Positions 1 to 64,000 of a stretch of DNA of 64,000 nt are shown piece by piece. Source of the stretch: an uncultured Myxococcales bacterium (GTDB lineage: Bacteria > Desulfobacterota > Binatia > UBA1149 > SPBQ01); the NCBI GenBank assembly GCA_964555245.1, contig CAZKRI010000042.1, positions 2,567 to 66,566 of the forward strand, written 5' to 3'. Under the pieces are notes generated by a model, which worked only from the letters and a program-made list of their open reading frames with translations, was not told the DNA's origin and ran no database searches. A program made the translations under genes and the position numbers. How positions within the stretch are numbered: position 1 is the first letter of the stretch; each line of letters opens with the position of its first letter.

Positions 1-347
1 CACTGCTGCACAAGCAGGAGTGACAGGATGCCGTGCAACACCACCGCCGGCCACAGAAGCGGGCCGATCCATTGACCGCCGAGGCCGAGGTACAGCAGAT
101 AGAGCGCTGCGAGTGAATTGTAGGTCAGCATTGCCCGGAGCGCAGGCGCCGTGTTGCCGGCGGAGTCGCGTGCCGGCCAACTCGCCAGCCCCAGCGAGAG
201 TAAGCCAAAGCCGGCCACGCGGCCGAGGGGTACGCTCGCGCCGGAGATTTCGCCGCCGAGCAGCAATCGGACGACGACGGAGGGCACGACCATCAATGCG
301 AGTCCCGTGGCCGCCTCGATAGTGGAGGCGAGTGTGAGCAAACGGTT
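1..347 (-). CDS. hypothetical multi-pass membrane protein (partial, C-terminus beyond the window edge)
   Basis: My own reverse-strand translation from a GTG at ~347 gives an uninterrupted hydrophobic reading frame (VNRLLTLASTIEAATGLALMVVPSVVVRLLLGG...LGLGGQWIGPLLWPAVVLHGILSLLLVQQ) that runs off position 1. It is not in the ORF track because it lacks a stop. No family was recognised. Confidence 0.4.
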
Positions 348-362
348 CACCGTCGGCGGCTG

Positions 363-2852
363 CTAGTCAGCGGCGCGGGCGAGTCGTTCCTGCATGGCGT
401 TCTGATCCGCCGCCGCCATCTGCGACGGGCCGAGTTTGAAGGTCAGCTTATCGATCTTGCCGGTGAAGCGGAACGGCAGCTCGTAGCTGTCGTCCACTCC
501 CGTGCGGGTATCGATTCCAACGTCGAAGCTCTCGTCGATGGACATGAGTATCGGAATCGTGTGCGGGATCGTCTGGCGAGCCAACTCCTTGCCGTCAACT
601 GTCAACACTCCGGTGCCACCCTTGCCGGGTCCGGGTCCGTCGTACTTGAAATCGAACACGATCGTATGTCTGCCCGCCTCGAGCGCACGGCCCAATACGT
701 CATCGCCTAGTAAGCCGTCTTCCCAGCGATAGCGCTTCAGATCGAGGAGATTGTAAACGAAGACGGGTTTTCCTTTGAGCAGATAGAGGCCGTAGCCGCC
801 GAAGCGGCCGCCCAGCGTCACGATCATTCCCTCCGCGCCGCCTTCGGGAACCGTCACCTCGGCGGTGATGGTGTAGTCCTTGTCCAAAATGCTGGGAGCG
901 TTGCCGACGGGAATGCCAGGATTCTCGCCCTTGTAGGTGAAGACGGTCTGCCCGGCGGTGGCGCTTGGCCGCGGCGTAACGATGCGCGGGAGGATCGAGT
1001 TGTCCAGCGGGAGGACCTCGTATTTCGCCGCCTCGGTCAGGAACAACGCCTGCATCTCGCGCAACCTGTCAGGATTCTCGGTCGCAAGGTCGTTGTATTG
1101 CGAGAAGTCCTCGGTGAGGTCGTAGAGTTCCCACTTGTAGTCGTTCACTGCAGGCAGCTTCGCTGTTCCCAGAAGCCAGGGCGCGGCTGGCGGCGTCGTG
1201 CAGGCATACCAGCCATCGTGATAGATGCCGCGATTGCCGAACATCTCGAAATACTGCGTCTCGCGCTTCGATGGCGCCTTTGGTCCTGCGGCTGCCGGAT
1301 CAAATGTGTAAGCCATGCTCACGCCTTCGATGGGCTTCTGCTCGATGCCGTTGACCATCTCCGGCGCCTGGATGCCCGTGGCTTCAAGGATCGTCGGCAC
1401 GATGTCGATCATGTGATGGAACTGTGTGCGGACGCCGCCAACGTCCTTGATGTGGCCGGGCCACGAAATGGCCATGCCTTGCCGGGTCCCGCCGAAATGC
1501 GACGCCACCTGCTTGGTCCACTTGAACGGCGTATCGAACGCCCACGACCAGGCCACCGACATATGCGGGTAGGTCGTGTCCGAGCCCCAGGATTCGTAGT
1601 ACAACGCCTCCTCGATCTCAGGGAGGGTCATGATGCCGTTGTAGGCGGTCATCTGGTTGGGTGTGCCCTCCAGGGTGCCTTCGGCGCTCGTGCCGTTGTC
1701 ACCGCTGATGTAGATGACCAGCGTGTTGTCGAGTTTACCCATGTCCGCGACCGCCTGGATCACCCGGCCAATCTCATGGTCGGTATAGGCGACGTAGGCA
1801 GCGAACACCTCGGCCTGGCGCGCATAGAGTTTCTTCCGTACCAGGGAAAGCGAATCCCATCTCGGCAGATCATCCGGCCACGGGGTGAGCTGGGTGTTCG
1901 CGGGAACCACACCGAGCCGCTTCTGGTTGGCGAAGATCTGCTCGCGCATTTTTTCCCAACCCATGTCGAACTTGCCCTTGAATTTCTCAATCCATTCCTT
2001 GGTCGGCTGGTGTGGCGAGTGCGTGCCGCCCGGCACGTAATAGAGGAAGAACGGTTGGTCGGGCGCGGCAGCGTCGAGACTACTCATGTACTTGATGGCT
2101 TCGTCCGCCATGTCGGTAGTGAGGTTGTAGCCCTTCTTGCCGACCCACGGGAAGATGGGATCGGTGTTGCGGAAAAGGTAGGGCGTCCACTGGTCGGTCT
2201 CGCCGCCCATGTAACCGTAGAAATACTGGAAGCCCATGCCGACCGGCCATTGGTCGAAGGGCCCAGCCACGCTGTACTGGTAGGTGGGGGTGTTGTGGTT
2301 CTTGCCGAACCAGGAAGTGGCGAATCCGTTGTCCCGGAGCATCGTGCCGATGGTGGCGTTCTCCGTGCCGATGACGGAGTCATAACCTGGGAAGCCGGTG
2401 GACATCTCACCGATGACGCCAAAGCCGGCCGAGTGGTGGTTGCGTCCGGTGATCAATGCCGCCCGCGTCGGCGAACAGAGCGCAGTGGAGTGGAACTGCG
2501 TGTAGCGCAATCCTGCCTTGGCGACGCGGTCCATGGCGGGGGTCGGGACGACACCGCCGAAGGTGCCCGACACGCCGTAGCCCTGGTCGTCGGTCATGAT
2601 GAGCAGGATGTTCGGCGCGCCCTTGGGCGGCACGACACGCGGCGGCCAGTACGGCTTGGAGTCCGTGGCGCTTTCCTTGATCACGCCGCCGAACTTCATC
2701 GGTGGCGGGGGGAGTTGTTTCCCGTCGATCGTCACGGTCGCGCTAGGCGAACCGGGTGTGCCGCTAATCTGCTGGGCTGGCGCTGGCAGGGCGACGAGCA
2801 GCGCCGCCGCGGTCAACAGTGACGAGCTGTGGTATTTCAGTTTGTGTCTCAT
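363..2852 (-). CDS. Cys-type arylsulfatase (sulfatase family) with a ~250-aa C-terminal extension; exported
   Basis: 829 aa. N-terminal signal peptide (LLTAAALLVALPAPAQQ). Canonical formylglycine motif CSPTRAALITGRNHHSAGFG. Sulfatase-core motifs (LIMTDDQG, GKNHN). The C-terminal extension is homologous to the remnant at 21648-21845. Confidence 0.9.
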   Translation of the reverse strand: MRHKLKYHSSSLLTAAALLVALPAPAQQISGTPGSPSATVTIDGKQLPPPPMKFGGVIKESATDSKPYWPPRVVPPKGAPNILLIMTDDQGYGVSGTFGGVVPTPAMDRVAKAGLRYTQFHSTALCSPTRAALITGRNHHSAGFGVIGEMSTGFPGYDSVIGTENATIGTMLRDNGFATSWFGKNHNTPTYQYSVAGPFDQWPVGMGFQYFYGYMGGETDQWTPYLFRNTDPIFPWVGKKGYNLTTDMADEAIKYMSSLDAAAPDQPFFLYYVPGGTHSPHQPTKEWIEKFKGKFDMGWEKMREQIFANQKRLGVVPANTQLTPWPDDLPRWDSLSLVRKKLYARQAEVFAAYVAYTDHEIGRVIQAVADMGKLDNTLVIYISGDNGTSAEGTLEGTPNQMTAYNGIMTLPEIEEALYYESWGSDTTYPHMSVAWSWAFDTPFKWTKQVASHFGGTRQGMAISWPGHIKDVGGVRTQFHHMIDIVPTILEATGIQAPEMVNGIEQKPIEGVSMAYTFDPAAAGPKAPSKRETQYFEMFGNRGIYHDGWYACTTPPAAPWLLGTAKLPAVNDYKWELYDLTEDFSQYNDLATENPDRLREMQALFLTEAAKYEVLPLDNSILPRIVTPRPSATAGQTVFTYKGENPGIPVGNAPSILDKDYTITAEVTVPEGGAEGMIVTLGGRFGGYGLYLLKGKPVFVYNLLDLKRYRWEDGLLGDDVLGRALEAGRHTIVFDFKYDGPGPGKGGTGVLTVDGKELARQTIPHTIPILMSIDESFDVGIDTRTGVDDSYELPFRFTGKIDKLTFKLGPSQMAAADQNAMQERLARAAD

Positions 2853-2903
2853 GGTTTAGCCTTGGTTACGTTGCCTCAATGTGGTGCATCCATCGCTCTC
2901 GTC

Positions 2904-3668
2904 CTACTGCCCGAGATCGGCGAGCGCGTCGAGCATCGGAGCAGCGGAGACTCGTATCAGGCCCGCGAACGGGTCGTTCATCTCCAGGATCATCAGAATT
3001 GCGCCCGATGTCGACAACGCGCACACGAGCAATGCCGCAATGACCGTTGCATTGCGCGGGGCGAGCAGCCCGAAGGTGAAGAAAATGAGGGCGAGCCAGC
3101 ACACCAACGCAACCAGGAGAGGCGTGGGGATCGAGACGTCTCTCTGCATGAGCAGGAGCCAGCGCGTCGACGATATCTGGCTGGTGATCTCCAGAGCTTG
3201 CGACTGAAGCCAGCGCTGGGCGTCATTCCCTGGCGAGAGCTCCCAGAGCTTGGTGCGAATGCTCTCCGTTCGGACGACCGCCTCGGGGGTGTCGAGTTTT
3301 CCCGCTTGAGACGCGGCGGCGGGGAAGAGCCGAGCCACTCCGGCCGCATAGGTGAGCTTCAGCAGAGCGCGGATCTCTTTGGTCTCCGGTCCATAGTCGG
3401 CCAGGGCGCGGTCAAGAGAGATGGCCCTGGCGGCATTCTCCACGAGCTCTTCGTTCATCCGGTCGAGTGAACTCTTCGCCGACGAGATCAGAAGGCTGAG
3501 AACGAGGGCGGCCATGGTCGCGATCAGGCCGGTCGCCAGCTTCACGACATCCTTGGAATCCTGGCTGAGATGATGGTCGGGCAATGCGCGTCGAATGAAC
3601 AGTCCGAGCAGCGCGCCGCCGAAGACGCACGCAAAGACGATCGAAGCGATTCCCGGTGCGCTCATCAT
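2904..3668 (-). CDS. DUF4239-like membrane protein
   Basis: 254 aa. Two N-terminal and two C-terminal TM helices around a soluble middle segment. This architecture resembles DUF4239; the assignment is from memory of the family only. Confidence 0.45.
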   Translation of the reverse strand: MMSAPGIASIVFACVFGGALLGLFIRRALPDHHLSQDSKDVVKLATGLIATMAALVLSLLISSAKSSLDRMNEELVENAARAISLDRALADYGPETKEIRALLKLTYAAGVARLFPAAASQAGKLDTPEAVVRTESIRTKLWELSPGNDAQRWLQSQALEITSQISSTRWLLLMQRDVSIPTPLLVALVCWLALIFFTFGLLAPRNATVIAALLVCALSTSGAILMILEMNDPFAGLIRVSAAPMLDALADLGQ

Positions 3669-4390
3669 CAGTTCCCGTCGCGCACCTGGCTAGTGCGGCG
3701 CTTGCCCGAGCGCTCAAGTAGCAGGTTCGCGGCCAGACGTCAGCCGCGCGCGTGCGGTGACCCCCACGCGGGTGGTCGCAGGGGTTCTGTCCCTCGGACA
3801 AGAGCCTGACGATCGTCGAAACGCGCAGGATCGATGGACACGGCCATTGACTACGGCGAGTGGGTAGGGACAATTAGCGCGGTTTTTCCATTGCGACGTA
3901 CGATAAGACGGTTTATCTCAGCCACTCAGGGTCGAGACCACTACGCGGGGCTTGTTAGCCGCGGCCGCGTCGGCTCGCAGGCAGGGTGGTCTGGGAGAGA
4001 GGGGCGTCATTACAGGTGTGTGTTGGTGGAGACCGGACCGGGAGCGCGACGGTGGTCAGGGGTCAGCCCCTTGCGGAGGATGGCTACGCCGGAGGTCGAG
4101 CGAATGACGCGCCGGCAGGGCACCGGACGGTGGTATCACCCGCGGATGGGCCGGGTGGAGCACGAGGAGTGAGCCCGAGCGAGTCGAGGATGGCACTCGT
4201 TGCTTCGGGTGGGTGAATCGTCGCGAGGATCTTCATCTTGCCGCCGCACGCAGCGTGGTCCGCTGACGTAGACCGCTTCCTCCGGGTCGACGAAGTCTCC
4301 GATGCGGACAATGCCTCGAACATCCGGATGACGATACCGAAGAACCTTGCGATCTCGGGCACGCGTGCGGCACGCGTAGTTCCTCGTGAA

Positions 4391-4407
4391 CTAGACCTGA
4401 CCCCATT
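4391..4407. repeat. solo half-copy of the GGGGTCAGGTCTA hairpin-repeat family (CTAGACCTGACCCCATT)
   Basis: 16/16 identity to the right arms at 32872-32888 and 34356-34372 (TAGACCTGACCCCATT). Lies ~75 bp upstream of the Rieske gene start. Confidence 0.6.
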
Positions 4408-4480
4408 GCGGTGATATGCCCGCCGGCGCGTCTGCGCCGCCGCACGCGCGTCGCGAAACGAACCGGGAGGGGGACCATCC

Positions 4481-5029
4481 GTGCCGGGCGGCGAGTCACG
4501 ACCAACACTGGGCAGTACGAGGCGAGCGCTGCTGCTGCGCGCGCCGTTCGTCGCGATGGCCGGCGCCATCGCGGCGAGCTACGGGACCCTGCTCGGCTTC
4601 ATGGCGCGGTTTCTCTTTCCAGCGCGCTCGCAGCCGGTAGCCTGGCTCTACGTGGAGCAGCTACGCAGGCTCGCGCCCGGTCAGACCGTCCTTTATAAGA
4701 CGCCCGCCGGTCACAGCGTGAACATCACGCGGCGCGGCGGCGGCGAGTCGGCCGACGACTTCGCGGCGCTCTCGAGCGTGTGCCCCCACCTGGGCTGCCA
4801 GGTTCACTGGGAGCCGCAGAACAACCGTTACTTCTGCCCCTGCCACAACGGCGTGTTCTCGCCCGATGGTGTGGCCACCGCCGGGCCGCCGGCGGAGGCG
4901 GGCCAGCGGCTCGCCTCGTACCCGCTCAAGGTGGAGAGCGGGGTTCTCTATATCGAGGCTCCGCTCGACGCGTTGCCGACCGGCGCGGTCGCGCACTCGC
5001 ACGCGAAGCGCGCCGCGGACGGGGTCTGA
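4481..5029 (+). CDS. Rieske [2Fe-2S] iron-sulfur subunit of a cytochrome bc/b6f-type complex
   Basis: GTG start preceded by GGGAGGGGG. Tat-like N-terminus (STRRALLLRAPFVAMAGA). Rieske boxes CPHLGC ... CPCHNG. Confidence 0.9.
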   Translation: MPGGESRPTLGSTRRALLLRAPFVAMAGAIAASYGTLLGFMARFLFPARSQPVAWLYVEQLRRLAPGQTVLYKTPAGHSVNITRRGGGESADDFAALSSVCPHLGCQVHWEPQNNRYFCPCHNGVFSPDGVATAGPPAEAGQRLASYPLKVESGVLYIEAPLDALPTGAVAHSHAKRAADGV

Positions 5030-5033
5030 GTCC

Positions 5034-6080
5034 GTGAGCCTGCAGCAGTGGATCCAGGAGCGGTTGCCGATCTCGGGAGAAGACCTTCGCGAGCTGACCA
5101 ACGAGCCGGTTCCCAAGCACCTGCGCCGCTGGTGGTACTGCCTGGGCGGCACGCCGGCGTATCTGTTCGTCGTTCAGATCGCGACCGGGATTCTGCTCTC
5201 GGTCTACTATCAGCCGGCCACGCGCACCGCCTACGAGTCGATTCGCTACATCACTCAGGAGGTTTCCTTCGGCTGGTACATCCGGAGCCTCCACAAGTGG
5301 GCGGCGACCTTCATGATCGCCGCCGTCGTTCTTCACCAGATGCGCGTGTTCTTCACGGGCGCCTACCGCCGTCCCCGCGAGCTCAACTGGATGGTGGGTA
5401 TGTCTCTGCTGCTGCTCACGCTCTTGACGGGCTTTACGGGCTACAGCCTCGCCTTCGAGCAGCTCAGCTACTGGGGCGCGACGGTAGCCGCCAACATCAA
5501 CGAAGCGATTCCCGTGTTCGGCGGCCCGCTCAAGCGCATGCTGCTCGCCGGCGAGGTCTACAACGAGCACACGCTGTCGCGTTTCTTCATTCTGCACGCC
5601 GCCGTCCTGCCCGTGGGGATGGTGGGGCTGCTCGCGGTTCACATCGGCTTGATCCGGCTGCACGGCGTAACCGAGCTGCAGAGCGAGGAGGACCCGGCCT
5701 CCACGCGGGGACATTTCAACTTCTACCCCGACCACCTGCTGACCGAGGTGATCATCGGCTTGCTCTTGATGGTGCTGCTCACCACGCTAGCGATCGTCTT
5801 TCCGGCAGGGCTCGGGCCGCCGGCCGACCCGCTGGTCACGCCCGAGGTCATCAAGCCCGAATGGTTCTTCTACGCCGCGTTCCGCTGGCTCAAGCTGCTG
5901 CCGGAGCAGGCTGCAATCCTCACCACGGGGTTCGTCGTATTCGTCATGTTCGTCTGGCCGCTCGTCGATGGCTGGCTGGGGCGCTATCGACGCACCGCCG
6001 AATTGAGCATGTTCGTGGGCATCGCCGCCGCGCTCACCATCATCGGCCTGACGGTTTGGGAAGCGGCGGTCGCGCACTAA
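5034..6080 (+). CDS. cytochrome b subunit (b6/bc type) of the Rieske/cytb complex
   Basis: GTG at 5034 lies 5 bp after the Rieske stop, in frame with track ORF 4866..6080. Typical cytochrome b N-terminus and heme-ligating His-containing helices (WYIRSLHKWAATFM, HAAVLPVG). About 349 aa, multi-TM. Confidence 0.88.
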   Translation: MSLQQWIQERLPISGEDLRELTNEPVPKHLRRWWYCLGGTPAYLFVVQIATGILLSVYYQPATRTAYESIRYITQEVSFGWYIRSLHKWAATFMIAAVVLHQMRVFFTGAYRRPRELNWMVGMSLLLLTLLTGFTGYSLAFEQLSYWGATVAANINEAIPVFGGPLKRMLLAGEVYNEHTLSRFFILHAAVLPVGMVGLLAVHIGLIRLHGVTELQSEEDPASTRGHFNFYPDHLLTEVIIGLLLMVLLTTLAIVFPAGLGPPADPLVTPEVIKPEWFFYAAFRWLKLLPEQAAILTTGFVVFVMFVWPLVDGWLGRYRRTAELSMFVGIAAALTIIGLTVWEAAVAH

Positions 6081-6102
6081 CCGAGGGAGCACCGGCGGAT
6101 TC

Positions 6103-7677
6103 ATGACCCTGAAGACCAAGCAGATCGTCATCGCATCTCTGGCGACCTTGTTTCTACTGTCGTTGGTGTTCGTCCAGTGGATGGAAGTCGTGCGTAAGAA
6201 GGAAGAAGCGGGACTGGCCGCGCCGCACATCGTCGTTCCGGCGGCCTCCGCTGATTGCGTCAAGTGCCACGGACAATCCACCCCCGGCGTGGTCGCCCAC
6301 TGGAAGGGCAGCACCCACGCACGCAAGGGCGTGGCCTGCTTCGAGTGCCACCAGGCGACGGCGGATGAAGCGGACGCGTTCGAGCACTACGGAGCCATGA
6401 TCGCTACCATCGTCACCCCGCGCGATTGCGGCGGCTGCCATCGCGATGTGGTGGCTGAGTTCGCGCAGAGCCACCACGCCAAGGGCGGCAACATCCTTGC
6501 CTCCCTTGACAACTTCCTGGCCGAGACGGTCGAAGGCTCACGCGTGCCCTTCGACCCGCACTCGCCCACGCCGGGCCGGATCGTGGAGCAGGTGGACGGG
6601 CTGGCCAGCGTCAACTCCGGTTGCAAGCAGTGCCACGGGAGCCTCGTCGCCCTGTTGGCCGAAGACGGCCAGCCGATCACGGTGCGGGATCTCCAGCCCG
6701 ATGCGGAGGGTAAACCGACCAACAAGGCAGCGATCGCGCGCATCCTCAAGAACGACGAGGGCAAGCCACACTACGACCCGGCGACTTGGCCGAACACGGG
6801 CATCGGTCGGATCAACCTCGACGGCTCGCTCGGCTCCTGCTCGGCCTGCCACAGTCGTCACGACTTTTCCCCGCGCCGCGCCCGGCAGCCCGAAAACTGC
6901 GGCAAGTGTCACCTGGGTCCCGACCATCCTCAGAAGGAGATCTACGAGGAGTCCAAGCACGGCGTGGCCTATCGCGATCTGCGCGAGCAGATGAATCTGG
7001 ACGGCGAATCCTGGGTTCTCGGCGTCGACTACGCGCAGGCGCCGACCTGCGCGACCTGTCACATGTCGGGCCACTCGCGCAACGACGGCAAGATCACCCA
7101 CGACCCGGGCGAACGGATCTCCTGGACCAATCGCCCGCCGGTGAGCCTGGTGATGGACACGGACGCCAACCACGCAGTGGTCAAGGCGACCGACCCGGAC
7201 GAGCGCGACCGGCTCATCGTGGACCGCTGGCAGGACAAGCGCGCGCGCATGAAACAGGTCTGCGCGCACTGTCACTCACCTGACTACATCAATGCATTCT
7301 ACGTCCAGTACGACGACCTAGTGATCCTCTTCAACGAAAAGTTCGCCAAGCCTGGTCAGGCCATCATCGCGGCGCTGCGTGCCAACGACTTGCTTACACC
7401 GATCGAGTTCGACGAAGAGATCGAATGGACTTGGTTCTACCTCTGGCACCACGAAGGCCGCCGCGCCCGTCATGGCGCGGCGATGATGGCGCCCGACTAC
7501 ACGCACTGGCACGGTATGTACGAGGTCGCCGACCGGTTCTACATGCAGCTCATCCCGCAGGCGCGCGAGCTTGCCGACCACGCACCTCCCGCGGCCGCGG
7601 CTGCCGTGCGTGCGGTGATCGACGGGATTATCGCCCGTCCCGAGCACGCCTGGAGCAAGGCCTCCGCCGCACACTGA
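6103..7677 (+). CDS. membrane-anchored octaheme c-type cytochrome (HAO/ONR-like multiheme family suspected)
   Basis: 524 aa. N-terminal signal anchor. Eight CXXCH motifs (CVKCH, CFECH, CGGCH, CKQCH, CSACH, CGKCH, CATCH, CAHCH). Immediately downstream of the Rieske/cytb genes on the same strand. Confidence 0.8.
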   Translation: MTLKTKQIVIASLATLFLLSLVFVQWMEVVRKKEEAGLAAPHIVVPAASADCVKCHGQSTPGVVAHWKGSTHARKGVACFECHQATADEADAFEHYGAMIATIVTPRDCGGCHRDVVAEFAQSHHAKGGNILASLDNFLAETVEGSRVPFDPHSPTPGRIVEQVDGLASVNSGCKQCHGSLVALLAEDGQPITVRDLQPDAEGKPTNKAAIARILKNDEGKPHYDPATWPNTGIGRINLDGSLGSCSACHSRHDFSPRRARQPENCGKCHLGPDHPQKEIYEESKHGVAYRDLREQMNLDGESWVLGVDYAQAPTCATCHMSGHSRNDGKITHDPGERISWTNRPPVSLVMDTDANHAVVKATDPDERDRLIVDRWQDKRARMKQVCAHCHSPDYINAFYVQYDDLVILFNEKFAKPGQAIIAALRANDLLTPIEFDEEIEWTWFYLWHHEGRRARHGAAMMAPDYTHWHGMYEVADRFYMQLIPQARELADHAPPAAAAAVRAVIDGIIARPEHAWSKASAAH

Positions 7678-7787
7678 GCCGGGCTACGACGAAGAGAGCG
7701 AAGAAACGGATTTGAGCGGACTTCTCTCTCTTGGCCTAGCCCGCCCGGCCGAGTAGGAGATTAATGGGTTTGTGGCAGGAGGGTCGG

Positions 7788-8609
7788 ATGCGGGCACGGG
7801 TGAAGGTGGTGGTTGCCGTTGCGTTGGGGTGCGTCGGCCTGCAGACCTTGGCGAGAGCGACGGATTCCGTGGGTGTGCTCGTACTGAAAGAGCACGGCGT
7901 AAGCAGCCCGTCCCTCGTTCAGCCATACCTGGATCGGTTCGTCGCGCTCGCCGCGCGGCTGAACGGCTGGCCAAGCGCCGTTGGACAGTACCACGCCAGT
8001 CGCGCTCCCGCAGAGGCATTCATTCAGGCGGCCAAGCCGCACTACGGGATTCTGTCGTTGTCCGCCTTCCTCGCTTTCCGCAACGAGTATCACCTAGAGG
8101 TGATCGGGCAAGTCTCCGTCTCGCTCGCGGGCGGGCGGCAGTACAGCGTCATCAGTCGGACCGCCCCCGATCTGGCGAGCTGCAAGGGAAAAGTGTTAGC
8201 CACCGACCATGGTGATGATGCGCGCTTCATTGACCGCGTGGTGTCGGGGGGAAAGTTTCGCCTGAGCGACTTCACCGTCGAGCACACGCAACGGCCGCTG
8301 CAGACGATCAAGGCCATCATTGGCGGCAACGCCGCCTGCGCGCTCGTTGACGAGTCGCAACTCGAGCAGCTCTCGCACATCGAAGGCGCCGACGGCATCC
8401 GGCCGGTGTGGCAGAGCGCCGAACTGCCACAGATGGTCGTAGTCGCTTTTTCCGCCGCGCCTGCGGATGAGCGCAAGCGCTTCCAGAGCAAGCTGGCGGA
8501 GGTGTGCGACAATGACGGACAAACCGCCTGCGCCGAAGTCGGCATCCAATCACTCGATGCAGCTAGCGTCGCCGACTATGCGGCGGTCGTGGCGGCCTAT
8601 GGCCCATAG
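7788..8609 (+). CDS. exported hypothetical protein, possibly a PhnD/SsuA-like periplasmic binding fold
   Basis: Signal peptide MRARVKVVVAVALGCVGLQTLARA. Track ORF 7764..8609. No catalytic motif recognised. The fold call is weak. Confidence 0.5.
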   Translation: MRARVKVVVAVALGCVGLQTLARATDSVGVLVLKEHGVSSPSLVQPYLDRFVALAARLNGWPSAVGQYHASRAPAEAFIQAAKPHYGILSLSAFLAFRNEYHLEVIGQVSVSLAGGRQYSVISRTAPDLASCKGKVLATDHGDDARFIDRVVSGGKFRLSDFTVEHTQRPLQTIKAIIGGNAACALVDESQLEQLSHIEGADGIRPVWQSAELPQMVVVAFSAAPADERKRFQSKLAEVCDNDGQTACAEVGIQSLDAASVADYAAVVAAYGP

Positions 8610-9309
8610 CCGCGGCCGACTGCGAGCATCTCACGCCGCTCGGTGGCGGCACCTGCTGCGGCTCGCCTGCTGCGTCTTGTGCGTGACTGCGGGCTGTGCG
8701 GCTCGTAAGGGCACCCTGCACTCGGCGCTGCGCACCGCCGCCGACCAGCGCGATGCCCTGGCGGTCTCGGATAGCCTCGAAGCGTTGATCGCGGCGGGAA
8801 TCGACACACCCGCGGATCGGCGATTCGCCCACGAGGCCGTGTCCGAGGACCACGACGACACGGCCGCCACCACCTACGCACGAGCCTCGGTCACCGGCCG
8901 GCTGATCCAGCAAAAGGGTCTCCTCGGCGCCAGTCTCATGCCAGACGTGGAGCGCAGCGCGTGCCGCAGTCGGGAGCTGGATCCCGCCTTTCGCGGTGGC
9001 GCGGCGACGCGCCTGCTCGGCACCCTCTATGTGCTCGCGCCCGGCTCTCTCTTGCAGCACGGCGACTCGGAGGAAGGCGTCGCCCTGCTCGAAGGCCTCG
9101 TACGGACGTATCCCGACATGGCGGAGAACCACCTGCGCCTGGCGGAGGCGTACATCGCGCTCGGTGACCCGGCCCCGGCGCTCCCTCACCTATGCCGGTG
9201 CCTCGATGTGCGCGCTACACTGAGGCGCGACGAGCAGTTGCTGCTCGCCGAGCTCATCGCCAGCGTCGGAACGCTCGACTGCCGTGCGGCAGCGTCGCCG
9301 ATTCACTGA
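8599..9309 (+). CDS. TPR-like lipoprotein (hypothetical)
   Basis: ATG at 8599 overlaps the upstream stop (ATGGCCCATAG). Lipobox-like LRLACCVLCVTAGCAA. Helical, TPR-like C-terminus (AENHLRLAEAYIALGDPAPAL). Confidence 0.5.
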   Translation: MAHSRGRLRASHAARWRHLLRLACCVLCVTAGCAARKGTLHSALRTAADQRDALAVSDSLEALIAAGIDTPADRRFAHEAVSEDHDDTAATTYARASVTGRLIQQKGLLGASLMPDVERSACRSRELDPAFRGGAATRLLGTLYVLAPGSLLQHGDSEEGVALLEGLVRTYPDMAENHLRLAEAYIALGDPAPALPHLCRCLDVRATLRRDEQLLLAELIASVGTLDCRAAASPIH

Positions 9310-11639
9310 TCCTGCCGCGGCTTGGCGGGATCGTCGGGGCGTTCACGAAAGAGAATCCAAAGCGCGGCGGGCAGCGCGGTGAAGTCCGCGATCATCGACA
9401 GGACGAACGCCAGCGCCGAGAGCATGCCGAACTGGCGTATCGGCGGGAGGTCGGCGAGTCCGAAAGCCAGAAAGCCACCGGCGTTGATGAGTGTCGCGAA
9501 GCCGATCGCCCGCCCGGAGACCAGGAGCGTGTGCCGCAAGGCCTGTTCGACGCTGCCGCGCCGGCGCCCTTCGAGGAAGTGATAGAAGAAGTGGATCTGG
9601 TCGTTCTCGGAGGTGCCCAGCACCGTCGAGGCAATGAGAATCGTCGCGACGTTGAGCATCATCCCGCTGACGCGCATCACCCCGAACATCACCAGGATCG
9701 CGAAGATCGATGGAATCATCGCCATCAGCCGCGCGGTGCCGTTTCGGAAGATCAACAGAAACGTGCCGAAGATGATCACCACGGTGAGGGTGAAGCTCTC
9801 GGCGAGAGTCGGCACTAAGCTCTGTGCCATCTTTGCTTGCAGCGGTGCCAGCCCGACGACCTGCAGCTCGAGCTCATGCAGGGCGGGGTTTGCCGCGAGC
9901 GCGGACGACCAGCTCTCGCCGATCATGCCGCGAAGGCGCTCGTAGTCCTCGCCTTCGTTGCTCCGGCTGATGACCGTGAGCTGGGCCTGCGCCAGGCCCG
10001 GCGGATCTACGAAGCGACTGATTAACGGTTCATGCGCAGCGATCGCTTCCAGATCGCCCGCCACCTGATCGAGCGTTGCCGCGTCCGTCGGCCACGCGTC
10101 ACCCGCCCCACCGATGTAGCGCAGCATGCGGAGGATGGTCGTTGGACCGACGACGGCGCCGACGTCCGGTGCGGCCTCCAGCGCATGTTGAAAGTCGTAC
10201 AGCCCGGTGAGCACGTCGGGCTCTGACATGCTGCCGACGTCACCTTTGAGCCACACGTGCGTGACCGACAGTCCCGGGATGACCGGCGTGAGGCGGCGCA
10301 TGTCTTGATAGATCGGTGCGGCATGATCGATGTACTCGAGCGGCTCGGTCAGCAGTGGCATCGGAGTGACGACGCCCGGCAGCCCGAAGACGGCGACCAG
10401 GCCCGCCGCCGACAAACCGAGCGGCGCCACCACCAAGGGCCAGCGCCAGCGATAGGTGAAGCGCGGAAGGTTCGTCGCCAGATGCGTCAACCACGCCGCT
10501 GCACCGCGCTGCTCTTGCTCCGTCGGCGTGCGTAAAATCTTCTGCAGCGCGGGGAAGAGCGTGAACACCGTCACCCACGTCAGCGCCAGACCGACGGCCA
10601 CCCACAGGCCCATCTCGCGAATGATGCGAAGGTTGGAGATCCCGAGTGCCGCGAAGCCGGCCGCGGTCGCAAAGATCGACGCCGTGCAAGGTACGAACTT
10701 GTTGGTGAGCGTGAACAACTGGTGGGCGTCGACCGCGCGATCGGCGGGACGCTCGACGAAGCGCGATTGCAGGTAGACCAAGGTGGCGCTTGCCGTCACC
10801 AGGACGGTCATCGGCACCATGGGCGAGACGAGCGTGAACGTGCCACCGGTCAGACCGATGTAGCCAACGCACAGGGCCAAACACATGGCGAGGGTGAGCA
10901 CGAATGCGACGAGCGTGCGGAACGATCGGTACAGGGCGATCGTGAGGGCGATCACGAACAGGCCGAAGAGCACGAAGTAGAGCGGTGCCGAGCGCTGCGC
11001 GTCGTCGAGGTAGACATTGACGAAGGACTGGCCGAGCCGGCTGATGTGCCGCACAGGCCCCAGATCGGCCGCAACGGTCGCCAGCGCCCGATCAATGGCG
11101 GCAACCGTCTCCTGGCGTTCCAGACTACCGCGGACATCGAGCACGAGACCGATCGCGAGATAGTGCGCCCCGAACAGCCCCTGGCGCCGAAACAGATCGG
11201 TCCCGGTGGCAAAGTCACGCAAGCGGGCGACCTGATCGCCCGTGGGCTCGAAGCCGGCCCTCGCGCGGCGATAGACCGACAGCAACGAGTTCGTTGTCAG
11301 CCGCGGAATGCCCTGCAAGGCGCGTTCGATGCGGTCGACCCGTTCGACCACAGCTGCGTCGAACGGGTCATCGGCCTCGGCCAGCAGCAACGCAAACTCG
11401 CCGGCGCCGAATGTCTCCTCGAACGCCCGCGTAGCGACGTAGTCTGGGTCGCTGTGCGCCAACAACCGGTCGATCGAGTTGTCCTGCCCGACCTGCGCGG
11501 CATAGTACGCGCTGGGCGGCAACAGCAGCGCGTAGACGACGATCACGTACCAGCGCCACGCGATGACCCTGGCGAACGCGCGCGCCAGCCACGGCGGATC
11601 GTACAACCCACCCTCCCCCCGCTCGAATGGTCGCGCCAT
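9303..11639 (-). CDS. MMPL/RND-superfamily exporter
   Basis: 778 aa. Two 6-TM bundles, each followed by a large periplasmic loop: typical MMPL/RND topology. Confidence 0.75.
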   Translation of the reverse strand: MARPFERGEGGLYDPPWLARAFARVIAWRWYVIVVYALLLPPSAYYAAQVGQDNSIDRLLAHSDPDYVATRAFEETFGAGEFALLLAEADDPFDAAVVERVDRIERALQGIPRLTTNSLLSVYRRARAGFEPTGDQVARLRDFATGTDLFRRQGLFGAHYLAIGLVLDVRGSLERQETVAAIDRALATVAADLGPVRHISRLGQSFVNVYLDDAQRSAPLYFVLFGLFVIALTIALYRSFRTLVAFVLTLAMCLALCVGYIGLTGGTFTLVSPMVPMTVLVTASATLVYLQSRFVERPADRAVDAHQLFTLTNKFVPCTASIFATAAGFAALGISNLRIIREMGLWVAVGLALTWVTVFTLFPALQKILRTPTEQEQRGAAAWLTHLATNLPRFTYRWRWPLVVAPLGLSAAGLVAVFGLPGVVTPMPLLTEPLEYIDHAAPIYQDMRRLTPVIPGLSVTHVWLKGDVGSMSEPDVLTGLYDFQHALEAAPDVGAVVGPTTILRMLRYIGGAGDAWPTDAATLDQVAGDLEAIAAHEPLISRFVDPPGLAQAQLTVISRSNEGEDYERLRGMIGESWSSALAANPALHELELQVVGLAPLQAKMAQSLVPTLAESFTLTVVIIFGTFLLIFRNGTARLMAMIPSIFAILVMFGVMRVSGMMLNVATILIASTVLGTSENDQIHFFYHFLEGRRRGSVEQALRHTLLVSGRAIGFATLINAGGFLAFGLADLPPIRQFGMLSALAFVLSMIADFTALPAALWILFRERPDDPAKPRQDQ

Positions 11640-11740
11640 CCAGTGCAGTTATCATGGGCGCCGGCCTTCGAGTAGTCGCAAGACCTGGCGGGAGTTGCTC
11701 GAAATCCTCGCGCTGCAAAAGCGTCTGATTGCATTCGTCC

Positions 11741-13060
11741 TCATGTCTCCAACATCCACTCCCAAGCGGTCCGCACCGTCACGAGGGCAGGCGCGTCGGG
11801 CTGGGCGGCGAGCACGTCGCTGCCAGTAAGCGTGAGCAACAGCGCCTCGGCGCGGCGATGCGCCGGCCGGGCGTCCGTCAACGCGCGGAACTCGCGTTCG
11901 CGCCCCCCCCCCTGGTCGGAAAGGTCGGCAGCGACTTGCATCAGCGTCCGGCGGCCCTCCGGGTCCGTGGCGAGAAAATCCACCTCGAACCCGCCAGGCG
12001 TGAACACGTAGCCGACTTCGCAACTTCGCCGCTGCAATTCGATGAGCACCGCCGTCGCTAGCGCGTGGCCGAGGTTCGCCTTGGCGCTGCGGTCGAAGGC
12101 CGGGATCAGCGCCGGATCTACGGGAAACACCTTGCGCGGATTCACCTGCCGCTGGCGCTCGGAACTGGTCGCCAGCGGCACGACGCGCACGAGGAACGCA
12201 TCTTCCAGGTGCGCCAGCATCTGGTGCAACGCGTCCTTGGCCACGGCCACGCCCTGCGAGCGCAGATCGTTGTAGAACTTGCTCACGCTGAAATAGCCCG
12301 CCGCCGCGCCGAGCAACTGCCGCACGAGCCGGCGCAACGCGACCAGGTTGGTGATGCGATGCCGCTCCAGCACGTCGCGAAAAATGCAGGTGTCCACGTA
12401 GCCCTGCAACAGCACCAACCGGTCGCGGGCCGTCAACCCCTGCGCCTCCGGAAATCCGCCCGCGGCGAGGTAATCGCCAAACGCGCGCTGCAGCCGCGAG
12501 CGCTGCGCCTTGGGCACGACCTTCGGGTCGGCCGGCGCCTCGATCCCGTGATGCCGGAGGTACTCGCGGAAGCTGAATGGGAAAATCACCGTCTCCGTCG
12601 CGCGCCCGCGCAGCGCCGTCGCCACCTCACGGCTCAACAACCGTGCCGACGAGCCGCTGACGAACACCTCGACTTTCTCCGTGTCCAGCACGCGACGAAT
12701 GAACGTCTCCCAACCGGGCACAGTCTGGATCTCGTCGAAGAAAAACGTCACCTGCCGGCGGTCACGGAACTGGGGGCAGTGCGAGAAGTATTCCTCCAGC
12801 ACCCAGCCCAGTTGCGTCACGGCCATCCCGGCGAGCCGCTCATTCTCGAAGCTGAAATACACCAGCGCTTCGCGCGGTGTGCCCGCCGCAAGCCGGTCGG
12901 CCAGGCATTGCAGCAGAAAGTACGTCTTGCCCGAACGCCGCATCCCGACCACCGCGTGCGCCTTGCGGGGAATGGCCGGCACATGCGCCTCGCGCCGCGT
13001 CGATGCCGGCGGCGCAAACGCCAGCGCATCGGCGATCTTTTGTCGGATCACATCACGCAT
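11741..13060 (-). CDS. AAA+ ATPase of the AAA_14/DUF4143 family (COG1373-like)
   Basis: 439 aa. Walker A GMRRSGKT, Walker B FFFDEIQ. C-terminal DUF4143-like region. Confidence 0.75.
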   Translation of the reverse strand: MRDVIRQKIADALAFAPPASTRREAHVPAIPRKAHAVVGMRRSGKTYFLLQCLADRLAAGTPREALVYFSFENERLAGMAVTQLGWVLEEYFSHCPQFRDRRQVTFFFDEIQTVPGWETFIRRVLDTEKVEVFVSGSSARLLSREVATALRGRATETVIFPFSFREYLRHHGIEAPADPKVVPKAQRSRLQRAFGDYLAAGGFPEAQGLTARDRLVLLQGYVDTCIFRDVLERHRITNLVALRRLVRQLLGAAAGYFSVSKFYNDLRSQGVAVAKDALHQMLAHLEDAFLVRVVPLATSSERQRQVNPRKVFPVDPALIPAFDRSAKANLGHALATAVLIELQRRSCEVGYVFTPGGFEVDFLATDPEGRRTLMQVAADLSDQGGGREREFRALTDARPAHRRAEALLLTLTGSDVLAAQPDAPALVTVRTAWEWMLET

Positions 13061-13547
13061 TTGTCCTCATATGGAGGCCAAATTTCCATGGAGTCGTCCT
13101 GATTAGAAGGACAATGTTGGAATCGCCGCCATGTGGCAGTCTCCCAACGCGGCGGCGATGAGGTTTCGTCTGCGGATGGCTCGCGTTCGAGGCTCTGACG
13201 AACGCGGGGCTCGGCGAGGCGAGGGATGCAGCCCACGCGCTCCAATTTCCAAGAATTCCGACGCTCCGGGTCCCGCTCGAACCATGGCGCGCCATAGATC
13301 CGTAGACACCCTTCCGCTGTCAGCACGGGCGGACTTCGTGCGCTTGCGCCCTCTCCGCCTTCGAGCGGCGAGGAAGCCTGCCGCTTCTCTATGTCGGAGC
13401 TTGGGCCGTGTGCAATCACCGCAGCGACAGACGCTGGTAAGCGGGGGTCTCCAGGCGGCGCGAGTCGTTCGCGCCAAATGGCCGCGGCGCGTGCACTGGC
13501 GGGCTCGCCTGTTTCCGAAATGACGTCAGGGCGAATAGAAGAAGACC

Positions 13548-14783
13548 ATGGTGACATCAACGAGCGACTTCTTCCGGCCCGACAATGATCGCGTCAGCGA
13601 GCTGGTCGCGAATATCGGACGCTGCGCCCCGCACGAGGCTGTCGAGATTCTCGCCCATGAGTCGGACGCAAGGATCGCGCGGACGCTCGAGGGAGCGAAC
13701 CCGTCCAATGCGGTGCGAATTCTCTGGAACTTCCCCGAGGCAAGGCGACAGGCGATTTTTGAGAAGGCGTCGCCCGAATGGCCGAGGCAGTGGGCCACGA
13801 ATCACGGCTTCCCCGAGGACACGATCGGTCGCCTGATGGCGCCGCCATTCGCCGAGTTCCCCGCTGAAATGACGGTGCGGGAGGCGATCGGCAGGCTGCG
13901 GGAGATCGTGAAGAAGGCGTTCGTCTCTTACGCCTTCGTGATCGACCGGGAGAGGAAACTCTTGGGGGTGCTCGTCTTTCGCGAGATGATGTTCGCAAAT
14001 CCGAGCCAGACGCTTTCCGAGGTGATGATCCGCGACCCCTTCTACCTCAAAGCGGCTACGCCGGTCATGGACGCGATGCGCGAGGTCCTGAAATGGCACC
14101 ACCCCTCATACCCCGTTTGTGACGACGCTGGGCACCTGGTCGGTATCATCCGCGGCCAGAACCTCTTCCAGCAGCAGGCGTTCGAGCTGAGTGCGCAGCC
14201 CGGGTCGATGGTCGGAGTGCAGAAGCAGGAGCGGCTGACGACCCCGTGGTGGACGAGCCTTCGCTTCCGCCATCCCTGGCTGCGGCTCAACCTGCTGACG
14301 GCCTTCGCGGCGGCCGCCGTCGTTGGTTTCTTCCAGCCCACGATCGACCGCGTCGTGGCCCTCGCGGTGTTCCTCCCGGTTCTGGCGGGACAGTCCGGCA
14401 ACACGGGCTGCCAAGCCCTCGCCGTGACGTTGCGCGGGATGACACTCGGCGAGCTGCAAACCGGCAAGGCAATGGGGCTGATCCTGAAGGAAGCCTGGCT
14501 CGGGTTCCTGAACGGCGCGCTCGTCGGGGTGACCGCTGGCCTGGCGATGCTTGTCTACGCGTTGTCCGAGAACCTCGCTTCCGCCTGGACCCTCGGGTCC
14601 GTCGTTGCGATTGCGATGACGGGCGCCTGTGTCGCAAGCGGGGTCTCGGGCGTTGTGGTCCCGGTTGCGCTGCGCAGGCTGGGGTTCGATCCGGCGACCG
14701 CCTCCAGCATCTTCCTGACGACGGCTACCGACTGCACGAGCATTGGGCTGTTTCTGGGTCTTGCTACGCTCCTCGTCGGCTGA
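13548..14783 (+). CDS. mgtE: magnesium transporter MgtE
   Basis: 411 aa. MgtE N-domain, tandem CBS region and a C-terminal 5-TM domain (PVLAGQSGNTGCQALAVTLRG). Confidence 0.88.
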   Translation: MVTSTSDFFRPDNDRVSELVANIGRCAPHEAVEILAHESDARIARTLEGANPSNAVRILWNFPEARRQAIFEKASPEWPRQWATNHGFPEDTIGRLMAPPFAEFPAEMTVREAIGRLREIVKKAFVSYAFVIDRERKLLGVLVFREMMFANPSQTLSEVMIRDPFYLKAATPVMDAMREVLKWHHPSYPVCDDAGHLVGIIRGQNLFQQQAFELSAQPGSMVGVQKQERLTTPWWTSLRFRHPWLRLNLLTAFAAAAVVGFFQPTIDRVVALAVFLPVLAGQSGNTGCQALAVTLRGMTLGELQTGKAMGLILKEAWLGFLNGALVGVTAGLAMLVYALSENLASAWTLGSVVAIAMTGACVASGVSGVVVPVALRRLGFDPATASSIFLTTATDCTSIGLFLGLATLLVG

Positions 14784-14842
14784 CACGACGGGCGCAGCGG
14801 ATCATTCGTTGGCACGGCGGGGTCAAAGGCCCAGCTCGGCCG

Positions 14843-16498
14843 CTAGCGCGAACCGAGCCGCTCCGCGAGCCGCTTGCCGAGGCGCTCGAGCGCCCTGGAG
14901 CGGTCCATCTTGTCGAGATGCACGTTGAGGATCGAGAACGAGGCCGTGTTGGCACGTGCGCGCGCGAGCGCTTCCTCGAGCTCGCCCTCGGTGCGCACCT
15001 CGCAGCCCCAGCCCTTGCGCAGGATCTCGGGCAGCAGGTGATAGGCCCAGTCGTGGATGTCGTTGTACGGGCCCTCTTGGATGAAACGCTCGGTGGTGTA
15101 GCCCTTGTTATTGAGCACGAACACGATCGGATTCAGATCGAGCCGGGCCGCCGTCGACAGCTCCTGTCCCGTCATCTGGAAGGCGCCGTCGCCGACGAGG
15201 ACGATCGGACGCGCGCTTCGGTCGTGCACCTGTGCGCCGACCGCAGCCGGCACCGCGAAACCCATCGAGGTGTAGTAGGCGGGACTGAGGAACTCGGTCC
15301 GGTGCCGAATGGTCAGGTCGGCGGCGCCGAACAGCGAGTCGCCGATGTCGGCGATGACCACGTCCCGGTCTTCGAGGAAGGTGTCGAGGCGCTCGAAGAA
15401 GCGGCGCACGGTGGTCGGTTTGGAGGCGCGCGGCGTGAACGGCCGGGTCGCGGCGGCCGCCGCCGCCGCACTGGCAACCCGCCGGATCCTGCGCGTGCCG
15501 AGATCGGCCTGCATCAGGCCCTCGATGAAATCGCCGAGCACGACGTCGTCGAAGTGGTGGCGCTTGATCGATGCCTTCTCGGAGTTGACGTTGATCGTGC
15601 GATCGATGTCGAGGTGGGCAGTGTAGACGCCGAGGTTGATGTCGGTCATGAAGGCACCGAGGATCAGCACGCAGTCGGCGCCTTCGACCGTCCGACGCAC
15701 GTTCTCGCGTCCCATCGCGCCCTCGTAGACACCGAGGTACTGCGGGTGCAGCTCGGTGATCACCGATTTGCCGAGGATCGTGGCTGCCACGGGGTACCCG
15801 GTGCGCTCGACAAGGCGGACAAGCGCCTCCTGCAGACCGAAACGGTGGATCTCGACGCCCGCCAGGATCACCGGCCGGCGCGCCTTGCGCAGCATCGCCG
15901 TGGCCTCGTCCAGGCATTCACGCAGCACATCCGCGTCGCTGACCGGAGCCGCAATGTGGAACTCGCCCGGGGCCGCGCAGGGGGCATCGACCATGTCGCG
16001 CGGGATCTCCAGGAACACCGGACGCTTGTGACGCATGCAGGCGCGCAAGCACTCGTCGATCTCGTTCGGCGCGGTGCGCGCATCCTCGAGCGAAACGGCG
16101 GCCACGGTTACCTTCTCGAAGATCTGCCGCTGGGTCTGGAAGTCGCGGACCTTGTGGTGAAGCAGCGGGGAGTGGGCACGCTCGCCGAGGCCGGGTGCGC
16201 CGCTGATGACGACGAGCGGGGATTTCTCGGCGTACGCCCCGGCCACCGCGTTGAGCGCGTTGAGGCCGCCCACGCAGTACGTGACGCAGAGCGCACCGAG
16301 GCCGCTCACGCGCGCGTAGGCGTCGGCCGCGAAGCCGGCGCCGGCTTCGGTGCAGGTGCCGATGACCTCGAGCTTGCTGGCCTCCAGGAGGTCATAGAAG
16401 CGCAGCACGTAGTCGCCGGGAATGCCGAAGACGTGGCCGAGCCCGGTCTGCTCGAGACGCTGGACGAGATAGCGACCGATCGTGCTCGTGTGGCTCAT
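14843..16498 (-). CDS. thiamine-diphosphate-dependent 2-keto-acid decarboxylase (indolepyruvate/pyruvate decarboxylase family)
   Basis: 551 aa. N-terminus YLVQRLEQTGLGHVFGIPGDY. TPP-binding GDGAFQMTGQE...NN motif. Pyr/central/PP domain order. Confidence 0.88.
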   Translation of the reverse strand: MSHTSTIGRYLVQRLEQTGLGHVFGIPGDYVLRFYDLLEASKLEVIGTCTEAGAGFAADAYARVSGLGALCVTYCVGGLNALNAVAGAYAEKSPLVVISGAPGLGERAHSPLLHHKVRDFQTQRQIFEKVTVAAVSLEDARTAPNEIDECLRACMRHKRPVFLEIPRDMVDAPCAAPGEFHIAAPVSDADVLRECLDEATAMLRKARRPVILAGVEIHRFGLQEALVRLVERTGYPVAATILGKSVITELHPQYLGVYEGAMGRENVRRTVEGADCVLILGAFMTDINLGVYTAHLDIDRTINVNSEKASIKRHHFDDVVLGDFIEGLMQADLGTRRIRRVASAAAAAAATRPFTPRASKPTTVRRFFERLDTFLEDRDVVIADIGDSLFGAADLTIRHRTEFLSPAYYTSMGFAVPAAVGAQVHDRSARPIVLVGDGAFQMTGQELSTAARLDLNPIVFVLNNKGYTTERFIQEGPYNDIHDWAYHLLPEILRKGWGCEVRTEGELEEALARARANTASFSILNVHLDKMDRSRALERLGKRLAERLGSR

Positions 16499-16712
16499 CG
16501 CGGCTCGCTCCCTTCGCGCCAGCCGCGACCCTAGCGGGTTTCGCTGGCCGCGTCAGTCACCGCGCGAGCATAGGCATCTAGCGCTATTTCGCCAACTCGA
16601 ACATGGAACGAGGAATCGGATTCCGTCCACGCCTGGAGCAGGAGCTCGACGGACGGAGTCTCGAGATGAACGTTGCCTGACACAGTTCGTCTCCCTGTGA
16701 CATGCTGCCGCC

Positions 16713-17552
16713 GTGCGCGAGAGCGATGCGTTGCTGCGCGGAGGCCTGAGCGAAGCTGAGGCCAATCGCATCGTCGTGCTGCTTGCGTCGATGGGAATCG
16801 CGTCGGCAGTGGATGCCGATGGGCACGGAGGGCTCGCCATCTACGTCTCAGGTGCGAACTTGGACGCGGCGAGGCGCTTGCTCGCCGAAGAGCTTCACGC
16901 GTGCGGTGCACCCGAGGCGCCGCTCGACGCCGCCGGGCTTGCTGCGCCCAAAGCATGGTTTGGCCGCGGCAGCGTAGCCGTGCTCGCGCTGGTGGCTGCG
17001 TGCGTAGCGGTGTTCGTGCTCGCGACGCTCGATGAGGACGCGGGCTCGCGCTCGCGGATGCTCGAGCTCGGAGCGATCGACCGTGCACGCGTCGCCGCCG
17101 GCGAACACTGGCGCTTTTTGACGGCGATCTTCCTCCACTTCGACATCGGTCACTTGCTCGCGAATCTCTTGGTGCTGATCGTCGTCGGCCCGCCGCTCGC
17201 GCATCTGATCGGTCCCTGGCTCCTCCTGCTCGTGTTTCTCGCGAGCGGAGTCGGGGGCAACGTCGTCAGCTACCTCGTCACGCCGGCGGCAGGGCTCAAA
17301 GCCGGTGCTTCGGGCGCGATCGCCGGCGTGCTCGGCGCGCTCGGAGGCCAGGCGCTTCGGCCGAGTCGCCCGCAGCGGCGCAAGTGGTGGCAGACCCTCG
17401 GGGCGTTGGCCGCGCTCTACGGCTTACTCATCGGCTTCAGTCCGCGCAGCGATCACGTAGCGCACGTCGCCGGCCTGCTCGTCGGCCTCGCGCTCGGCCG
17501 GTGGCTCCGGCCGGCGAGAAACTCTTCCGTCAAGGCTGTGAGACACGGATGA
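16713..17552 (+). CDS. rhomboid-family intramembrane serine protease
   Basis: 279 aa. Catalytic Ser in GASGAIAGVLGA and catalytic His in AHVAGLLVGL. Multi-TM. Confidence 0.85.
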   Translation: MRESDALLRGGLSEAEANRIVVLLASMGIASAVDADGHGGLAIYVSGANLDAARRLLAEELHACGAPEAPLDAAGLAAPKAWFGRGSVAVLALVAACVAVFVLATLDEDAGSRSRMLELGAIDRARVAAGEHWRFLTAIFLHFDIGHLLANLLVLIVVGPPLAHLIGPWLLLLVFLASGVGGNVVSYLVTPAAGLKAGASGAIAGVLGALGGQALRPSRPQRRKWWQTLGALAALYGLLIGFSPRSDHVAHVAGLLVGLALGRWLRPARNSSVKAVRHG

Positions 17553-17596
17553 TCACCGGAGGTGGACGCGTTGCTTAGAAAAAGCTCTGATCCGCG

Positions 17597-17700
17597 GTGA
17601 CGCCGCGCATTCAGTACGTCACCACGCCCGACGGCGTCCGCATCGGCTACGCCACCTTTGGCGAGGGTGACGGGGTGCCGCTCGTCGTGTTGCGTCCCAG
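17597..17700 (+). pseudogene. N-terminal remnant of an alpha/beta-hydrolase gene
   Basis: MTPRIQYVTTPDGVRIGYATFGEGDGVPLVVL is a textbook alpha/beta-hydrolase N-terminus. The frame then degenerates into nonsense and stops well before any nucleophile elbow. Confidence 0.55.
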
Positions 17701-17760
17701 GCGGTGCGGTTTTGTGTGCGGGTGGTATTCAGCGTTGTATGTCTGCTCCGTCTGCTTAGT

Positions 17761-18747
17761 TCAAAAAGTAGCGACCCGTTGGATGACCCAGAACATCGCG
17801 ACACTGCCGATGACGTAAGGCGGAACGAGTTGTGCCCACCGTGGTGTGGCAATCTTCGCGCGCTGCGCGAACGCGACCAGCGACAGCACAACGACGATGA
17901 AGAGTAACTGGCCCAGTTCGACGCCGACGTTGAAAAACAGCAGCGCCAGCGGAATGTCGCCCTGCGGCAATCCAAATTCGCTCAACGCTCCCGCGAAACC
18001 CAGCCCGTGCAGCAAGCCGAATGTCAGCGCCACGACCCACGGCGCGCGTCCGGTGATGCTCTCGGACCCCTGTCGGCCACGCACAATCTCCGCTGCGACG
18101 AACACGATGCTGAGCGCGATGACCGCCTCGACGGGCTGCTGCGGGACGTGCACAAAGCCGAGCGTCGCGGCCGTGAGCGTGACGCTGTGCGCGATAGTGA
18201 ACGCGGTGACGGTCTTCACCAACCTCCAGCCGCCGCGCGCGACGATGATCAGGGCGAGCACGAACAGCAGATGATCTACACCGGTCAGAATGTGCTCGAC
18301 ACCGAGATCGAGGTAGGTCAGGGCCACCGAGCCGCCGCTCGGCCGTTCGGGAATCGTCACCTGCGGTGCCTGCGGTGTCAGCCGCTCGACCCAGGTCGTG
18401 CCGTCGGCGAACTCGATCCGCACCAGGGCGTCGGTCATCGTCGCCTCGAGCCCTTCGATGCGCAGCGATCGGCCGCGCAGCGGCTCGAGCAGGCGCAGCC
18501 GCCAGGCCTGAACCGCAGCCGTACCCGTCCGCCGCGTCGCCATCGGCGCGAGCTCCTCGCTCACGCCCGAGAGCACCGGCGCGAGCGCGAGCCGCATTTC
18601 GCCCACCATCGGCGTTTTCCAGAGCACCTCGAGCTCGCCCGCCGGCGCCTCGCGCAGCTCGAGATAGGCCGGCCGGACCTCGTGAGCGAGTGCCGGCGCG
18701 GAGAGGCCCGCGAGCACGAGGAGAGCGCCTAGGCTACGCGCCCTCAC
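17761..18747 (-). CDS. HupE/UreJ-family metal-transporter-like membrane protein with a periplasmic N-terminal extension
   Basis: 328 aa. Signal peptide. HupE/UreJ signature GVEHILTGVDHLLFVLALIIVA and following TM helices. Confidence 0.7.
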   Translation of the reverse strand: MRARSLGALLVLAGLSAPALAHEVRPAYLELREAPAGELEVLWKTPMVGEMRLALAPVLSGVSEELAPMATRRTGTAAVQAWRLRLLEPLRGRSLRIEGLEATMTDALVRIEFADGTTWVERLTPQAPQVTIPERPSGGSVALTYLDLGVEHILTGVDHLLFVLALIIVARGGWRLVKTVTAFTIAHSVTLTAATLGFVHVPQQPVEAVIALSIVFVAAEIVRGRQGSESITGRAPWVVALTFGLLHGLGFAGALSEFGLPQGDIPLALLFFNVGVELGQLLFIVVVLSLVAFAQRAKIATPRWAQLVPPYVIGSVAMFWVIQRVATF

Positions 18748-19634
18748 TTCGCCTCAGCGCGCACCGCGACGAGCGCCGGGCCGAGCAGTGCCTGAACGCT
18801 CGCGGCCACCTGGACGTCGTACTTCCGCAGCAGGCCGGCGAAGTAGACCTCTTTCGCCTTCGCCTCGCGCTCGCGCCGCCACTCGGCGACGAGCTCGGTG
18901 CGCGCTTCTTCGAAAGACCGCGGCCGTGTCTCCTGACGCGCGGTGACGCGGACGAGGTGCAGGCCGAACCCCGACTCGATCGGCCCTTGCCACGCACCCG
19001 GCGCGAGCGCGGCGACGGCGCGCGCGAACTCGGCGCCGAACTGGCTCGAGATCGCCTGTTCGTCGGCGTCCACCAGCTCGCCCGGCAGGAGTGAGCGGTC
19101 GCCCAGATCCTCGATGTCCCCCGTCGCGCTGCTGTGATCCAGTCGTGCCCGAGTCTGGCGCGCATCTTCCGAAGCCCGCTCGCCGCGCTTCTCCGGGCTG
19201 AAGTAAATCTGGACGAAGCTTGACCGGGCCGGCGTCTCGAACCGCACGCGCTGCAAGTCGTAGAGGGCGCGCAGCTCGGCTTCGGTGGGCTCCGCGAGCC
19301 GCGTTGTGTCCTCGAGAAAAAAGGTCATCTTCTGTGCCAACCGGCGGCGAACGACGGTGTCGTCGCGGTCGAGCTCGAGCGAGCGCGCCTCACGCGCCAG
19401 GAGCTCCTCGCGCAGGTAGTCCGCGACCAGGCCTTGCAGCTCGTTATGGGTCGGCGCGCGTTGCCACTGCCGCGTCCAGGTCTCCGCGAGCCACGCCACC
19501 TCGCTCTCGGTGATCCGGACGGTTCGCACCGCACTGCCCGCGCCGGTGTCGCCTCGGTTCAGCCAAGCGTAGGCGCCGAACAGCAGACCGCCTGCGAGCG
19601 CGAAGTGAAGGAGCGGTTCTCGAAGCAGTTTCAT
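18744..19634 (-). CDS. PpiC/parvulin-type peptidyl-prolyl cis-trans isomerase (SurA/PpiD-like), membrane-anchored
   Basis: 296 aa. N-terminal TM anchor. Parvulin-like domain (FGLHLVRVTARQ). 4-bp overlap with the downstream HupE gene. Confidence 0.65.
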   Translation of the reverse strand: MKLLREPLLHFALAGGLLFGAYAWLNRGDTGAGSAVRTVRITESEVAWLAETWTRQWQRAPTHNELQGLVADYLREELLAREARSLELDRDDTVVRRRLAQKMTFFLEDTTRLAEPTEAELRALYDLQRVRFETPARSSFVQIYFSPEKRGERASEDARQTRARLDHSSATGDIEDLGDRSLLPGELVDADEQAISSQFGAEFARAVAALAPGAWQGPIESGFGLHLVRVTARQETRPRSFEEARTELVAEWRREREAKAKEVYFAGLLRKYDVQVAASVQALLGPALVAVRAEAK

Positions 19635-19705
19635 GATGGACTTGCGGGGCCGGTTGCAAGCGGTCGGCGTCGACGCTCGTACCCCGGCTGGATCCGTCGT
19701 TCAGC

Positions 19706-21616
19706 TCACGGTGTGTACCAGATCGGTGAGGTGTAGGCGCGCTCGGTCACCGTCATGGGGACCTCGGGCCCCATCGTGATCCCGAAACGCTTGGCGTCGT
19801 AGGCCGTCCAGCGCGGGGTCGGAATCTCGATCACGCGCACGTAGTAGAAGGCGCGCTGGCTCGGGTCGAACTCGGGATCCTTCCAATAGACGGACAGCAG
19901 CGGGTCGCCGATGGTGTTCTTCCACGTGGCATTCTTCACGTCGACGGTGTTGCCGACTGGCGTCTTACAGCGGTCATCCGTATCGATCTTGCGGCCGTCC
20001 GACACCGCCACATCAACGACTTTCTCGTGGGTCTGGCCCTTGGCGTCGAGCCAGCCCTTGATGATCTGAACGCGATCCAGGTTCGCTCCGTCCGGGTCGC
20101 GCATGGCGCGGAGAAGGAAGACGGGTACCTTGCCCGCGGGCGCAGCGGAAAGACTGCCGCCCATCGGTACGCCGCGCGCATAGCCTTGGTCCGCGAAATC
20201 GGGCAGATCGACCTCTTCGGGCTTGAAGTTCCAACCGGCAAAGACGCGGACGAGGATACGCGTGCCGGTCGTGGCATAGACCTCCTTCTTCTGCATCGCG
20301 GCGAAGATGGCTTCACGGGTGTTCTCGCGCCCCCAGACAGCGGCATAGCCGCCGGCGCCCATGCTGTAGCCGTAGGTCGCCAGCTTCGGATCGCCGTTCG
20401 CCGCCTTCCACAGCACTTCCTCCCACCGACGGGGCGACGGCTCGTTCGGGGCGATCTTGCCGAAGAAGTTCTCCTCACCGGGGGCGGAGAGCGCGGTGTG
20501 GGCATCGGTGCTGCCGATCATACCGAACTTGAATGGGTTGGCGCCGAGCCGCGCCTCGTGCTGCAGCCCCATCTTGAGCGCCGAGCGGGCGTAATTGTAA
20601 GGAAGCATCTCCTTGGTCGTCACGATGGTGCCGCCGAGGGTCGTGTTGTCCCAGCGCTCGAAGTCGGCGAACTCGTCCGTGGGCGATAGGCTCGGTGTCG
20701 TCTCGCCGTCGCCCTTGATCTGGGTCACTTCGTAGACCGGCTCCCACTTCATTCGCTGCTCGGCGTAGGCGCGGTCGAACGGCTTGCCGCCGAACGTTTT
20801 GTCCGAGAACATCAATCCGGCGCTCACGTTGCCGTTGTGCGCGATGGCGAGCACTTCGCCCCCTGTCTTCTGCTCGTAGGCAGCGAGATAGCGCCAGAGA
20901 TCCTCGGGGTCCTCGCTGTCGAAAGCCGACAACGGAATGACCTGGCGCGTGTGGTTACCCCCTTCGCGGAAGATGATGACGCGGTGAAGGTTCGCGCTGT
21001 TCGGCATGGAGGTCCATTCGAAGCCGATGAACGCCGTGAACTTGCCTGGATCGTTGTACTTCTCGGCCGCGGTGATCTCGCGTTCCCACGCGGCGCGCTG
21101 GGCTTCGGGGCTCTTGAAGCGCTGGTTGCGCTTGCCGATGTCGAGCACGGCTTCGAGCGTCGCGTCGATGGCCTGCTGTCCTCCCGCGCGAAACATGTCG
21201 TACCAGCGCTTCCCGGCCGGGTCAGCCAGCAGCGCAGGATCGCCCTCGCGCAGCATGTTGGCCAACCCGAGATACTCGGCGTGATCAGACACCACCAGGA
21301 AATCGTGTGGACGCCGGAGCTGCGCCTTCAGCCCGCCGCTCGAGGTCACCACTTCACCACGCGCGAAGCGGAACGCCTCCTCCGGCCCGAGCGTCGTGCC
21401 CGTCAGGCCGGCATCCGGGGAGAACGACGTGTGCAGGTGCGTGTCCCCCCAGAGCACGCGATCAGGGATGTTGCGGCCCACATAGGGCGAGTAGTGCTTC
21501 TCGGCGACCCTGATGGTTTCCTTCTTTACTGGGACATCCTGCGCGAATGACGGCAAGACAAGGCCAATTGCCATCAGACCCGCGAGCGCTGCGTTACGAA
21601 GTGTTCGGCTTTTCAT
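19706..21616 (-). CDS. secreted DUF3604-family (PHP-like) metal-dependent protein
   Basis: 636 aa. Signal peptide. WGDTHLHTSFSPDAG metal-binding His motif near the N-terminus, typical of DUF3604. Confidence 0.6.
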   Translation of the reverse strand: MKSRTLRNAALAGLMAIGLVLPSFAQDVPVKKETIRVAEKHYSPYVGRNIPDRVLWGDTHLHTSFSPDAGLTGTTLGPEEAFRFARGEVVTSSGGLKAQLRRPHDFLVVSDHAEYLGLANMLREGDPALLADPAGKRWYDMFRAGGQQAIDATLEAVLDIGKRNQRFKSPEAQRAAWEREITAAEKYNDPGKFTAFIGFEWTSMPNSANLHRVIIFREGGNHTRQVIPLSAFDSEDPEDLWRYLAAYEQKTGGEVLAIAHNGNVSAGLMFSDKTFGGKPFDRAYAEQRMKWEPVYEVTQIKGDGETTPSLSPTDEFADFERWDNTTLGGTIVTTKEMLPYNYARSALKMGLQHEARLGANPFKFGMIGSTDAHTALSAPGEENFFGKIAPNEPSPRRWEEVLWKAANGDPKLATYGYSMGAGGYAAVWGRENTREAIFAAMQKKEVYATTGTRILVRVFAGWNFKPEEVDLPDFADQGYARGVPMGGSLSAAPAGKVPVFLLRAMRDPDGANLDRVQIIKGWLDAKGQTHEKVVDVAVSDGRKIDTDDRCKTPVGNTVDVKNATWKNTIGDPLLSVYWKDPEFDPSQRAFYYVRVIEIPTPRWTAYDAKRFGITMGPEVPMTVTERAYTSPIWYTP

Positions 21617-21647
21617 TGTCGTGTCCTTTCTTTCCGCTGCACTTGGG

Positions 21648-21845
21648 CTACTTCAGCGAGGCGGTGACCTTCTCGATCTTGCCGGTGAACGTGAACGGCA
21701 CGTGGTAGTCCTCGCTGACCGGCGTACCGGTGTCCTCGCCGATATCGAGGGTCTCGTCTAGCGACACGCAGACCGGAATGGGGCGTTCCACCCGACCCGT
21801 GGCGGACGCGCCCTTGCTGGCAGCGCTCAGCTCATGTCGAAGCAA
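21648..21845 (-). pseudogene. C-terminal remnant of a second arylsulfatase (paralogue of 363-2852)
   Basis: SLDETLDIGEDTGTPVSEDYHVPFTFTGKIEKVTASLK aligns with the C-terminus of the intact sulfatase (SIDESFDVGIDTRTGVDDSYELPFRFTGKIDKLTFKLG). No upstream catalytic domain remains. Confidence 0.7.
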
Positions 21846-21977
21846 CCTTCGGTCGGTTCGTAGAATCGAGAGCCTAGGATGGTTTAGCGCTATTTCACCG
21901 ACTAGGTCATGTCAACAAAGTACGCGTGGAGTAAGACCTCCGCCGCATACTGAGCCGGGCTACGACAATCGTCGCTC

Positions 21978-23322
21978 TTGCGCACGCCCGGTCGCGGGAC
22001 AAGGATCGTGCCCGTGCGGCTCGTACCCTGGCTTCTCGCTCTAGTTGCAGTAGGTTGCGGGGCCGACATCCGCGTGAACAGCAATGCCGGTGGCGACGAC
22101 GGCGCGAACGCCGTACCCGGCCAGAGCCAGGTCTGCACCGTCGAGCTGGCCGTGGAGGTGGAGGACGAGGACTGGACGGAAGTCGGCCTGTCCGTGCCGT
22201 ACGATCGGAGCATCGGCCAGTTCGCGCTCCCGGGATACGAGGTCGAATGCGAGGCCAGGGCTGGTGCACTACGGCTTTACGCGTCCGACGAGAGCGACGC
22301 ATCGGATCCGAGTCGCCGGCGCTTGGTCGTGTTTGCCGACGGCGGCGGCGGTCCGCGCAAGGACACTCCCGAAATCACCTGCCGGCTCTTTGCCCCGGTG
22401 ACGCCGCCGGTCGATGCGTTCCCTGGCGCGATGCCATGCACATGCCCGTCCGCGGCAGCTGGGATGAGGCCCAGAGTCGCGCAACGGTGCAGGTGTCACG
22501 CTGCCGGACGCTGGGTCAGGAAGATCTCGACCAACTGCAGCCGGCCGCACCAGAAGGTCCCCCGTGTCCACAGGGATGCGAGAGTGGGACGACGTGCATC
22601 CGTGATATCTGCGCGGCGCCCACGTGGTTCGAGGTCGATATCGAGCTAGCCAGCGCGGAACTCTTGGGCGCACTGATGTTCAAGGTCGACTACACGAATT
22701 CCGGCGGCGAGATCGTCGGCCCGGGCTTCACCAGCCATTGCAGGTTCAATGAGTCGTTCGGATCAACGGCCTTTGGCGCCCTATGCAACTTCATCGCACC
22801 CCGCTGGGGCTGCGATCTCACCCCGATTTCGCAATCCTGAGCAGCTGACCGTCGGCCTGGCCTCCATCGAGGGCTTCGCCGGGCCGCAGACGCTGCTCAC
22901 GTGCTCGTTTGTGACGGCGGCCGACGCGGTCGATGCCGATGCGTTTGTCGTTAGCGTTCTCGATGCCACGACCCCGTACTTCGAGCCCGCGGTCGACGAC
23001 ACGGTGGTGCGTGTTGCGGACATCCGCGAGATAGCTCCACCAGCGGAGCCTTAGCAACGCGCGTTGCGACGCACGGCGGCGCGCCAGCCGCACAATGTCC
23101 CGGGACCGTGTGGCAGATACTCCCTCGACTGGGCTCCGGTGCCGTAGTACCGATGGCTCGAGGCGCCGCTTCCTGCAAGGCTCACCAATCGTCCTCTCCA
23201 GGAGCGCGTTTGAGGTGCGGCTCGTCAATCTGGAGACCGACGTCTGCTTCGCAGCGACGTTCGACAGCGGCGACGTCAAGAAGAGCGACGCGACTCAGTT
23301 CAAGGCGACGGCGAAGAACTGA
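21978..23322 (+). pseudogene. disrupted lipoprotein gene built from tandem ~90-aa repeat domains (at least 3 frameshifts)
   Basis: Lipoprotein start (LLALVAVGCGAD) in frame 0. Protein-like sequence then continues in frame 2 (22430-22840), frame 0 (22838-23054) and frame 1 (to 23322). The fragments share a repeated domain: FEVDIELASAELLGALMFKVDY / LTVGLASIEGFAGPQTLLTCSF / FEVRLVNLETDVCFAATFDSGD. Confidence 0.5.
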
Positions 23323-23351
23323 TCCGCTCGAATTGAAGGCAGGCCCGGGAG

Positions 23352-23870
23352 ATGGACGCGCAAGAGGAGCACCCCCAGCGAACCGTACCGGAGGCGATCG
23401 AGCGCGTCTGTCCGGCCTGCGGCGGTGCGAACGCGCACGACGCCGTCTTTTGCGCGAACCCTGCCTGTCACAAGGCTCTCGGCGAGTTCAAGTACGTGAT
23501 TGAGGAGCTTGCGGCCGGGGCGCGGGTCGCGGAGAAGATCGCGGACCGGATCATCGAGTTCGTCGGTCGCCCCCAGTTCGTCGCGATCCACGTCGTGTGG
23601 TTCGCGGTTTGGGTGCTGATCAATTCGGGAGCCATCGCGCTGGTCGCCACCTTCGACGTCTATCCCTATAGCCTGCTCGGGATCATTCTGTCGATCGAGG
23701 CGATCCTCATCACCAGCTTCCTGCTCATCAGCAACAACCGGCAAAGCACGCATTCGAACAAACGTGCCGAGCTGGACTACGAGGTGAACGTCCGCACCTA
23801 TCGGCACATCCTTCAGCTTGTCGACCGCCTGGATGCCATCGAGAAACGGCTCGATCGCCTCGATCGCTGA
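23352..23870 (+). CDS. DUF1003 membrane protein with an N-terminal zinc ribbon
   Basis: 172 aa. CPACGG...C..PAC zinc ribbon. DUF1003 core (FDVYPYSLLGIILSIEAILITSFLLISNNRQ). Confidence 0.7.
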   Translation: MDAQEEHPQRTVPEAIERVCPACGGANAHDAVFCANPACHKALGEFKYVIEELAAGARVAEKIADRIIEFVGRPQFVAIHVVWFAVWVLINSGAIALVATFDVYPYSLLGIILSIEAILITSFLLISNNRQSTHSNKRAELDYEVNVRTYRHILQLVDRLDAIEKRLDRLDR

Positions 23871-23914
23871 ACGCTGCGGGGCACCGATTTGGATCGTGAT
23901 GGACCTAGTGTGGA

Positions 23915-24394
23915 TTGCACGAGCGCTGGCTGCGCGGCCATTCGCTCGCTATGCTCTGCACCATGGCGGCCCTGAGCGGCGGTTCGATGAGTGCCGAAGA
24001 ACTCGAGAGAGGGTTCCGTGACGCGCTCAAAGCCGAATCGGACCTCCGTTGGGCTTATCTGTTCGGCTCGGTGGCACGAGGCGGATCGTTCAGAGACGTC
24101 GATGTCGCCGTGATGCTCGACGCGACCGCTCGCGGCGCAGTTGCGTTTGGAGGCGTCGTTTCCCGGCTACAGTTGGTCGCGGGAGACTGCGTGATCGATG
24201 TGACGGACCTGAGGTCGGCGGCTCCGGCGATCGCGGGCCGGATTGCACGCGAGGGACGGGTGCTTGTGGACAACGTGCCGTCCGAGCGCAAAGCCTGGGA
24301 GATCGAGGCGAATCGACGTGCGCTCGACATCGAGCCGTGGCTCCGGCGCCAGCAAGAGCTCCGGCACAAGATGCTTCGCCGCCGCGCAAGCTGA
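23915..24394 (+). CDS. mntA: MntA-type nucleotidyltransferase antitoxin (type VII TA)
   Basis: Minimal nucleotidyltransferase motif LFGSVARGGSFRDVDVAVMLD. Alternative starts at 23954 or 23987. Stop overlaps the hepT start (TGATG). Confidence 0.75.
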   Translation: MHERWLRGHSLAMLCTMAALSGGSMSAEELERGFRDALKAESDLRWAYLFGSVARGGSFRDVDVAVMLDATARGAVAFGGVVSRLQLVAGDCVIDVTDLRSAAPAIAGRIAREGRVLVDNVPSERKAWEIEANRRALDIEPWLRRQQELRHKMLRRRAS

Positions 24395-24822
24395 TGGTCG
24401 AGCGGGACAAGGCCGGTCGGCTTCTCGACTCACTCGTCGACGCGCTTGCGGACCTTCGGCGCTATCGTGAGAGCGTCAGCCGCGCGCAGATGCGGACTTC
24501 TCGCGATATCCAACACATGGTCCTGCACGCACTTTACGTTGCCGCCCAGTCCGCAGTGGACCTCGCGATGCACATCGGCGCTGACGCTGGACTCCCGCAA
24601 GCTGGCTCTTATCAGGATGCGTTCCGCCGGCTCGGTGAGGCGGGGACCATCGAGACGGATCTCGGCGAGCGACTGGCGGCATGGGGCGGCTTTCGGAATG
24701 TGCTTGCTCACATGTACGCCGTCGTCGACCACGACCGTGCATACGACGCGTTGAGCGAGATCGACGTCCTCGAAAAGTTTGCCGCGATCGTTGCCAAGCT
24801 ACTCGGCGAGCAATCATCGTGA
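24394..24822 (+). CDS. hepT: HepT (DUF86/HEPN) RNase toxin
   Basis: 142 aa starting at the ATG overlapping the mntA stop. HEPN R-X4-H-X-Y motif RNVLAHMY near the C-terminus. Confidence 0.75.
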   Translation: MVERDKAGRLLDSLVDALADLRRYRESVSRAQMRTSRDIQHMVLHALYVAAQSAVDLAMHIGADAGLPQAGSYQDAFRRLGEAGTIETDLGERLAAWGGFRNVLAHMYAVVDHDRAYDALSEIDVLEKFAAIVAKLLGEQSS

Positions 24823-24928
24823 CTGGGTGGTGTGAAGGGCCGGCCGATGCCTGAGTTCGTTCACGAAGGTGGCATTACCGGACCACGATAGTTCCAGCCA
24901 CCTCGACCGCTGAGCGCGTGGCTGCCGC

Positions 24929-26377
24929 CTAGCCCGCCGCTAGGTTCGTCCGTGGGACCTCCACGGCCGCGAGCATCTCGTCGAAGCTCTCTTCGACGGC
25001 GCCGACGTAGTCGTGCAGGTCCGGCATCAGGTCGCGGTCGGCGTTGAACCCCCAGCACATCTTGCCGGCGTAACTGAACAGAGCGATCCCCACACCTTGA
25101 CCGGCGAACAGCGGCACGAGCGGGTACGTGACCAGGAGTCTCGCGTCGAGAAGGTAGAGCGGAAACGGCGGGCCGGGGACGTTGGTCACCACCACGTTGT
25201 ACGGATGGACGCGCCCGAGTAGCCGCACCATGGTCGACAGCAATGCCGGCGAGGTCCACTCGCTCAAGGATTCGAACAACTCGGTGCCGCGCGCTTGCTG
25301 CGAGCGCTTGAGACGCGTCATGGTTTCTCGCACCTGCTCGAGGCGGCGCAGTGGTTCACGCTCGGTGATGGGCAGCTCGGCGATCATGTTGGACACGCGA
25401 TTGCCGAGGTTGCCGCGCTCGCCCACGGCCCGCATGTTCACCGGACAGAACACGCGGAACGGAAGCACGCTTTGCGCTGACGAGGAGATCCCGCGCCGAG
25501 ACAGGAACCGCCCGGTCGCGCCGGCGACGGCGGCCAGGACGACGTCGTTCACGGTCGCACCGACGGCTCGCTTGACGGCCTTGACGGCATCGAGGTCCAG
25601 CGTCAGCCAATCGAAACGGCGATGCGAACCGATGGCGCGATTGAAGGGGGTGTCGAGTGCCTGTCGCATGCCGGCGGCGAACACCTCGGCGAGGGCACCT
25701 GCTGCTTCGCCTAACTGCCGTGCGGCAGCGATGGGATTGCGGACGGCTTCGCTCGCCGCCGTGCGCGCGAAAGCCAGCGGTGTTGCCACCCGGCGCACCA
25801 GAGCATCACGCGCGACTTGCGCCGCCGTGGGCGGCGGCGCCGGGATCCAGCGATGCGTCTTGCCGACCTCGGCTTGTGGCTCGGCCGTGAGCAGCACGGC
25901 CAGCAGATCGGCTCCCGAGACGCCGTCGATCATGCAGTGGTGGGTCTTGTTGACCAGCGCGAAACGGTCGCCTTCGAGACCCTCCACGATCCACATTTCC
26001 CAGAGCGGCTTTCCGCGGTCGAGCTGCTGGGAGTTGATCCACGCCACTAGACGTTTGAGCTGACGGTCATCGCCCGGGCGCGGCAGGCTCGTGTGCCGGA
26101 CGTGATAGCGGATGTTGAAGCTCTCGTCGTCGACCCAGACGGGGTTGGATGAGAACGGCACGCGCGCCAACCGTTGGCGGTAGCGTGGCAGCAGGTGCAG
26201 GCGTGAGGCGATGTAGCTGCGGATAGCATCGCTATCGATGCCGTGATGGTCGCGCTTGAGCGGACCGGCTTCGAAGATGCACGTTCCGCCGACGTGCATG
26301 TGGGTGGTGCGATCCTCGATGTCGAGGAAGAAACGATCGAGAGCCGTAAGCCGCGCGTAGTTGGCCACGAGAGCCAC
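24929..26377 (-). CDS. wax ester synthase/diacylglycerol acyltransferase (WS/DGAT)
   Basis: 482 aa. Catalytic HHxxxDG motif (HHCMIDGVSG). Confidence 0.85.
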   Translation of the reverse strand: MALVANYARLTALDRFFLDIEDRTTHMHVGGTCIFEAGPLKRDHHGIDSDAIRSYIASRLHLLPRYRQRLARVPFSSNPVWVDDESFNIRYHVRHTSLPRPGDDRQLKRLVAWINSQQLDRGKPLWEMWIVEGLEGDRFALVNKTHHCMIDGVSGADLLAVLLTAEPQAEVGKTHRWIPAPPPTAAQVARDALVRRVATPLAFARTAASEAVRNPIAAARQLGEAAGALAEVFAAGMRQALDTPFNRAIGSHRRFDWLTLDLDAVKAVKRAVGATVNDVVLAAVAGATGRFLSRRGISSSAQSVLPFRVFCPVNMRAVGERGNLGNRVSNMIAELPITEREPLRRLEQVRETMTRLKRSQQARGTELFESLSEWTSPALLSTMVRLLGRVHPYNVVVTNVPGPPFPLYLLDARLLVTYPLVPLFAGQGVGIALFSYAGKMCWGFNADRDLMPDLHDYVGAVEESFDEMLAAVEVPRTNLAAG

Positions 26378-26547
26378 CTCCTACGCACGCACCCCGGACG
26401 GCCGTCACATTGTCGCGCCGACGCGACGGCGTGTAAATGCCCGCGGCCACGCTTTTCCATAGGGAGCCCAAGTTCCTGGGGGCTTGACTACCCCCGGTTG
26501 GGCCGCGATGGTTCCACTCCCCAACCGTGGTTGGGGGGAGGTAACGC

Positions 26548-26853
26548 ATGATCATCGTCTTGGTCGAGGTCGTCGTGGCAGCGGGAGCTGTGGAAAAAGT
26601 GAGCCCGGCTCTGCGCACGATGGAAGAAGCATCGCGCAAAGAGCCGGGCTGTATGGGCTACGCGTTCTCGGTCGACGTCAACGATGCGGCCAAGGTGCGT
26701 GTCACCGAACGCTGGCGGTCCATGGAGGACCTACGAGCACACATGCGCATGCCGCACATGGCCGAGTTCCAGAAGGCGGTGGCGACGCTCGAGCCGACGT
26801 CGCTCGACGTCAAGGCCTACGAGGTAGCGCGCGAGGTCGAGCTGGGCGTCTGA
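26548..26853 (+). CDS. ABM-domain (antibiotic biosynthesis monooxygenase-like) protein
   Basis: 101 aa, ferredoxin-like ABM fold length. Similar to YgiN/ActVA-Orf6-type sequences. Confidence 0.6.
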   Translation: MIIVLVEVVVAAGAVEKVSPALRTMEEASRKEPGCMGYAFSVDVNDAAKVRVTERWRSMEDLRAHMRMPHMAEFQKAVATLEPTSLDVKAYEVAREVELGV

Positions 26854-26861
26854 CCGCGCGG

Positions 26862-27173
26862 CTATCTGCGGTTCCAGCCGCCGCGGTCACCACCACCACC
26901 GCCGCCGCCTCCGCCGCCCCCACGCTCGCGCTCCTGGGCCTGGCTGACCTTGATCGCACGGCCCTTCAGTTCTTGCCCGTCGAACTGTTGGATGGCCTTC
27001 TGAGCCTCGGCGCTCGAGGCCATCTCGACGAAGCCGAAGCCGCGCGACTGGCCGGTGTTCCGATCCATGATCACGGTCGCCGATTCACACGCGCCCGCTT
27101 GCGCGAACAACGTCGATAGATCCTGGTCGTTGACGCCGTACGAAAGATTGCCGACATAGAGTTTCTTGCTCAT
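26862..27173 (-). CDS. RRM-type RNA-binding protein with a glycine-rich tail
   Basis: RNP-2 LYVGNL and RNP-1 RGFGFVEM. C-terminal run of about 14 Gly encoded by a (GGC/GGT)n tract. Confidence 0.9.
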   Translation of the reverse strand: MSKKLYVGNLSYGVNDQDLSTLFAQAGACESATVIMDRNTGQSRGFGFVEMASSAEAQKAIQQFDGQELKGRAIKVSQAQERERGGGGGGGGGGGDRGGWNRR

Positions 27174-27439
27174 CCGAAACGCTCCTTGGTTCTGAGTCGC
27201 CGCAGCGACGTTGATTTCAGGTTACACGGCACCCTTGCCGTTACCTTTTTCTGCTGATTGCGGGGTGCGGGAAGCTCTCGGGAAGCACATCGACGAGGAA
27301 ACTCTCGCGCCGGACAGTCAGACGGCGCGAAAGCTACCAGCAAACGCAACGATGCGCAACCGTTTTGTCGCCGGGAGCCTCAGGGAGCCGCGACCGCCTT
27401 GCTTGGTCGCCAGCAAGCATCAACTCTACGACCGGCTCG

Positions 27440-29002
27440 ATGGCTCGCTCCAGCGCAGCGGCTCTTCGCGAGAGGTACGACGCCGTCGTGGTCGGCTCGG
27501 GCATGGGCGGGCTCTGCGCGGGCGCGCTGCTCGCTCGCGGGTTGCGGCGCCGCGTTCTGGTCCTCGAGAAGCACTGGACGCTGGGTGGCCAGACCCACGA
27601 GTTCGCACGCCCCGGCGGCTATCACTGGGACGTGGGCCTTCACTACGTGGGCGAGATGCGGCCGGGCTCACCCTCGCGCCGGGTCATGGACTACGTGACC
27701 GGCGGCCTCGTGGAGTGGCGGTCGATGCCGGTGGGCTACGACCGCTTCGTCTATCCGGACCTCACGTTCGTCGCGCGCGCGGACCCCGAGCAATACCGGG
27801 CGGAGCTCACGGCGGTGTTCCCCAGCGAGTCGGCGGCGCTGCGCCGCTACTTTCGCGACGTGCGGCGCGCCGCCGCCTGGCTGCGTGAGCGCGTCGCGGT
27901 CAGTGGCGTCCTCCCGCAGCCGCTGACGTGGCCGGTGCACGCCCACCTGGCGCTCCGCCGGGGGCTCGCCTTGCAGACCACCGCCGCCTGGCTCCGCGAG
28001 CATATCCGAGACCCCCGGCTACGAGCGCTGCTCGCCTCGCAGTGGGGAGACTACGGTCTGCCGCCCTCGCGCAGCGCGTTCGCGATCCATGCCCTCATCG
28101 TCACGCACTACTTCGGCGGCGGGTTCTATCCGGCCGGTGGTGCGCAGACGCTGTCGGCGGGCGCCAAGCACGTGATCGAAGGCCGAGGAGGTCATTGCCT
28201 GGTCGGCGCCGAGGTGACGCGGATTCTGGTGCACCGGGGGCGTGCCCGCGGAGTGCGCGTGCGCATGCACGGGCAAGAGGTGGAGGTTGAAGCGCCCGTG
28301 GTGATCTCCAACGCCGGCGCGCAGCTCACCTACCGTCGTCTGCTCGAGGAGCCGCTCTACCCGGAACTGGATCGACTGCCCGCGGGGCTCAGTGCGCTCT
28401 CGCTCTACGTTGGCCTCTCGGGGAATCCGGTTCGACTGGGGATCGACGGCTCTAATTACTGGATCTACGAGAGCTACGATCACGACGCGCTCGCGGATGC
28501 GCCGATCGAGGAGCCGATCCGTCACGTTTACCTGTCGTTCCCGGCGATGAAAGGAGGCTTCGAGCCGGCCACCGCCGAGCTGGTGAGCTTCGTCCGCTAC
28601 GATGCGTTCAGCCGCTGGCGCGATCTTCCGTGGAAGCACCGCGGGCCCGAGTACGAAGCGTTCAAAGAGCGGCTGGCAGAGGAAATGCTCGACGTGGTCG
28701 AGCGTCGCATGCCAGGTTTCCGGCGCTTGGTCGCCTACCGCGAGCTGTCGACGCCGCTGACGATGGAGCGGTTCACGAGCAGGGCGCAGGGGCTCATGTA
28801 CGGGGTTCCGGCGACCCCGGAACGATTCCGCATGCGCTGCCTCAACGCGCGCACTCCCATCGCCGGCCTCTACTTGAGCGGCTCGGACGTGGTCAGCCTA
28901 GGTGTGGTCGGCGCCATGGCGGGCGGTGTGGTGGCGGCTGCTGCGGCCTCGGGCCCGCGCGGAGCGATGCGGATCTTCAAGGCGCTCGGTACGACGGGCT
29001 GA
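27440..29002 (+). CDS. FAD/NAD(P)-dependent oxidoreductase of the phytoene-desaturase (CrtI/retinol-saturase-like) family
   Basis: ATG at 27440. Dinucleotide-binding fold YDAVVVGSGMGGLCAGALLA...LVLEKHWTLGGQ. About 520 aa. Confidence 0.75.
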   Translation: MARSSAAALRERYDAVVVGSGMGGLCAGALLARGLRRRVLVLEKHWTLGGQTHEFARPGGYHWDVGLHYVGEMRPGSPSRRVMDYVTGGLVEWRSMPVGYDRFVYPDLTFVARADPEQYRAELTAVFPSESAALRRYFRDVRRAAAWLRERVAVSGVLPQPLTWPVHAHLALRRGLALQTTAAWLREHIRDPRLRALLASQWGDYGLPPSRSAFAIHALIVTHYFGGGFYPAGGAQTLSAGAKHVIEGRGGHCLVGAEVTRILVHRGRARGVRVRMHGQEVEVEAPVVISNAGAQLTYRRLLEEPLYPELDRLPAGLSALSLYVGLSGNPVRLGIDGSNYWIYESYDHDALADAPIEEPIRHVYLSFPAMKGGFEPATAELVSFVRYDAFSRWRDLPWKHRGPEYEAFKERLAEEMLDVVERRMPGFRRLVAYRELSTPLTMERFTSRAQGLMYGVPATPERFRMRCLNARTPIAGLYLSGSDVVSLGVVGAMAGGVVAAAAASGPRGAMRIFKALGTTG

Positions 29003-29024
29003 ACTGCGGCCCTGCTTTTGACAC

Positions 29025-30578
29025 GTGGCCGCGTGCCGTCGACTATCGGCGGCTGTCGCCGCACCAGGGGAGGCGATGGTCGGCCGTATGCGAGAGGTCT
29101 CGAGCACATCCGTCGGCGACTCCAGCAAGAGATGGAAGCGACCGCGCGGAGGGTTTGGGCTGGTGATGGGGCTTGGTGGCCTCGCCGTCGCGCTCGTTTT
29201 GGTAACCATGGCCGGCAAACCCGAGAATCATCGTCTGAGCGTCGCTGCCGGCGTGTCCGGAACCACACGGGCCTTGATCGTCGACGCGCTCGTCGCGGCC
29301 GCGACGGAGCGCGGAGCCGTAGTCCGACTGGTCGAGGTGCCGGATGCGAAGACGGAGGTCGACCTCGTCAACGATCGAAGCGTCGATTTCGCGCTGCTCT
29401 CGGGCTCGTACCGCATTCCACGACACGCCAACCTCCGCGAGGTTGCGCCGCTCTACGTCGAGGCCCTGCACCTGGGTGTGAAGGAAGAGATCGCCCAAGC
29501 GGTCGCGAGGGATTTCGAAGCGCTTCGCGGGCGGGTGATCGATCTCGGGCCGGCTGGCTCCGAAACGGAGGGGCTGGCCGCGACCGTCTTGCAGTTTGTG
29601 GAGCCATCGGGCGACGAGGGCGCTTCTTCGCAGCCGTTCGTCACGCGGAGATTCGAGCCTGGCCAACTGCAGGCCCTGGTCGATGCCGGCGACCGCCGCG
29701 CTCTTCCCGACGCGGTGTTTCACCTGAGCGTCGTGCCTTCGCGTAAGGTGCTACCGTTGGTGCGCGACGCTGGCTACCGGCTCGTCGCGCTACCGTTCGC
29801 CAACGCGCTGCGCTTGAACACCTTGGTCGACGAGGCGTCCGTTGCCAAGCATGACGTCGACCCCCAGTACATCGTGGAGGCGGTAGTGCCGCGCTTTACG
29901 TACTCCCGAGATCCCGCGGTGCCGCCCGAAACGCTTGAAACCGTCGGAACCCGACTGCTCCTGCTCGCCCACGACCAGGTACCCAGCGACACGGTAGGCG
30001 TCATGCTGGACGCGGTGTTCAAGTCTCGCTTCGCCAGGCTCGCCGATCCCCCCTTGGACCATTCCGTATTCGCGTTGCCGCCGCGCCTTCCGCTGCATGC
30101 CGGGACGATCGCGTACCTGCGGCGAAGCCAGCCCTTTGTCACCAGTGAGAGGGTAGGAGGCATGAGCAGCGCGCTGAGCGTCATCGGTTCTCTGGTTGGC
30201 AGCGGGCTGTTCTTCCGCCAGTGGCGCCGGCAGCGCGCCGCGGCCAGGAGGGATGAGGTGTTCGGCTCCTACATCTTTCGCACCGCGGCCGTGGAGCGGC
30301 GGGTTACGGCCCTGGAGCTCGCTGCGACCCTCGACGCCGCCTCGCTGATCGAACTGCAGCAGGAGCTGCTTCGGATCAAGACCGAAGCGCTCGATCGCTT
30401 CGCCGCCGGTGAGCTCGGCGACCATACCACCCTGTCGAACCTTCTCGAGCCGCTCGATACGGCCCGAGGTCACATCGGGGAGCTGCTCCTGCACGTTCGC
30501 GAGAATATCGAGGAGCGAGCCGAAGCCGAGGGGCGCACGGAACAAGCCCTTTGGACGGAGGCGACCAGAAAGCCCTAG
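29025..30578 (+). CDS. hypothetical membrane protein: periplasmic solute-binding-like domain, single TM helix, cytoplasmic coiled coil
   Basis: N-terminal TM (GLVMGLGGLAVALVLVTMA). ~330-aa periplasmic region with a TAXI/PhnD-like flavour. A second TM (MSSALSVIGSLVGSGLFF) and a charged helical tail. Confidence 0.45.
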   Translation: MAACRRLSAAVAAPGEAMVGRMREVSSTSVGDSSKRWKRPRGGFGLVMGLGGLAVALVLVTMAGKPENHRLSVAAGVSGTTRALIVDALVAAATERGAVVRLVEVPDAKTEVDLVNDRSVDFALLSGSYRIPRHANLREVAPLYVEALHLGVKEEIAQAVARDFEALRGRVIDLGPAGSETEGLAATVLQFVEPSGDEGASSQPFVTRRFEPGQLQALVDAGDRRALPDAVFHLSVVPSRKVLPLVRDAGYRLVALPFANALRLNTLVDEASVAKHDVDPQYIVEAVVPRFTYSRDPAVPPETLETVGTRLLLLAHDQVPSDTVGVMLDAVFKSRFARLADPPLDHSVFALPPRLPLHAGTIAYLRRSQPFVTSERVGGMSSALSVIGSLVGSGLFFRQWRRQRAAARRDEVFGSYIFRTAAVERRVTALELAATLDAASLIELQQELLRIKTEALDRFAAGELGDHTTLSNLLEPLDTARGHIGELLLHVRENIEERAEAEGRTEQALWTEATRKP

Positions 30579-30624
30579 GGTTGCCCTCCGGCCTCGTACA
30601 CGACATCGATCCCCGCAAGGATCC

Positions 30625-31125
30625 CTATCCACTGGTCACGCTTGGCCGCCGCCAACGAGTCGGTGCTGGCGGTGTACGTGACCTGGTAGAGGGCCTGATC
30701 GCTGACGAGGAAACGGCCCCGATCTCAGAGGCCGCTTCGTGCTCGGCGCAGGCGCGCCGCGTGACTTCGTAGACCACATCCACCGCGCTGTCCTCGATGA
30801 GATTCCAAGTCGTGTCTTTGCACTCTTGATCGATCCGCTCTCGATCGGCCTCCAAAGCCTGACGCGCGGTGGTCGTTTTCTGGAGCCCTTTGAACTCTCG
30901 TTGCGTGACCATCTCCTGCCACGCGTCGACGGTTTGTCCCGACGGGACGTACTGAACCATCGACCCGGGAGTATCGGGGTCTTGGTAGGCGACGGTCCAC
31001 TCCCGGCCGTCGAATTTCATGCTCAAGCGTTCGGGCAACGGCTCTGGTGGACGCGCTGCGCAGGCGCTGAGCGAAGCCGCGATGAGGAGGATTGCGGCTG
31101 GGATCACCCTCATCCGTCGACGCAT
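30625..31125 (-). CDS. hypothetical lipoprotein
   Basis: Signal peptide and lipobox (LLIAASLSACAA). No recognised domain. Confidence 0.5.
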   Translation of the reverse strand: MRRRMRVIPAAILLIAASLSACAARPPEPLPERLSMKFDGREWTVAYQDPDTPGSMVQYVPSGQTVDAWQEMVTQREFKGLQKTTTARQALEADRERIDQECKDTTWNLIEDSAVDVVYEVTRRACAEHEAASEIGAVSSSAIRPSTRSRTPPAPTRWRRPSVTSG

Positions 31126-31127
31126 GC

Positions 31128-31409
31128 TCAGTAACGCTGATCGGTCCCTTCGAGCTCTTGCTGCCGTTCGCTCGGATCTTCGAGCTCCTGTTGGCGAGCG
31201 CTGGGCTCCTCGAGCTCGCGCTGCCGTTCGCTTTGCTCCTCCAGCTCACGCTGCCTCTCGTCGGCCTGTTCCAGCTCGCGCTGGCGTTCATCTGCGGCCT
31301 CGCGGTTGTATTCGTACTGCGCCAGCACGGTGCCAGTCATCACTGGCGCTGCCAGCAAGAGGGCAGTTGCGGCCACGCCTGCGAGCGAAAGAAGGGTTGT
31401 CCTATGCAT
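31128..31409 (-). CDS. small secreted protein with five tandem 10-aa E(R/Q)Q(R/Q)ELE repeats
   Basis: ATG at 31409. Signal peptide MHRTTLLSLAGVAATALLLAAPVMTGTVLA. Then ADERQRELEQ ADERQRELEE QSERQRELEE PSARQQELED PSERQQELEG, encoded by ~30-bp tandem DNA repeats. Confidence 0.6.
   Translation of the reverse strand: MHRTTLLSLAGVAATALLLAAPVMTGTVLAQYEYNREAADERQRELEQADERQRELEEQSERQRELEEPSARQQELEDPSERQQELEGTDQRY
31140..31295. repeat. ~30-bp imperfect tandem repeat, 5 copies, within the CDS
   Basis: Units such as CTCGAGCTCGCGCTGCCGTTCGCT, TTCGAGCTCCTGTTGGCGAGCGCT and CTCCAGCTCACGCTGCCTCTCGTC are read directly from the sequence. Confidence 0.7.
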
Positions 31410-31509
31410 CACGAGATCCTCCGTATGCTGTCTTGTCCGGACTCGTATCCGACCGGCTCTGATCTTGGAAGCCCTCCGGTTTCTCTCGACTTGACCGCCG
31501 ATCTGGTGC

Positions 31510-32808
31510 ATGAACCGCGGCATGCGAAACGTGAGAGAGCATTGGCTCTTGGTTCTTGCCGCCGGCCTTTGCCTCTGCAACGGCAACGCGTCCGAGAGCT
31601 TCGCCGCGGGATTCTGGCTCTACGAGTCCGGACAGCCGGACCTGGGCCTGGCAGCAGCCGGGCGGGCGGCCGCTGCCAAGGATGCGTCGACGGCCGGCAG
31701 CAACCCGGCCGGAATGACGCGGCTGGATCGGTCTCAGGCACTGGCCGGCGTCGAGGGCATCTTCGGTACCGCCGAGTTCGATACCGACTCCGGCACCACG
31801 GTCACTGGCGGCAACGGCGGCAACGCGGCCAGCCCCACTCCGTTGCTCGGATCGGCCTACGTTCACAGCCTGTCGGACCGCTGGAGACTCGGCGTCACGC
31901 TCGGATCCGCGTTTGGCGGGGCTCTCAACTACAACAAGCAGTGGGCAGGCCGGTACTACGGCCAAGACGTGTCGCTAACGACGCTCACACTCAACCCGGC
32001 GGCGGCCTACCGGATCAACGAACTACTATCGGTCGGCGCGGGGCTTACGGTGATGTACAGCAAGCTCAAAGAGCACACCGCGATCAACAACGTGCTCGAG
32101 TCTCTTCCCGACGGCCGCCTCAAGTACAACGACGATGCCGTCGCGCTCGGCGGCTTTGCCGGAGTGATGCTGGAGCTCGCTCCGGGCTCGCGGATCGGCG
32201 CGACGTATCGTTCGAAGATCGACCTGGACTTTCGCGACCGCGTGTCCTTCAGCGGTCTGGGACCTGGCCTGGAAGCCGCGCTCGACTCTCGCGGTCTCAT
32301 CGACGCACCGCTCGGGCTCACAATGACCGTTCCTCAAGGCGTGATGGTGAGCGGGTATCACGAGCTCAACGACCGGCTCGCGCTTCTGGCCAACGTCGGA
32401 TGGCAGGACTGGAGCCAGTTCGGCAACGTGGACGTCGGCATCACTACAGACACGACAACGAATCTCAGCGTTGATCTCGATCTGGACGATACGTATCACC
32501 TCGCACTCGGCTTGCAGGTTCGGTTGGCCGAGCCGTGGCTTTGGTCGGTTGGCACTGCCTACGACAGTTCTCCGATGGACGTGTCGAGCCGGAGCCCGGT
32601 GTTGCCGATGGACCGCCAGATCCGCTACGGCACGGGCATCCAATACGACTGGAGCGAGAAGACCACCCTCGGCATGGCCTACGAGTTCCTCGATCTGGGT
32701 GAGAACAATATCAACGTTTCGCGTGGCCCGCTGGCCGGTACCCTACAAGGCGACTTCGACAAGAACTACGTCAATTTCGTGAACCTCACGGTCATCCGCC
32801 GCTTCTAG
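31510..32808 (+). CDS. FadL/TodX/OmpP1-family outer-membrane hydrophobic-compound channel
   Basis: 432 aa. Signal peptide. Beta-strand-rich sequence ending in a C-terminal Phe (VIRRF). FadL-like N-terminal hatch segment (GFWLYESGQPDLGLAAAG). Confidence 0.8.
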   Translation: MNRGMRNVREHWLLVLAAGLCLCNGNASESFAAGFWLYESGQPDLGLAAAGRAAAAKDASTAGSNPAGMTRLDRSQALAGVEGIFGTAEFDTDSGTTVTGGNGGNAASPTPLLGSAYVHSLSDRWRLGVTLGSAFGGALNYNKQWAGRYYGQDVSLTTLTLNPAAAYRINELLSVGAGLTVMYSKLKEHTAINNVLESLPDGRLKYNDDAVALGGFAGVMLELAPGSRIGATYRSKIDLDFRDRVSFSGLGPGLEAALDSRGLIDAPLGLTMTVPQGVMVSGYHELNDRLALLANVGWQDWSQFGNVDVGITTDTTTNLSVDLDLDDTYHLALGLQVRLAEPWLWSVGTAYDSSPMDVSSRSPVLPMDRQIRYGTGIQYDWSEKTTLGMAYEFLDLGENNINVSRGPLAGTLQGDFDKNYVNFVNLTVIRRF

Positions 32809-32888
32809 AATGGGGTCAGGTCTAATTTCCCGCTGAACGGGTCCAGCTCTACTCCGCGTCGTTGCGGGAAATTAGACCTGACCCCATT
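32809..32888. repeat. perfect 24-bp inverted repeat with a 32-bp spacer, between the fadL-like stop and the pyk start
   Basis: AATGGGGTCAGGTCTAATTTCCCG ... CGGGAAATTAGACCTGACCCCATT. Shares a 16-17-mer core with the elements at 34319-34372 and 4391-4407. The core is AT-rich for this genome. Confidence 0.8.
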
Positions 32889-32894
32889 TCCAGG

Positions 32895-34355
32895 ATGAGC
32901 TTCCCGTCGCACAAAACGAAGATCGTCGCGACGATCGGCCCGGCTTCCGAGTCGCGCGAGGTGCTCGAGCGCATGCTTCGCGCGGGCGTGAACGTGGCGC
33001 GCCTCAATTTCTCGCACGGGGACTTCGCCACCCACGAGCGGGTCCTCGCCAACCTCCGTGCGGCCTCCGCAGCGACCGGGATCCGGGTCACTACCATGGC
33101 GGATCTGGCGGGTCCGAAGATGCGCGTCGGTGAAGTCGCCGGCGGGATGATCGAACTGCGCAGCGGCGACCGGTTCACGCTGACGACCGAAGAGGTCGCG
33201 GGCGACCAGAGCCGGGTATCGGTGTCCTTCGCGCGGCTGCCGCAGGTGGTCAAGCCCGGTGACCTTCTCTCGCTCAACGACGGATACATCCAGTTGAGCG
33301 TCGCCAGGGTCAGTGGCCACGAGGTGGACTGCACGGTGGTGGTGGGTGGCGAGCTGCGCTCGAAGAAAGGGCTCAACCTTCCTGGTATCGACCTAGGGAT
33401 CGGCGCGTTCACCGATCGCGATCGCGAGTGCCTACGCTTTGCGCTCGAACGCGGAGTGGACGCCGTCAGCGTGTCGTTCGTCGAGAGCGCGGACGATCTT
33501 CGTGCGGTACGGCGTACGGCTGAGGAACTGGGACATACCCCGTTCCTCATCGCCAAGATCGAGCGCGCCCGAGCACTGGAGCGCCTCGACGAGATCCTCG
33601 AAGAAACCGACGGCGTGATGATCGCCCGCGGCGACCTTGGGGTGGAGGTGCCGATCGAGCGAATCGCCCTGGTTCAGAAGGACATCGTGCGTCGCGCCAA
33701 TCGTCTGGCCAAGCCGGCGATCACCGCCACCCAGATGCTCGAGTCCATGACCACTCACCGGCTGCCGACCCGTGCCGAGGCGACCGACGTCGCCAACGCG
33801 ATCCTCGATGCCACCGACTGCGTGATGCTGTCGGGCGAGTCGGCGGTCGGCGCCTATCCGGTAGAAGCGGTGGAGATGCTGGCGAAGATCGCTACCACCG
33901 TCGAGGCCGCGGTACAGCGCACGTCAGTCGCGGAACTTGCCAAGAGTCTCGCCGAGACCGGCGGCTTGCGTCCCGAGCACCTGGTCGCGGCCGCTGTCGA
34001 AGCGACGCTCCGCTACGCGAAGCCCGCCGCCGTGTTCACACCCACACGCAGCGGCGCCTCCGCCCGGCGTGTCTCGGCGCTGCGTCTGCCCGTGTGGACC
34101 TTCGCCGTGAGCCCGAGCGACAAGGTCTGCCAGCAGTTGCAGTTCTCGTACGGCGTCTTCGCCGTCCACGCGCCGGAGGATCCGGAGTCGTGGAACGCGT
34201 ACATCGAGCGTACGCTACGCCGCTACGGCATCTCCGGCCGCATGGCTTTGCTGACCAACGGCCCTTCTGCCAAGCATCCGGACACCAACCATCGTCTGGA
34301 AATCGTCGAGCTGGGTCGAATTGGGGTCAGGTCTAATTTGCCGCGAAGCGGCTAA
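32895..34355 (+). CDS. pyk: pyruvate kinase
   Basis: ATG at 32895 (MSFPSHKTKIVATIGPAS...). PK motifs NFSHG, MIARGDLGVE, MLSGESA. The last ~12 codons (..IGVRSNLPRSG*) are encoded by the hairpin element at 34319-34372. Confidence 0.9.
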   Translation: MSFPSHKTKIVATIGPASESREVLERMLRAGVNVARLNFSHGDFATHERVLANLRAASAATGIRVTTMADLAGPKMRVGEVAGGMIELRSGDRFTLTTEEVAGDQSRVSVSFARLPQVVKPGDLLSLNDGYIQLSVARVSGHEVDCTVVVGGELRSKKGLNLPGIDLGIGAFTDRDRECLRFALERGVDAVSVSFVESADDLRAVRRTAEELGHTPFLIAKIERARALERLDEILEETDGVMIARGDLGVEVPIERIALVQKDIVRRANRLAKPAITATQMLESMTTHRLPTRAEATDVANAILDATDCVMLSGESAVGAYPVEAVEMLAKIATTVEAAVQRTSVAELAKSLAETGGLRPEHLVAAAVEATLRYAKPAAVFTPTRSGASARRVSALRLPVWTFAVSPSDKVCQQLQFSYGVFAVHAPEDPESWNAYIERTLRRYGISGRMALLTNGPSAKHPDTNHRLEIVELGRIGVRSNLPRSG

Positions 34356-34372
34356 TTAGACCTGACCCCATT
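34319..34372. repeat. hairpin element (shorter variant of 32809-32888) between the convergent pyk and pqiB stops
   Basis: AATTGGGGTCAGGTCTAATTTGCCGCGAAGCGGCTAATTAGACCTGACCCCATT. Near-perfect ~26-bp stem with a GAA loop. Confidence 0.75.
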
Positions 34373-35778
34373 CACTTGTGATGGTGAAACAGGTCGGTGA
34401 ACCAATGGTGCGAAGATCCCGGCTTGCCCGCAGTGTCTCCTTTGTAGTGATAGTCGACCGGAGCGGCTGCCGAGCTGGTCGCGACTGCCGCGGGCGCCGG
34501 GTCTTTCCCTGATCCCACCCAGATGTGCGGCGCCCAGTCCTGCGCTTGGTCGTCCGCTTTTTCTTGAATCTGAAACACGGAGCCGGCCTTCACGCGCGCG
34601 CCGGGCTGGTCGGGAGTGGCGAACGTGATGCCGCCCTCCAGCAAGGCCTCGAGCGATTCCGTCTGGATGTGCACGCCGTGCAGCCCGAGACCCGCCGAGA
34701 TCCCGCTCGCGTTCCAGAAGACCGAGTTCGTGCGTACCAGGGCGTCATAGGGCGCGTCGATTTCGACCAGAATGCCAACCGACTGGCCGTTGGTATTGAG
34801 CTGCGACGAGACGACTCTGCCCACCGCGACTTCGCGGTAGAGGACCGGATCTCCGGCCTTGAGCGAGCCGAGCCGGGAGGCCTCCAGGACGATTCGAAAC
34901 TGGCTCTCCGCATCGCGCGACTTCATCGCTTCCTCGCGCGTCGCAAAGAGCGAGTAGCTGGCCCCGGCGCTCGGCGGTTTGCCGGGGGCTCCGAGTGTGT
35001 CGAAGGCGATCCCTCCGGCGATCAACGCCCCCACGGATGCGAGGTCGACTTTGACGCCCGTCAAGCCGGCCGCAACCCGGATCCCGCTGGCGTTCCAGAA
35101 GACCGTGTTGTCCAGAATGTGGTGTGCATAGGGTTCCTGGATCAGGAGATGGACGGCGATCTTGTCGCTGTGCGAGTCGAACGCATGGCCGAGGATCTGA
35201 CCGACCGCCGCGCCGCGGTAGTAGACAGCGGATCCGTCGGTGATCCCGCCGAGGTCGTTCGTTTCCAGCAGGACTCGCAGCCCTTTCTGATCGGACAGAT
35301 CGAGAGGCTGCTGCATGGCGCCCGCGAAGATGTGCTGGCTCTTGCCGCCGGGTCGCGCCGGCTCGCAGGCGATGTAGACACCGGAGATGAGGGTGCCGAG
35401 GCCGCTCACGCCGGTGATCCCAACGTGTGGGCTTACGATCCAGAAGCGTGTGCCATCGATCAGATGCGGCTCGGCTTCCTTGGCCATCTGCGCCGTCACG
35501 ACCACGTGGGCGAGATCGGGGCTGACCTGAACGTCCGTCACACTGCCGATCTCGACACCCTTGTATTGAATGTTGGTCTTTCCGGCGGCTATTCCACCGG
35601 CCGCGTCGAAGGTAATCGTGATCGTGGAGCCTTTCTGCGTGTAGGTTCGATACGCAAGCCCACCGGCCACCGCTGCCGCGACCAGGGGAATCAACCATAC
35701 GATCGCGAGGCCACGCGCCACGTGGACTTCCGCTTCGGGCACCTCCGCGTCTTCGGAGAGCGTTTCGCGCTGTGTCAT
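34372..35778 (-). CDS. pqiB: PqiB/MlaD-like multi-MCE-domain protein
   Basis: 468 aa. N-terminal TM anchor, then repeated MCE domains (QYKGVEIGSVTDV..., AVYYRGAAVGQI..., PVLYREVAVGRV...). Confidence 0.8.
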   Translation of the reverse strand: MTQRETLSEDAEVPEAEVHVARGLAIVWLIPLVAAAVAGGLAYRTYTQKGSTITITFDAAGGIAAGKTNIQYKGVEIGSVTDVQVSPDLAHVVVTAQMAKEAEPHLIDGTRFWIVSPHVGITGVSGLGTLISGVYIACEPARPGGKSQHIFAGAMQQPLDLSDQKGLRVLLETNDLGGITDGSAVYYRGAAVGQILGHAFDSHSDKIAVHLLIQEPYAHHILDNTVFWNASGIRVAAGLTGVKVDLASVGALIAGGIAFDTLGAPGKPPSAGASYSLFATREEAMKSRDAESQFRIVLEASRLGSLKAGDPVLYREVAVGRVVSSQLNTNGQSVGILVEIDAPYDALVRTNSVFWNASGISAGLGLHGVHIQTESLEALLEGGITFATPDQPGARVKAGSVFQIQEKADDQAQDWAPHIWVGSGKDPAPAAVATSSAAAPVDYHYKGDTAGKPGSSHHWFTDLFHHHK

Positions 35779-37040
35779 TTTCGCACCTCGGTCGCGTCCC
35801 AGATCAGTCGTGGATCGAACGCCCTAGCGGCGAACATGGTGGTGACGACGACCGCCGCGAAGCAGGTAGCGCCGACACCAGGCACGATGGTGGCTACCGC
35901 GCCGAGCTGAACCAACGCGACCAGGATCGAGGTCATGAACATGTCGATCATGGACCAGCGGCCGACGTACTCGACGATCCGGAACACGACCGTGCGCTCA
36001 CGCGCACGCCGCCGCCACCTCCCATGGACGGAAAGCAGAAGAAAGGTCAGCCCGAACAGCTTGAGCATCGGCACGGCGATGCTGGCGAAGAAGACGAGAG
36101 CGCCGATCTCCCACATGCCGGCGCCGAAGAGCTGGACCACTCCCTCGTAGATCGTGTCCGTCTGCGGTTTGCCGAGCAGATCCATCTGCAAGACCGGGTA
36201 GGCATTCGCCGGTACGTAGAGAATAGCCGCCGTCAGTGCCAGCGCCCAGGTCCGTGAGAGGCTTGCCGGCTTGCGCCGCTCCAGCGCGCCGCGGCAGCGT
36301 GGGCAACGAAGCGGCCGTTCCCCGGCCGCACGCGGGGGTGCACAGAGCAGACTGCAGCTTTCGCACGAGATCAGGCTAGCCGTCGAAAGCACGTGCGAGG
36401 GTCCGCCGGCTGCCTCGGGCTTGGGCGGCGGCAGCGCCGCCCAGACTACGCGAGGATCGAGCGCGTCGTAGGCGGCCGCCAGAACGACGATGAGCGTGCC
36501 GAACGCGTAGAGCGCAGTGGCGGGCTCGATCGACGCCATCTGGTCGAGTTTGACTACCGCGACCATCGTTCCGAGGAGGTACACCTCCAGCATCGACCAA
36601 GGGCGCAAACGGTTGAGCACGCGAAACAGGGGCCCGAGGTGAGGCGCACGCGAGCCCGCCTTGATGGCGATCATCAGATAAACCATCCCCAACATGTGCA
36701 GCAGCGGCGCGAGCATGCTGGTGAACAGGATCAGCGCCGCCAACGGCCCGTAGCCGACGGCCCCGAGCTGCACGACGCCGCTCAGGATCTGGTTCGACTG
36801 CGACTGACCCTTGAGCTCGAAGATCATGAACGTGCTGACGTTGGCGATGAGCCACAGCGGCAGGGCCGCCAGCATCAGGGCGAGGGAGCGGTTGAGGGAA
36901 TCGCGCCGGGTCCGGTAGAGCGTGCCGCCACAGCGAGGGCAGCAGGCCGTGCCGCCCTCGGGTAGGGCCGGCCCCCGCTGCAGCAGGTCGCACTCGTTAC
37001 AGCGAATGAGCGGTGTCGCGTCAGAGCCTGCAACGCTCAC
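35775..37040 (-). CDS. pqiA: PqiA-like integral membrane protein (two repeated halves, each with a Cys zinc-ribbon)
   Basis: 421 aa. CNECDL...CPRCGG in the first half and CESCSL...CPRCRG in the second. 4-bp overlaps with both neighbouring genes. Confidence 0.8.
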   Translation of the reverse strand: MSVAGSDATPLIRCNECDLLQRGPALPEGGTACCPRCGGTLYRTRRDSLNRSLALMLAALPLWLIANVSTFMIFELKGQSQSNQILSGVVQLGAVGYGPLAALILFTSMLAPLLHMLGMVYLMIAIKAGSRAPHLGPLFRVLNRLRPWSMLEVYLLGTMVAVVKLDQMASIEPATALYAFGTLIVVLAAAYDALDPRVVWAALPPPKPEAAGGPSHVLSTASLISCESCSLLCAPPRAAGERPLRCPRCRGALERRKPASLSRTWALALTAAILYVPANAYPVLQMDLLGKPQTDTIYEGVVQLFGAGMWEIGALVFFASIAVPMLKLFGLTFLLLSVHGRWRRRARERTVVFRIVEYVGRWSMIDMFMTSILVALVQLGAVATIVPGVGATCFAAVVVTTMFAARAFDPRLIWDATEVRK

Positions 37041-38065
37041 TGGTCATCTTTGGGTGCTTCCGATTGGAGCTTCGTGAATATCGCTTCGAGCTGAGACACC
37101 AACATCTTGCCGCCGATCGAGCGCTTGGCACCGCCGCCGAAGCCGGTGACCTGATCGGTCGAGGTCCGGTTGCTGTAGACGACGACCGTACCGCCGGTTA
37201 CGGGGAGGAAGGCGGCGACGGCCTGTTCGGCATTGAATCCGCCGCTGACGAAATACTGTCGCTGCACGGCCACCCAGCCGTCGCCGTCGGGCACGACGAA
37301 GCCGTGAACCAGGATCAACGTCGGAACCCCGTGCGCCTCGAGGCTCAACCAGCGAAAGACCTCGTCCATGCCGGCCGGCTTGGACTGTGGGTAGCTCAGC
37401 ATGACCTGGTGGACCAGGGACGCGTAGGTCGCCAGGGCCTTGGAGCCCATCGTCGCGGAACGAAGCTCATCGCCCGGAGATCGCTGCTTGCCGCCGCCAA
37501 AGTCGTAGGGGGCCGTTCCGGCCAGCCCTTTGGCCTTGTAAGCCTGGTAGCGAGCGATCAGGTCGGTGCGGATCTGCTGCTCGACAGCCGCGGTGGCAGG
37601 AGAACCTCCGGCACCACTCCCGAGCTTGTTGTAGCCGGCGATCTCGGCCGTCGAGAGGTAGAGATCGCCCCCGGCTTTGGCGTTCACATAGGCCTGAGCA
37701 CGTTTGTCGGCGTTCGGTGCCAGGGTGAGCTTGGCGAGGTCCGCGACCGTGCCGACAGCGGATATGTCGCCCCACGCCAGGACGTTCTCGTCGACCTTGT
37801 TCAGCAAGCCGGCCCTCATCTCCTTCTCGAGGTCGGCGGGTGGCACTTTCACGAAGAAGGCGAGCGCCGCTACCAGCTCGCGCTCGCTACTTGGCGCGAT
37901 GGTCGCCTGCACGAACTTGCCGGCGAGCACGTCTTGGATGTCGCTGGCCGAGAACCCCAGATCGGTGAGCAGAGTTTTCGCGTCGGGAAGCTGTGCGGTC
38001 GCCGGAGATTCCGCCGCGAGCGTCAAAGCGAACGCCACGAGAGAAGTCGCGATCCGGGTTTGCAT
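37037..38065 (-). CDS. secreted hypothetical protein, first gene of the pqiAB operon
   Basis: ATG at 38065 with a GGAG RBS 6-9 nt upstream. Signal peptide MQTRIATSLVAFALTLAAESPATA. About 342 aa, no recognised domain. Stop overlaps the pqiA start. Confidence 0.6.
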   Translation of the reverse strand: MQTRIATSLVAFALTLAAESPATAQLPDAKTLLTDLGFSASDIQDVLAGKFVQATIAPSSERELVAALAFFVKVPPADLEKEMRAGLLNKVDENVLAWGDISAVGTVADLAKLTLAPNADKRAQAYVNAKAGGDLYLSTAEIAGYNKLGSGAGGSPATAAVEQQIRTDLIARYQAYKAKGLAGTAPYDFGGGKQRSPGDELRSATMGSKALATYASLVHQVMLSYPQSKPAGMDEVFRWLSLEAHGVPTLILVHGFVVPDGDGWVAVQRQYFVSGGFNAEQAVAAFLPVTGGTVVVYSNRTSTDQVTGFGGGAKRSIGGKMLVSQLEAIFTKLQSEAPKDDQ

Positions 38066-38223
38066 GATTCCAACTCCTTGCGGGCAACGTGAGTCCCCGG
38101 CGACGGATCCGGTGTGGCCCGTCACTGGGTGGCTGCCGAGAGGCGCCACGTGTGTCCGACCCGCGTGGCTGACGCAATATCACCCGGCTTTGCGGCCGGC
38201 GTCGCTGCGGAGGGGAAGCTGGA

Positions 38224-39132
38224 TCAGAACTGCACGATAGTGTCGAAGGTCAGTCGAAACTGCGTGATGTCTTCGCGATGAGAAACCGGAAACTCGCCGG
38301 CCGCCCCGAACATGAGGTATCGATTGAAACGATAGCGTGCTCCTCCGGCCATGGTTGCCACCGTGCCCGAGTTGGTGCTGCCGAAGTTGAACAGGTCCAT
38401 GCCTTCGAAGCTGCTGCCGAGCGCCCCGGAGTCGGTGCGCGTCCCGCTTGCGACCGTCGTCACGATGTTGCCCTCGAACACGCCGTACCAGTTGGGGAAC
38501 ACCTCGTGGTCGAGATGAAACGCATAGTGGAACAGCGTGCTGTCGTGGTCGCCATCGAGCGCGACGTCGAAGCCGGCGCTGGTCTGGAAGCCCGTGCGCC
38601 AGCCCACGTGGGTGCCGTAGGTCGCGAACATGTCGAACATGCCCGCGCCGCCGCCCTGGAACTCGAGCTGCGCGCTCGCGAGGTCGCCGGCGGGCGCTTC
38701 GTAGCGGGCGCCGACCGTGAAGAAGTTGGCGCGCTCGGGCTTGGCGATCAACGCGTACTTGACGCCGAAGGCGACGTTCAGCGCTCCGTCGGCGTCCGGC
38801 AGTAGCTCACTGAAGTGGAGGTTGGCGTAGCCGTTCTTCGTCACGATCAAACCGAGCCGCTCGTTGACCGCGTAACGCAACTGAACGGCGCCGATGTTCG
38901 CGTAGCCGCCATCTGTCACCGTGAAGTCGTCCGGGATCAAGTTGAACATGTAGATGGGCCGGATCTCTGTGGTGATGTACGGGCTCTCGTTGAAGAACGG
39001 GCTCGTGATCGCCGGTACAGGATGCGGCGCTGTCGCCTCAGGGCCGGCCGCCAACGCATCGAGCGGCATGAGAACGGACGCTGCCAGCACGCAAATCCGC
39101 GCGCGCACGGCTCGGCCACGACGGTGCATCAT
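38224..39132 (-). CDS. outer-membrane beta-barrel protein (MetA/phenol-degradation-like OMP family suspected)
   Basis: Start at MMHRRGRAV (39132). Signal peptide ending ALAAGP. Alternating amphipathic strands. C-terminal ...TFDTIVQF ending in Phe. Confidence 0.55.
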   Translation of the reverse strand: MMHRRGRAVRARICVLAASVLMPLDALAAGPEATAPHPVPAITSPFFNESPYITTEIRPIYMFNLIPDDFTVTDGGYANIGAVQLRYAVNERLGLIVTKNGYANLHFSELLPDADGALNVAFGVKYALIAKPERANFFTVGARYEAPAGDLASAQLEFQGGGAGMFDMFATYGTHVGWRTGFQTSAGFDVALDGDHDSTLFHYAFHLDHEVFPNWYGVFEGNIVTTVASGTRTDSGALGSSFEGMDLFNFGSTNSGTVATMAGGARYRFNRYLMFGAAGEFPVSHREDITQFRLTFDTIVQF

Positions 39133-39519
39133 CTCTTCTTCCCCTTGATCCCGCCTTTCGCGGGCCAACCACAACCTCTGCGTGCTGCCGTGGTGCCGGA
39201 TCGTAAGGCGACAGACGCGGGCGCAGGCGAGGCTATTCAAGCAGAGCTCGTGCCAAACCCGCTTGTGCCGATGCGACGCCGGATTCGACGTCGGTCGCTC
39301 GACGCTCGCGCAGCACTCGATGTGCGCGTACGACGTCATCGCGACGCCGTGACGATGCTGGCGTCGTCGCGCTGCATTTCGGCTGGCACGCCTGAACGCA
39401 TGCGGGCGGACACGAGCATCTTCGCGCGCCGTAGGCGTGGGCCGCTTGGCCCAGCCTTTGCTCCACGATGGCCAGTAAGGTTCGCGGACGCCGCTCGCAG
39501 GGGCGGTGCGGGAAAACCT

Positions 39520-42024
39520 ATGCGTGTAACTCTACGCTCTGGCCTGTGGCCGGTTTGCTTCGCGGCGACGCTGCTCGCGCTGTCGGCCACTTACGCGTGG
39601 TCGCAGTGCGGCGACTTCAATGACGATGGCTCGGTCACGGCCGCCGACGCGCTGGGCATCCTCGGGGCCGCCGTCGGCATCCAGAGCTGCGACGCCTACC
39701 ACTGTGACGTCGACAGCAACGGCTCGGTCACGCCGACCGATTCCTTTATCACGCTGCGCTTCTCGGTCGGCGACAGCGGCGCAACGCTTGCCTGTCCCGA
39801 GGATTCGGATGCGTGCCTCAACGACATGGAGTTCTTCTTCCAGAAGATCTGGACGCCCATTTTCACCGACTGCATCGCGTGTCATAACCCCAACGGCATC
39901 GCCAACTTCACCGATCACGTCCTGCTGCCGGAAACGGTCAACGGCTACCTCGATCACAACTTCGGCGTGCTACGCAACCTCTACGACATCGGCAAGGGCG
40001 ATCTGTTGCTCATCAAGCCGCAGGGGATCGGCCACGGCGGCGGCCAGCGCCTGGGCATCACGCCGCAGAGCATTCACTATCGGAACCTGGGCGAGCTGCT
40101 CGAGCGCTTCGCCAATCCGGTTACCGAATGCAGCACCACGGGTGACTTCTGGGCGAACGTGTCGCACACCAGCGACGTCGAGACGCTGTACAAGGCCGCA
40201 ATCGTTTTCGCCGGCCGGCGGCCCACCGTGGGAGAGGAGCAGACGGCCGCGCGCGGGGATCTACGCACGGCCGTCCGCAGCCTCATGGACGGCGACAGCT
40301 TCGACGACTTCTTACGCGAGGCTGCCAACGATCATTTGCTGACCGACAAGTATCTGCTCGACCAGACCAGCGCCTTCGGCGCTCTGCAGGGCGAGTACCA
40401 GTACGAGAACCTCTACCGGCGAATCAACATCGTGCGCGAGCTGCTCGGCGACGAGGAAGCGCACGAGGCGTGGCACCGTACCAATCGCGCGCTCGCACGC
40501 GAGCCGCTCGAGCTGATCGTTCACATCGCCAAGCGCGAGCGGCCCTACACGGAGATCGTCACGGCCGACTATCTGATGGTCAACCCGTGGTCCGCGGTCG
40601 TCTACGACACCAACGGCGACCTGGCCAACGACTGGGACGACAATACGTGGCAGGAAGGCCGCAATCGTGGCTACCGGCTGCGCGGCTATCCGCACGCTGG
40701 TGTCCTCACCTCTCCGATGTTCCTGGCGCGTTTCCCGTCGACGGCGACCAACCGCAATCGCGCGCGTGCGCGCTGGACGTACAGGTTCTTCCTCGGCGTC
40801 GACATCGAAGGGCTGGCCCCGCGCACCGTGAACCCGGCCGAGCTCGACGAGGCCGACAACCCCACGATGTTCAACCCGAGCTGCACCGTCTGTCATTCGG
40901 CCATGGACCCGGTGGCGGGCACGTTCCAGGACTTCAGCGACGACGGCCTCTACCTGGAGAACGACACCGACTCGCTGCCCCACTCGTACAAGGAAGGCGA
41001 CCTCTACCACTATGGGGATCGCTGGTACCGCGACATGCGCGCGCCGGGGTTTGCCGGCAGCATCATGCCCGGCTCCGAGACCGGGTCGTCCATCGCCTGG
41101 CTCGGCCGGCAGATCGCTGTCGATCCGCGCTTTGCCCGCGGAGCGGTCGAGTTCTGGTACAAGGGACTGTTTGGACGAGCGCCGCTGCCGCGGCCCAAGG
41201 ATCCCACCGTCTCCGACTACAGCGCACGGCTGGCCGCCTACGTCGCCCAGGACGAGGTGTTCGAGGGCACCGCGGCGAAGTTCGCCGACGGGACGGCGGG
41301 CACCGGACGTAACGGACCGTTCAATCTGAAGGATCTGCTCGTCGAGCTGGCCGTCTCTCCGCTGTTCACGGCCTCGGCCGCCGCCGCTGTGAGCGGTGCG
41401 CGGCAAACCGAGCTCGAGCAGCTCGGCTTCGCTAAGCTGCTTACGCCCGAGCAGCTCAACCGCAAGTTCGAGGGCACGACCGGATCGCGCTGGGCGCGCC
41501 GCTGGGATTCGGAGGAGCCCGACCTGCTGGGCCGGTATCGCCTCTTCTACGGCGGCATCGATTCGGCCGGCATCACCAAGCGCGCCACCGAGCTGAACAC
41601 GCTCATGGGCACGGTGCCGCAGCGGCTGGCCTACGAGATGGCATGCCCGCTGGTGGTGGGCGAGCTCAGCAAGCCGCCGCGCGATCGCGCCCTGTTCCTG
41701 TTCGTCGAAGCGGACGATGTTCCCGAGGACGCGGCGGCAGCCGTCGCCATCCGCACCAACATCGCGTGGCTGCACCAGTGGTTGCTCGGTGAGTTCCTGG
41801 CGGAGGACGATCCGGAGATCGACGAGACCTACCGGCTCTTCCGTGAGGTACGCACGCTGCGCATCAGTCACGGCAAGACGACGAACCTACGGTGGGGCGG
41901 AGGCCACTGCGAGATCGACTTCGAGGAAGGAAACACCATCGACACGGACGAGCACCACACCGTCCGCGCGTGGATCGCCGTGCTCGCCTACCTGTTGAGC
42001 GACTACAGGTTCATCTACGAGTAG
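39520..42024 (+). CDS. PSCyt1/PSCyt2(DUF1549)/PSD1(DUF1553)-type 'Planctomycete cytochrome C' family protein with two N-terminal dockerin-like Ca-binding repeats
   Basis: 834 aa from the ATG at 39520. Signal peptide. DFNDDGSVTAADALGIL and DVDSNGSVTPTDSFITL dockerin/EF-hand-like repeats. A single CIACH heme-binding motif, then a long DUF1549/DUF1553-like region. Followed after 35 bp by a DUF1501 gene, the usual partner. Confidence 0.55.
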   Translation: MRVTLRSGLWPVCFAATLLALSATYAWSQCGDFNDDGSVTAADALGILGAAVGIQSCDAYHCDVDSNGSVTPTDSFITLRFSVGDSGATLACPEDSDACLNDMEFFFQKIWTPIFTDCIACHNPNGIANFTDHVLLPETVNGYLDHNFGVLRNLYDIGKGDLLLIKPQGIGHGGGQRLGITPQSIHYRNLGELLERFANPVTECSTTGDFWANVSHTSDVETLYKAAIVFAGRRPTVGEEQTAARGDLRTAVRSLMDGDSFDDFLREAANDHLLTDKYLLDQTSAFGALQGEYQYENLYRRINIVRELLGDEEAHEAWHRTNRALAREPLELIVHIAKRERPYTEIVTADYLMVNPWSAVVYDTNGDLANDWDDNTWQEGRNRGYRLRGYPHAGVLTSPMFLARFPSTATNRNRARARWTYRFFLGVDIEGLAPRTVNPAELDEADNPTMFNPSCTVCHSAMDPVAGTFQDFSDDGLYLENDTDSLPHSYKEGDLYHYGDRWYRDMRAPGFAGSIMPGSETGSSIAWLGRQIAVDPRFARGAVEFWYKGLFGRAPLPRPKDPTVSDYSARLAAYVAQDEVFEGTAAKFADGTAGTGRNGPFNLKDLLVELAVSPLFTASAAAAVSGARQTELEQLGFAKLLTPEQLNRKFEGTTGSRWARRWDSEEPDLLGRYRLFYGGIDSAGITKRATELNTLMGTVPQRLAYEMACPLVVGELSKPPRDRALFLFVEADDVPEDAAAAVAIRTNIAWLHQWLLGEFLAEDDPEIDETYRLFREVRTLRISHGKTTNLRWGGGHCEIDFEEGNTIDTDEHHTVRAWIAVLAYLLSDYRFIYE

Positions 42025-42058
42025 GGCCGGACGCGACGAACGATGCCGAGGTGAAACG

Positions 42059-43369
42059 ATGGACGCGCTAGACCGACGAAGGTTTCTCAAACTGATGGGT
42101 GTGGCGGGGCTGACGGCGACGATACCGTGGCCGCTGAGGCTGGCACGGGCCCAACTCACCGCCGATCCGTACACGGGGCCATTGTTCGTCACGATCGCGG
42201 CCAGCGGCGGCTGGGACCCGACCAGCTTCTGCGACCCCAAGGAGAACGTGCCGGGCGAGCGCGAGATCAACCACTGGTCGCGCACGGCGCAGGCGCAGAC
42301 GTTCCCGCGCAGCCCGGTCACCTACGCCCCGTTCGCCAACAACCAGGCGTTCTTTGGCCGGTTTCATCGCTACATGCTCGTCGTCAACGGAGTCGATTCT
42401 CAGACCAACTCCCATGACACGGGCGTCCGGTTCAACTGGAGCGGTCGCGAGGCGCCTGGCTACCCGGCTTTTGCGGCGATCGCCGCCGCGGTCTACGGAC
42501 AGAACCTGCCGCTGCCGTATCTGACCAACAGCTCGTTCCGTGAGACCGCCGGGCTGGCGACGTACACGGAGGTCAACAGCACTCGCGCGCTCCAAGACTT
42601 GGTCGACGTCAACCGGGTTTCCGAGAGCGAGCGCCTCTACCATGACGAGGACGAGCGTGCGCTGATCGAGAGCTACCAGCAAGCGCGCGTGGCGCGGCAG
42701 ATGAGCCGCCCGGGGCTGCTCCCGCGCGAACGCGCGGCGCTCGACAACCTCGCGTTCGCGCGCGCCAGCCGTGACCAGCTCCGCGCACTGCTCGTCGACC
42801 TTCCCGACCAGCTCGTCAATCCCGTGGACCGCGACGGCAACAACAACGCCCTGCTCCAGCAGGCGCAGCTGGCGCTGATCTGTTTCAACGCGGGGCTGAC
42901 CGTCGCCTGCGATCTGGAGACCGGCGGCTTCGACACGCACGGCAACCACGACACCGAGCATCGCAGCTCGCTGCAACGTCTGACCAACGGCATCGAGTAC
43001 CTGTGGGATACGGCCGAGGCGATGGGCTTGGCCGATCGCCTGCACGTGCTCATCAGCTCGGATTTTGGGCGCACCCCTTACTACAACGACGGCAACGGCA
43101 AGGATCACTGGCCAGTCGGCAGCGCGATCCTCATGAAGAAGAACGCGCCCTGGGGCGACCGCGTGGTGGGGCGTACCGACGAGGGACACAACGTCATCCC
43201 CATCGACCCCAACACGCTGGCGGCGCGGCCGGGCGTGGGCGGGGTGGTGTTGGGACCGGGACACGTGCACGAAGCGTTCCGGCGGATGGCCGGACTGGAC
43301 CGGCACCCGACGGCGTTGCGCTACCCGCTCAACGTCCCACCGGTAGATTTCTTCGGCACTGCCGTCTGA
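42059..43369 (+). CDS. DUF1501-family protein (sulfatase-like fold) with a Tat signal
   Basis: 436 aa. Twin-arginine signal MDALDRRRFLKLMGVAGLTATIPWPL. Confidence 0.7.
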   Translation: MDALDRRRFLKLMGVAGLTATIPWPLRLARAQLTADPYTGPLFVTIAASGGWDPTSFCDPKENVPGEREINHWSRTAQAQTFPRSPVTYAPFANNQAFFGRFHRYMLVVNGVDSQTNSHDTGVRFNWSGREAPGYPAFAAIAAAVYGQNLPLPYLTNSSFRETAGLATYTEVNSTRALQDLVDVNRVSESERLYHDEDERALIESYQQARVARQMSRPGLLPRERAALDNLAFARASRDQLRALLVDLPDQLVNPVDRDGNNNALLQQAQLALICFNAGLTVACDLETGGFDTHGNHDTEHRSSLQRLTNGIEYLWDTAEAMGLADRLHVLISSDFGRTPYYNDGNGKDHWPVGSAILMKKNAPWGDRVVGRTDEGHNVIPIDPNTLAARPGVGGVVLGPGHVHEAFRRMAGLDRHPTALRYPLNVPPVDFFGTAV

Positions 43370-43451
43370 AACGACCGGCGACCACCCGCGGCATGACGAC
43401 CGAGTCGGGTCGCGGTCGATAAAGCGCGCGGCGCTGGCATGATCCGCCATC

Positions 43452-46226
43452 GTGCCGATTCTCCGACCCGAGTCGCTGCTGGCGCTGGTCGTAGCGATTC
43501 CGTTCGTTCTGGCCGCAGCCGCGCTCCTGATCGGGAGCGGGGCGGGCGGACGCGCGGGCTGGCTGATGGTGGCGGCGGCAGCCGCCTCATTCCTGGGGTG
43601 CATCACGCTGGTGCCGGCCGCTTGGGAGGGGGCGTCGGTCGTGCTGGCCGCGCAGTGGATGCCCGCGATCGGCGTGACGTTCGCGCTGCGCGCGGATGCG
43701 TTCGGGCTGATGTTCGCGCTGCTCATCTCGGGCATCGGCACCCTGATCGGCGTCTACTCGATGAGCTACATGCCCGCCGTCTGCGCGCCGGCGCGACTGG
43801 TTCGTTACTACGCCGCCTTGCTCGCGTTCATGGGCGCGATGCTCGGAGTCGCTCTGGCCGATGACTTGATCCTGCTGTTCGTGTTCTGGGAGATCACGAG
43901 CCTCACCTCGTTCCTGCTGATCGGCTTCTGGGACGAGCACGAGGAGGCGCGCAACGGCGCCATGACCGCGCTGCAGATCACCGCGCTGGGTGGCATGGTG
44001 ATGATGGCCGGCATCGTCTTGGTCGGGATCACCTGTGGTACATTCAGTTTGCGCGCACTGGCACAGGATCCGGCCGTGCGCGACACGCTGGCCGCCTCGC
44101 CGGCCTTCGCTCCTGCCCTGCTGCTGCTGCTGGCCGGAGCGCTGACCAAGTCGGCGCAGTGGCCGTTCCATTTTTGGCTGCCGGGCGCGATGGTCGCTCC
44201 CACGCCGATCTCGACCTACCTGCACGCTGCGACGATGGTGCAGGCGGGCGTGTTCCTGATGGGTCGCTTGTTACCCATCTTCTCGGCTTCGCCCCTGTGG
44301 TTCGCCATCCTGGTGCCGCTCGGTCTGGGCACCTTTCTGACAGGGGCGATCGGGGCGCTGCGGGTCAGCGATCTCAAGGCGATGCTCGCGCGTACCACGG
44401 TGGCTTCACTCGGCCTGTTTACGTTCGGCTACGGAGTCGGCGCCAATGCTCAGGACGCCCTGCAGATCCTCTCGCACGCCGCCTACAAGGGTGCGCTCTT
44501 CCTGGTCGCCGGCATCATTGAGCACGCAACCCACACCCGCGACCTCCGGCGCTTGGGCGGTCTGCGGGCGCGCATGCCGATCACGTTCGCGATTTGTGTG
44601 GTCGCGGCAAGCGCGATGGCCGGGATCTGGCCGTCGCTGGGGTTTCACGCCAAGGAGCTCACCTACCACGGGCTCCTTCAGCTGTACGCCGTCGAACCGT
44701 TGTTGCGCTGGACGATGCTCGCACTGGTAGTCGCCGGGAATGCGTGCCTGGTGGCGGTCGCACTCACCTTGGTGGTGAAACCGTTTTTTGGTCCGCTCGG
44801 TGCCGAAGCCGCGCATGCTCACGAGGCCGGCCCCGGGTTGTGGCTGCCGCCGGCGGTTCTGGCCGCGGCGACTTTGGCCTTCGGCGCGATGCCGGAGGTT
44901 ACCGGACGGATGGTCTCGGCGTTCTCTTCGCGACCGGGTGCCGCCGTGCATCTCTCGCTAGCAGCGTCGGGCCCCGAGCTGCTTCTCACGTTGCTCACCA
45001 CCACTGCGGGCGTGGGCTTGTTCCTGCTGCGCAAGGCGATTGCGGCTCCTGCGCCGTCGCGTCTAACGATGCAGCGGCTGTGGGATGGGGCGATCGAGGC
45101 TACCACACGCGCGGCCACCGCGTTCAGCGGCCGATGGCAAAATGGCTCGGTCCATTGGTACTTCTCCGGCACGCTGGTCTTCACCGTCGGGCTTGCCGCC
45201 TACGCCTTGGCGCACCACGGCATCTCGCCGCGCATGGTGAGCATCGACCTGCACGAACTGCAGTGGTACGGGGCGAGCCTGTGCATGATGCTCGCGGTTT
45301 CGGCGGTGATGGTGGTGCGGTTCAACACGCGCGTGGCCGCTGCAATCGCGCTCACCACCAACGGCTTCCTCACCGCGCTCCTGTTCGTCGTCTATCGCTC
45401 GCCCGACATTCTGCTCACGCAGATCCTCATCGAGACGGTTTCGACGATCTTCATTCTGCTGATCTTCTACTTCATGCCGGCCTTCAAGCCCGAGAAGACG
45501 CCGGCGATCCGACGCACGGCCAATCTGACGATCTCGGTGGCGGTAGGGGCGGCGATGTTCGCGTTCGTGATGCTCAGTACCAGCCCGCAGTTTCGCGAGA
45601 CCAACAACCTCGGCCTCGAGTATCTGAGCCGTTCGCTCGCGGATGCCGGCGGCGCCAACGCGGTCAACGTCATCATCGTCGACTTCCGCGCGATCGACAC
45701 CAACGGTGAGATCACCGTCCTCATGATGGTGGCCTTGGTCGTCTTCGGTCTGCTGCGTGCGCGGCGGGCGGGACCGCGACCAGCGGTTTCGCCGCCGGAT
45801 CCCGTGGTGGTCCACGGCGACAGCCCGATCTTGCGCACGGCCGCCCGTTTCGCAGTTCCGCTGACCGCGTGGGTTTCGATCGTGATCTTCATGCAGGGGC
45901 ACAACCTGCCGGGCGGCGGCTTCATCGCCGGCGTGATGGGAGCGGCTGCCGGGGCCATGACCATGCTCGCCTTCGGGCTCGGTGCGGCGGTGCGGGTGCC
46001 GTGGTGGAAAGTGTCGGTGCTCGGGCTGCTGGCTTCGGTCGGCACTGGGATGGTGCCGTTCGTGCTCGGGCGCTCCTACATGGATCACGAGATCTTGCAC
46101 TTTCATCTTCCCATGATCGGACTCTACGAGCTGCCCACGGCGACGTTCTTCGACCTCGGCGTCTACATGATCGTGCTCGGCACGATCATGACGATGTTCG
46201 TCGAGCTGGGACAGGAGGGCAGCTAG
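43452..46226 (+). CDS. mrpA: Na+/H+ antiporter subunit A (with fused B domain)
   Basis: 924 aa, polytopic. NuoL/MrpA-like proton-pumping module, with the extra C-terminal MrpB-like domain typical of MrpA. Confidence 0.85.
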   Translation: MPILRPESLLALVVAIPFVLAAAALLIGSGAGGRAGWLMVAAAAASFLGCITLVPAAWEGASVVLAAQWMPAIGVTFALRADAFGLMFALLISGIGTLIGVYSMSYMPAVCAPARLVRYYAALLAFMGAMLGVALADDLILLFVFWEITSLTSFLLIGFWDEHEEARNGAMTALQITALGGMVMMAGIVLVGITCGTFSLRALAQDPAVRDTLAASPAFAPALLLLLAGALTKSAQWPFHFWLPGAMVAPTPISTYLHAATMVQAGVFLMGRLLPIFSASPLWFAILVPLGLGTFLTGAIGALRVSDLKAMLARTTVASLGLFTFGYGVGANAQDALQILSHAAYKGALFLVAGIIEHATHTRDLRRLGGLRARMPITFAICVVAASAMAGIWPSLGFHAKELTYHGLLQLYAVEPLLRWTMLALVVAGNACLVAVALTLVVKPFFGPLGAEAAHAHEAGPGLWLPPAVLAAATLAFGAMPEVTGRMVSAFSSRPGAAVHLSLAASGPELLLTLLTTTAGVGLFLLRKAIAAPAPSRLTMQRLWDGAIEATTRAATAFSGRWQNGSVHWYFSGTLVFTVGLAAYALAHHGISPRMVSIDLHELQWYGASLCMMLAVSAVMVVRFNTRVAAAIALTTNGFLTALLFVVYRSPDILLTQILIETVSTIFILLIFYFMPAFKPEKTPAIRRTANLTISVAVGAAMFAFVMLSTSPQFRETNNLGLEYLSRSLADAGGANAVNVIIVDFRAIDTNGEITVLMMVALVVFGLLRARRAGPRPAVSPPDPVVVHGDSPILRTAARFAVPLTAWVSIVIFMQGHNLPGGGFIAGVMGAAAGAMTMLAFGLGAAVRVPWWKVSVLGLLASVGTGMVPFVLGRSYMDHEILHFHLPMIGLYELPTATFFDLGVYMIVLGTIMTMFVELGQEGS

Positions 46227-46237
46227 TGGAGCTGCCG

Positions 46238-46585
46238 ATGGCCTTGGCGATCGCCGTGCTGTTCGCGGCCGGTACCTATCAGATCCTGCGGCCCAACTTG
46301 ATCCGGCTGGTCATGGGTTTCGGACTCTACTCGAACGCGACCAACCTCCTGCTCATCACCGTCGGCGGGTACACCCGCGCAGCCGGTGCGCCGTTCGTCG
46401 GGCAGGATCCGCGCTCGGCTGCCGGCCTCATGGACCCGCTGCCGCCCGACATCATCCTGACCGCGATCGTGATCAGCTTTGCCGTCAGCGCGCTGCTGCT
46501 GACGGTCTGTTACCGCGTCTATGCCGATCACGGCACCGATGATCCCCACCAGTTGCCCGTCGACGACGAGGCCGAGCCCGGATGA
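46238..46585 (+). CDS. mrpC: Na+/H+ antiporter subunit C (NuoK-like)
   Basis: ATG at 46238 (alternatively the GTG at 46226 that overlaps the mrpA stop). 115 aa, three TM helices: MALAIAVLFAAGTYQILRPNLIRLVMGFGLYSNATNLLLITVG. Confidence 0.75.
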   Translation: MALAIAVLFAAGTYQILRPNLIRLVMGFGLYSNATNLLLITVGGYTRAAGAPFVGQDPRSAAGLMDPLPPDIILTAIVISFAVSALLLTVCYRVYADHGTDDPHQLPVDDEAEPG

Positions 46586-48117
46586 ACAGCCTGATCGTTC
46601 CGTTGCTCGTGCCGTTCGTGGCCGCCCTGGTGCTAGCGCTCCTCAACGGCTGGTCGCGCCTGGAGCGAGCCATTGCCGTGCTTGCCACCGTCGGGCTCAC
46701 GGCGTGGGCGTTCTGGCTGCTCTGGCTGGTGGACACTCACGGCATCCAGGCCACCGTCATCGGCGGCTGGCGGGCGCCATGGGGCGTGGCGTTCGTGGCC
46801 GACCGGCTCTCGGCGATCATGCTCTGCCTGTCGATGACCGTCGGCTCGGTGGTTACGGTCTACACGCTGTGGACCGTGACCGAACAGCAGCAGCGCTATT
46901 TCTTCTACCCGCTCATGCAGCTCACGTTGCTGGGGGTCAACTGGTCGTTCATGACCGGCGACGTTTTCAATCTGTTCGTGGCCTACGAGGTCATGTTGAT
47001 GGCCTCCTACGGCATGATGATGGTGGGGGCCAGCAAGGCGCAGGTACGCCAGACCTTCATGTACATCGGCATCAACGCGATCGGCTCCACCTTGTTCGTC
47101 GTTGCCTGCGGCGTGATCTACGCGACCACCGGAACGCTCAACATGGCCGATCTTGCCGTTCGGACCGAAGCTCTGGTGGGTGCGCGCGCGGCGATGGTCA
47201 CCGCCGGATCGATGCTGTTGCTGGTCGTCTTCTTGCTCAAGTCGGCGACGTTCCCGCTCATCTATTGGCTGCCCGACTCCTACCCGGTGGTGCCGGCGGG
47301 CGTCAACGGGTACTTCGCGGGCCTGCTGACCAAGGTGGGCGTCTATTCGCTCTTGCGCGTGTTCGTCATGCTGTTCCGCCAGGAGGGCGCCGACTTCGCG
47401 CTCGACGTGATCCTGTTGCTCTCGGGCTTCACGATGCTGCTGGGCGTGTTGGGTGCGATGTGTCAGTGGGAGATCCGCCGCATTCTGTCGTGGCACATCA
47501 TCAGCCAGGTCGGCTACATGGTGATGGGGATAGGCTTGGCCGGCAGCGCCGACCCGCGAGTCGTCGATCTCGCGATCGCCGGTACGATCTTCTACGTCGT
47601 GCACCACATCGTCGTGAAGTCGTGTCTATTTCTGGTCGGCGGAATCGCCGAACGCGTGAGCGGCTCCCAATCTCTCGAGAAGATGGGCGGCGTGTTGACG
47701 ATCGCGCCGGGCGTGGCAGGCCTGTTCCTGGTCGCTGCGCTCTCGCTCGCCGGCATGCCGCCGTTCTCCGGATTCTTGAGCAAGCTGGTGCTGCTGCGGG
47801 CCGGCTTGACCGGCGGCAACGTCGTCGTCGTGGCCGTTTCCATCGCGACGAGCTTCCTCACGCTCTACTCGATGACGAAGATCTGGACGCACGCGTTCTG
47901 GGGTGAGCCGCGCCGCGAGCGTGCCGTCGCGCGCTACCGGCCGCTGATGGCGCCGACCGCCGTGCTGGTGGTCTTTACGATCGTCATGGGCGTCTGGGGT
48001 CAGCCGTTCCTGGCGCTGGCGGCGCGCGCAGCCGGCTCGTTGAGCGATCCGCGCGAGTACATCGCGGCGGTCATGCAAGCCCACGTCGAGCACGCGGACG
48101 CGAGGTTGCCGCAATGA
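46582..48117 (+). CDS. mrpD: Na+/H+ antiporter subunit D (NuoM/N-like)
   Basis: 511 aa. Complex-I antiporter-like subunit. 4-bp overlaps with both neighbours. Confidence 0.85.
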   Translation: MNSLIVPLLVPFVAALVLALLNGWSRLERAIAVLATVGLTAWAFWLLWLVDTHGIQATVIGGWRAPWGVAFVADRLSAIMLCLSMTVGSVVTVYTLWTVTEQQQRYFFYPLMQLTLLGVNWSFMTGDVFNLFVAYEVMLMASYGMMMVGASKAQVRQTFMYIGINAIGSTLFVVACGVIYATTGTLNMADLAVRTEALVGARAAMVTAGSMLLLVVFLLKSATFPLIYWLPDSYPVVPAGVNGYFAGLLTKVGVYSLLRVFVMLFRQEGADFALDVILLLSGFTMLLGVLGAMCQWEIRRILSWHIISQVGYMVMGIGLAGSADPRVVDLAIAGTIFYVVHHIVVKSCLFLVGGIAERVSGSQSLEKMGGVLTIAPGVAGLFLVAALSLAGMPPFSGFLSKLVLLRAGLTGGNVVVVAVSIATSFLTLYSMTKIWTHAFWGEPRRERAVARYRPLMAPTAVLVVFTIVMGVWGQPFLALAARAAGSLSDPREYIAAVMQAHVEHADARLPQ

Positions 48118-48461
48118 GCCTATCCACGCTTTTGCGCCGTGCTTTCTACGCGGCCGTTTTCGTCGTGCGGTTCTTGAAGGAGCTCGCGCTGGCCAACTAT
48201 CAAGTCGTCAAGCTCGTGCTGGCGCCGCAGCTACCGATCAGGCCGGGCTTCGTGTCGATCCCGCTCGAGGCGCGCACGGACTTCGAGATCACCAGCTTCG
48301 CCAACGCGATCACGCTGACGCCGGGCACGATCTCGGTGCACATTCCCGACGAGCGCGACGCGATCGTCATCCATGCCATCGACGTTGGGCCCGACCTCGA
48401 CGGTTTGCGCAACTCGGTCAAGCAGTCGCTGGAGGCTCCGATTCTGCGCTTCATGCGCTAG
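48114..48461 (+). CDS. mrpE: Na+/H+ antiporter subunit E
   Basis: 115 aa. MnhE-like (N-terminal TM, then a soluble domain). Confidence 0.7.
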   Translation: MSLSTLLRRAFYAAVFVVRFLKELALANYQVVKLVLAPQLPIRPGFVSIPLEARTDFEITSFANAITLTPGTISVHIPDERDAIVIHAIDVGPDLDGLRNSVKQSLEAPILRFMR

Positions 48462-48472
48462 GAGGACCGCGC

Positions 48473-48748
48473 ATGAGCCCATTTCTCACGGCCGTGACCA
48501 TGTCGTGCCTGGCCGCGCTTCTCGCGAGCGGTGCGCTCGCCATGGTCCGCCTGGCGATCGGCCCGGACACGCCCGACCGCGCCGTGGCCTTCGATGCGCT
48601 GTCGATGGTGTTCGTCGGCATCGTCTGCACGCTGTGCATCCTGTGGCACTCCACGCTGTACTTCGACGCGGTCTGGATTCTCACGCTGGTCGGTTTCCTG
48701 GGAACGGCGGCGATCGGCCGCTATCTCGAGCGCGGGAGGCTCTTTTGA
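48473..48748 (+). CDS. mrpF: Na+/H+ antiporter subunit F
   Basis: 91 aa. Three TM helices. MnhF-like. Confidence 0.7.
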   Translation: MSPFLTAVTMSCLAALLASGALAMVRLAIGPDTPDRAVAFDALSMVFVGIVCTLCILWHSTLYFDAVWILTLVGFLGTAAIGRYLERGRLF

Positions 48749-49119
48749 TGCCTGCGCTCCTCGAGATCGCGATTGCCGTGCCGATGGTGCTCGGTACCTT
48801 CCTCATCGTCGTCACCGGGCTCGGTCTGCTGCGCCTGCCGGATGTCTTCTGCCGCATGCATGCGGCCGGTAAGGCCGGCACCATGGGTATGGGACTGCTC
48901 ACCCTGGCGACGGTGATTGCGTTCGCGGGCGGAGACCACAACGTCACCGTTCGCGGCCTACTCGCAATCGTCTTCCAGTTCATCACTTCACCGACCGCGA
49001 CCCACATCCTCGCGCGCGCATGCTACGTCGGAGGCTACCCGCTCTCGGCTCGCACTGCCGTCGATGAACTGCGTGCCTTCCTGCCCTCGCGCCCGGACAC
49101 CACGGTCAGCCGAGACTGA
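48748..49119 (+). CDS. mrpG: Na+/H+ antiporter subunit G
   Basis: ATG overlaps the mrpF stop (TGATG). 123 aa. MnhG-like (VPMVLGTFLIVVTGLGLLRLPDVFCRMHAAGKAGTMG). Confidence 0.75.
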   Translation: MPALLEIAIAVPMVLGTFLIVVTGLGLLRLPDVFCRMHAAGKAGTMGMGLLTLATVIAFAGGDHNVTVRGLLAIVFQFITSPTATHILARACYVGGYPLSARTAVDELRAFLPSRPDTTVSRD

Positions 49120-49347
49120 CCCCGCCTGCCCGGAGCGGAGCGATTCCCGCTTCTGACAACGGCCGCCACCGTCGTTGTCAGGTCTGGGAAAACAAAGTGG
49201 CACGAGCCCCGCTGCGTGACTGATGGGGGAGGGCTGCGCAAGGGCCTCTGCTGGTACGTTACGTGCTAGGTCTTACCCGCACTCGAACGAGGACCGACGT
49301 TCGGGTGTCGCGTCGTCACCATCGGCAGCCAAGACAAGGAGAGGCCG

Positions 49348-50988
49348 GTGCCAGGTCTGTCGCCGCTCGTGCTGATCATCTGTCTGGGCTTGTCGGCCGG
49401 CCTCACGGGTTGCCGAACCGACGGCGAGCGGACGGAAGCTCCGCCATCTCCATCCTCCGCATCACCGTCACAGCCGAACGAGAACGCCAAGGTAGCCGGA
49501 GACCCGCTCGTCCGTGGCGCCGCGATTTTCGAGCGCCAGTGCGTGGCGTGCCACGGCGCCAGCGGCCACGGCGACGGTGAAGCGGCCTACCTTCTCTATC
49601 CCAAGCCGCGAGACTTCCGCGGCGGCGTCTTCCGTTACACGTCGACCTGGGAAGGAACACCGACCGACGAAGATCTCTATCGAACGATCTCACGGGGAAT
49701 GCCGGGATCCGCGATGCCTTCGTGGGCCCATCTGTCCGAGAGCGACCGCCGGGCGCTAGTCGCGTTCGTCAAATCTCTGTCCGGGAAGCCGCTCGAGCTG
49801 AAGCCTGCCAAGGCGCCCGATCCCGAGTACGGCGAGCCCGGCGAGGGGCCGGTCCAGCTCGCCCCCGAGCCAGCCGATGACGCCGCCAGCCGGGCGCGCG
49901 GCGCCGAGCTGTTCGCGCAGAGCTGCGGCTCGTGCCACGGCGAGCGTGGCCAAGGCGACGGCATTCTCGTCGACAGTCTGCGCGACGCGAGCGATTATCC
50001 CATTCGCCCGCGCGATCTGACCACCGGCGTCTTCAAGGGCCCGGCCGAGCCGGAGGATCTCTACCGGCGCATTCTTGCGGGCATTCCGGACACCCCGATG
50101 CCGGCCAACCCTTACCTGGCAGGCGCCGATGCCTGGCACATCGTCCACTTCGTGCGTTCGCTCTCGAGCGACCTGTTGCGCGAGCGTGCCGAGATGAAAC
50201 GGTTTCGCGTCGAGGCGGTGCGTGTCGACGTGCTGCCGGACCATCCCGACTCTGGCAGGTGGAACGAGATCCCGGGCGTCGACCTGCACATGATGCCGCT
50301 GTGGTGGCGCTACAACCGCCCGGACTACGTCACCGTGCAGGCGGCTCACGACGGCGAGTCGATCGCCCTGCTGCTGGTGTGGGCCGACGACACCAACGAC
50401 GTCATGGTGGTGCGTCCGCAGGACTATCGCGACGCGGCGGCCGTGCAGTTCTCTCTCGATCCGGATCCTCCGTTCTTCGCGATGGGCGAGAAGGGCCGCT
50501 TCGTCAACATCTGGATGTGGAAGTCGGAACGTCAGGCCGATCTGGCCAGTTTCGGTGACGTCGACGAGCAGTATCCGAATGCCGGAATCGACTCGTATCC
50601 CAACCTGCGTGCCTCTCCCTACGAGCAGCCGATGCGCCACGCGCTGACGCTGCAGTCCGACCCCACGTTCGTCACTGGCTGGGGCGCGGGCAACATCGTC
50701 TCCGATCCCACCCGGCGCAGCGCCGCCGAGGACCTGAGCGCGCAGGGCTTCGGGACCCTGCGTGCGCGGCCGCCCATCGATCAGACGGTCGAAGCGCACG
50801 GTGTCTACGGAACCGGCTCCTATCGGGTGATGCTCGAGCGTTCGCTCGACGGCAACGGAGAGCACGCCATCGATCTGCGACCCGGAAGCTCGGTGGCCGT
50901 CGGTTTCGCGGTCTGGAACGGCGCCGCTGGCGACCGCGATGGCAAGAAATCGGTGACGATCTGGCAAGACCTCGTGCTGGCTCGATAG
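49348..50988 (+). CDS. lipoprotein-anchored gamma subunit of a type II DMSO-reductase-family enzyme: diheme cytochrome c fused to an EB_dh/NxrC-like heme-b domain
   Basis: 546 aa. Lipobox LSAGLTGC. Two class-I cytochrome c domains (CVACHG...M, CGSCHG...M). A C-terminal ~300-aa region resembling ethylbenzene-dehydrogenase gamma / NxrC / DdhC heme-b subunits. Confidence 0.6.
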   Translation: MPGLSPLVLIICLGLSAGLTGCRTDGERTEAPPSPSSASPSQPNENAKVAGDPLVRGAAIFERQCVACHGASGHGDGEAAYLLYPKPRDFRGGVFRYTSTWEGTPTDEDLYRTISRGMPGSAMPSWAHLSESDRRALVAFVKSLSGKPLELKPAKAPDPEYGEPGEGPVQLAPEPADDAASRARGAELFAQSCGSCHGERGQGDGILVDSLRDASDYPIRPRDLTTGVFKGPAEPEDLYRRILAGIPDTPMPANPYLAGADAWHIVHFVRSLSSDLLRERAEMKRFRVEAVRVDVLPDHPDSGRWNEIPGVDLHMMPLWWRYNRPDYVTVQAAHDGESIALLLVWADDTNDVMVVRPQDYRDAAAVQFSLDPDPPFFAMGEKGRFVNIWMWKSERQADLASFGDVDEQYPNAGIDSYPNLRASPYEQPMRHALTLQSDPTFVTGWGAGNIVSDPTRRSAAEDLSAQGFGTLRARPPIDQTVEAHGVYGTGSYRVMLERSLDGNGEHAIDLRPGSSVAVGFAVWNGAAGDRDGKKSVTIWQDLVLAR

Positions 50989-51003
50989 CCGGAAGGAAGA
51001 ACG

Positions 51004-54000
51004 ATGAAGCAGACTCGGAGCGACTTCCTTTTCATCTCCCGCCGCGAATTCTTGCGTTGGCTTGGCATGGGCGCCGGCATCAGCATGACAGGTCTGTCGC
51101 TGCCGTTGCGCGCGCTGGCTGCGGCTGACCCGGACCAGAATCCCTTGGCCGGGAGCGTGAGCCGCGACTGGGAGAAGATCTACCGCGACCAGTACCGCTA
51201 CGACAGCACGTTCGACTGGGTCTGCTCGCCCAACGATACGCATGCCTGCCGGGTGCGCGCCTACGTTCGTAACGGCATCGTCACCCGTCTCGGCTCGACC
51301 TACGACTACCAGACCTACGCTGACACCTACGGCAACCACGCGACTGCGAACTGGAACCCACGGCAGTGTGCGAAAGGCTTTACGTTCCATCGCGTGCTCT
51401 ACGGGCCTTATCGGTTGCGCCACCCCATCGTGCGCAAAGGCTGGAAGGCTTGGGCCGACGCGGGGTTTCCCGAGCTGACTCCCGAGCTGCGCGATCGCTA
51501 CCTCTTCACCCGGCGCGGCGACGACGAGTTCGTGCAGATCTCCTGGGACGACGCCTCTCGCGCCATTGCTCGCTGTCTCGTGACCATCGCCGAGCGCTAC
51601 AGCGGCGAGGCGGGCAAGCAGCGGCTCCTCGCGCAGGGCTACCAGCCCGAGATGGTCGCCGCCACCGAGGGCGCCGGCACGCGCTGCTGCAAATTCCGCG
51701 GCGGGATGGGATTGCTCGGCGTCATCGGCAAGTACGGAATGTACCGGCTCTCCAACTCGCTGGCGCTCTTGGACAGCAAGGTCCGCGGCGTTGAGCACGA
51801 GCAAGCGCGCGGCGGGCGCAACTGGTCCAACTACACCTGGCACGGCGATCAAGCCCCCGGCCATCCCTGGGTGCATGGGTTGCAGGCCTCCGACTGCGAC
51901 TTCAACGACCTGCGCAGCTCGAAGCTCATCGTGATGGACGGCAAGAATATGGTCGAGAACAAGCTCACCGACTCTCACTGGTTCATCGAATGCATGGAGC
52001 GCGGCGCCAAGATCGTGGTCATCGCGCCGGAGTACGGGCCGCCCTCGACCAAAGCGGACTACTGGATTCCCATCCGGCCGCAGACCGACGCGGCGCTTTT
52101 CCTCGGCGTCACCCGCGTGATGATGGATCGCGGTTGGTACGACGCGGACTTCGTCAAGGCGTTCACCGACTTTCCTCTGCTGGTCCGCAAGGACACGTTG
52201 AAACGGTTGCGCGCGCACGAGCTGTTCGCCGGCTACGCGAGCGCGCTCGCGCCCGACGGTCCCTCGATGCGGATCCAAGGGCTCAAGCCCGAGCAGCACG
52301 CCAAGCTCGGCGACTACGTGGTCTGGGACGCCACGAGCGGCGGTCCCAAGGCGATCAACCGCGATCAGATCGGCGCCCGCATGCGCCAGTCCGGTATCGA
52401 TCCCGCGCTCGACGGCGAGTACACGGTGACCCTGGCCGACGGCAAGCGGGTGGAGGTCGCCACGCTCTGGCGCCTCTATCAGGTTCATCTGCGCGACTAC
52501 GATCTCGACAGCGTCGCCGACATCACCCGCGCGCCGCGGGATCTCATCGAACGGCTGGCCGAGGACATCGCCACCATGAAGCCGGTGGCGATCCACCAAG
52601 GCGAAGGGATCAACCACTGGTTCCATGCCACCGAGATGAACCGCGCCGTCTACCTGCCGCTCATGCTCACCGGCAACATCGGCAAGCCCGGCGCCGGGTC
52701 CCACACCTGGGCGGGCAACTACAAGGCGGCGCTGTTCCAGGGCTCGCCGTGGAGCGGACCGGGCTTCAAGGGTTGGGTCGCGGAGGACCCGTTCGCGCCC
52801 AACCTCGACAGCGCACTCGACGGCAAAGACGTCCAGGCCCACGCCTATACCAAGGACGAGGAACCGGCCTACTGGAACCACGGGGACAAGGCCCTGATCG
52901 TCGACACTCCGAAGTACGGGCGCAAGATCTTCACCGGCACGAGTCACATGCCGACGCCGACCAAGTCGATCGTTTTCAACAACGTCAATCTCATCAACAA
53001 CGCCAAGTGGGCGTACGAGATGATCAAGAACGTCAATCCGATGGTCGAGATGATCGTCTCAGTCGACATCCAGATGACGGCCTCGATCGAATACGCCGAC
53101 GTGGCGCTGCCGGCCAACAGTTGGCTCGAGTTCGAGGGGCTCGAGATCACCGCGAGCTGCTCGAATCCGTTCCTGCAGATCTGGCGCGGCGGCATCCCGC
53201 CGGTGTTCGACAGCAAGGACGACATCGACATCATCGCCGGGATCGCCAGCGCGCTCGCGGAGGAGACCGACGAGACGCGCTTCCGCGACTACTTCGCGTT
53301 CGCTGCTGCGGACAAGCGCCACGTTTACATCCAGCGCTTGCTCGATAGCTGCACCACCACGCGCGGCTACAAACTCGACGACATCATGGCCGGGAAGTTC
53401 GGCCCCCCCGGCGGCGCGTTGATGCTGTTCCGGACCTATCCGCGCATCCCGTTCTACGAGCAGGTCCACTACGACGAGCCGTTCTTCACCGACACAGGGC
53501 GTCTCCATGCATACGCAGACGTGAACGAAGCGATCGAGTACGGTGAGAACTTTGTGGTGCATCGCGAGGGGCCCGAAGCCACGCCGTATCTGCCCAACGT
53601 CATCGTCAGCTCGAATCCGTTCGTGCGGCCAGAAGACTACGGCATTCCGGCCGACGCCGAGCACTGGGACGAGCGCACGGTGCGCAACGTCAAGCTGCCG
53701 TGGACGAAGGTCAAGAACACCAAGAACTTCCTGTGGGAAAAGGGATTCCAGTTCTACTGCTTGACGCCCAAGACCCGGCATCGCGTTCACAGCAGCTGGT
53801 CGAACGTCGACTGGCACATGGTCTACGACTCGAACTTCGGTGATCCCTACCGGCTCGACAAACGCGCCCCCTGCGTGGGCGAGCACCAGCTCAGCATGAA
53901 TCCACAGGCCGCTCGCGATCTCGGCATCAACGACGGGGACTACGTCTACGTCGACGCCAATCCGGCCGATCGGCCGTACATCGGCGCGACGCCGACCGAC

Positions 54001-54474
54001 CCGTTCTACCGCGTCTCGCGCTGCATGCTGAGGGTCAAGTACACCCACGCCTACCCGTACAACATCGTGATGATGAAGCACGCGCCGTTCATTGCCACCG
54101 AGAAGAGCGTGCGCGCGCACGAAACGCGTCCGGACGGGCGCGCTCTGTCGGAGAACACCGGCTACCAGGCCAACGTGCGCTACGGCTCGCAACAGTCGGT
54201 TACGCGCAACTGGCACATGCCGATGCACCAGACCGACACGCTGTTCCACAAGGCCAAGGTGTTCATGGGCTTCATTTTCGGCGGTGAGGCCGACAACCAC
54301 GCGGTGAACACCGTGCCGAAGGAGACGCTCGTGCGCGTGGCCAAGGCCGAGGACGGCGGGCTCGGCGGCGTCGGCATCTGGAAGCCGGCCACGACCGGCT
54401 ACTCGCCCGACAACGAGAACGAGTTCATGGAGCGGTACCTGCGCGGCGAGCTGGTGACCGTGCGGAAGGCCTAA
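51004..54474 (+). CDS. Tat-exported molybdopterin oxidoreductase alpha subunit of the NarG/NxrA (type II DMSO reductase) family; candidate periplasmic nitrite oxidoreductase/nitrate reductase
   Basis: 1156 aa. Twin-arginine signal SRREFLRWLGMGAGISMTGLSLPLRALAAA. N-terminal Cys/His cluster (H..C...C type) for FS0. The length matches NarG/NxrA rather than the ~900-1000 aa of Ebd/Pcr/Ser/Clr/Ddh alpha subunits. Confidence 0.75.
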   Translation: MKQTRSDFLFISRREFLRWLGMGAGISMTGLSLPLRALAAADPDQNPLAGSVSRDWEKIYRDQYRYDSTFDWVCSPNDTHACRVRAYVRNGIVTRLGSTYDYQTYADTYGNHATANWNPRQCAKGFTFHRVLYGPYRLRHPIVRKGWKAWADAGFPELTPELRDRYLFTRRGDDEFVQISWDDASRAIARCLVTIAERYSGEAGKQRLLAQGYQPEMVAATEGAGTRCCKFRGGMGLLGVIGKYGMYRLSNSLALLDSKVRGVEHEQARGGRNWSNYTWHGDQAPGHPWVHGLQASDCDFNDLRSSKLIVMDGKNMVENKLTDSHWFIECMERGAKIVVIAPEYGPPSTKADYWIPIRPQTDAALFLGVTRVMMDRGWYDADFVKAFTDFPLLVRKDTLKRLRAHELFAGYASALAPDGPSMRIQGLKPEQHAKLGDYVVWDATSGGPKAINRDQIGARMRQSGIDPALDGEYTVTLADGKRVEVATLWRLYQVHLRDYDLDSVADITRAPRDLIERLAEDIATMKPVAIHQGEGINHWFHATEMNRAVYLPLMLTGNIGKPGAGSHTWAGNYKAALFQGSPWSGPGFKGWVAEDPFAPNLDSALDGKDVQAHAYTKDEEPAYWNHGDKALIVDTPKYGRKIFTGTSHMPTPTKSIVFNNVNLINNAKWAYEMIKNVNPMVEMIVSVDIQMTASIEYADVALPANSWLEFEGLEITASCSNPFLQIWRGGIPPVFDSKDDIDIIAGIASALAEETDETRFRDYFAFAAADKRHVYIQRLLDSCTTTRGYKLDDIMAGKFGPPGGALMLFRTYPRIPFYEQVHYDEPFFTDTGRLHAYADVNEAIEYGENFVVHREGPEATPYLPNVIVSSNPFVRPEDYGIPADAEHWDERTVRNVKLPWTKVKNTKNFLWEKGFQFYCLTPKTRHRVHSSWSNVDWHMVYDSNFGDPYRLDKRAPCVGEHQLSMNPQAARDLGINDGDYVYVDANPADRPYIGATPTDPFYRVSRCMLRVKYTHAYPYNIVMMKHAPFIATEKSVRAHETRPDGRALSENTGYQANVRYGSQQSVTRNWHMPMHQTDTLFHKAKVFMGFIFGGEADNHAVNTVPKETLVRVAKAEDGGLGGVGIWKPATTGYSPDNENEFMERYLRGELVTVRKA

Positions 54475-54491
54475 CAAAGGAGACGCGAGCG

Positions 54492-54832
54492 ATGCCCTAC
54501 GACGAAGCGCAACCCGACGATCCGACGATGCTCGTCGGCGTCTCGGTGCCGGGGGATGAGGACTCGGTGCGCGAGATGGCCTACGCGTTCGCCGAGGAAT
54601 TCGCCGGCATGGGGTTCAGTCGCGAGCGAATTCTGGGCCTGTTCGACTCACCACACTACGGCGGCGCCCACGGCGCGCGGCTCCGGCTCGGCGAAGCGGA
54701 GATCGGGCGGATCGTCGACGAGAGCCTCAACGTCTTTGGCGCGGTCCGCTACGTCGTGCGGGATCAACCGGCGCCGCAGCGCTTCACGATTGACGCGGAG
54801 AGCGGATACGTCGTGACGGTCCGCGACAAGGG

Positions 54833-54836
<4 letters not shown>
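54492..54836 (+). CDS. small hypothetical protein encoded between the alpha and beta subunit genes
   Basis: 114 aa. Tight spacing: 18 bp after the alpha stop, 4-bp overlap with the beta start. No recognised motif. Confidence 0.5.
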
Positions 54837-56104
<1,268 letters not shown>

Positions 56105-56113
56105 GAGAATGCC

Positions 56114-56842
56114 TTGACCGAAACCGCTAGCAACCAGGCGCTTGCTCGTAGCACGGTGTACGCGGCGCTCGCGCTCGCATTGCTCCCTCCCGAGGATGAA
56201 GGGGACGCGAGCGCCGGCGTTTCGGCGACGCGGTCGCTGGTCAAGCTGTTCGAGACCTGCGGTGCGCCGGATCTTGCCGAACAGGCGCGAGGGCTGGGTG
56301 GCACGGCGCCGTCCACTGCTCGCTATCAGGAGCTGTTCGGGCACGCAGCAACGGCCACCGTCGTGTCCTACGAAACCCAGTACGGGACCGATACGCTCTT
56401 TCGGCAGCCGCACGAGCTAGCCGACATCGGCGCGTTCTTCGCGGCGTTCGGCCTCAAGTTGAACCCGGTCCAGCACGAACGCGCCGACCACATCTCCTGC
56501 GAGTGCGAGCTGATGGCGTTTCTCAGTGCCAAAGGGGCGCACGCCTTGGATCACGGTGACGAGTCGATGCTCGCGATTACGCGCAAGGCCGAGTCCTCGT
56601 TTCTCCACGATCACCTCGGGCGGTTCGCGCCCGCTCTGGGCGAGCGCCTGCACCGCCACGATGCCGGAGGATTCTACGGTAGAATCGGACGGTTGCTGCG
56701 CGGCTTCGTCGAATGGGACTGCGCGCGGCTGGGTGTGGAGGCCGGTCCATCCAGCCTGGAGCTTCGTCGGGCAGCCGAGGATGACGGGGCGCCAATGGCG
56801 TGCGGATCGCAAAGCGGCTGCTCCCTCGGCCGTTGCGAGTGA
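56114..56842 (+). CDS. TorD/NarJ/EbdD-like redox-enzyme maturation chaperone
   Basis: 242 aa, helical. TorD-family-like sequence. Lies directly downstream of the beta subunit. Confidence 0.6.
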   Translation: MTETASNQALARSTVYAALALALLPPEDEGDASAGVSATRSLVKLFETCGAPDLAEQARGLGGTAPSTARYQELFGHAATATVVSYETQYGTDTLFRQPHELADIGAFFAAFGLKLNPVQHERADHISCECELMAFLSAKGAHALDHGDESMLAITRKAESSFLHDHLGRFAPALGERLHRHDAGGFYGRIGRLLRGFVEWDCARLGVEAGPSSLELRRAAEDDGAPMACGSQSGCSLGRCE

Positions 56843-57801
56843 TGCGCGTTCAGATCGATCAAGACCTCATCGAAGAATCGGTCCATGCGGCGATGATCGG
56901 ACACTCCGAGACCGAGGCGTTCCATCGCCAGCGGGAGTCTTGCTATGAGGCGCCGCCGGAAGAGCGGGATGCCCGGTTTGCCGGGTGCTTTCGGGGTTGG
57001 TTCGAGCGCCTTCATCTGGCTCGGCCCATCGACGCCGCGCTAGGGGAGCAACCGACCATCGCCGAGCGAGTCGCGCAGGTAAGGATCTCGGCCGCGCGGC
57101 GGAGCAAGGAGCAGGGAGTCGAGCTGTTCGTTGCGCCACCAGAACTAGGCGCTCCCGATCCGGAATCACGCATGCTGCACATCCGGGTTCTAGCCGCCGT
57201 GTTGGCCGACTCGGATGCCACGCTCGCCGTGCTCCGGCCTGAGCTGCTCCACGTCGCGGACATGCTCGACCCGGGTTTCGGCTACCGGCCACATCTGCCG
57301 GCCGCGCAGAGCGGGCCCACCCACGATCGCATGCTGCTCGACCGTTACTCGGCGCTCTGGGCCGCGAGCGTCATCGGTCGTTTGGTGCGCGCGGAGGTGA
57401 TGGCCCAGCCGCATCGCCAGCGGGCGCTGGCAAGGCTCGCCCGTACGTTCCCGATGCACGCCGAGCGGGCGGAGGAAGTCTTCGGCTTCCTTCTCGATGG
57501 CGCGCGGCCGACCCATGACGAGATCGTCGCGCTCGCGATGAGTCCTCGCTCGCTCGGGGACGAAGCCGAGGGACGAGATCGGTCGCATCGCTGCAGTCTG
57601 TGCGGCTGTCCGACGACTCGCTTCGAGCCGGCGGACCGGCTGCTCGACATCGTCGAGATCATTCGCACGTACACGCCAGCGTGGACCGTCGACGATGCCG
57701 TGTGTCCGCAGTGCGCGGACCTCTGCCGGGCGCGGGTGAGAGCGGTCTCAGCTCCAGTCGAGGTCAGCGAGCTTCGCGCACGGTATCACGCTCCCCGTTG
57801 A
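56842..57801 (+). CDS. hypothetical protein with a C-terminal 4-Cys zinc-ribbon-like motif, last gene of the NXR-like cluster
   Basis: ATG overlaps the chaperone stop (TGATG). 319 aa. C-terminus ...HRCSLCGC...CPQCADLC. No family recognised. Confidence 0.5.
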   Translation: MRVQIDQDLIEESVHAAMIGHSETEAFHRQRESCYEAPPEERDARFAGCFRGWFERLHLARPIDAALGEQPTIAERVAQVRISAARRSKEQGVELFVAPPELGAPDPESRMLHIRVLAAVLADSDATLAVLRPELLHVADMLDPGFGYRPHLPAAQSGPTHDRMLLDRYSALWAASVIGRLVRAEVMAQPHRQRALARLARTFPMHAERAEEVFGFLLDGARPTHDEIVALAMSPRSLGDEAEGRDRSHRCSLCGCPTTRFEPADRLLDIVEIIRTYTPAWTVDDAVCPQCADLCRARVRAVSAPVEVSELRARYHAPR

Positions 57802-57879
57802 TCGTCGCTGCCGCTGCACTTCGCCGTAGACGATGTAGCTGCATTGGCTTTAGTCGTGCATGAGCATTCTGCGAATCGA

Positions 57880-57916
57880 TCCATGAAATCCGATCACGCT
57901 ACGATCAGATTTCATG
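57880..57916. terminator. perfect 10-bp inverted repeat (CCATGAAATC / GATTTCATGG) with a 17-nt loop, in an AT-rich gap between convergent genes
   Basis: Read directly. Lies between the stop of 56842-57801 (+) and the stop of the HIT gene (-). No U-tract, so this is at best a Rho-dependent or structural terminator candidate. Confidence 0.35.
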
Positions 57917-57923
57917 GTACGTA

Positions 57924-58370
57924 TCAGCGTGACCCCAACACCCGGACGATCCGCCCGGCTTGCTCGTCGAGCTGCTGCCGCGACGGTGCGCGGCGATCGA
58001 GCGGGCCGAGCTGCACGGCGAACCGGTCGCCGGGGTAGCGGGGGATGACGTGGATGTGGGTGTGGAACACGGTCTGGCCCGCGACCGCGCCATCGGCCTG
58101 GAACAGATTGATGCCGTCGCAGCGCAGGCCGCAGACCCGCAGGCCGGCGGCCACGCGGCGGGCCAGCCCGTAGACCGCGGCGCCGGCGGCATCGTCCAGG
58201 CCGGCCAGATCCGGAGTGTGATAGTTCGGGATCACGAGTACGTGGCCGTCGGCGACCGGGGCGATGTCCATGAGCGCGGTGGCGCGCTCCTCACGGACGA
58301 CGATGCTCGCCTCGACCTCCCCGTCGAGGATCCGGCAGAAGATGCAGGTGGGGTCGCGTTCAGGATTCAT
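57924..58370 (-). CDS. HIT-family (histidine triad) hydrolase
   Basis: 148 aa. HTHIHVIPR histidine-triad motif. Confidence 0.85.
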   Translation of the reverse strand: MNPERDPTCIFCRILDGEVEASIVVREERATALMDIAPVADGHVLVIPNYHTPDLAGLDDAAGAAVYGLARRVAAGLRVCGLRCDGINLFQADGAVAGQTVFHTHIHVIPRYPGDRFAVQLGPLDRRAPSRQQLDEQAGRIVRVLGSR

Positions 58371-59219
58371 CGCTCAGGGCGGCAGACATGATGTCGAGGG
58401 GAGCGTTGCGACCGGTGAATAGTTTGAAAGCGGCGGCGCCTTGATGGAGCAGCATGTCGCGGCCGTCGATCGTTGGGCGGGCGGCCTTGGCCGCGGCGGC
58501 GAGAAATGCGGTCGGCTTCCTGCCGTAGGCCAGGTCGAAGAAGACGCAGTCGCGCGCGGTCGCCGCGAAATCGAAGTCGAGGAACTTCGTACCGCCGATG
58601 CCGAGGCTCGTGGCGTTGACCACCAGCTGGCGGCTCCCGAGCAGTTCCGCGTCTTCGAGGACTTCCAGGCTCGCGGCACGGATGCGGCTGCGATGCCGGC
58701 TGTAGCGCCGAGCGATCTGCTTGGCGCGCGCGAGCGTGCGGTTGGCCAGTACGACCTCGGCTGCACCACCTTCGAGCAGAGCGTAGACCGCAGCGCGAGC
58801 TCCGCCCCCGGCGCCGATGACTAGCCCGCGCAGGCCGCGCACCCGCACGCCATGGGCCGACAGGGCGGCGGCAAAGCCTTCCACGTCGGTGTTCTCGCCG
58901 ACGAGCTTTCCGCCACGGTCGGGGTAGATCGTGTTGACCGCGCCCACGGCCTTGGCCGTCGGGCTCAGCCGATCGACGTGGCGTAGGACGGCTTCCTTGA
59001 ACGGCACGGTGACGTTGACTCCGGCCAGCCCGAAGGCGCGGATGGCGCCGACGGCCTCCCGGATCGTGCGCGCGGAGGGCCGCAGCGGCACGTAGACGTA
59101 GTCCAGGCCGAGCGCCCGGTAGGCGGCGTTGTGCATCCGCGGCGAGAGGCTGTGCGTCACCGGGTCGCCGAAAATCCCGACGACCCGCGTGGTGCCTTCG
59201 ACCGGATGCACGATCGACA

Positions 59220-59220
<1 letters not shown>
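58360..59220 (-). CDS. aroE: shikimate dehydrogenase
   Basis: Start MSIVHPVEG at 59220; the ATG overlaps the ppdK stop (ATGA). AroE motifs GDPVTHSLSPRMHNAAYRALGLDY, NVTVPFK, GENTDVEGF and the NADP-binding VIGAGGGARA. Confidence 0.85.
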
Positions 59221-61976
<2,756 letters not shown>

Positions 61977-62023
61977 GTCGATTCCTCTCTCGGCGTGCGC
62001 CCGTCGTCGTGGTTCGCGGCCGT

Positions 62024-63424
62024 TCAGGTCGAAGGTTGAAGCGGGTGAGCGGCGGCCGGTGGTGAGCAACGCTCGCGCACGATGCCGAGCAGCTCGGAGA
62101 TCGCCGCGCGCTCCTGCCGCATGCTGTCGCGATCGCGAACGGTGACCGTGTCGTCGGTTACCGTCTGGTAGTCGACGGTCACGCACAGCGGCGTGCCCAC
62201 CTCATCCTGGCGCCGGTAGCGCCGCCCGATCGCTCCGGCTTGGTCGTAGGTCACCGCGCAGTGTGGCCGCAACGTCTCGACGATCTGCAGGGCCTTTTCC
62301 GGCATCCCGTCCTTCCGCATCAGCGGGAAGACCGCGACCTTGACCGGAGCAAGCGCCGGGTGCAGCCGCAGCACGGTACGCACTTCGCCGTCGGCCTCAT
62401 CCTCATCGTAAGCGTCGACCAGGAAGGCCAGGGTCGAGCGGTCGGCGCCGGCCGAAGGCTCGATGACGTAAGGAGCGTAGCGCTCCTTGGTCTGGTCGTC
62501 GTAGTAGCTCAGGTTCTTCCCCGAGTGTTCGGCGTGCGACTTGAGGTCGAAGTCCGTGCGATTGGCAATGCCTTCGAGCTCCTGCCAGCCGATGGGGAAC
62601 TGGTACTCGACGTCCGAGCAGCCCTTGGCGTAATGAGCCAGCTCGTCGGAAGCGTGGGGGCGAAGCCGCAACCGCTCAGGGCTCAATCCGTAGTCGTGAT
62701 ACCAGGCCAGCCGCCGGTCGAGCCAGTAACGGAACCAGGCGTCGTCATCGCCGGGCTTGACGAAGTACTCGAGCTCCATCTGCTCGAACTCGCGCGTGCG
62801 GAACAGAAAGTTTCCCGGCGTGATCTCGTTGCGGAAGGACTTGCCGATCTGCGCGATGCCGAAGGGCGGGCGCATGCGTGCCGAGTTCACGACGTTCATG
62901 AAGTTGACGAAGATGCCCTGGGCGGTCTCCGGCCGCAGGTAGACCATGGCCCCTGTGTCCTCGACCGGCCCCATGTGTGTCTTGAACATCAGGTTGAAGC
63001 GGCGGGCCTCGGTCAGCTCGCCACCGCATTGCCCGGGTCGCTGGCTCGGCCTCTCCGGACAGGAAGCCATCTCGAGCTGATCGGCACGGAAGCGAGCCTT
63101 GCACTTCTTGCAGTCGACCAACGGGTCGGTGAAGTTCTGGACGTGGCCCGAAGCGACCCAGACCTCCGGGTGCATCATGATCGAGCAGTCCAGCCCCACC
63201 ACGTCTGGCCGCGAAGTGACGGTCTCGCGCCACCAGGCGTCTTTCACGTTGCGCTTGAGCTCGACGCCCAGGGGGCCGTAGTCCCAGCAGCTCCCCAGCC
63301 CGCCGTAGACCTCGGAAGAGGGGAAGACGAAGCCCCTTCTCTTACAAAGGTTGACGATCTTCTCCATCGTCACCGGAGCGGAGTCGCCGGCGGGTTTGGT
63401 TCTGACTGGATCGGTGTCGTTCAT
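62024..63424 (-). CDS. glyQS: glycine--tRNA ligase (dimeric class II, GlyQS type)
   Basis: [37 protein letters not shown] is the canonical GlyRS N-terminus. The true start may be the internal MEKIV at 63367. Confidence 0.85.
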
Positions 63425-63478
63425 CGCTGCGGGACGCGCCCGCCCGGTTGCGGCGCGCCGTGGGGCGAGTGCGCTCCC

Positions 63479-64000
63479 CTACCTTATAGTCGGGTCGCGT
63501 TCAAATGGGTCCGGCGCTGTCGTGGAGAGGAAAGCGCGGGCTTTGAGGGCGCGTGGGGCGTGCAGATCGATAAGGCGATGAAGGAGCGCGGTCGCCGTGG
63601 CCAGCAACTCGGGGGAAGCCGGCGCCGTCGAGGCCGCGTGCAGGCTACGTAGGTAGGCGAGCAGGGCCGGCTCGACCACCCGCCGGCTGGGCCGGGCCTC
63701 GGCCCGCGCGGGCGGTTGGCCCGCCTCGCGCTCGTGACGCGCGCACATGAGGCCGCTGCCGCGAGGGTCGACGATGGGCTGTGTCGCCTCGACCAACGCT
63801 TCGCCGCAGGCGCTGCACTGCTCGAGGTTCGGCCCCCAGCCGGCCCACCCGAGGAAGGCGAGAACGTAGCGATGGGCCGTGGTCTCCACCGACCAGTCGC
63901 CGCCGGCTGCGCCCGGGGCCATGGCCTCGATCGTGGTTCGAAACTGGAGGTAGAGCGCGGGGCAGGGGTCGTGGTCCGCCGTCATCGTCTCGGTCAGCTC
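63479..64000 (-). CDS. recO: DNA repair protein RecO (partial; N-terminus likely beyond the window end)
   Basis: RecO-like C-terminal region with the Cys zinc-finger CSACGEAL...CARHER. 168 aa from the first Met is too short for a full RecO. Confidence 0.6.
   Translation of the reverse strand, partial: ELTETMTADHDPCPALYLQFRTTIEAMAPGAAGGDWSVETTAHRYVLAFLGWAGWGPNLEQCSACGEALVEATQPIVDPRGSGLMCARHEREAGQPPARAEARPSRRVVEPALLAYLRSLHAASTAPASPELLATATALLHRLIDLHAPRALKARAFLSTTAPDPFERDPTIR

Follow-up and report, generated by a model that had tools for sequence, protein, structure and literature searches.

A Rieske/cytochrome b operon with a membrane-anchored HAO-family octaheme cytochrome c in an uncultured Binatia bacterium

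The window analysed here is a stretch of 64,000 nucleotides from an uncultured bacterium of the Binatia. Positions 4481–7677 of its forward strand are filled by a cassette of three same-strand ORFs, which encode a Rieske protein, a cytochrome b, and an octaheme cytochrome c:

4481..5029, + strand: Rieske [2Fe-2S] subunit (GTG start, 182 aa; Pfam Rieske)
5034..6080, + strand: cytochrome b (GTG start, 348 aa; Pfam Cytochrome_B and Cytochrom_B_C)
6103..7677, + strand: HAO-family (IhOCC-like) octaheme cytochrome c (ATG start, 524 aa; PF13447)
Flanks of the cassette: upstream, a bestrophin-like gene and a sulfatase; downstream, BstB/BstC-like and MMPL genes

An earlier note on this DNA had described consecutive Rieske, cytochrome b, and 8xCXXCH genes with spacers of 5 bp and 22 bp. 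The order and the second spacer (6081–6102) stand; the first spacer, as read from the sequence, is 4 bp long (5030–5033). The third position is taken by the octaheme, and no c1- or f-like gene was found near the cassette among the ORFs and Pfam matches of the window. Near the cassette, the window also yielded no nap, nir, nrf, or ammonium-assimilation genes, and genes for ammonia oxidation, such as amo and hzs, were not found anywhere in it.

The Rieske subunit scores 35.9 bits against a Pfam cut-off of 20.3. A Shine-Dalgarno-like run, GGGAGGGGG, precedes its GTG, and the protein carries a Tat-like STRRALLL motif and one N-terminal membrane helix. The two cluster boxes, CPHLGC and CPCHNGVF, hold the CxHxGC and CxCH patterns; box 1 is CPHLGC in all 71 homologues, and most of them have box 2 as CPCH(N)G.F. 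Among PDB chains, the subunit is closest to b6f-type Rieske proteins and to those of anammox bacteria (9rk4, 9rk3). The cytochrome b matches Pfam Cytochrome_B (E 5e-52) and Cytochrom_B_C and consists of a b6-like N-terminal half fused with a subunit-IV-like C-terminal half, with cytochromes b6 as its top PDB matches (E 5.6e-53). Its heme-ligand pairs are Hx13H (His87/His101) and the b6-type Hx14H in helix D (His188/His203), both kept in 70 of 70 homologues. The Qo motif at residue 275, of the PEWY type, is PEWF; 57 of the 70 homologues share this form, and 6 have PEWY. Cys36 in YCLGG aligns with FYCLGG of b6, the attachment site of heme cn/ci. The cassette has in common with cytochrome b6f and the Firmicute-type bc complexes the b6-like cytochrome b, the Hx14H spacing, the heme cn Cys, and the b6f-like Rieske protein. 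Unlike in these complexes, b6 and subunit IV are fused, cytochrome f or c1 is lacking, and the heme cn Cys varies within the clade: of 73 homologues, 33 carry Cys and 40 carry Ala.

Sequence and fold both place the octaheme in the HAO family. Its CXXCH motifs start at residues 52, 79, 109, 174, 246, 266, 316, and 387 and contain all of its 16 cysteines; such an eight-CXXCH pattern cannot arise by chance, and all eight motifs are invariant among 56 diverse relatives. PF13447 scores 79.5 bits (curated cut-off 21.9). Matches to PDB sequences are led by IhOCC of Ignicoccus hospitalis (4qo5; 3e-52), followed by the reductive HAOr of Kuenenia (6h5l; 1e-30) and Nitrosomonas HAO (NeHAO; 2e-20). The AlphaFold model (pLDDT 93.3) features the long C-terminal helices of the HAO type at 393–427, 439–460, and 464–492 and gives the same order in Foldseek: IhOCC at a TM of 0.67 (E 1e-20), HAOr at 0.55, and NeHAO at 0.50. 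The best 11 Foldseek matches all belong to the HAO family (TM 0.46–0.67), and only structures of this family are significant. An HAO-like octaheme in a Rieske/cytochrome b operon, as supposed in the earlier note, is thus borne out, and the alternative raised there, a generic Geobacter-type multiheme protein without the HAO fold, did not materialise, as Geobacter-type cytochromes do not match. The comparison with the HAO, ONR, and NrfA families places IhOCC nearest among solved relatives and HAOr second, with ONR and NrfA unmatched. The epithet "ONR-like" is accordingly dropped: CXXCK, the motif behind the lysine-ligated catalytic heme of ONR and NrfA, is absent from the octaheme and from all 80 homologues, the ONR/NrfA structures 3ttb, 3rkh, 8rv0, and 1qdb reach Foldseek E values of at least 0.012 and TM values of at most 0.30, and ONR/NrfA sequences match at E 0.003 or weaker. 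An identity with ONR (TvNiR-type) or NrfA is therefore rejected. The HDH equivalog of NCBIfam was also rejected, with a score of 73.6 where 900 is required.

The features of the octaheme that bear on its anchoring and its chemistry are the following:

6103..6207, + strand: N-terminal membrane helix, residues 1–35 (hydropathy, AlphaFold, conservation)
6622..6636, + strand: fourth heme motif, C174-K-Q-C-H178 (motif order; invariant in 56 diverse relatives)
6922..6927, + strand: Asp274-His275, aligned by hhalign with the catalytic Asp267-His268 of Nitrosomonas HAO
7132..7134, + strand: Arg344, aligned by hhalign with the active-site Tyr334 of Nitrosomonas HAO
7498..7506, + strand: Tyr466-Thr467-His468, with His468 in the column of the cross-linking Tyr (NeHAO Tyr467; MAFFT, hhalign)

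The octaheme has one strongly hydrophobic segment, residues 8–26, and AlphaFold models a single helix across residues 3–35. F17, L18, S20, L21, V24, Q25, E28, R31, and E35 of this helix are invariant in 25 homologues. The segment, the modelled helix, and the invariant polar residues agree with the membrane anchoring assigned earlier, and the helix is taken as an uncleaved signal anchor. Among distant relatives, cytochrome b adjoins the octaheme gene in five of five anchored forms and in none of four soluble forms with a signal peptide.

By the order of motifs in the family, C174-H178 is the putative position of the five-coordinate catalytic heme 4. Of the distal-pocket residues of NeHAO, the Asp-His pair is retained and Tyr334 is replaced by Arg344. 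The pair lies in CHLGPDHP, found in 79 of 80 homologues, and its columns hold Asp in 44 and His in 40 of the 56 diverse relatives; Arg344 lies in SW(T/S/N)NRP, present in 80 of 80. The Tyr that in oxidative HAO/HDH (P460 enzymes) cross-links to heme 4 of the adjacent subunit, looked for at the suggestion of the earlier note, is absent: both MAFFT and hhalign put NeHAO Tyr467 (reference sequence checked against PDB 4fas_A) on His468, and MAFFT also puts the Tyr of Kuenenia HOX there, in an alignment that crosses a low-confidence loop with an invariant Tyr466 two residues upstream. Tyr466 itself aligns with Trp465 of NeHAO and with a Trp of IhOCC. The surrounding PDY(T/A)HWHG is kept in 76 of 80 homologues, and the cross-link column of the 56 relatives contains 21 H, 13 Q, 8 W, and 3 Y. 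Because the cross-link Tyr is absent, the octaheme is predicted to act as a reductase and not as an oxidase: HAO-family members without the cross-link have no oxidative activity and reduce nitrite (PMC8042395), and IhOCC is described as a nitrite reductase without P460 (PMC9250108). Since the octaheme is highly conserved as a whole (mean column identity of 74% across homologues), finding its pocket residues unchanged within the clade has little discriminating power.

Species-representative genomes contain the cassette at close to 600 sites, most of them in soil and water phyla. In the 80 related loci kept—spanning Planctomycetota, Gemmatimonadota, Acidobacteriota, Binatia, Anaerolineales, and others—cytochrome b adjoins the octaheme gene in every case; the Rieske gene precedes it wherever the DNA reaches far enough upstream (71 loci) and is also undetected in locus L011. 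Flanking genes are not shared even with a relative that is more than 90% identical. In 18 of 66 loci, the cassette is followed after 62–235 bp by a same-strand gene for NapA (938 bits against the NapA equivalog), and a tetraheme cytochrome usually comes next. A relative with 41% identity has the permuted order octaheme–Rieske–cytochrome b and is flanked by a NarXL-like two-component system and a NapA-like gene, and a soluble relative of the octaheme lies near NapD/NapA. In those other genomes where NapA and a tetraheme cytochrome come after the cassette, this module is probably a source of electrons for nitrate reduction as well. Genes for NO or N2O reductases did not recur beside the cassette, a heme-copper oxidase/NOR-like gene being present in three loci only.

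The same window contains an NXR-like cluster at 49348–57801, with an alpha subunit that matches NxrA of Kuenenia (PDB 7b04_B) at 1738 bits. The periplasmic NXR cluster invoked earlier as part of a dedicated N-oxide electron-transfer chain is genuine; its tie to the cassette is no more than a hint, as 43 kb and unrelated genes separate the two, and the recurrent neighbour of the cassette is NapA, with NXR genes recurring beside it in none of the 80 loci.

This kind of operon is already described in several genome papers, also outside the anammox bacteria. The anammox kuste4569–4574 cluster comprises extra NAD(P)H-oxidoreductase-like and further multiheme subunits; ORFs and Pfam gave none of these at the window cassette, which has three genes only. 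Together with the closer kinship of the octaheme to IhOCC than to HAOr, this speaks against a kuste4569–4574-type cluster. In that anammox complex, R/b-3, the Rieske and cytochrome b genes go with one for Kuste4574, an HAO-family octaheme that lacks the oxidative signature, is closely homologous to HAOr, and has been proposed as a nitrite reductase (PMC12485887). The window octaheme is compared with the Kuste4574 subgroup through HAOr, its second-best match, and the Rieske protein resembles those of anammox bacteria (9rk4, 9rk3). The literature has operons of equivalent make-up from Nitrospira, Nitrospina, Kuenenia, Methylomirabilis, and Caldithrix.

The Nitrospira system—OCC ("ONR") with petBC, likened by gene content—has the same three genes, a periplasmic octaheme, and a periplasmic NXR in the organism. 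It is proposed to be a quinol-fed nitrite reductase making ammonium, and expression data, according to the review literature, favour ammonium formation for assimilation (PMC6311188, PMC12342949). The Nitrospira operon lies amid nitrogen-assimilation genes and is read as assimilatory, whereas the neighbours of the window cassette are unrelated. In Caldithrix abyssi, Rieske/cytochrome b (Cabys_2558/2557) and epsilon-Hao (Cabys_2556) lie beside NapA and a tetraheme cytochrome, and quinol oxidation is proposed to drive nitrite reduction to ammonium (PMC5317091). By gene order, this Nap-cluster layout recurs in the 18 of 66 relatives with NapA; unlike Caldithrix, the window cassette has no adjoining nap genes. 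A bc-like operon of Nitrospina gracilis, encoding an "atypical octaheme cytochrome c", was noted in 2013, was said to be conserved in Kuenenia and M. oxyfera, and was read as a general complex III; its cytochrome b is apparently split into b6 and subunit IV, whereas that of the window is fused (PMC3578206). IhOCC and the window octaheme have in common a long insertion between the motifs of hemes 4 and 5 and the lack of the cross-link Tyr, at an identity of only about 24%, and IhOCC has Asp-Val where the window octaheme and other HAOs have Asp-His. Nothing that ties IhOCC to a Rieske/cytochrome b operon was found in a paper on Ignicoccus cytochromes (PMC4429474).

The reading that we favour, with moderate confidence, is that the three genes encode a quinol:nitrite (or hydroxylamine) reductase complex in which the octaheme replaces cytochrome c1/f. 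We infer the physical complex, the direction of electron flow, the substrate, the product, and the energy coupling as follows. The three gene products would form one membrane complex, with the HAO-family octaheme in the place of cytochrome c1/f, held at the membrane by its own N-terminal helix and with its heme domain in the periplasm. Electrons would pass from the Qo site to the Rieske cluster, along the heme chain of the octaheme, and to the open catalytic heme 4, where an N-oxide would be reduced; the most probable reaction is that of nitrite (and hydroxylamine) to ammonium. Of the two electrons from each quinol, the second would return via the b hemes, and the reduction would therefore couple to the proton-motive force. 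HAO-family enzymes are trimers and Rieske/cytochrome b complexes are dimers, and this difference in symmetry is a point against such a complex. The want of nap, nir, nrf, and ammonium-assimilation genes near the window cassette also counts against the favoured reading. HAO-family oligomers form through C-terminal helices (PMC9250108). A mechanism of this kind has already been proposed for Nitrospira (PMC6311188, PMC12342949) and Caldithrix (PMC5317091).

It is rather unlikely that the octaheme is an electron-transfer subunit only, a multiheme stand-in for c1/f in a general complex III that feeds periplasmic partners such as NapA or oxidases or, in reverse, reduces quinone with electrons from an NXR-type enzyme. 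The Nitrospina authors adopted a complex III reading with forward and reverse electron transport (PMC3578206), and Campylobacterota Rieske/cytochrome bc complexes feed Nap and Nos, to go by titles cited in PMC6896113. NapA and a tetraheme cytochrome after the cassette in 18 of 66 loci fit electron distribution, and a genuine periplasmic NXR-type cluster lies within the same window; however, its distance of 43 kb and the want of a recurring NXR neighbour weaken this link. The octaheme also retains the full HAO catalytic architecture, down to the motif of heme 4 and the Asp-His pair, and its nearest characterised relatives are enzymes (PMC9250108, PMC8042395). A pure wire is not expected to retain distal-pocket residues, although the two roles are compatible.

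Catalysis with a product other than ammonium—by a one-electron, NO-forming nitrite reductase or a reductase detoxifying hydroxylamine or NO—appears decidedly unlikely. HAOr, the second-best match in sequence and structure, turns nitrite into NO in vitro (PMC8042395), and the same reaction is proposed for its homologue Kuste4574 in an anammox Rieske/cytochrome b complex (PMC12485887). Yet it is IhOCC that tops the matches, the NapA neighbourhood without recurrent NO/N2O reductase genes fits ammonification better, and the Nitrospira expression data favour ammonium (PMC6311188, PMC12342949, review literature). Very improbable is an oxidative, HAO/HDH-like octaheme passing electrons from hydroxylamine or hydrazine to the quinone pool via Rieske/cytochrome b. 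Its HAO-family membership, the conserved Asp-His pair, and the invariant Tyr466 so close to the cross-link column are compatible with oxidation, but two independent alignments place His468 in that column, Tyr466 pairs with the Trp of NeHAO and of the P460-less IhOCC (PMC9250108), and Arg344 stands in place of Tyr334. In addition, the window lacks ammonia-oxidation genes such as amo and hzs, and the family occurs in heterotroph-rich phyla, beside NapA.

Under the favoured quinol:nitrite reductase reading, the cassette could—as a tentative suggestion that extends to the NapA and NXR points that follow—offer bacteria a third way of ammonifying nitrite, one that is coupled to a Q cycle and therefore energy-conserving. 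If so, the NapA-attached cassettes, about a quarter, would form a complete respiratory module from nitrate to ammonium, and in organisms like the source of this DNA, the cassette may be the nitrite-consuming partner of the periplasmic NXR-type enzyme. A large recent genome survey of nitrate ammonifiers screened for nrfA and onr only (PMC10716430), and the cassette route would thus have gone uncounted.

The cassette at window positions 4481–7677 consists of three consecutive genes on the same strand. An earlier note on this DNA had read them as Rieske, cytochrome b and a protein with eight CXXCH motifs, and Pfam supports these assignments:

4481–5029, forward strand: Rieske protein, 182 aa; GTG start preceded by GGGAGGGGG; Pfam Rieske
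5034–6080, forward strand: cytochrome b, 348 aa; GTG start; Pfam Cytochrome_B and Cytochrom_B_C
6103–7677, forward strand: octaheme cytochrome c, 524 aa; PF13447, HAO-type multiheme family

Of the two gaps, given in that note as 5 and 22 bp, the second is indeed 22 bp and the first measures 4 bp. A promoter and terminator scan of the cassette was uninformative: it gave one weak candidate promoter, 600 bp upstream, and one terminator-like hairpin within the Rieske gene, each at the chance level.

The octaheme cytochrome belongs to the HAO family and, within it, to a branch resembling IhOCC, the octaheme protein of Ignicoccus hospitalis, since sequence and Foldseek matches all favor HAO structures. 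It scores 79.5 bits on PF13447 (cut-off 21.9), and all 16 cysteines fall within the eight CXXCH motifs. Searched against the PDB, the family profile finds IhOCC on top (4qo5, E 3e-52), the Kuenenia reductive HAO-like protein Kustc0458 second (6h5l, 1e-30), then Nitrosomonas HAO (NeHAO, 2e-20) and HDH and anammox HOX (1e-15 to 1e-18). With a shallow input of 25 aligned sequences, 70–80% identical, AlphaFold gave an unusable model (pLDDT 53); the model used here, based on 56 diverse relatives drawn from an exhaustive HMMER search, has a pLDDT of 93.3 and a pTM of 0.86. Its significant Foldseek matches in the PDB are exclusively HAO-family structures, with TM scores of 0.67 for IhOCC, 0.55 for the reductive Kuenenia protein (HAOr), and about 0.5 for NeHAO, the anammox HOX KsHOX, and HDH. 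The structures of ONR, NrfA, and MccA match the model at the chance level. The HAO-family half of the earlier assignment is thus borne out by PF13447, PDB sequence matches, and fold. The ONR-like half is not: a motif scan of the window protein finds no CXXCK, and the profile reaches ONR solely at 0.003 in the PDB sequence search. A generic Geobacter-type multiheme cytochrome lacking the HAO fold, named in the note as the contrary outcome, is ruled out together with ONR/NrfA, MccA, and OTR by the PDB matches, the HAO fold found, and the missing CXXCK.

The cytochrome b is closest to chloroplast and cyanobacterial cytochrome b6 (E 5.6e-53 in a PDB sequence search) and, as judged by Pfam, has a subunit-IV-like C-terminal part joined to the b6-like part in one protein. 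It features the ligand pairs Hx13H and Hx14H and the Qo motif PEWF; all relatives share the His pairs, and most have PEWF. Its sole cysteine, Cys36 in YCLGG (window 5139–5141), aligns with FYCLGG of b6, the attachment site of heme cn. This position holds Cys in 33 of 73 homologues and Ala in 40, a split that roughly follows phylum: Cys mostly in Planctomycetota and the closest relatives of the window, Ala in Gemmatimonadota, Acidobacteriota, Binatia, and Anaerolineales. Because the residue is polymorphic, the extra heme cn/ci seems to be optional among otherwise very similar complexes. The Rieske protein carries the boxes CPHLGC and CPCHNGVF and a Tat-like RR motif, and resembles b6f-type and anammox Rieske proteins.

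The membrane anchor proposed for the octaheme in the earlier note is supported by a single hydrophobic N-terminal segment (residues 8–26), by a single helix spanning residues 1–35 in the AlphaFold model, and by conservation. The conservation of these first 35 residues, with the polar positions Q25, E28, R31, and E35 invariant in 25 homologues, speaks for a membrane helix that stays on the protein and makes contacts, and against a signal peptide that is cut off. Nine distant octaheme relatives (41–53% identity) were compared for this feature. A cytochrome b gene adjoins all five anchored ones (P0131, P0132, P0134, P0140, and P0191, the last with the permuted order octaheme–Rieske–cytochrome b) and none of the four with a signal peptide (P0135, P0138, P0145, and P0149) within 4–5 kb (Fisher exact p ~0.008). 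This correlation is the best available evidence from which we infer that the octaheme is a subunit of a Rieske/cytochrome b complex. A different wiring of the HAO enzyme family is found in locus L095 (677–4719), where two tandem HAO-family octaheme genes of the signal-peptide type (489 and 483 aa) come directly after a Fer2/FAD/NAD-binding reductase gene.

Close homologues of the octaheme, 70–80% identical across phyla, form at least 8000 clusters, and a scan of one genome per species yields at least 596 confirmed places for the cassette. In the best 80 of these, the octaheme gene directly follows cytochrome b in every case (in L011, the C-terminal part of cytochrome b alone is detected), and Rieske precedes cytochrome b in 71, with eight loci ending at a contig edge. 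By their labels, the carriers include Planctomycetota, Gemmatimonadota, Acidobacteriota/Thermoanaerobaculia, Binatia, Anaerolineales, Krumholzibacteriota, and Eiseniibacteriota, among others. The cassette is a self-contained mobile unit of three genes, because it stays together while its flanks vary between loci, with other neighbors even in a relative of more than 90% identity. In the window, it is followed by:

7764–8609, forward strand: BstB-like periplasmic binding protein, directly downstream of the cassette
8467–9309, forward strand: BstC-like TPR protein, its ORF overlapping the BstB-like ORF by 143 bp
9303–11639, reverse strand: MMPL/HAE3/HpnN-like RND transporter with a sterol-sensing domain

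The true start of the BstC-like gene is probably later than called, given this overlap. The genes resemble a BstABC sterol transporter set or a hopanoid transporter, with every score below the curated cut-off. As operon members, the BstB/BstC-like and MMPL genes were rejected, being absent beside the cassette in the 80 loci. Two whole cassette copies about 1.4 Mb apart (L009 and L031) occur on one Thermoanaerobaculia chromosome, OZ220742.1. On a 5.8-kb contig labelled Candidatus Kuenenia sp. (L037, JAYTAK010001279.1), the end of a cytochrome b gene precedes an octaheme of 71% identity; this could be a genuine anammox copy of the cassette or a binning error.

Clustering of all flanking ORFs of the 80 loci gives one dominant neighbor, a Tat-dependent molybdoenzyme scoring 938 bits on the NapA equivalog. 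In 18 of the 66 loci with enough sequence, its gene follows the octaheme gene on the same strand after 62–235 bp:

L005, L011, L012, L014, L015, L017, L018, L027, L028: NapA directly after the octaheme gene, about 7530–10120 in most
L036, L043, L048, L050, L051, L054, L057, L058, L068: NapA directly after the octaheme gene, about 7530–10120 in most

A tetraheme cytochrome of about 200 aa usually comes next, and in at least 10 of the 18 loci NapA is followed by this tetraheme rather than by a diheme NapB-like cytochrome. This layout matches the arrangement in Caldithrix abyssi (PMC5317091). Among the distant relatives, P0191 has a NarXL-like two-component system and a NapA-like gene flanking its permuted cassette, and the soluble P0135 has NapD/NapA nearby. 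The neighborhood ties the octaheme family to nitrate/nitrite respiration, and these Nap systems may have the cassette as their quinol dehydrogenase. In the window itself, Nap/Nar-type genes are not adjacent to the cassette.

Whether the octaheme works oxidatively or reductively depends on the cross-linking Tyr of HAO. The mature NeHAO sequence, verified as 100% identical to 4fas_A, places Tyr467 in GGWTYTEGW. An alignment by MAFFT of 48 diverse relatives with NeHAO and a Kuenenia HOX fragment, and global hhalign, put NeHAO Trp465-Thr466-Tyr467 in the same register as window Tyr466-Thr467-His468; default hhalign ended short of this region, for which global and low-mact runs were used. The column to be checked according to the earlier note hence holds His468, in a loop that aligns with low confidence. 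His468 is near-invariant in the close clade (PDY(T/A)HWHG in 76 of 80 homologues); among 56 relatives, H, Q, or W stands in this column, and Tyr just three times. IhOCC has Trp-Thr-Thr at the three positions, and P460 is reported absent from it (PMC9250108). By hhalign, NeHAO Asp267-His268 is retained as Asp274-His275 and Tyr334 is replaced by Arg344, all conserved in 79–80 of 80 homologues. Members of the HAO family that lack the cross-link are not oxidatively active and reduce nitrite (PMC8042395). With the Tyr missing, the octaheme is therefore predicted to be reductive, at moderate confidence because of the low-confidence loop alignment and an invariant Tyr two residues away; an oxidative HAO is unlikely.

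The cassette product is best supported as a quinol:nitrite (or hydroxylamine) oxidoreductase. The analysis establishes the gene identities, their adjacency, the fold, the anchor correlation, and the Nap neighborhood; assembly as a complex, the direction in which electrons flow, substrate, product, and coupling to energy conservation are proposed as follows. Quinol would be oxidised at the Qo site, the first electron would pass from the Rieske cluster through the heme chain of the anchored octaheme to heme 4, and the second would cycle via the b hemes. The proposed complex would place an HAO-type oligomer, a trimer in HAO-family enzymes, on a dimeric Rieske/cytochrome b core, a mismatch of symmetry. 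A rival reading takes the octaheme as a purely electron-transferring c subunit of a general or reverse complex III, as was done for Nitrospina (PMC3578206); another takes it as an NO-forming reductase similar to HAOr, the second-ranking relative in sequence and fold. The oxidoreductase reading is in line with the predicted reductive octaheme and the Nap neighborhood.

Equivalent operons were published for Nitrospira (PMC6311188, PMC12342949), for Nitrospina as well as Kuenenia and Methylomirabilis (PMC3578206), and for Caldithrix (PMC5317091), and an equivalent complex is the anammox Rieske/cytochrome b complex R/b-3 (PMC12485887). Since the same operon idea was published repeatedly and no biochemical characterisation was found in the literature searched, the window cassette belongs to an already published, biochemically uncharacterised operon type. 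Its octaheme is not ONR, NrfA, or oxidative HAO. Nor is the cassette of the kuste4569–4574 type, the comparison suggested in the earlier note, as it has three genes versus six in the anammox cluster.

Should the complex feed nitrite reduction through a Q cycle, then ammonification (or assimilation) of nitrite would be energy-conserving; the classical NrfHA route is electroneutral. The genetic potential for this reaction would then extend far beyond nrfA and onr counts. Homologues at ~70% identity are present in many abundant phyla of soil and water, most of them uncultured. For a first experiment on the complex, comparative handles are the anchor/cytochrome b correlation, the recurrent NapA neighbor, the missing cross-link Tyr with Asp-His retained, the pocket Arg, and the variable heme-cn Cys. 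The window's own addition is modest: one more uncultured carrier, which also has a periplasmic NXR-type enzyme.

The genes of this enzyme and the antiporter-like genes beside them are:

43452–49119, same strand as, and immediately upstream of, the NXR-type cluster: Mrp/Mnh-type multisubunit cation/proton antiporter-like genes
49348–57801: periplasmic NXR-type cluster of gamma-like, alpha, and beta subunits and a delta chaperone

In the gamma-like subunit, an EB_dh heme-b domain is fused with two cytochrome c domains; alpha has a Tat signal and matches Kuenenia NxrA (7b04_B) over its full length with 1738 bits, and delta is a NarJ-like chaperone; a 333-aa ORF without family match is also present. 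The NXR-type cluster that the earlier note tied to the cassette is thus genuine, but it is not clustered with it: a physical gene cluster is rejected, with 43 kb and unrelated housekeeping and transport genes in between, and NXR genes do not recur beside the cassette in related loci. Nitrospina, Nitrospira, and Kuenenia, in which the operon type was first noted, have NXR-type enzymes too (PMC3578206, PMC6311188, PMC12485887); this co-presence is a correlation. The antiporter-like genes encode a fused MnhA/B-like protein (924 aa), an MnhD-like, and an MnhG-like protein. Three further genes of the window are unrelated to the cassette:

19706–21616, reverse strand: DUF3604 protein (796 bits)
24049–24822, forward strand: HepT-like toxin domain protein
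24929–26377, reverse strand: wax-ester synthase/DGAT

Follow-up and report, generated by a model that had tools for sequence, protein, structure and literature searches.

At the centre of the window (by which we mean the whole 64-kb stretch of DNA analysed here), the pyruvate kinase gene (pyk) is enclosed by two hairpin-forming repeats, the downstream one of which reaches into the gene itself. The locus thereby raises the question of what kind of element these hairpins represent, how they came to occupy their present positions, and whether the end of the predicted enzyme is owed to one of them.

Hairpin repeats around the pyruvate kinase gene

The upstream repeat (copy A, Table 1) has arms of 25 nt each (32809-32833 and 32864-32888) that are 100% complementary and that enclose an asymmetric loop of 30 nt (32834-32863), in which the motif GAACGG lies on the + strand; the perfect 24-bp repeat with a 32-bp spacer that an earlier note on this DNA had placed in the fadL-pyk gap was thus essentially right. 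The fadL-pyk spacer is entirely occupied by this copy, as the TAG stop of the fadL-like gene (32806-32808) lies immediately 5' of it and 6 nt are left before the pyk ATG (32895). The downstream repeat (copy B) has 23-nt arms (34322-34344 and 34348-34370; 96% complementary) around a 3-nt loop (GAA, 34345-34347), its stem being lengthened to 34318-34373 by the pairing of the flanks (G34318 to C34373). It wholly takes up the convergent spacer between pyk and pqiB, and the TGA stop of the PqiB-like gene (34372-34374) overlaps its ATT flank. No other local inverted repeat in the 64 kb is as strong as copies A and B, which have covariance-model scores of 89 bits (E 2.7e-22) and 52.8 bits (E 2.7e-12); the RNA folding that had been proposed for them gave -55 and -45 kcal/mol, respectively (z-scores -8.5 to -10.5).

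Furthermore, the third half-site reported at 4391-4407 proved to be real and to belong to a truncated copy on the minus strand, which reads AATGGGGTCAGGTCTAGTTC-ACGAG-GAACTA before the sequence breaks off. In this copy the outer arm AATGGGGTCAGGTCTAGTTC (with one mismatch) and a loop of 5 nt are retained, but just 6 nt are left of the second arm; it shows no significant RNA fold, and is situated in non-coding DNA upstream of a Rieske/cytochrome b operon, beside apparent gene debris. The 16-mer GGGGTCAGGTCTAATT was found four times exactly and once with a single mismatch (4389-4404, minus strand) in the 64 kb, while shuffled sequence yielded a mean of 0.02 matches (with 0 of 100 shuffles reaching five). 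The window counts two full copies and a truncated one, to which the covariance model (run on these 64 kb only) adds none.

Table 1. Positions of the repeat copies and of the neighbouring genes in the window.
Feature	Position	Strand	Basis
FadL/TodX-type outer-membrane transporter gene	31510..32808	+	Pfam Toluene_X 2.3e-63
Copy A, long form	32809..32888	.	arm/loop measurement, folding, covariance model
Pyruvate kinase gene (pyk), between copies A and B	32895..34355	+	Pfam PK 7.4e-113, PK_C 1.1e-12
Pyruvate kinase tail GRIGVRSNLPRSG and stop, missing in orthologues	34314..34355	+	orthologue alignment, direct reading
Copy B, short form	34318..34373	.	arm measurement, folding, covariance model
PqiB-like gene (3x MlaD)	34372..35778	-	Pfam MlaD 3e-36
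Truncated copy	about 4370..4407	-	16-mer matches, direct reading; no significant fold

Anatomy and distribution of the element

Across its copies the element measures about 53-90 nt, is fully palindromic, and occurs in a long form (with an asymmetric loop of ~27-30 nt starting G(R)AACG) and a short form (with a 3-nt loop), the latter being a deletion derivative. The outer arm GGGGTCAGGT is invariant and the inner stem is variable, altered only by paired substitutions: nine aligned long-form copies share the GAACGG loop motif and conserve 22 pairs, and at 7 of these both bases have changed in compensation. Outside the arms the flanks are A/T-rich ((G)AAAT...ATTT(C) in the window, AAAAA...TTTTT in Planctomycetes). 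As the AT-rich core (TCTAATT/AATTAGA) holds a TAA or TAG in one of the three frames of each arm, a gene end struck by the element would usually terminate fast.

The earlier proposal of a dispersed element family is supported by copies in unrelated contexts beyond the three window loci, the arms being present in, among others, six metagenome contigs, genomes of Planctomycetes and Acidobacteriota, and one of the Gemmatimonadaceae. Whole-element identity between unrelated contexts amounts to 91-100% (copy A against L078, L064 against L077, L025 against L079); the L078 copy matches copy A at 91% over 78 nt in reversed orientation, and the Planctomycete relatives have the ends and loop motif of the window element. 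The genes beside the copies are unrelated housekeeping ones (GST, methyltransferase, CoA-transferase, ETF, aminotransferase, ADH, ParDE, PIN). Reference genomes usually carry 1-2 loci each (in the Gemmatimonadaceae MAG, one 1.2-kb cluster), only six exact hairpins turned up among 241 million metagenome records, and the family looks low-copy and globally rare. Of the REP/MITE-like character ascribed to it previously, the palindromic, dispersed nature stands, but the high copy number typical of REPs is not seen in these 64 kb (two full copies and a truncated one). Viral contigs gave 0 matches to the hairpin and 0 to the arm, and the element was without a match in the plasmid collection. None of 14 copies is flanked by direct repeats (i.e. 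target duplications), the flanks extending the palindrome instead; HUH enzymes are not expected to leave such duplications.

Most of the 74 GTDB matches to the 16-mer were set aside as chance or coding occurrences (e.g. a conserved Pseudohongiella-type gene ending ..FQIRPDP), and L042 was rejected as an element copy, since it is FemAB-like coding sequence. In an Acidimicrobiales genome the 16-mer occurs singly and without a pairing partner, as part of the loop of another, 36-nt unit that is found in 4 unrelated contexts. Separately, a 22-nt patch of arm sequence lies within a GST gene whose length is unchanged, and is not explained by simple insertion.

Copies at gene ends and within reading frames

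The pyk frame (best relatives 68-70% identical) crosses the left arm of copy B and reaches its TAA stop (34353-34355) within the right arm, the element-read codons starting at the ATT at 34320. The claim that the shorter copy, located between the pyk and pqiB stops, encodes the pyk C-terminus together with its TAA is hereby confirmed: copy B supplies the stop and the last 10-13 amino acids of a protein predicted to end in ...IVELGRIGVRSNLPRSG. The T of the stop (T34353) is the sole mismatched base in the copy B stem, and may be regarded as derived because the inner-stem consensus of the family is AATTTG...CAAATT. In the alignment of the pyk C-terminus with its orthologues, which the earlier note had advocated, the 59 aligned proteins (out of 120 full-length ones retrieved) have their ends at ...EL or no more than about 13 residues from it, most of them reading ...NHRxEIIEL and a few having short unrelated tails; the tail GRIGVRSNLPRSG is present in none of the 59 and is, within this set, specific to the window protein. 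A search of 5.8 billion proteins returned no C-terminal fragments covering the tail, and the C-terminal 150 residues, used as a query for the pyk-pqiB junction of a close relative, retrieved nothing above 59% identity. The tail could have originated by insertion of the element into the stop codon, or the stop could have been lost later, and the CGA at 34317-34319 could be a former TGA.

Similar arrangements recur elsewhere. The short forms at L064 and L077 have the architecture of copy B; stops adjoin the element at copy A, L064 and L077, and genes terminate inside the arm at GGTCTAA (..WGQV-stop or ..RGQV-stop) at L076 (both convergent genes) and at L064. Moreover, copies reside in frame within genes: in the GatB of L079, 31 residues stand where the GatB of T. 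maritima has 5 (about 26 extra), and at L025 the open reading frame that holds a copy is 1620 codons long and NTPase-like (P-loop) in sequence. The Planctomycete form is found in 14 predicted proteins (5 in one orientation, 9 in the other).

An orthologous copy upstream of pyk

The element is also found at the orthologous site upstream of pyk in a close relative (L080), in which the first 123 codons of this gene are about 90% identical in DNA sequence to those of the window. Of the 50 arm positions, 2 (a single compensatory pair) distinguish the two copies, against a synonymous divergence (pS) of 0.31 (P = 2.7e-6), so that arm conservation is about eight times that of synonymous sites; the loops are identical at 14 of 27 positions. 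The homology starts precisely where copy A begins on its left side, and upstream of this point L080 has ParDE, not fadL.

Searches for a mobiliser and comparison with known repeats

Pfam scanning of all genes revealed no transposase encoded in the 64-kb window, and a HUH motif scan of about 220 kb of related loci detected no Y1 transposase gene; none was present next to any copy or in five further contexts. At L068 a truncated Y1_Tnp fragment lies 2 kb from the copies, which is sub-threshold (18 bits, cut-off 23) and not arm-flanked. No TIRYT/Y1 gene flanked by GGGGTCAGG... repeats was encountered in the window or the about 220 kb of related loci, and the pairs of arms that face inwards at a distance of 0.2-2.5 kb (L060, L068, L042) have no transposase between them. 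Rfam gave 0 matches at the gathering threshold (at E <= 10, only generic miRNA-precursor hairpin noise), and literature searches with the DNA strings and the encoded peptides returned nothing, or only unrelated primers and similar. The string GGTCAGGTCC(GGAA), presumably similar to a strand of SRP RNA domain IV, was without support in the Rfam scans.

REPs are imperfect palindromes of 20-40 bp with a GTAG (or CGTC) tag at one end, present in tens to hundreds per genome. In common with the RAYT-mobilised REP/REPIN sequences, the element is palindromic and non-autonomous, lies outside genes at their 3' ends and in convergent spacers, forms long hairpins and persists for long at fixed sites; in contrast to them, its arms have no GTAG/CTAC or CGTC/GACG end tag and are not palindromic REP units themselves, and it is apparently low-copy and cross-phylum, whereas REPIN populations are typically lineage-specific. 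REPs too can overlap coding ends, provide stop codons and occasionally sit within genes (PMC3733652). The Rickettsia palindromic elements (RPE) and the Coxiella QMITEs are palindromic and selfish, and lie in frame within protein genes, to whose products they add a stretch of peptide without destroying them (PMC5896051). The pyk tail and the cases of GatB, the NTPase-like frame and RNase H conform to this behaviour, although the sequences are unrelated, the hosts of our element are free-living and GC-rich, and its length is smaller and its self-complementarity almost perfect. With IS-derived MITEs (e.g. Correia elements; PMC10969869) the element shares its small size, the inverted repeats at its ends and its influence on neighbouring genes; unlike them, it has no target-site duplication (14 copies), its repeat spans the whole length, not just the two ends, and no parent IS with matching ends came to light.

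A further comparison concerns the TIR repeats of the 'TIRtrons' (RAYT group 1 / TnpA-REP subclass 2.1). Among the TnpA-REP subclasses the one that equates to TIRYT, subclass 2.1, has the widest distribution (Quentin et al. 2018, PMC6006769), and the TIRs flanking TIRYT genes, including those in Acidobacteria, bear the motif GGGG[AT][CG]A[CG] (Di Nocera et al. 2013, PMC3733652). The arms of our element begin with GGGGTCAG in nearly all members (at L081 and L020 one arm each is off by a base), which fits this published terminal motif, the two having been compared by motif only. Both are moderately abundant or low-copy, often form inverted dimers and are present in Acidobacteria/Acidobacteriota, but the TIR descriptions include neither a conserved asymmetric loop nor a division into long and short forms. 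In R. baltica, many tyrosine transposase genes have flanking repeats (PMC3733652), and surveys found no REP-like sequences adjoining group-1 RAYT / TIRYT genes (PMC6006769).

Proposed origin of the hairpins and alternative explanations

We consider it probable that the hairpins are copies of a small palindromic, non-autonomous repeat element of the REP/REPIN-MITE-RPE kind that spread in the manner proposed here. The element would be a new family of a known kind, with a putative mobilising enzyme and an inferred transposition. Copies would have multiplied within genomes and passed from one genome to another, in either orientation, and would have survived where harm is small (i.e. at gene 3' ends, in convergent spacers, and in frame in surface loops or termini of proteins). 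Mobilisation may have occurred in trans, through a single-stranded DNA hairpin acted upon by a RAYT-like HUH tyrosine transposase, putatively of the TIRYT / TnpA-REP subclass 2.1 type because GGGGTCAG fits the repeats flanking TIRYT genes; a match to a degenerate motif of 8 nt hints only weakly at this link. Arguing against this account are the low apparent copy number, the lack of a Y1 transposase in the window or beside any copy, the arm patch within the GST gene and the different Acidimicrobiales unit. Copy B would have replaced or absorbed the pyk stop codon, after which translation would run 13 codons on, to a TAA that a single base change in the right arm would have produced. Copy A appears to be old, predating the split from the L080 lineage, and its arms may have been kept constant by a sequence-specific constraint or by homogenisation with other copies. 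A broader and rather doubtful version holds that the hairpins are non-autonomous partners of group-1 RAYT / TIRYT within an ancient cross-phylum superfamily, kept by hosts as 'stop-and-hairpin' modules, which would account for the about eightfold conservation of the arms over synonymous sites. The phyla named for such a superfamily are Planctomycetota, Gemmatimonadota, Acidobacteriota and possibly Actinomycetota.

The position of copies at gene 3' ends and between convergent genes would equally be expected of host-selected transcript-end structures (bidirectional terminators, insulators or mRNA 3'-end stabilisers), whose similarity would stem from selection and not from mobility, and the compensatory stem changes, the strong conservation of orthologous arms relative to synonymous sites and the A5/T5 flanks in Planctomycetes (which have the shape of a bidirectional intrinsic terminator) speak in its favour. 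We nevertheless regard this as unlikely as the primary explanation, as selection on structure alone cannot give identical 16-25-nt arms and homologous loops across loci and phyla, and copies lie in frame within genes, in both orientations, where a terminator would harm. An intrinsic (Rho-independent) terminator consists of a GC-rich stem directly followed by a U-tract; the window copies have only AUUU on the 3' side, a terminator/promoter scan flagged neither, and a strong terminator 6 nt before the pyk start would sever the gene from an upstream promoter. It is plausible that the hairpins have secondarily been exapted to terminate transcripts or to stabilise mRNA at its end, which is compatible with the spread of a palindromic element that we favour.

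The invariance of the outer arm across phyla, with a varying inner stem and loop, could also reflect a 16-mer bound by a sequence-specific host protein or RNA, the hairpin form being incidental, as the unpaired Acidimicrobiales 16-mer and the arm patch within the GST gene would suggest. We hold this to be very improbable: no candidate binder was found, an arm spacing of 3 to 30 nt is unsuited to a dimeric binder of double-stranded DNA, and a transposase would itself be such a binder, so that this explanation overlaps with the mobile-element one. That the hairpins are recombination sites bounding single-gene cassettes (like integron attC sites or other targets of structure-specific recombinases) has barely any likelihood, despite the single gene between two hairpins in the window (pyk) and at L064 (methyltransferase), the loss of synteny with L080 right at the left border of copy A, and a central part of variable length as in attC sites. 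The reading was rejected on anatomy and on the absence of an integrase: the stems are perfect, with no extrahelical bases and no RYYYAAC/GTTRRRY cores, the 64-kb window encodes no integrase or recombinase, copies occur within coding sequences, and the bracketed genes are ordinary housekeeping ones.

Implications

Taken together, the locus would illustrate cleanly how, in a free-living bacterium of high GC content, the end of a core enzyme of glycolysis can be rewritten by a selfish palindromic element, one whose repeat family is without description in Rfam or the searchable literature. For genome annotation, spurious or extended open reading frames are to be expected at its copies (recognisable as ..GVRSNF.., ..GSGLI.., ..KLDLTPF and ..WGQV-stop). 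The family joins traits that are usually separate, namely the REP-like position at gene ends, the RPE-like residence in frame, ends with the TIRYT motif, and a low-copy, cross-phylum range; should the link to TIRYT be true, it would provide a natural substrate for a large and poorly understood class of transposases.

Hairpin elements on either side of pyk

The pyruvate kinase gene (pyk) is flanked by two copies of a palindromic element (see table) that rank as the two strongest local inverted repeats of the entire window, with fold energies of -55 (copy A) and -45 kcal/mol (copy B) as RNA (z-scores -8.5 to -10.5) and about -33 kcal/mol as DNA. The hairpin pair described in the earlier note is borne out by the sequence with small corrections only (25-nt arms and 30-nt spacing in copy A); the third half-site that it had reported does hold related sequence, but as a truncated copy (minus strand, AATGGGGTCAGGTCTAGTTC-ACGAG-GAACTA, the remainder of the second arm being gone). 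The window holds four exact occurrences of the 16-mer GGGGTCAGGTCTAATT and a fifth with one mismatch, against a chance mean of 0.02 matches (none of 100 dinucleotide-preserving shuffles reached five), and a covariance model made from nine family members matched copies A and B as the only full copies in the 64 kb. The sole further terminator-like palindrome grazed by the model is an unrelated AT-rich hairpin (CCATGAAATCCGATC...GATCAGATTTCATGG, 57877-57921) between two convergent genes.

Copy A starts directly 3' of the fadL TAG stop, the junction reading TAG then AAT-GGGG, and extends to 6 nt upstream of the pyk ATG. Copy B takes up the entire convergent spacer between pyk and pqiB: its left arm is translated through by pyk, and its ATT flank is overlapped by the pqiB stop (34372-34374). 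The remaining genes are ordinary chromosomal ones (sulfatase, cytochrome b/Rieske, MMPL, MgtE, DUF3604, WS/DGAT, Mrp antiporter, molybdopterin oxidoreductase, PPDK and tRNA synthetase, among others), and a domain scan revealed no transposase, integrase or Y1 HUH domain in any window gene. The stretch adjoining the truncated copy (4084-4400, minus strand) has the appearance of gene debris, one piece of which we take to resemble a DUF4160-type N-terminus (VPEIARFFGIVIRMF) and another, presumably, an IS91-type transposase C-terminus (CGGKMKILATIHPPEATSAILDSLGL); a Pfam scan of it gave no match. A short open reading frame (21648-21911, minus strand) that ends ..DYHVPFTFTGKIEKVTASLK and resembles the C-terminal part of the sulfatase (363-2852) is probably a pseudogene remnant; the surrounding stretch of roughly 1.7 kb has no clear gene.

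Element copies, neighbouring genes and genomes carrying the same element
Feature	Position or genome	Strand	Description
Copy A	arms 32809-32833 and 32864-32888		25-nt arms, perfectly complementary, 30 nt between arms
Copy B	arms 34322-34344 and 34348-34370		23-nt arms, one mismatch, 3-nt loop; flank pairing extends to 34318-34373
Truncated copy	16-mer at 4389-4404	-	16-mer with one mismatch
FadL/TodX-type transporter	31510-32808	+	Pfam Toluene_X, 2.3e-63
Pyruvate kinase (pyk)	32895-34355	+	Pfam PK 7.4e-113; PK_C
PqiB-like	34372-35778	-	Pfam, three MlaD domains
PqiA	35775-37040	-	Pfam PqiA
L064	Gemmatimonadaceae MAG		a 1.2-kb stretch with two full copies plus a single arm
L025	Planctomicrobium piriforme		same element
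L020	Acidobacteriota MAG		same element
L068, L060	Planctomyces and Pirellulaceae MAGs		same element

An element-encoded pyruvate kinase tail

Within a set of 120 full-length pyk orthologues (64-70% identical), the C-termini compared in 59 aligned rows mostly end in ...NHR(M/L/V)E(I/L)(I/V)xL, with a minority carrying two extra residues (KK, KR, RR or NR) and four having unrelated tails of 4-13 residues. The window's pyruvate kinase extends past this end with GRIGVRSNLPRSG, and a search with its last 150 residues returned nothing above 59% identity and no match over the tail. The comparison with orthologues that the earlier note had proposed favours its reading, as the tail is present in none of the 59 aligned sequences (of 120), and its claim that copy B supplies both the C-terminus and the TAA stop (34353-34355) holds: all pyk codons from the ATT at 34320 onwards are element sequence. 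The T at 34353 is the sole mismatched base of the copy B stem. Since both the left arm and the usual inner stem of the family (AATTTG...CAAATT) predict an A at this position, which would read GGC-AAA-TTA followed by 16 more codons, the protein is ended by a derived point mutation of the right arm. Two histories of the original stop are possible, destruction by the insertion or a subsequent loss; a single transition separates CGA (34317-34319) from TGA.

Age and constraint

A close relative represented by a metagenome contig (L080) carries the element upstream of pyk, at the same position as copy A, and its homology to the window starts exactly at the element's left end (further upstream, L080 has a ParD/ParE toxin-antitoxin pair at 179-750 in place of fadL). 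The two pyk genes share 90% DNA identity over 123 codons (pS 0.31, dN 0.026), and the common position of the element indicates that copy A is old. The arms differ at 2 of 50 positions, which constitute one compensatory pair (CCCGC/GCGGG versus CCGGC/GCCGG), the probability of two or fewer differences at the synonymous-site rate being 2.7e-6; only 14 of 27 loop positions are identical. Either constraint or recurrent homogenisation with other copies acts on the arm sequence of copy A and not just on its pairing, and the loop is subject to free drift or swapping.

A dispersed family

Scanning one genome per GTDB species for exact matches placed the 16-mer in 74 stretches, the majority of them single chance or coding matches and a few clearly the same element as the window's; a full-hairpin scan of metagenomes yielded six contigs (L075-L080). 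In agreement with the earlier suggestion of a dispersed element, near-identical full-length copies occur in unrelated contexts outside the window: copy A is 91% identical over 78 nt to that of contig L078 (in opposite orientation), a Gemmatimonadaceae copy (L064) is 100% identical over 51 nt to that of contig L077, and the P. piriforme copy (L025) is 91.5% identical over 71 nt to that of a Planctomycete contig (L079). The adjacent genes bear no relation to one another (GST, SAM methyltransferase, family III CoA-transferase, ETF, class III aminotransferase, zinc dehydrogenase, ParDE and FitA/PIN); in L078 the neighbour is a FitA-like/PIN toxin-antitoxin pair (789-1477). Across nine aligned long-form copies the stem comprises 22 pairs (7 with compensatory double substitutions), the outer GGGGTCAGGT is invariant, and the motif G(R)AACG(G) appears on one loop side only. 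Short forms (window copy B, L064, L077), in which the arms are kept around a 3-nt loop, are read by us as deletion derivatives.

Copies also reside inside genes. The Planctomycete contig has one in frame within GatB (...NLHIDT[EKGSGLICAQHPAGRSGKLDLTPF]PPAGTIATPIVEVKNMNS...), where 31 residues stand against 5 in the solved Thermotoga GatB (3al0_B), and P. piriforme likewise has one in frame (KKGSGLIDRNGPEGAAHQLDLTPFS), here in an open reading frame of 1620 codons that resembles a P-loop NTPase in sequence. When proteins were searched with the peptides that the element encodes, the Planctomycete variant was recovered in 14 predicted proteins (an RNase HI, PdxA, PadR and ferredoxin among them), read as CA(K/Q)HPxGRSGK in 5 and as RNGPEGAAHK in 9, so both orientations occur in genes; in the DNA of two of these the layout is the same and the inner arm differs, GAAAAAGGGGTCAGGTACCTTTTGCCGGAACGGCCCGGAGGGTGCTGCGCACAAAAGGTACCTGACCCCTTTTTC (73-80 bits by the covariance model). 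Copies at the ends of genes repeatedly provide the stop codon or adjoin it, one of three frames of each arm containing a stop. The TAA of GGTCTAA ends both convergent genes of contig L076 (..KWGQV*) and the L064 CoA-transferase (..KRGQV*), and GGGG is directly preceded by the stop codon in three genes: fadL in the window, the methyltransferase of L064 and the dehydrogenase of L077.

The genomes of L079 and a further matched stretch, L081, hold many palindromic repeats: the same GatB (64-330) also contains the peptide PHPNPLPKGEGT in two places, presumably the product of a different repeat family, and a REP doublet with a GTAG tag (GTAGGGTGCGTGAAACGCACC..., about 9330-9400) lies in L081. Other repeat families, with several repeats per locus, begin GGGGTCAGGTCT(TG..) or AAGGGGTCA in Vibrio bivalvicida (L028), Atribacter (L061) and Verrucomicrobia (L027), and a GGGGTCAGG start may be common to many repeat families. 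Domain IV of SRP RNA is universally conserved (comparison sequence: E. coli 4.5S), and the element arms, as well as L081 10224-10240, carry GGTCAGGTCC (in some members with CCGGAA after it), which we take to be like its 5' strand; this resemblance may be chance, and Rfam scans at E <= 10 gave no SRP match to the element.

Classification and mobilisation

The element is absent from Rfam, and neither its DNA strings and peptides nor its topic led to it in the literature searched. It resembles REP/REPIN sequences in position, hairpin and supply of stop codons, but is without their GTAG or CGTC tag; its in-frame residence within genes recalls RPE and the Coxiella QMITE, and its ends fit TIRtron repeats by the published motif. 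Unlike IS-derived MITEs, it shows no target duplication, and it fails the defining test of an attC site. We regard it as a family that is new but of a kind already known, and the overall reading of the earlier note (a REP/MITE-like element that remodelled the pyk 3' end) is supported by the family's unrelated contexts together with a pyk tail unlike that of the aligned orthologues.

No direct repeats flank any of the 14 copies examined, and the flanks prolong the palindrome (GAAAT...ATTTC; CGGAAAA...TTTTCCG; ten more pairs in contig L075). The perfect hairpin, the lack of target duplication, the occurrence in either orientation and a presumed trans-mobilisation without nearby transposase resemble HUH-moved elements, by analogy with which the element would have moved as single-stranded DNA through a HUH tyrosine transposase (IS200/IS605, RAYT type). 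TIRYT genes are RAYT-like and flanked by inverted repeats, many with the common motif GGGGWSAS and some forming moderately abundant families; their hosts include Acidobacteria, and numerous repeat-flanked genes for tyrosine transposases were noted separately in R. baltica (Di Nocera et al., PMC3733652). They correspond to TnpA-REP subclass 2.1, which equals Bertels' RAYT group 1 and has the widest distribution of the TnpA-REP subclasses, with the repeat motif stated as GGGG[AT][CG]A[CG] (Quentin et al., PMC6006769); GGGGTCAG matches this motif. A Y1 gene flanked by element arms was not found in the window or the related loci scanned; in L068 a Y1_Tnp fragment, truncated and scoring below threshold, lies 2 kb away from the copies, and the other copy contexts examined have no Y1 gene. 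TIRYT/HUH mobilisation is, by this analogy, a lead and not a demonstration.

Two observations fit this picture poorly. Within the L064 GST gene, at 253-278, 22 nt are identical to an arm (..YLEEIRPDPILIG..; ..EEIRPDPIL..), with a full copy 270 nt off; as the length is unchanged relative to solved GSTs, a gene-conversion patch, not an insertion, is possible. In an Acidimicrobiales MAG (L013, L019, L029, L058), the 36-nt unit CTTAACyTTTsGGGGTCAGGTCTAATTTGTTAAGTC recurs in four unrelated contexts; there a 6-bp hairpin carries a single copy of the 16-mer in its loop, unpaired. Both sequences point to a putative sequence-specific recognition of the 16-mer.

Possible host role

Given its gene-end position, A/T flanks and conserved stems, the element may serve secondarily as a hairpin at the ends of transcripts; the Planctomycete members have A/T flanks of textbook bidirectional terminator shape. 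In this window the element failed the defining test of an intrinsic terminator: the terminator scan did not call its copies, and the stem is followed by AUUU only. Should copy A terminate efficiently, pyk would be left without a promoter, given the 6-nt distance to its start; should it be transcribed, a hairpin of -55 kcal/mol would stand against the pyk start codon.

Follow-up and report, generated by a model that had tools for sequence, protein, structure and literature searches.

Gene content of the operon

The window, which is the whole stretch of 64,000 nucleotides analysed here, contained six consecutive genes on the + strand in the order gamma, alpha, ORF3, beta, chaperone and ORF6. All six had been proposed in an earlier sequence-only reading of this DNA and were confirmed, with matching coordinates and coding-like third-position GC content (0.77-0.89). 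The gaps between them from gamma through ORF6 are 15, 17, 2, 9 and -1 nt, which fits one operon, and Shine-Dalgarno-like sequences were found 5' of the gamma, alpha, ORF3, beta and chaperone genes. GC content was 65.8% in the window and 65.6% in the cluster, not the ~68% that had been given for the genome. A region of 228 nt (49120-49347), read from the sequence, separates an Mrp antiporter operon from the gamma gene and is presumed to be a promoter or regulatory region. Within it, CTGACAACG (49153-49161) and CGTTGTCAG (49173-49181) form a perfect inverted repeat of 9 bp. A scan for consensus promoters and terminators showed nothing convincing there and was uninformative across the cluster. 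There were no rRNA, tRNA or Rfam matches in the window.

The alpha gene (51004-54474, + strand) encodes the catalytic Mo-bisMGD subunit of 1156 aa, the length that had been claimed. Its N-terminus reads SRREFLR, then a hydrophobic segment and ALA-AA, which is a twin-arginine signal at motif level and bears out the claimed one; the motif RRxF[LIVM] was present in 64 of 73 complete alpha homologues. The protein matched NxrA of Kuenenia (PDB 7b04_B) over its full length with 1738 bits (query 11-1153, chain 3-1146) and ~61% identity over 898 aligned residues, compared with 200 bits to PcrA, 164 to EbdA and 112 to NarG. Ligand positions were mapped from the published Kuenenia structure through the NxrA alignment, with an offset of +7. 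The Kuenenia sites are C67, D71, C75 and C115 for FS0, Asn70 for the substrate and Asp275 for Mo (PMC8387239). The window protein has C74, D78, C82 and C122 (3Cys/1Asp), Asn77 and Asp282 at these places, so that the Mo-ligand Asp and the substrate residue, which the sequence-only reading had singled out for checking, are both kept. All six residues were invariant across our alignment, and the active-site loop NWSNYTWHGDQAPGHP is identical in Kuenenia.

The Fe-S subunit beta (54839-56104, + strand) probably starts at ATG 54839, giving 421 aa, and not at GTG 54833, giving 423 aa, because MAHVHNW... matches the N-terminus of Kuenenia NxrB. The reported motifs HNWQLGR and FAFVFNINRC were found. 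Beta matched Fer4_11 and TIGR03478, and it matched Kuenenia NxrB (7b04_A) over its full length with 591 bits, against 195, 187 and 170 bits for the comparison matches. Each of its 15 Cys aligned with a Cys of 7b04_A, the number needed for three [4Fe-4S] clusters and one [3Fe-4S] cluster. Beta lacks a signal peptide, and presumably it leaves the cytoplasm with alpha by Tat hitch-hiking.

The gamma gene (49348-50988, + strand) starts with GTG behind an AAGGAG Shine-Dalgarno sequence and encodes 546 aa with a Pfam EB_dh domain, two cytochrome c domains and a match to TIGR03477. At motif level there is a lipobox, L-T-G-C with Cys22, followed by a Pro/Ser-rich linker. A dihaem cytochrome c module comes next (CVACH at 65, CGSCH at 193), and residues 56-273 matched the Kuenenia dihaem cytochrome c Kustc0457 (6h5l_B) with 136 bits. 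The C-terminal part (329-545) is an NxrC/EbdC-type haem-b domain that matched residues 99-317 of Kuenenia NxrC (7b04_C) with 104 bits; Met379 and Lys534 align with Met155 and Lys305 of NxrC and are the predicted axial ligands of haem b. Exactly two CxxCH motifs were present in 64 of 64 complete gamma homologues. We therefore read gamma as a predicted lipoprotein in which a dihaem cytochrome c module is fused to an NxrC haem-b domain.

The fifth gene (56114-56842, + strand, 242 aa) has a TTG start with AGGAGA ahead of it as Shine-Dalgarno sequence and encodes an NxrD-like chaperone of the TorD/NarJ family. It matched PF02613 (Nitrate_red_del) and TIGR03482, in agreement with the chaperone type proposed before, and was found in 61 of 61 related loci with room for the gene. 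ORF3 (54492-54836, + strand, 114 aa) is a small helical protein with a four-helix core, no signal peptide and a conserved N-terminus, MPYDEPDPxDP...LVGV. It occurs in some subclades only and is presumed to be a cytoplasmic assembly factor. We rejected ORF3 as a counterpart of kustd1701 or kustd1702, which lie between Kuenenia nxrA and nxrB, as its profile, which is small and of limited sensitivity, found no match in Kuenenia-like or other anammox-like contigs.

ORF6 (56842-57801, + strand, 319 aa) most likely starts at ATG 56842, in a TGATG overlap with the chaperone stop, while GTG 56800 is unlikely. An identical 319-aa protein is in the database, and exact copies lie only on two short Logan contigs (SRR9952630 and SRR9952632). 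The protein is cytoplasmic, with a putative zincin-like core and a C-terminal CxxC...CxxC zinc ribbon, and is thus the Cys-rich last ORF described before. It belongs to a large, unannotated HExxH and zinc-ribbon family with the motif H-E-x-x-H-x-x-D-M. In the window copy Pro133 replaces the first His and E134, H137 and D140 are kept. In a Kuenenia-like contig the ORF6 profile matched the ORF immediately 5' of nxrA (E 3.8e-39), and family members adjoin nxrA in anammox-like and other NXR-type contigs. By position only, the family probably includes kustd1699. Judged from these sequence matches, ORF6 would be an accessory protein associated with periplasmic NXR, and its family is a conserved, unannotated partner of these enzymes that is worth experimental testing. 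ORF3 and ORF6 had been described as two embedded uncharacterised ORFs; they are not incidental, and both are conserved members of the operon.

Enzyme class and relatives

The operon as a whole very probably encodes a periplasmic NXR-type nitrite:nitrate oxidoreductase. Alpha, beta and the C-terminal domain of gamma match three chains of 7B04 over their full lengths, all cofactor ligands described in PMC8387239 are conserved, and alpha has the Tat motif, gamma the lipobox and two CxxCH motifs, and the chaperone is of TorD/NarJ type. Scores to the NCBIfam models for NarG, Ebd and type II DMSO reductases lie far below the cut-offs. This is matched with the sequence-only reading, which had assigned alpha and beta to the Tat-exported periplasmic NxrA/NxrB type of Nitrospira, Nitrospina and anammox bacteria and had set them apart from NarGH and from the Ebd, Pcr, Ser, Clr and Ddh enzymes.

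NarGHI and Nitrobacter-type NXR were rejected because the narG and narH models scored below cut-off (TIGR01580, 142.7 bits against 1084; TIGR01660, 173 against 524), the Tat motif is present and there is no NarI-like protein among the six ORFs. An Ebd/Pcr-type assignment was rejected because the type II models also stayed below cut-off (TIGR03479, 336.8 bits against 984.75; TIGR03478, 248.2 against 480.7; TIGR03477, 121.6 against 169.85), Cys74 stands at the His position and the gene order is neither ABDC nor ABCD. A Nap assignment was also considered and rejected.

Alpha had more than 3000 relatives in the database, many of them named nitrate/nitrite oxidoreductase alpha subunit, so the undescribed lineage that had been thought possible is not supported, if that means an unsequenced or unannotated one. 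Relatives were found in 383 GTDB species representatives of at least 10 phyla, and the clade is hosted by Methylomirabilota/Rokubacteria, Acidobacteriota, Gemmatimonadota, Binatia, Latescibacterota, Planctomycetota and others. The gene order had likewise been called unusual, but gamma-alpha-ORF3-beta-chaperone-ORF6 was found in 80 of 80 related loci fetched, from at least 10 phyla. It is the clade standard and a reliable signature of the clade, with the trihaem gamma as its regular gamma subunit. In a rough neighbour-joining tree of metagenome contigs and a 41%-identical outgroup, drawn without support values, the window fell inside a monophyletic clade with the same operon order that did not include the anammox-like or other NXR-type groups, and the outgroup was far from the clade and those groups alike. 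The ratios of the alpha scores to PDB references are in keeping with a place in the NXR group.

The window operon is an ordinary member of this clade, which has been sequenced in hundreds of uncultured bacteria. The window copy branches by itself, with identities to GTDB representatives that do not exceed 45% for ORF6 and 71% for gamma. Its accessory proteins are 23-65% identical to those of GTDB loci, and ranking the loci on these fast-evolving proteins gave no consistent nearest phylum. Comparable genes from MAGs have been discussed as putative NXR (PMC10732223, PMC8141241). Our literature searches returned only MAG surveys, with no dedicated study of the clade and no report of a member characterised by biochemistry or physiology.

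The commonest flanking genes in related loci encode Rrf2 regulators and hemerythrins, and haem-copper oxidase genes adjoin the operon in 6 loci. Among the ~50 loci with 3 kb or more of flanking sequence, no neighbouring family (oxidase, transporter or regulator) was present in more than 12, which makes the cassette self-contained. Genes for a Rieske-cytochrome b-multihaem cytochrome c complex lie at 4481-7677 of the window. Genes for a terminal oxidase or for CO2 fixation were not found within the 64 kb.

Proposed assembly, electron path and reaction direction

The NxrD-like chaperone, probably with ORF3 and ORF6, would act in the cytoplasm on alpha and beta during insertion of Mo-bisMGD and the Fe-S clusters. 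The twin-arginine signal of alpha would then carry the alpha-beta pair through the Tat system. Gamma would be exported separately, lipidated at Cys22, and would anchor the complex on the outside of the cytoplasmic membrane. If catalysis proceeds as in the Kuenenia NXR structure, nitrite would be oxidised or nitrate reduced at a Mo centre that has Asp282 as ligand, while Asn77 holds the substrate in place. Electrons would pass from FS0 (Cys74/Asp78/Cys82/Cys122) through the four beta clusters to the Met/Lys haem b of gamma, and from there through the two fused c-type haems to a soluble cytochrome c pool, not to quinones.

We expect, by analogy, that the enzyme is reversible. Whether it mainly oxidises nitrite in vivo, as a facultative and supplementary electron source for cytochrome c and a terminal oxidase, we judge to be about evenly balanced. 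The lean to nitrite oxidation comes from three points. Alpha is as close to Kuenenia NxrA as the NxrA of the nitrite oxidisers Nitrospira and Nitrospina (~60% identical), while Nitrotoga/Hydrogenobaculum-type homologues are ~40% identical (PMC8387239); haem-copper oxidase genes adjoin some operons; and electrons of +430 mV would be expected to go to c-type haems (PMC3578206). The direction is not readable from sequence, which weighs against this lean, and the lean is weakened by the lack of terminal oxidase and CO2-fixation genes in the 64-kb window. To our knowledge the host lineages of the clade are not known nitrite oxidisers, which also counts against it. The Rrf2 and hemerythrin neighbours suit nitrite/NO-responsive regulation in either direction.

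It is quite possible, though on balance we doubt it, that the same enzyme works as a periplasmic, cytochrome c-dependent respiratory nitrate reductase. Electrons would then run from quinol through a Rieske/cytochrome b complex to cytochrome c, the c and b haems of gamma, beta and alpha, reducing nitrate to nitrite, and energy would be conserved at the bc complex and not at the enzyme. The complex at 4481-7677 could feed cytochrome c in this way, the hosts belong mostly to heterotroph-like phyla, and the Rrf2/hemerythrin neighbours are reminiscent of regulons for N-oxide stress or denitrification. Kuenenia NXR works in both directions and, when purified, reduces nitrate ~25x faster than it oxidises nitrite in vitro (PMC8387239), and Suarez et al. 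could assign no direction to similar MAG genes. However, the characterised enzymes at least 60% identical to Kuenenia NxrA (anammox, Nitrospira, Nitrospina) all oxidise nitrite in vivo, the published tree lists the known nitrate reducers of this superfamily branch, Methanoperedens and Thermogutta, as references of their own, and the oxidase genes beside some operons are those of cytochrome c oxidase.

That the operon encodes a type II DMSO reductase-family enzyme which only resembles NXR and acts on chlorate, perchlorate, selenate, dimethyl sulfide or a hydrocarbon is very unlikely. The weak matches to TIGR03479, TIGR03478, TIGR03477 and TIGR03482 and to Ebd and Pcr structures, and the soluble haem-b gamma common to those enzymes, would suit it; but these matches are 5- to 10-fold weaker than the NXR match and below the curated cut-offs, alpha keeps the NXR-specific Cys/Asp FS0 and the substrate Asn, whose place is taken by Ile in ethylbenzene dehydrogenase, and the active-site loop is that of Kuenenia. 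We give even less credence to a recently acquired, possibly inactive cassette spread by horizontal transfer, which the many phyla, the unrelated flanks and the lost first His of HExxH in ORF6 could indicate. The GC content of the cluster equals that of the window, the six ORFs are intact with conserved ligands, the low identity of the accessory proteins to those of GTDB loci speaks against recent transfer, and the Pro133 variant is common to the closest database relatives of ORF6. So the best explanation of the whole, which we favour slightly, is a periplasmic NXR operon with the assembly and electron path proposed above and mainly nitrite oxidation.

Nitrite oxidation is generally regarded as the sole biological source of nitrate, and a few specialist genera are credited with it. 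Should these operons oxidise nitrite in widespread phyla of soil and groundwater, the accepted set of nitrate producers would have to be revised; if they act as nitrate reductases, surveys that count nxrA as "nitrification" overcount. The window adds one more copy of an operon found in hundreds of public genomes and no new kind of evidence on direction. As a tentative speculation, at least 10 mostly uncultured phyla, the window organism included, might harbour a large and so far unrecognised guild of facultative nitrite oxidisers of which this clade is the mark, with a self-contained, lipid-anchored trihaem-gamma NXR wired directly to the cytochrome c pool. In the same vein, ORF6 (the kustd1699 family) might serve all periplasmic NXRs as a maturation factor that has yet to be studied.

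Comparison with known systems

The type II DMSO reductases (EbdABC, 2IVF; PcrAB, 4YDD; Ser, Clr and Ddh) share with the window enzyme the periplasmic alpha-beta-gamma composition, Tat export, a TorD-like chaperone and a Met/Lys haem b. The window alpha is ~200 residues longer and differs from them in FS0, where Cys comes first and Asp second in place of a first His, and in having the substrate Asn.

The NXR-ABC of Kuenenia stuttgartiensis (kustd1700/1703/1704; PDB 7B04; PMC8387239) is homologous over the full length of alpha, beta and the haem-b domain of gamma, and shares the Tat signal, the 3Cys/1Asp FS0, the Mo-ligand Asp, the substrate Asn, the 15 Fe-S Cys and the Met/Lys haem b. Unlike the window gamma, Kuenenia NxrC has no fused c-type haems. 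Kuenenia NXR also differs in forming tubules with NXR-T in the anammoxosome, and neither the Kuenenia order (kustd1699-A-1701-1702-B-C) nor that of Brocadiaceae-like contigs (C-B-D-ORF6-A) is like that of the window.

By published description, Nitrospina gracilis and Nitrospira defluvii have a periplasmic, Tat-exported NxrA with NxrB, as here, and an accessory set of a TorD-like chaperone, a putative zinc-finger protein and 'alt_NxrC' gammas with 1-3 haem c sites and a haem-b domain (PMC3578206). Nitrospina has an nxrABC operon with a plain haem-b NxrC, and its haem c/haem b fusions are encoded elsewhere (PMC3578206), whereas the window operon begins with the gene for such a fusion protein and has no other gamma. 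The putative NXR of uncultured Planctomycetota/KSB1, Rokubacteria and other MAGs (PMC10732223, PMC8141241) belong to the same clade, with alpha 72-83% identical and the same six-gene order. Nothing substantive differs between them and the window copy, which has Pro at the first His of the ORF6 HExxH motif.

Operon structure and subunit identity

Six consecutive plus-strand ORFs had been read at 49348-57801, and they were present with readable translations: gamma (49348-50988), alpha (51004-54474), ORF3 (54492-54836), beta (54839-56104), a chaperone (56114-56842) and ORF6 (56842-57801). Their third-position GC (0.77-0.89) is typical for genes of the window, which measured 65.8% GC and not about 68% as estimated earlier, and there is no compositional break at the cluster within the window. 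Shine-Dalgarno-like sequences lie ahead of gamma, alpha, ORF3, beta and the chaperone. The intergenic spacers are 15, 17, 2, 9 and -1 nt, so the genes form a single operon with translational coupling. The beta start is most likely ATG 54839. The ORF6 start was revised to ATG 56842, overlapping the chaperone stop as TGATG, and an identical 319-aa product was found in the protein collection.

With Pfam and NCBIfam, alpha belonged to the molybdopterin oxidoreductase superfamily, beta to the 4Fe-4S dicluster proteins and the fifth ORF to the NarJ/TorD chaperones. The gamma C-terminus was assigned to the EB_dh haem-b family and its residues about 55-275 to two cytochrome c domains; ORF3 and ORF6 received no family from these collections. 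The curated NCBIfam models for NarG/NarH, Ebd and type II DMSO reductase all scored far under their cut-offs for the cluster.

Among solved structures, alpha matched NxrA of Kuenenia stuttgartiensis nitrite oxidoreductase (NXR; 7b04_B) end to end with 1738 bits, followed by PcrA (200), EbdA (164) and NarG (112 bits). Beta matched NxrB (7b04_A) with 591 bits, the others giving 195, 187 and 170, and gamma 329-545 matched NxrC (7b04_C) with 104 bits. As sequence matches, these point unambiguously to Kuenenia NXR. Alpha is about 61% identical to Kuenenia NxrA over 898 aligned residues. Against this protein, Nitrospira and Nitrospina homologues are reported at about 60% identity, those of Nitrotoga and Hydrogenobaculum at about 40%, and Nitrobacter-type NXR, NarG and EbdA at about 20% (PMC8387239), so alpha stands at the distance of accepted periplasmic NXRs.

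The cofactor ligands agree with this assignment. In Kuenenia NXR, FS0 is held by C67/D71/C75/C115, N70 positions the substrate, D275 is the Mo ligand, and M155/K305 bind the NxrC haem (PMC8387239). At an alignment offset of +7, alpha has C74, D78, C82 and C122 at the FS0 positions, N77 at the substrate-positioning site and D282 at the Mo-ligand site, so the Mo-ligand Asp and substrate-site residues singled out earlier for checking are in place. The alpha ligand residues show no variation when aligned with nine relatives. Gamma carries Met379 and Lys534 at the positions aligned with the NxrC haem ligands, and beta has exactly 15 cysteines, each paired with one in Kuenenia NxrB. FS0 in NarG and EbdA uses His (PMC8387239), and the Cys/Asp site thus sets the enzyme apart from both. 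The N-terminus of alpha is a textbook Tat signal, with SRREFLR, then hydrophobic residues and then ALA-AA; beta has no signal and is therefore presumably co-exported. The sequence-only reading, which proposed a periplasmic NxrA/NxrB-type enzyme and excluded NarGH and the Ebd/type II enzymes, was borne out on both counts by the full-length 7B04 matches, the identity to NxrA, the Tat motif, the conserved ligands, the Cys/Asp FS0 site and the low NCBIfam scores.

At the start of gamma, a lipoprotein-type signal (…LSAGLTGC) is followed by a Pro/Ser-rich linker. Gamma residues 56-273 contain two CxxCH motifs and scored 136 bits to PDB 6H5L chain B, which is Kuenenia Kustc0457, the dihaem cytochrome c bound to Kustc0458, a nitrite-reducing HAO-like enzyme of Kuenenia. 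Exactly two CxxCH motifs were found in all complete gamma homologues of the related loci (64/64); their N-terminal signal is lipobox-type in some and plain Sec-type in others.

On one side the cluster is flanked, directly upstream, by a complete Mrp-type cation/proton antiporter operon (43452-49119, +), encoding a fused MnhA/B-like protein of 924 aa, an Oxidored_q2 (MnhC-like) protein, MnhD, MnhE and MnhG; on the other side, genes on the opposite strand encode HIT, shikimate dehydrogenase, PPDK and an aminoacyl-tRNA synthetase. In other loci the Mrp operon does not accompany the cluster. Between mnhG and gamma, at 49153-49181 (34 nt past the mnhG stop and 167 nt before the start of gamma), is a perfect 9-bp inverted repeat, CTGACAACG ... 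CGTTGTCAG. This repeat could serve as an operator or as a terminator lacking a T-tract; a consensus promoter/terminator scan did not detect it. The window also encodes a pair of large exported proteins with a PSCyt3/DUF1588-type and a DUF1501 domain (38806-43369, +), a pairing that typifies Planctomycetota-like genomes and some of Acidobacteriota or Gemmatimonadota and so gives no more than a faint clue to taxonomy. The wax ester synthase/DGAT gene at 24929-26380 (-) and the DUF3604 match at 19706-21652 (-), which is very strong at 796 bits, are unrelated to the cluster.

The accessory proteins ORF6 and ORF3

ORF6 represents a real, conserved protein family; a profile search of 1.84 billion representatives gave 1087 members, 651 of them at E <= 1e-30. 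None of the matches that have a Pfam record carries a domain. Aligned across the gene-order classes, the family has the signature H-E-x-x-H-x-x-D-M followed by F-x-Y; beyond these, R, W and T-H positions are also invariant, and CxxC…CxxC stands at the C-terminus. The window ORF6 and its closest relatives read P-E-L-L-H, with Pro133 for the first His of HExxH. In this clade the first-His position varies (P/H/R/G/A), while E134, H137 and D140 are invariant; the replaced His makes a catalytic metalloprotease role look doubtful for this subclade. ORF6 has no signal peptide, which suggests a role in cytoplasmic maturation or quality control.

The ORF6 profile also matched (E 3.8e-39) the ORF immediately upstream of nxrA in L083, the Kuenenia-like metagenome contig Ga0154756_1088, whose NxrA is 97% identical to that of Kuenenia. 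By position, this protein (L083 2-652) would be kustd1699, a hypothetical protein co-regulated with the nxr cluster and highly abundant in the Kuenenia proteome (PMC6423088). ORF6 is probably also the counterpart of the "putative zinc finger" protein whose gene is given as conserved across the nxr regions of Kuenenia, Nitrospira and Nitrospina (PMC3578206).

In the window clade ORF3 invariably sits between alpha and beta, and it is also present in a few other subclades. Its profile detected nothing in the anammox-like contigs or in the 55-56% class, so a match to kustd1701 or kustd1702 was rejected, within the sensitivity of a small profile. The simplest guess is a cytoplasmic assembly factor.

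Proposed assembly and reaction direction

Going by the Kuenenia structure and by what is generally known of Tat-exported molybdoenzymes, the NarJ/TorD-type chaperone would aid insertion of the Mo cofactor, alpha-beta would be exported through Tat, and gamma would be exported separately and then lipidated. Electrons would pass along Mo ↔ FS0 ↔ FS1-4 ↔ haem b ↔ two haems c ↔ soluble cytochrome c.

This path could run either way. We give an even chance to a mainly oxidative use, that is nitrite oxidation: the enzyme resembles Kuenenia NXR as closely as the NXRs of true nitrite oxidisers do, genes for oxidases adjoin the operon in some loci, and c-type haems are the expected acceptors. The same enzyme run as a nitrate reductase in nitrate respiration is a serious possibility that we hold more tentatively. 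Kuenenia NXR reduces nitrate about 25-fold faster in vitro, the hosts of the clade are not known as nitrite oxidisers, Rrf2 and hemerythrin neighbours are common, and a Rieske/cytochrome b/multihaem c complex in the window could supply electrons. Published MAG studies have also left the direction of similar genes unassigned. Little room is left for any other reading. The bc-type complex consists of three adjacent genes at 4481-7677 (+), for a Rieske protein (4481-5029, +), cytochrome b (4866-6080, +) and a multihaem cytochrome c (6103-7677, +), and is a possible redox partner of the NXR-type enzyme in either direction.

Distribution and comparison with known NXR clusters

The protein search scored 3227 alpha relatives. 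Among the top 120, which are 79-83% identical and of many different origins, several bear the name nitrate/nitrite oxidoreductase alpha subunit. With one genome scanned for each GTDB species, alpha relatives turned up at 383 loci. The best 80 of these 383 have 72-82% alpha identity, with hosts in Methylomirabilota/Rokubacteria, Binatia, Acidobacteriota, Gemmatimonadota, Latescibacterota, Eisenibacteriota, Planctomycetota, Omnitrophota, Hydrogenedentota, Neomarinimicrobiota and others. In tblastn with the six window proteins, gene order and strand were the same in 80/80 of them. Counted over loci with enough sequence to contain the gene, gamma was found in 65/66 (median identity 59%), alpha in 80/80 (80%), ORF3 in 74/74 (51%), beta in 67/67 (78%), the chaperone in 61/61 (42%) and ORF6 in 52/53 (36%). 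The gene order is thus not unusual and the lineage not undescribed, contrary to what the sequence-only reading proposed.

No flanking gene was conserved across the roughly 50 loci that have 3 kb or more of flank, so the cassette is self-contained. The commonest neighbours there were hemerythrin (12 loci), Rrf2 regulators (11), MoaA (7) and COX1/COX2 (6); a cupredoxin-like neighbour was recognised by sequence inspection in 9 loci, its Pfam match being only a CarboxypepD_reg-like domain. In the Methylomirabilota MAG locus L011, a second, divergent alpha-beta-gamma-chaperone cluster (16596-22862) lies directly downstream of the six-gene operon, with alpha 41% identical, order A-B-C-D and no ORF3 or ORF6. 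Three loci (L037 249-6174, L066 1517-6183, L128 3630-7160) have another, distantly related molybdoenzyme pair upstream on the opposite strand (alpha-like protein 24-29%, beta-like 31-34% identical).

Scanning metagenome contigs with the Kuenenia NxrA sequence added 80 further loci. Gene-order classes were drawn from tblastn, profile searches and a rough NJ tree of alpha. The alpha phylogeny suggested by the sequence-only reading was obtained in part: the window clade was monophyletic in this tree of metagenome contigs, which has no support values and no named Nitrospira or Nitrospina. With C for a plain haem-b gamma, Cc for the fused trihaem gamma, D for the chaperone, 3 for ORF3 and 6 for ORF6, the window clade (alpha 72-82% to the window, including a 72-74% Omnitrophota/Planctomycetota branch) has Cc-A-3-B-D-6. 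With taxon names assigned solely by how identical alpha is to Kuenenia NxrA, read against the percentages in PMC8387239, the Brocadiaceae-like class (84-85% to Kuenenia) has Cc…C-B-D-6-A and the Scalindua-like class (about 65% to Kuenenia) C-B-x-D-6-A. Small groups at 58-65% to the window have A-3-B-D-C or A-3-B-D-Cc, and the others, at 55-58%, 6-A-B-D-C or A-B-(D)-C.

In the Brocadiaceae-like contigs (L084-L100, L126), a full-length trihaem gamma homologue lies about 5 kb upstream of nxrC, 29-31% identical to window gamma over residues 7-546, and a plain haem-b NxrC is also encoded; the fused type therefore occurs in anammox-like nxr regions too. Published precedents exist for the enzyme type, the fused gamma, the chaperone and the zinc-finger-type partner, the exact operon is already in hundreds of public genomes, and the window copy is an ordinary, somewhat divergent member of its clade. 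The "alt_NxrC" proteins of Nitrospina combine 1-3 haem c sites with a haem-b domain (PMC3578206), and this architecture was already known there; what is particular to the window's operon is that the fusion protein is its sole gamma.

Follow-up and report, generated by a model that had tools for sequence, protein, structure and literature searches.

A dihaem cytochrome c fused to an NxrC-type haem-b domain as the predicted gamma subunit of an NXR-type molybdoenzyme in an uncultured bacterium

Introduction

By which route do electrons leave or enter a periplasmic NXR-type enzyme beyond the haem b of its gamma subunit? NXR is the source of nearly all nitrate in nature. The Kuenenia enzyme catalyses both directions in vitro; its electrons stop at a Met/Lys-ligated haem b, and a separate, unidentified partner is needed onward (PMC8387239). 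Even for this solved enzyme, the route past the NxrC haem b is missing (PMC8387239). An open reading frame at 49348-50988 of a 64,000 nt stretch of DNA from an uncultured Myxococcales bacterium (the window) offers a concrete and testable candidate for this step. The original prediction regarded the encoded protein as the gamma subunit of a periplasmic molybdoenzyme that joins a class-I cytochrome c with two haems to an EB_dh-type haem-b domain. Our analysis bears out both parts. The frame very probably encodes the electron-exit or electron-entry (gamma) subunit of a periplasmic NXR-type molybdoenzyme, with the export and electron path proposed below.

Results

The gamma frame was confirmed at 49348-50988. 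It encodes 546 aa, starting with GTG at 49348 and ending with a stop codon at 50986-50988 (+). A Shine-Dalgarno-like AAGGAG (49337..49342, +) can be read from the sequence 5 nt 5' of the GTG, and P0001, the closest homologue, uses the equivalent Val as its start. No in-frame start codon exists further upstream. Neither upstream of gamma nor at the operon end did scans for promoters and terminators yield candidates.

The protein is composed of several parts in tandem. Residues 1-22 (49348..49413, +) are translated into a predicted signal peptide with lipobox, MPGLSPLVLIICLGLSAGLTG followed by C22. Residues 23-51 (49414..49500, +) form a low-complexity, flexible tether rich in Pro, Ser and Ala, which shows no conservation in the homologue alignment. 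Two class-I (c4/CcoP-like) cytochrome c domains follow at residues 52-146 (49501..49785, +) and 175-273 (49870..50166, +), recognised by Pfam (PF00034/PF13442) and by alignment to PDB 6h5l_B. They are separated by a partially conserved linker rich in Pro, Glu and Ala (residues 147-174, 49786..49869, +). The remainder, residues 274-546 (50167..50985, +), is the EB_dh or NxrC-type haem-b domain, as indicated by PF09459 and by matches to 7b04_C and 2ivf_C. This domain had been expected at ~300 aa; it is present, with a trivially different length of ~270 aa.

Both cytochrome c domains were recovered by Pfam above the gathering score (PF00034, E 2.4e-22; PF13442, E 5.5e-21). Their haem c motifs, read from the sequence, are C65-x-x-C68-H69 (CVACH, 49540-49554, +) and C193-x-x-C196-H197 (CGSCH, 49924-49938, +). 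M123 (49714-49716, +) and M251 (50098-50100, +) are the putative axial ligands of the two haems. The N-terminal half as a whole matches Kustc0457, a dihaem cytochrome c (6h5l_B), with an E of 1.6e-38.

For the C-terminal half, the EB_dh profile search had been set as the refuting test. It returned PF09459 at residues 326-535 (E 4.4e-27), with a score of 96.1 bits that exceeds the cut-off of 33.3. The best NCBIfam match of gamma is TIGR03477 (DMSO_red_II_gam) with 121.6 bits, which is below its curated cut-off of 169.85. Sequence matches to solved haem-b subunits were obtained for 7b04_C (NxrC, E 1e-28) and 2ivf_C (EbdC, E 2.6e-11). The haem-b ligands of EbdC (Met108/Lys201) and Kuenenia NxrC (Met155/Lys305), whose identities are taken from PMC8387239, align to M379 (50482-50484, +) and K534 (50947-50949, +). 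These two residues are hence the predicted axial ligands here, and the conserved pair sought in the C-terminal half is in place.

Conservation extends to all ten haem-binding positions of gamma. None of them varies among the 120 close homologues, and at least 120 of 126 distant ones (33-46% identity) keep them. At the haem-b ligand positions, the distant set shows Met in 120/126 and Lys in 121/126 cases.

The fold was evaluated with an AF2 model of gamma (pTM 0.75). The second cytochrome c domain is modelled with pLDDT >90 and the first with 80-90, residues 11-37 stay below 50, and the loops 396-450 of the haem-b domain are of low confidence. The best PDB fold matches found by Foldseek are 7b04_C (E 6e-18), 6h5l_B (TM 0.83 on target) and 2ivf_C (E 8e-13, TM 0.75 on target); the C-terminal domain thereby shows the beta-sandwich fold of EB_dh.

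Gamma is the first gene of a six-gene operon with the order gamma-alpha-orf114-beta-delta-orf333. Only 15 nt separate its end from the start of alpha (51004..54474, +), which encodes an NxrA-type molybdopterin protein of 1156 aa with the Tat signal SRREFLRWLG. Alpha matches Kuenenia NXR-A (7b04_B) over its full length (residues 11-1153) with 1738 bits. Its residues C74, N77, D78 and D282 correspond to Cys67, Asn70, Asp71 and Asp275 of KsNXR-A. Alpha retains the Tat signal, the Asp-ligated FS0 cluster (3Cys/1Asp; CSPND) and the catalytic Asp/Asn. Beta (54833..56104, +) encodes an NxrB-type Fe-S protein of 423 aa, recognised by Fer4_11 and TIGR03478 (E 9e-74), and matches Kuenenia NXR-B (7b04_A) with 591 bits. 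Delta (56114..56842, +) is a TorD/NarJ-type assembly chaperone of 242 aa (TIGR03482, E 9e-20; PF02613, E 7e-13). The enzyme is, judged by sequence, a periplasmic, Tat-exported molybdoenzyme of the NXR type, with alpha and beta very close to Kuenenia NxrAB. The original prediction had left the enzyme unnamed.

Two further genes belong to the cassette. Orf114 (54492..54836, +) is a conserved small frame of 114 aa between alpha and beta, and it takes the same position in related loci that reach well beyond the end of the alpha gene. Orf333 (56800..57801, +) encodes a conserved protein of 333 aa; its translation has a C-terminal CxxCxC...CxxC and no signal peptide. It follows delta in 31/31 related loci extending that far. 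Searches of Pfam, NCBIfam and PDB gave no match for orf114 and orf333. Neither Pfam/NCBIfam profiles nor the related loci revealed another gamma or a membrane or quinol subunit in the conserved cassette. Hence electron exchange with c-type carriers, as envisaged by the original prediction, is a reasonable reading. An Mrp antiporter operon lies upstream in the window and was considered as a functional partner; it was dismissed, since the contig of the closest relative has no Mrp operon there.

The arrangement is kept across large distances. Alpha lies directly downstream of gamma in 77/80 related loci, and the remaining three contigs end too early. The full gene order is found in 31/31 loci that are long enough, and relatives with 45% and 39% identity show the same layout. 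At least 222 GTDB species from many phyla carry the fused gamma, and 854 clusters (50% identity) contain the fused protein at E<=1e-30. Among the carriers of the cassette are the closed MAGs OZ252293.1 (Vicinamibacterales) and OZ252100.1 (Latescibacterota). The species bearing the cassette are uncultured and derive from soil, aquifer and sediment. The view that this architecture is uncommon does not survive these sequence counts, nor the earlier descriptions of 'alternative NxrC' proteins with haem b and c (PMC3578206, PMC6606698). The taxonomic signal of GlyRS is ambiguous, its best named hits being MAGs labelled Dadabacteria (80%), Deltaproteobacteria (76%), Limnocylindrales (75%) and Binatia (72-75%).

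Discussion

The two halves of gamma each have a solved counterpart in Kuenenia. The C-terminal domain resembles NXR-C (Kustd1704, Kuenenia stuttgartiensis, PDB 7B04 chain C) in sequence, fold and Met/Lys haem-b ligation. Moreover, the NxrA and NxrB partners of NXR-C are very similar to alpha and beta, and both gammas are Sec-exported, by prediction in our case, without a transmembrane anchor. In contrast to gamma with its N-terminal dihaem cytochrome c, NXR-C is a monohaem b protein of ~320 aa that has neither cytochrome c domains nor a lipobox. The shared domain is ~29% identical in the Foldseek structural alignment, apparently far below the similarity reached by alpha. The N-terminal half corresponds to Kustc0457, the dihaem cytochrome c of the Kuenenia HAO-like reductase complex (PDB 6H5L chain B). 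The whole chain aligns with gamma residues 56-273 at ~34% identity (Foldseek alignment), including both CXXCH motifs and both Met. Kustc0457 is however a free-standing protein without EB_dh domain, and it binds an octahaem HAO-like enzyme instead of a molybdoenzyme.

Outside NXR the closest solved relative is EbdC, the gamma subunit of ethylbenzene dehydrogenase from Aromatoleum aromaticum (PDB 2IVF chain C). It shares the EB_dh fold and both haem-b ligands with gamma and is likewise the soluble periplasmic gamma of a Tat-exported alpha-beta complex. It differs by the absence of c haems, by another catalytic subunit and substrate, and by an identity of only ~20%. SerC, ClrC and DdhC are further monohaem-b gammas of type II enzymes and group with EbdC. 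The partners of these enzymes are separate soluble cytochromes c.

Two descriptions from the literature come close to the present locus. A preprint by Poghosyan et al. (10.1101/2020.05.19.103440) reports NXR-like clusters in MAGs of Planctomycetota and Verrucomicrobiota. Their NxrA carries a Tat signal and clusters with those of Nitrospira, Nitrospina and anammox bacteria. The product of the adjoining nxrC has a Sec signal peptide but lacks a transmembrane helix; the hosts are uncultured. The passages on this nxrC do not mention c-type haem domains, and the likeness to gamma is one of descriptions only. The second case is alt_NxrC. Nitrospina harbours alternative gamma copies with one to three cytochrome c sites and a DMSO-reductase-like haem-b domain (PMC3578206), and alt_NxrC_2 of N. 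moscoviensis is listed as a dihaem cytochrome c with signal peptide (PMC6606698). These proteins, exemplified by NITMOv2_3640 (66.8 kDa) of Nitrospira moscoviensis and also present in Nitrospina gracilis, were proposed to pass NXR electrons to c-type acceptors (PMC3578206, PMC6606698). Compared by description, they share with gamma the union of c-type haem sites and a haem-b domain in one polypeptide. A literature search, with most subscription journals outside its scope, found no paper that explicitly describes an NxrC fused to cytochrome c within an operon of nxrAB and returned only the alt_NxrC reports and the MAG preprint.

The likeness to alt_NxrC raises the question whether gamma is an independent carrier of a separate membrane complex, comparable to the bd-like oxidase cluster of Nitrospira and Nitrospina, instead of the gamma of this enzyme. 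The shared haem composition would fit, as would the transcript stoichiometry that was used to argue against a core NXR role of alt_NxrC (PMC3578206, PMC6606698). We nevertheless consider it highly improbable. The N. moscoviensis proteins carry a transmembrane helix at the C-terminus, and among the Nitrospina copies some are integral to the membrane, whereas gamma ends in ...SVTIWQDLVLAR with no hydrophobic segment. Such a helix is found in 0/120 close homologues, and in only two (P0162, P0255) of the 150 nearest 50%-identity cluster representatives; orthology to Nitrospira alt_NxrC via helix-bearing relatives was thus not shown. The alt_NxrC genes lie apart from nxrAB and cluster with a bd-like oxidase and cytochromes, while the 64-kb window contains no bd-like oxidase gene. 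Gamma is the only EB_dh protein of its operon, immediately upstream of alpha, and this linkage recurs throughout the related loci, many phyla included. Still less credible is a haem-free C-terminal domain, namely a CBM9/DOMON-type binding or scaffolding module that would leave gamma a mere dihaem cytochrome. CBM9 carbohydrate-binding modules do appear among the Foldseek matches (E ~1e-5), and the loops 396-450 are modelled with low confidence. The best matches to this domain are however haem-b subunits, both by sequence and by fold, and the Met and Lys of EbdC and KsNXR-C are invariant in close and at least 95% kept in distant homologues. A third doubt concerns the substrate, which might be another one such as chlorate, perchlorate, selenate or a hydrocarbon in place of nitrite/nitrate. 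The NCBIfam assignments of alpha, beta and gamma go no further than the generic type II subfamily and stay under the equivalog cut-offs. Against this stands the end-to-end match of alpha to Kuenenia NXR-A (1738 bits), whereas perchlorate reductase and EbdA are matched at E 3e-58 and E 4e-47, respectively. In addition, alpha and NXR-A are identical in the Asp-ligated FS0 motif specific to NXR (CSPND) and in the active-site Asn/Asp. We therefore rate another substrate as very unlikely.

The lipid anchor is the less certain part of the picture. A lipobox was defined as [LVI][ASTVI][GAS]C behind a hydrophobic stretch with the Cys at positions 15-35. Gamma fits this pattern with L19-T20-G21-C22 after the stretch LVLIICLGLSAG, and P0001 retains L-A-G-C at the equivalent site. 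A Pro/Ser-rich disordered tether, typical of lipoproteins, follows Cys22. Alternatively, the protein is not lipid-anchored; cleavage by signal peptidase I would then yield a soluble periplasmic NXR, or an uncleaved N-terminal helix would hold it. The n-region (MPGLSPL) indeed lacks Lys and Arg, 87/120 close homologues have ordinary signal peptides without lipobox Cys, and related NXR-like clusters are predicted to be soluble in the preprint (10.1101/2020.05.19.103440). Only 33/120 close homologues, P0001 among them, have a lipobox-like Cys; on the other hand, the homologues bearing it tend towards longer linkers. The unanchored form appears the less probable one, though with appreciable weight. 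Of the originally proposed lipoprotein tethering, the lipobox stands and lipidation is plausible; the uncharged n-region and the minority of homologues with the Cys weaken it. An anchor specific to some lineages, in ~30% of close homologues, is a plausible reading of these sequences. The residue at +2 is Arg and not Asp, and hence gives no pointer to the membrane, if any, that holds gamma.

Taking gamma as the subunit of the NXR-type enzyme, the following path can be proposed. Gamma would be exported unfolded by Sec, as covalent haem c attachment needs this, and would probably be lipid-modified at Cys22 and held at a membrane by a disordered tether of ~30 residues. NxrA and NxrB would receive their cofactors in the cytoplasm, aided by the TorD-like delta, and then be exported together by Tat. 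The EB_dh/NxrC domain is predicted to bind one haem b via Met379 and Lys534 and to dock on the Fe-S subunit NxrB. Electrons would run from Mo-bisMGD, with Asp282 as ligand, through FS0-FS4 to haem b and on to the two fused His/Met c haems. The latter may exchange electrons with external high-potential carriers, candidates being a cytochrome c, a cupredoxin, a haem-copper oxidase or a bc complex. In doing so, the fusion would build in the dihaem cytochrome partner that is a separate protein in other systems. The path could serve either nitrite oxidation or nitrate reduction.

The fused design is confirmed and probably functional. It is a well-supported variant of a known subunit, widespread in uncultured bacteria and only modestly new; the architecture is not rare, nor is the concept behind it novel. 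Its value lies elsewhere. The complex has three redox subunits, lacks a membrane subunit and may carry a lipid tether, which makes it a self-contained, simpler system for biochemistry. The same cassette is present in hundreds of uncultured species that metagenomic surveys score as 'nxr-positive'. The predicted wiring to high-potential c-type carriers instead of quinones would limit the options to nitrite oxidation with an oxidase or nitrate reduction via a bc complex.

A bolder reading takes the fusion as a 'Rosetta stone'. A Kustc0457-like dihaem class-I cytochrome c would then be the physiological partner long sought for the haem b of NxrC throughout NXR enzymes, and the cassette in at least 222 species would mark a large unrecognised guild of facultative nitrite oxidisers. 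We regard this combination as speculative and rather unlikely. If true, the guild would stand outside the canonical nitrite-oxidising bacteria and pass electrons from nitrite directly to cytochrome c and terminal oxidases in many uncultured phyla.

Some relatives of the locus are flanked by Rrf2-type regulators or NnrS, neighbours that are more typical of N-oxide reduction. The flanking genes of relatives (Rrf2, NnrS, hemerythrin, MobB/FmdE) were also considered as a guide to the catalytic direction and set aside as too variable. A copy of the dihaem module, 52% identical and without EB_dh domain, is found immediately upstream of another alpha gene of the NarG type.

Gamma joins a dihaem cytochrome c to an NxrC-like haem-b domain

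The gamma ORF (49348-50988, + strand) encodes 546 aa. The ribosome-binding site AAGGAG lies 5 nt before its GTG start, beyond which no other in-frame start occurs upstream. Pfam assigns two cytochrome c domains (PF00034, E 2.4e-22; PF13442, E 5.5e-21) and, at residues 326-535, EB_dh (PF09459, E 4.4e-27; 96.1 bits vs a gathering score of 33.3). The haem c motifs C65-V-A-C68-H69 and C193-G-S-C196-H197 are each followed after about 55 residues by a methionine in G/T-x-MP context, M123 and M251 respectively. Sequence comparison with the PDB divides the protein into two clean halves, an N-terminal dihaem cytochrome and a C-terminal NXR-C/EbdC-like part. Residues 56-273 match the Kuenenia dihaem cytochrome Kustc0457 (6h5l_B, E 1.6e-38), and residues 329-545 match Kuenenia NXR-C (7b04_C, E 1e-28) as well as EbdC (2ivf_C, E 2.6e-11). 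Haem b is ligated by Met108/Lys201 in EbdC and by Met155/Lys305 in KsNXR-C, the NxrC of Kuenenia stuttgartiensis (PMC8387239); M379 and K534 of gamma occupy these alignment positions. Domain matches, haem motifs and the two residues on known ligand positions thus confirm the original prediction of a dihaem class-I cytochrome c and EB_dh in one protein, with Met/Lys haem-b ligands in its C-terminal half.

An alignment of 29 sequences shows no variation at the eight haem-c positions or the two haem-b ligands. The ten positions are moreover kept in 120 of 120 close homologues (≥59% identity) and in at least 120 of 126 distant ones, the latter being full-length representatives of 50%-identity clusters with 33-46% identity. 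In an AlphaFold2 model built from the alignment (mean pLDDT 74.8, pTM 0.75), confidence is good for the two cytochrome domains and the core of the beta-sandwich and poor for the first 40 residues and the loops 396-450. A Foldseek search of the PDB with this model returned NXR-C first (E 6e-18), then Kustc0457 (E 3e-16, TM 0.83 on target) and EbdC (E 8e-13). CBM9-type modules followed only at ~1e-5.

Gamma heads an NXR-type operon

Gamma is the first gene of a tightly packed operon on the + strand, followed by alpha (51004-54474), orf114 (114 aa, 54492-54836), beta (54833-56104), the TorD/NarJ-type delta (56114-56842) and the Cys-rich orf333 (333 aa, 56800-57801). Alpha carries the twin-arginine motif SRREFLRWLG. 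Its best match, over the full length, is Kuenenia NXR-A (1738 bits), ahead of perchlorate reductase (E 3e-58), EbdA (E 4e-47) and NarG (~E 1e-30). In NXR, Asp275 is a Mo ligand, Asn70 faces the substrate and Asp71/Cys67 provide the unusual FS0 coordination (PMC8387239). The corresponding D282, N77, D78 and C74 are all conserved in alpha. Beta matches NXR-B with 591 bits. Judged from sequence, gamma serves an NXR-type enzyme of the periplasmic sort (Nitrospira/Nitrospina/anammox). The operon contains no gene for a membrane-integral or quinol-binding subunit. The proposed role as gamma subunit of a periplasmic molybdoenzyme wired to c-type carriers therefore appears right.

Neither orf114 nor orf333 has a Pfam, NCBIfam or PDB match. 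Orf333 lacks a signal peptide and ends in a CSLCGC...CPQC motif, possibly a zinc finger. It follows delta in all 31 related loci reaching that far, and orf114 lies between alpha and beta in related loci extending well past alpha. Both are conserved members of the NXR-like cassette.

Membrane attachment of gamma

The original prediction also made gamma a lipoprotein. L19-T20-G21-C22, following the hydrophobic stretch LVLIICLGLSAG, matches the lipobox consensus with Cys in the usual range. The Cys is followed by about 30 disordered residues rich in Pro, Ser and Ala, a feature of many lipoprotein tethers, and the closest homologue (P0001, 84% identity) has L-A-G-C at the equivalent place. Counting against a lipoprotein, the n-region contains no Lys or Arg. 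With Arg at position +2, gamma also lacks a retention signal for the inner membrane of the E. coli type. On these sequence features we lean towards a lipid-anchored gamma in the window. The anchor is plausible here but lineage-specific: a lipobox-like Cys occurs in only 33 of 120 close homologues, the others having ordinary signal peptides, and it is clearly not a property of the whole gamma family. A C-terminal transmembrane helix was found in none of these 120.

Spread of the fused gamma and its cassette

The architecture had been called uncommon, which does not hold in sequence space. Among the candidates scored in the protein database, 1728 90%-identity clusters match gamma at E≤1e-5, and the best 120 of them all share the three-domain architecture (490-585 aa). 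A full scan yielded 854 50%-identity cluster representatives at E≤1e-30; the top 150 are mostly full-length, with two CXXCH motifs and 480-590 aa. GTDB species representatives contain at least 222 stretches with a gamma relative, all from MAGs, labelled Methylomirabilota/Rokubacteria, Binatia, Acidobacteriota, Gemmatimonadota, Planctomycetota, Myxococcota/'Deltaproteobacteria', Latescibacterota, Krumholzibacteriia, Verrucomicrobiia and others. Database annotation of the fused protein is generic ('c-type cytochrome', 'ethylbenzene dehydrogenase-related protein').

The operon proteins of the window were compared with 80 retrieved loci by tblastn. Alpha lies immediately 3' of gamma in 77, the remaining three contigs ending too early, and the full order gamma-alpha-orf114-beta-delta-orf333 is present in all 31 loci long enough. 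Identities are 70-85% for alpha, 71-83% for beta and 55-70% for gamma. Homologues with 45% (P0270, Planctomycetota) and 39% identity (P0153) show the same layout. The flanking genes vary from locus to locus, which fits a self-contained and probably horizontally mobile unit.

One contig (L090:839-5754) encodes a 421-aa cytochrome with three CXXCH motifs, a C-terminal transmembrane helix and no EB_dh. It shares 52% identity with gamma's dihaem module, and its gene immediately precedes that of a NarG-type molybdopterin subunit of 1216 aa. Here the same pairing of cytochrome and molybdoenzyme occurs in unfused, membrane-anchored form; the dihaem module is hence repeatedly tied to Nar/Nxr-type enzymes, fused or not.

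Relation to known gamma subunits and proposed electron transfer

To our knowledge, the structurally characterised gammas (EbdC, KsNXR-C) are all monohaem b. The genomes of Nitrospina gracilis (PMC3578206) and Nitrospira moscoviensis (PMC6606698) are described as encoding alternative NXR gammas that have c-type haem sites, and some of those in Nitrospina are reported to carry an additional DMSO-reductase-like haem-b domain (PMC3578206). N. moscoviensis alt_NxrC_2 is listed as a dihaem cytochrome c of 66.8 kDa that has a signal peptide and a single transmembrane helix (PMC6606698). In contrast to gamma, the N. moscoviensis proteins are anchored by a C-terminal helix, and their genes are separate from nxrAB, in clusters with those of a bd-like oxidase and cytochromes. 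Co-localised, Sec-exported nxrC without a transmembrane helix is described for NXR-like clusters of Planctomycetota and Verrucomicrobiota MAGs (10.1101/2020.05.19.103440), and such nxr genes are routinely counted by metagenomic surveys. An explicit description of a cytochrome-c-fused NxrC as operon-encoded gamma was not found in the literature searched, whose coverage was incomplete. The fused gamma is a variation on known NXR gamma subunits, abundant in databases.

The following steps are modelled on established type II DMSO-reductase enzymes and NXR (PMC8387239). Delta would assist cofactor loading of NxrA and NxrB, and both would be exported by Tat; gamma would be exported by Sec and gain two covalent haems c and one haem b. 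With its haem-b domain docked on NxrB beside FS4, electrons would pass from Mo via FS0-FS4, haem b and the two c haems to a high-potential carrier outside the complex, or take the opposite course. For the Kuenenia enzyme, haem b is described as the point beyond which electrons 'cannot travel further'; it lies behind a cleft in the surface where a partner would bind (PMC8387239). The fusion would supply such a partner within one polypeptide. The chief value of the finding is that this natural fusion predicts the missing electron-transfer partner of NxrC and that gamma marks an NXR-like cassette of very wide distribution. Met/Lys and His/Met ligation point to high potentials, suiting the nitrite/nitrate couple at +420 mV. 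Catalysis may run in either direction: cytochrome c is the electron source of periplasmic chlorate, selenate and perchlorate reductases, and Kuenenia NXR works both ways in vitro (PMC8387239).

Rrf2-family regulators, possibly NsrR-like, or an NnrS/DUF1858 gene flank some distant and close cassette relatives (L084:164-649, L089:18615-19067, L086:15185-15704), and the P0094 contig has a hemerythrin gene ahead of gamma. In some lineages, such neighbours may point to regulation that responds to nitrite or NO.

Genomic surroundings

Directly upstream of gamma lies a complete Mrp-type multisubunit cation/H+ antiporter operon (43452-49119, +) with a 924-aa MrpA/B fusion followed by MrpC, D, E, F and G. 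This operon is missing at the corresponding place in L087, the contig of the closest relative, where gamma directly follows a DUF1501 gene; hence the Mrp-gamma adjacency is not conserved, and the difference looks like an insertion or deletion. Just past the mrpG stop codon, inside the 228-nt gap before gamma, there is an imperfect 18-nt inverted repeat (49144-49190; TTCCCGCTTCTGACAACG / CGTTGTCAGGTCTGGGAA, spacer 11 nt). It has no T-run, is absent from the equivalent region of L087, and may be a terminator or stabiliser hairpin of the Mrp operon.

Further upstream, 38815-43369 (+) encodes a protein of 1069 aa, which has a dockerin-like domain and matches PSCyt3 weakly and below threshold, and then a DUF1501 protein; the two resemble a Planctomycete-type pair. 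The same DUF1501 gene in L087 is preceded by an 826-aa ORF without Pfam match. Genes for a Rieske protein (4481-5029), cytochrome b (4866-6080) and a multihaem cytochrome c of 524 aa (6103-7677), all on the + strand, encode a Rieske/cytochrome b complex that includes a multihaem c subunit. This complex, encoded ~42 kb from the operon, could connect the quinol pool with the c haems of the NXR. GlyRS (62024-63424, -) is at most 90% identical to any database entry, the best match being a metagenome contig; the best named matches are MAGs labelled Dadabacteria (80%), Deltaproteobacteria (76%), Limnocylindrales (75%) and Binatia (72-75%). The window is from an uncultured lineage.
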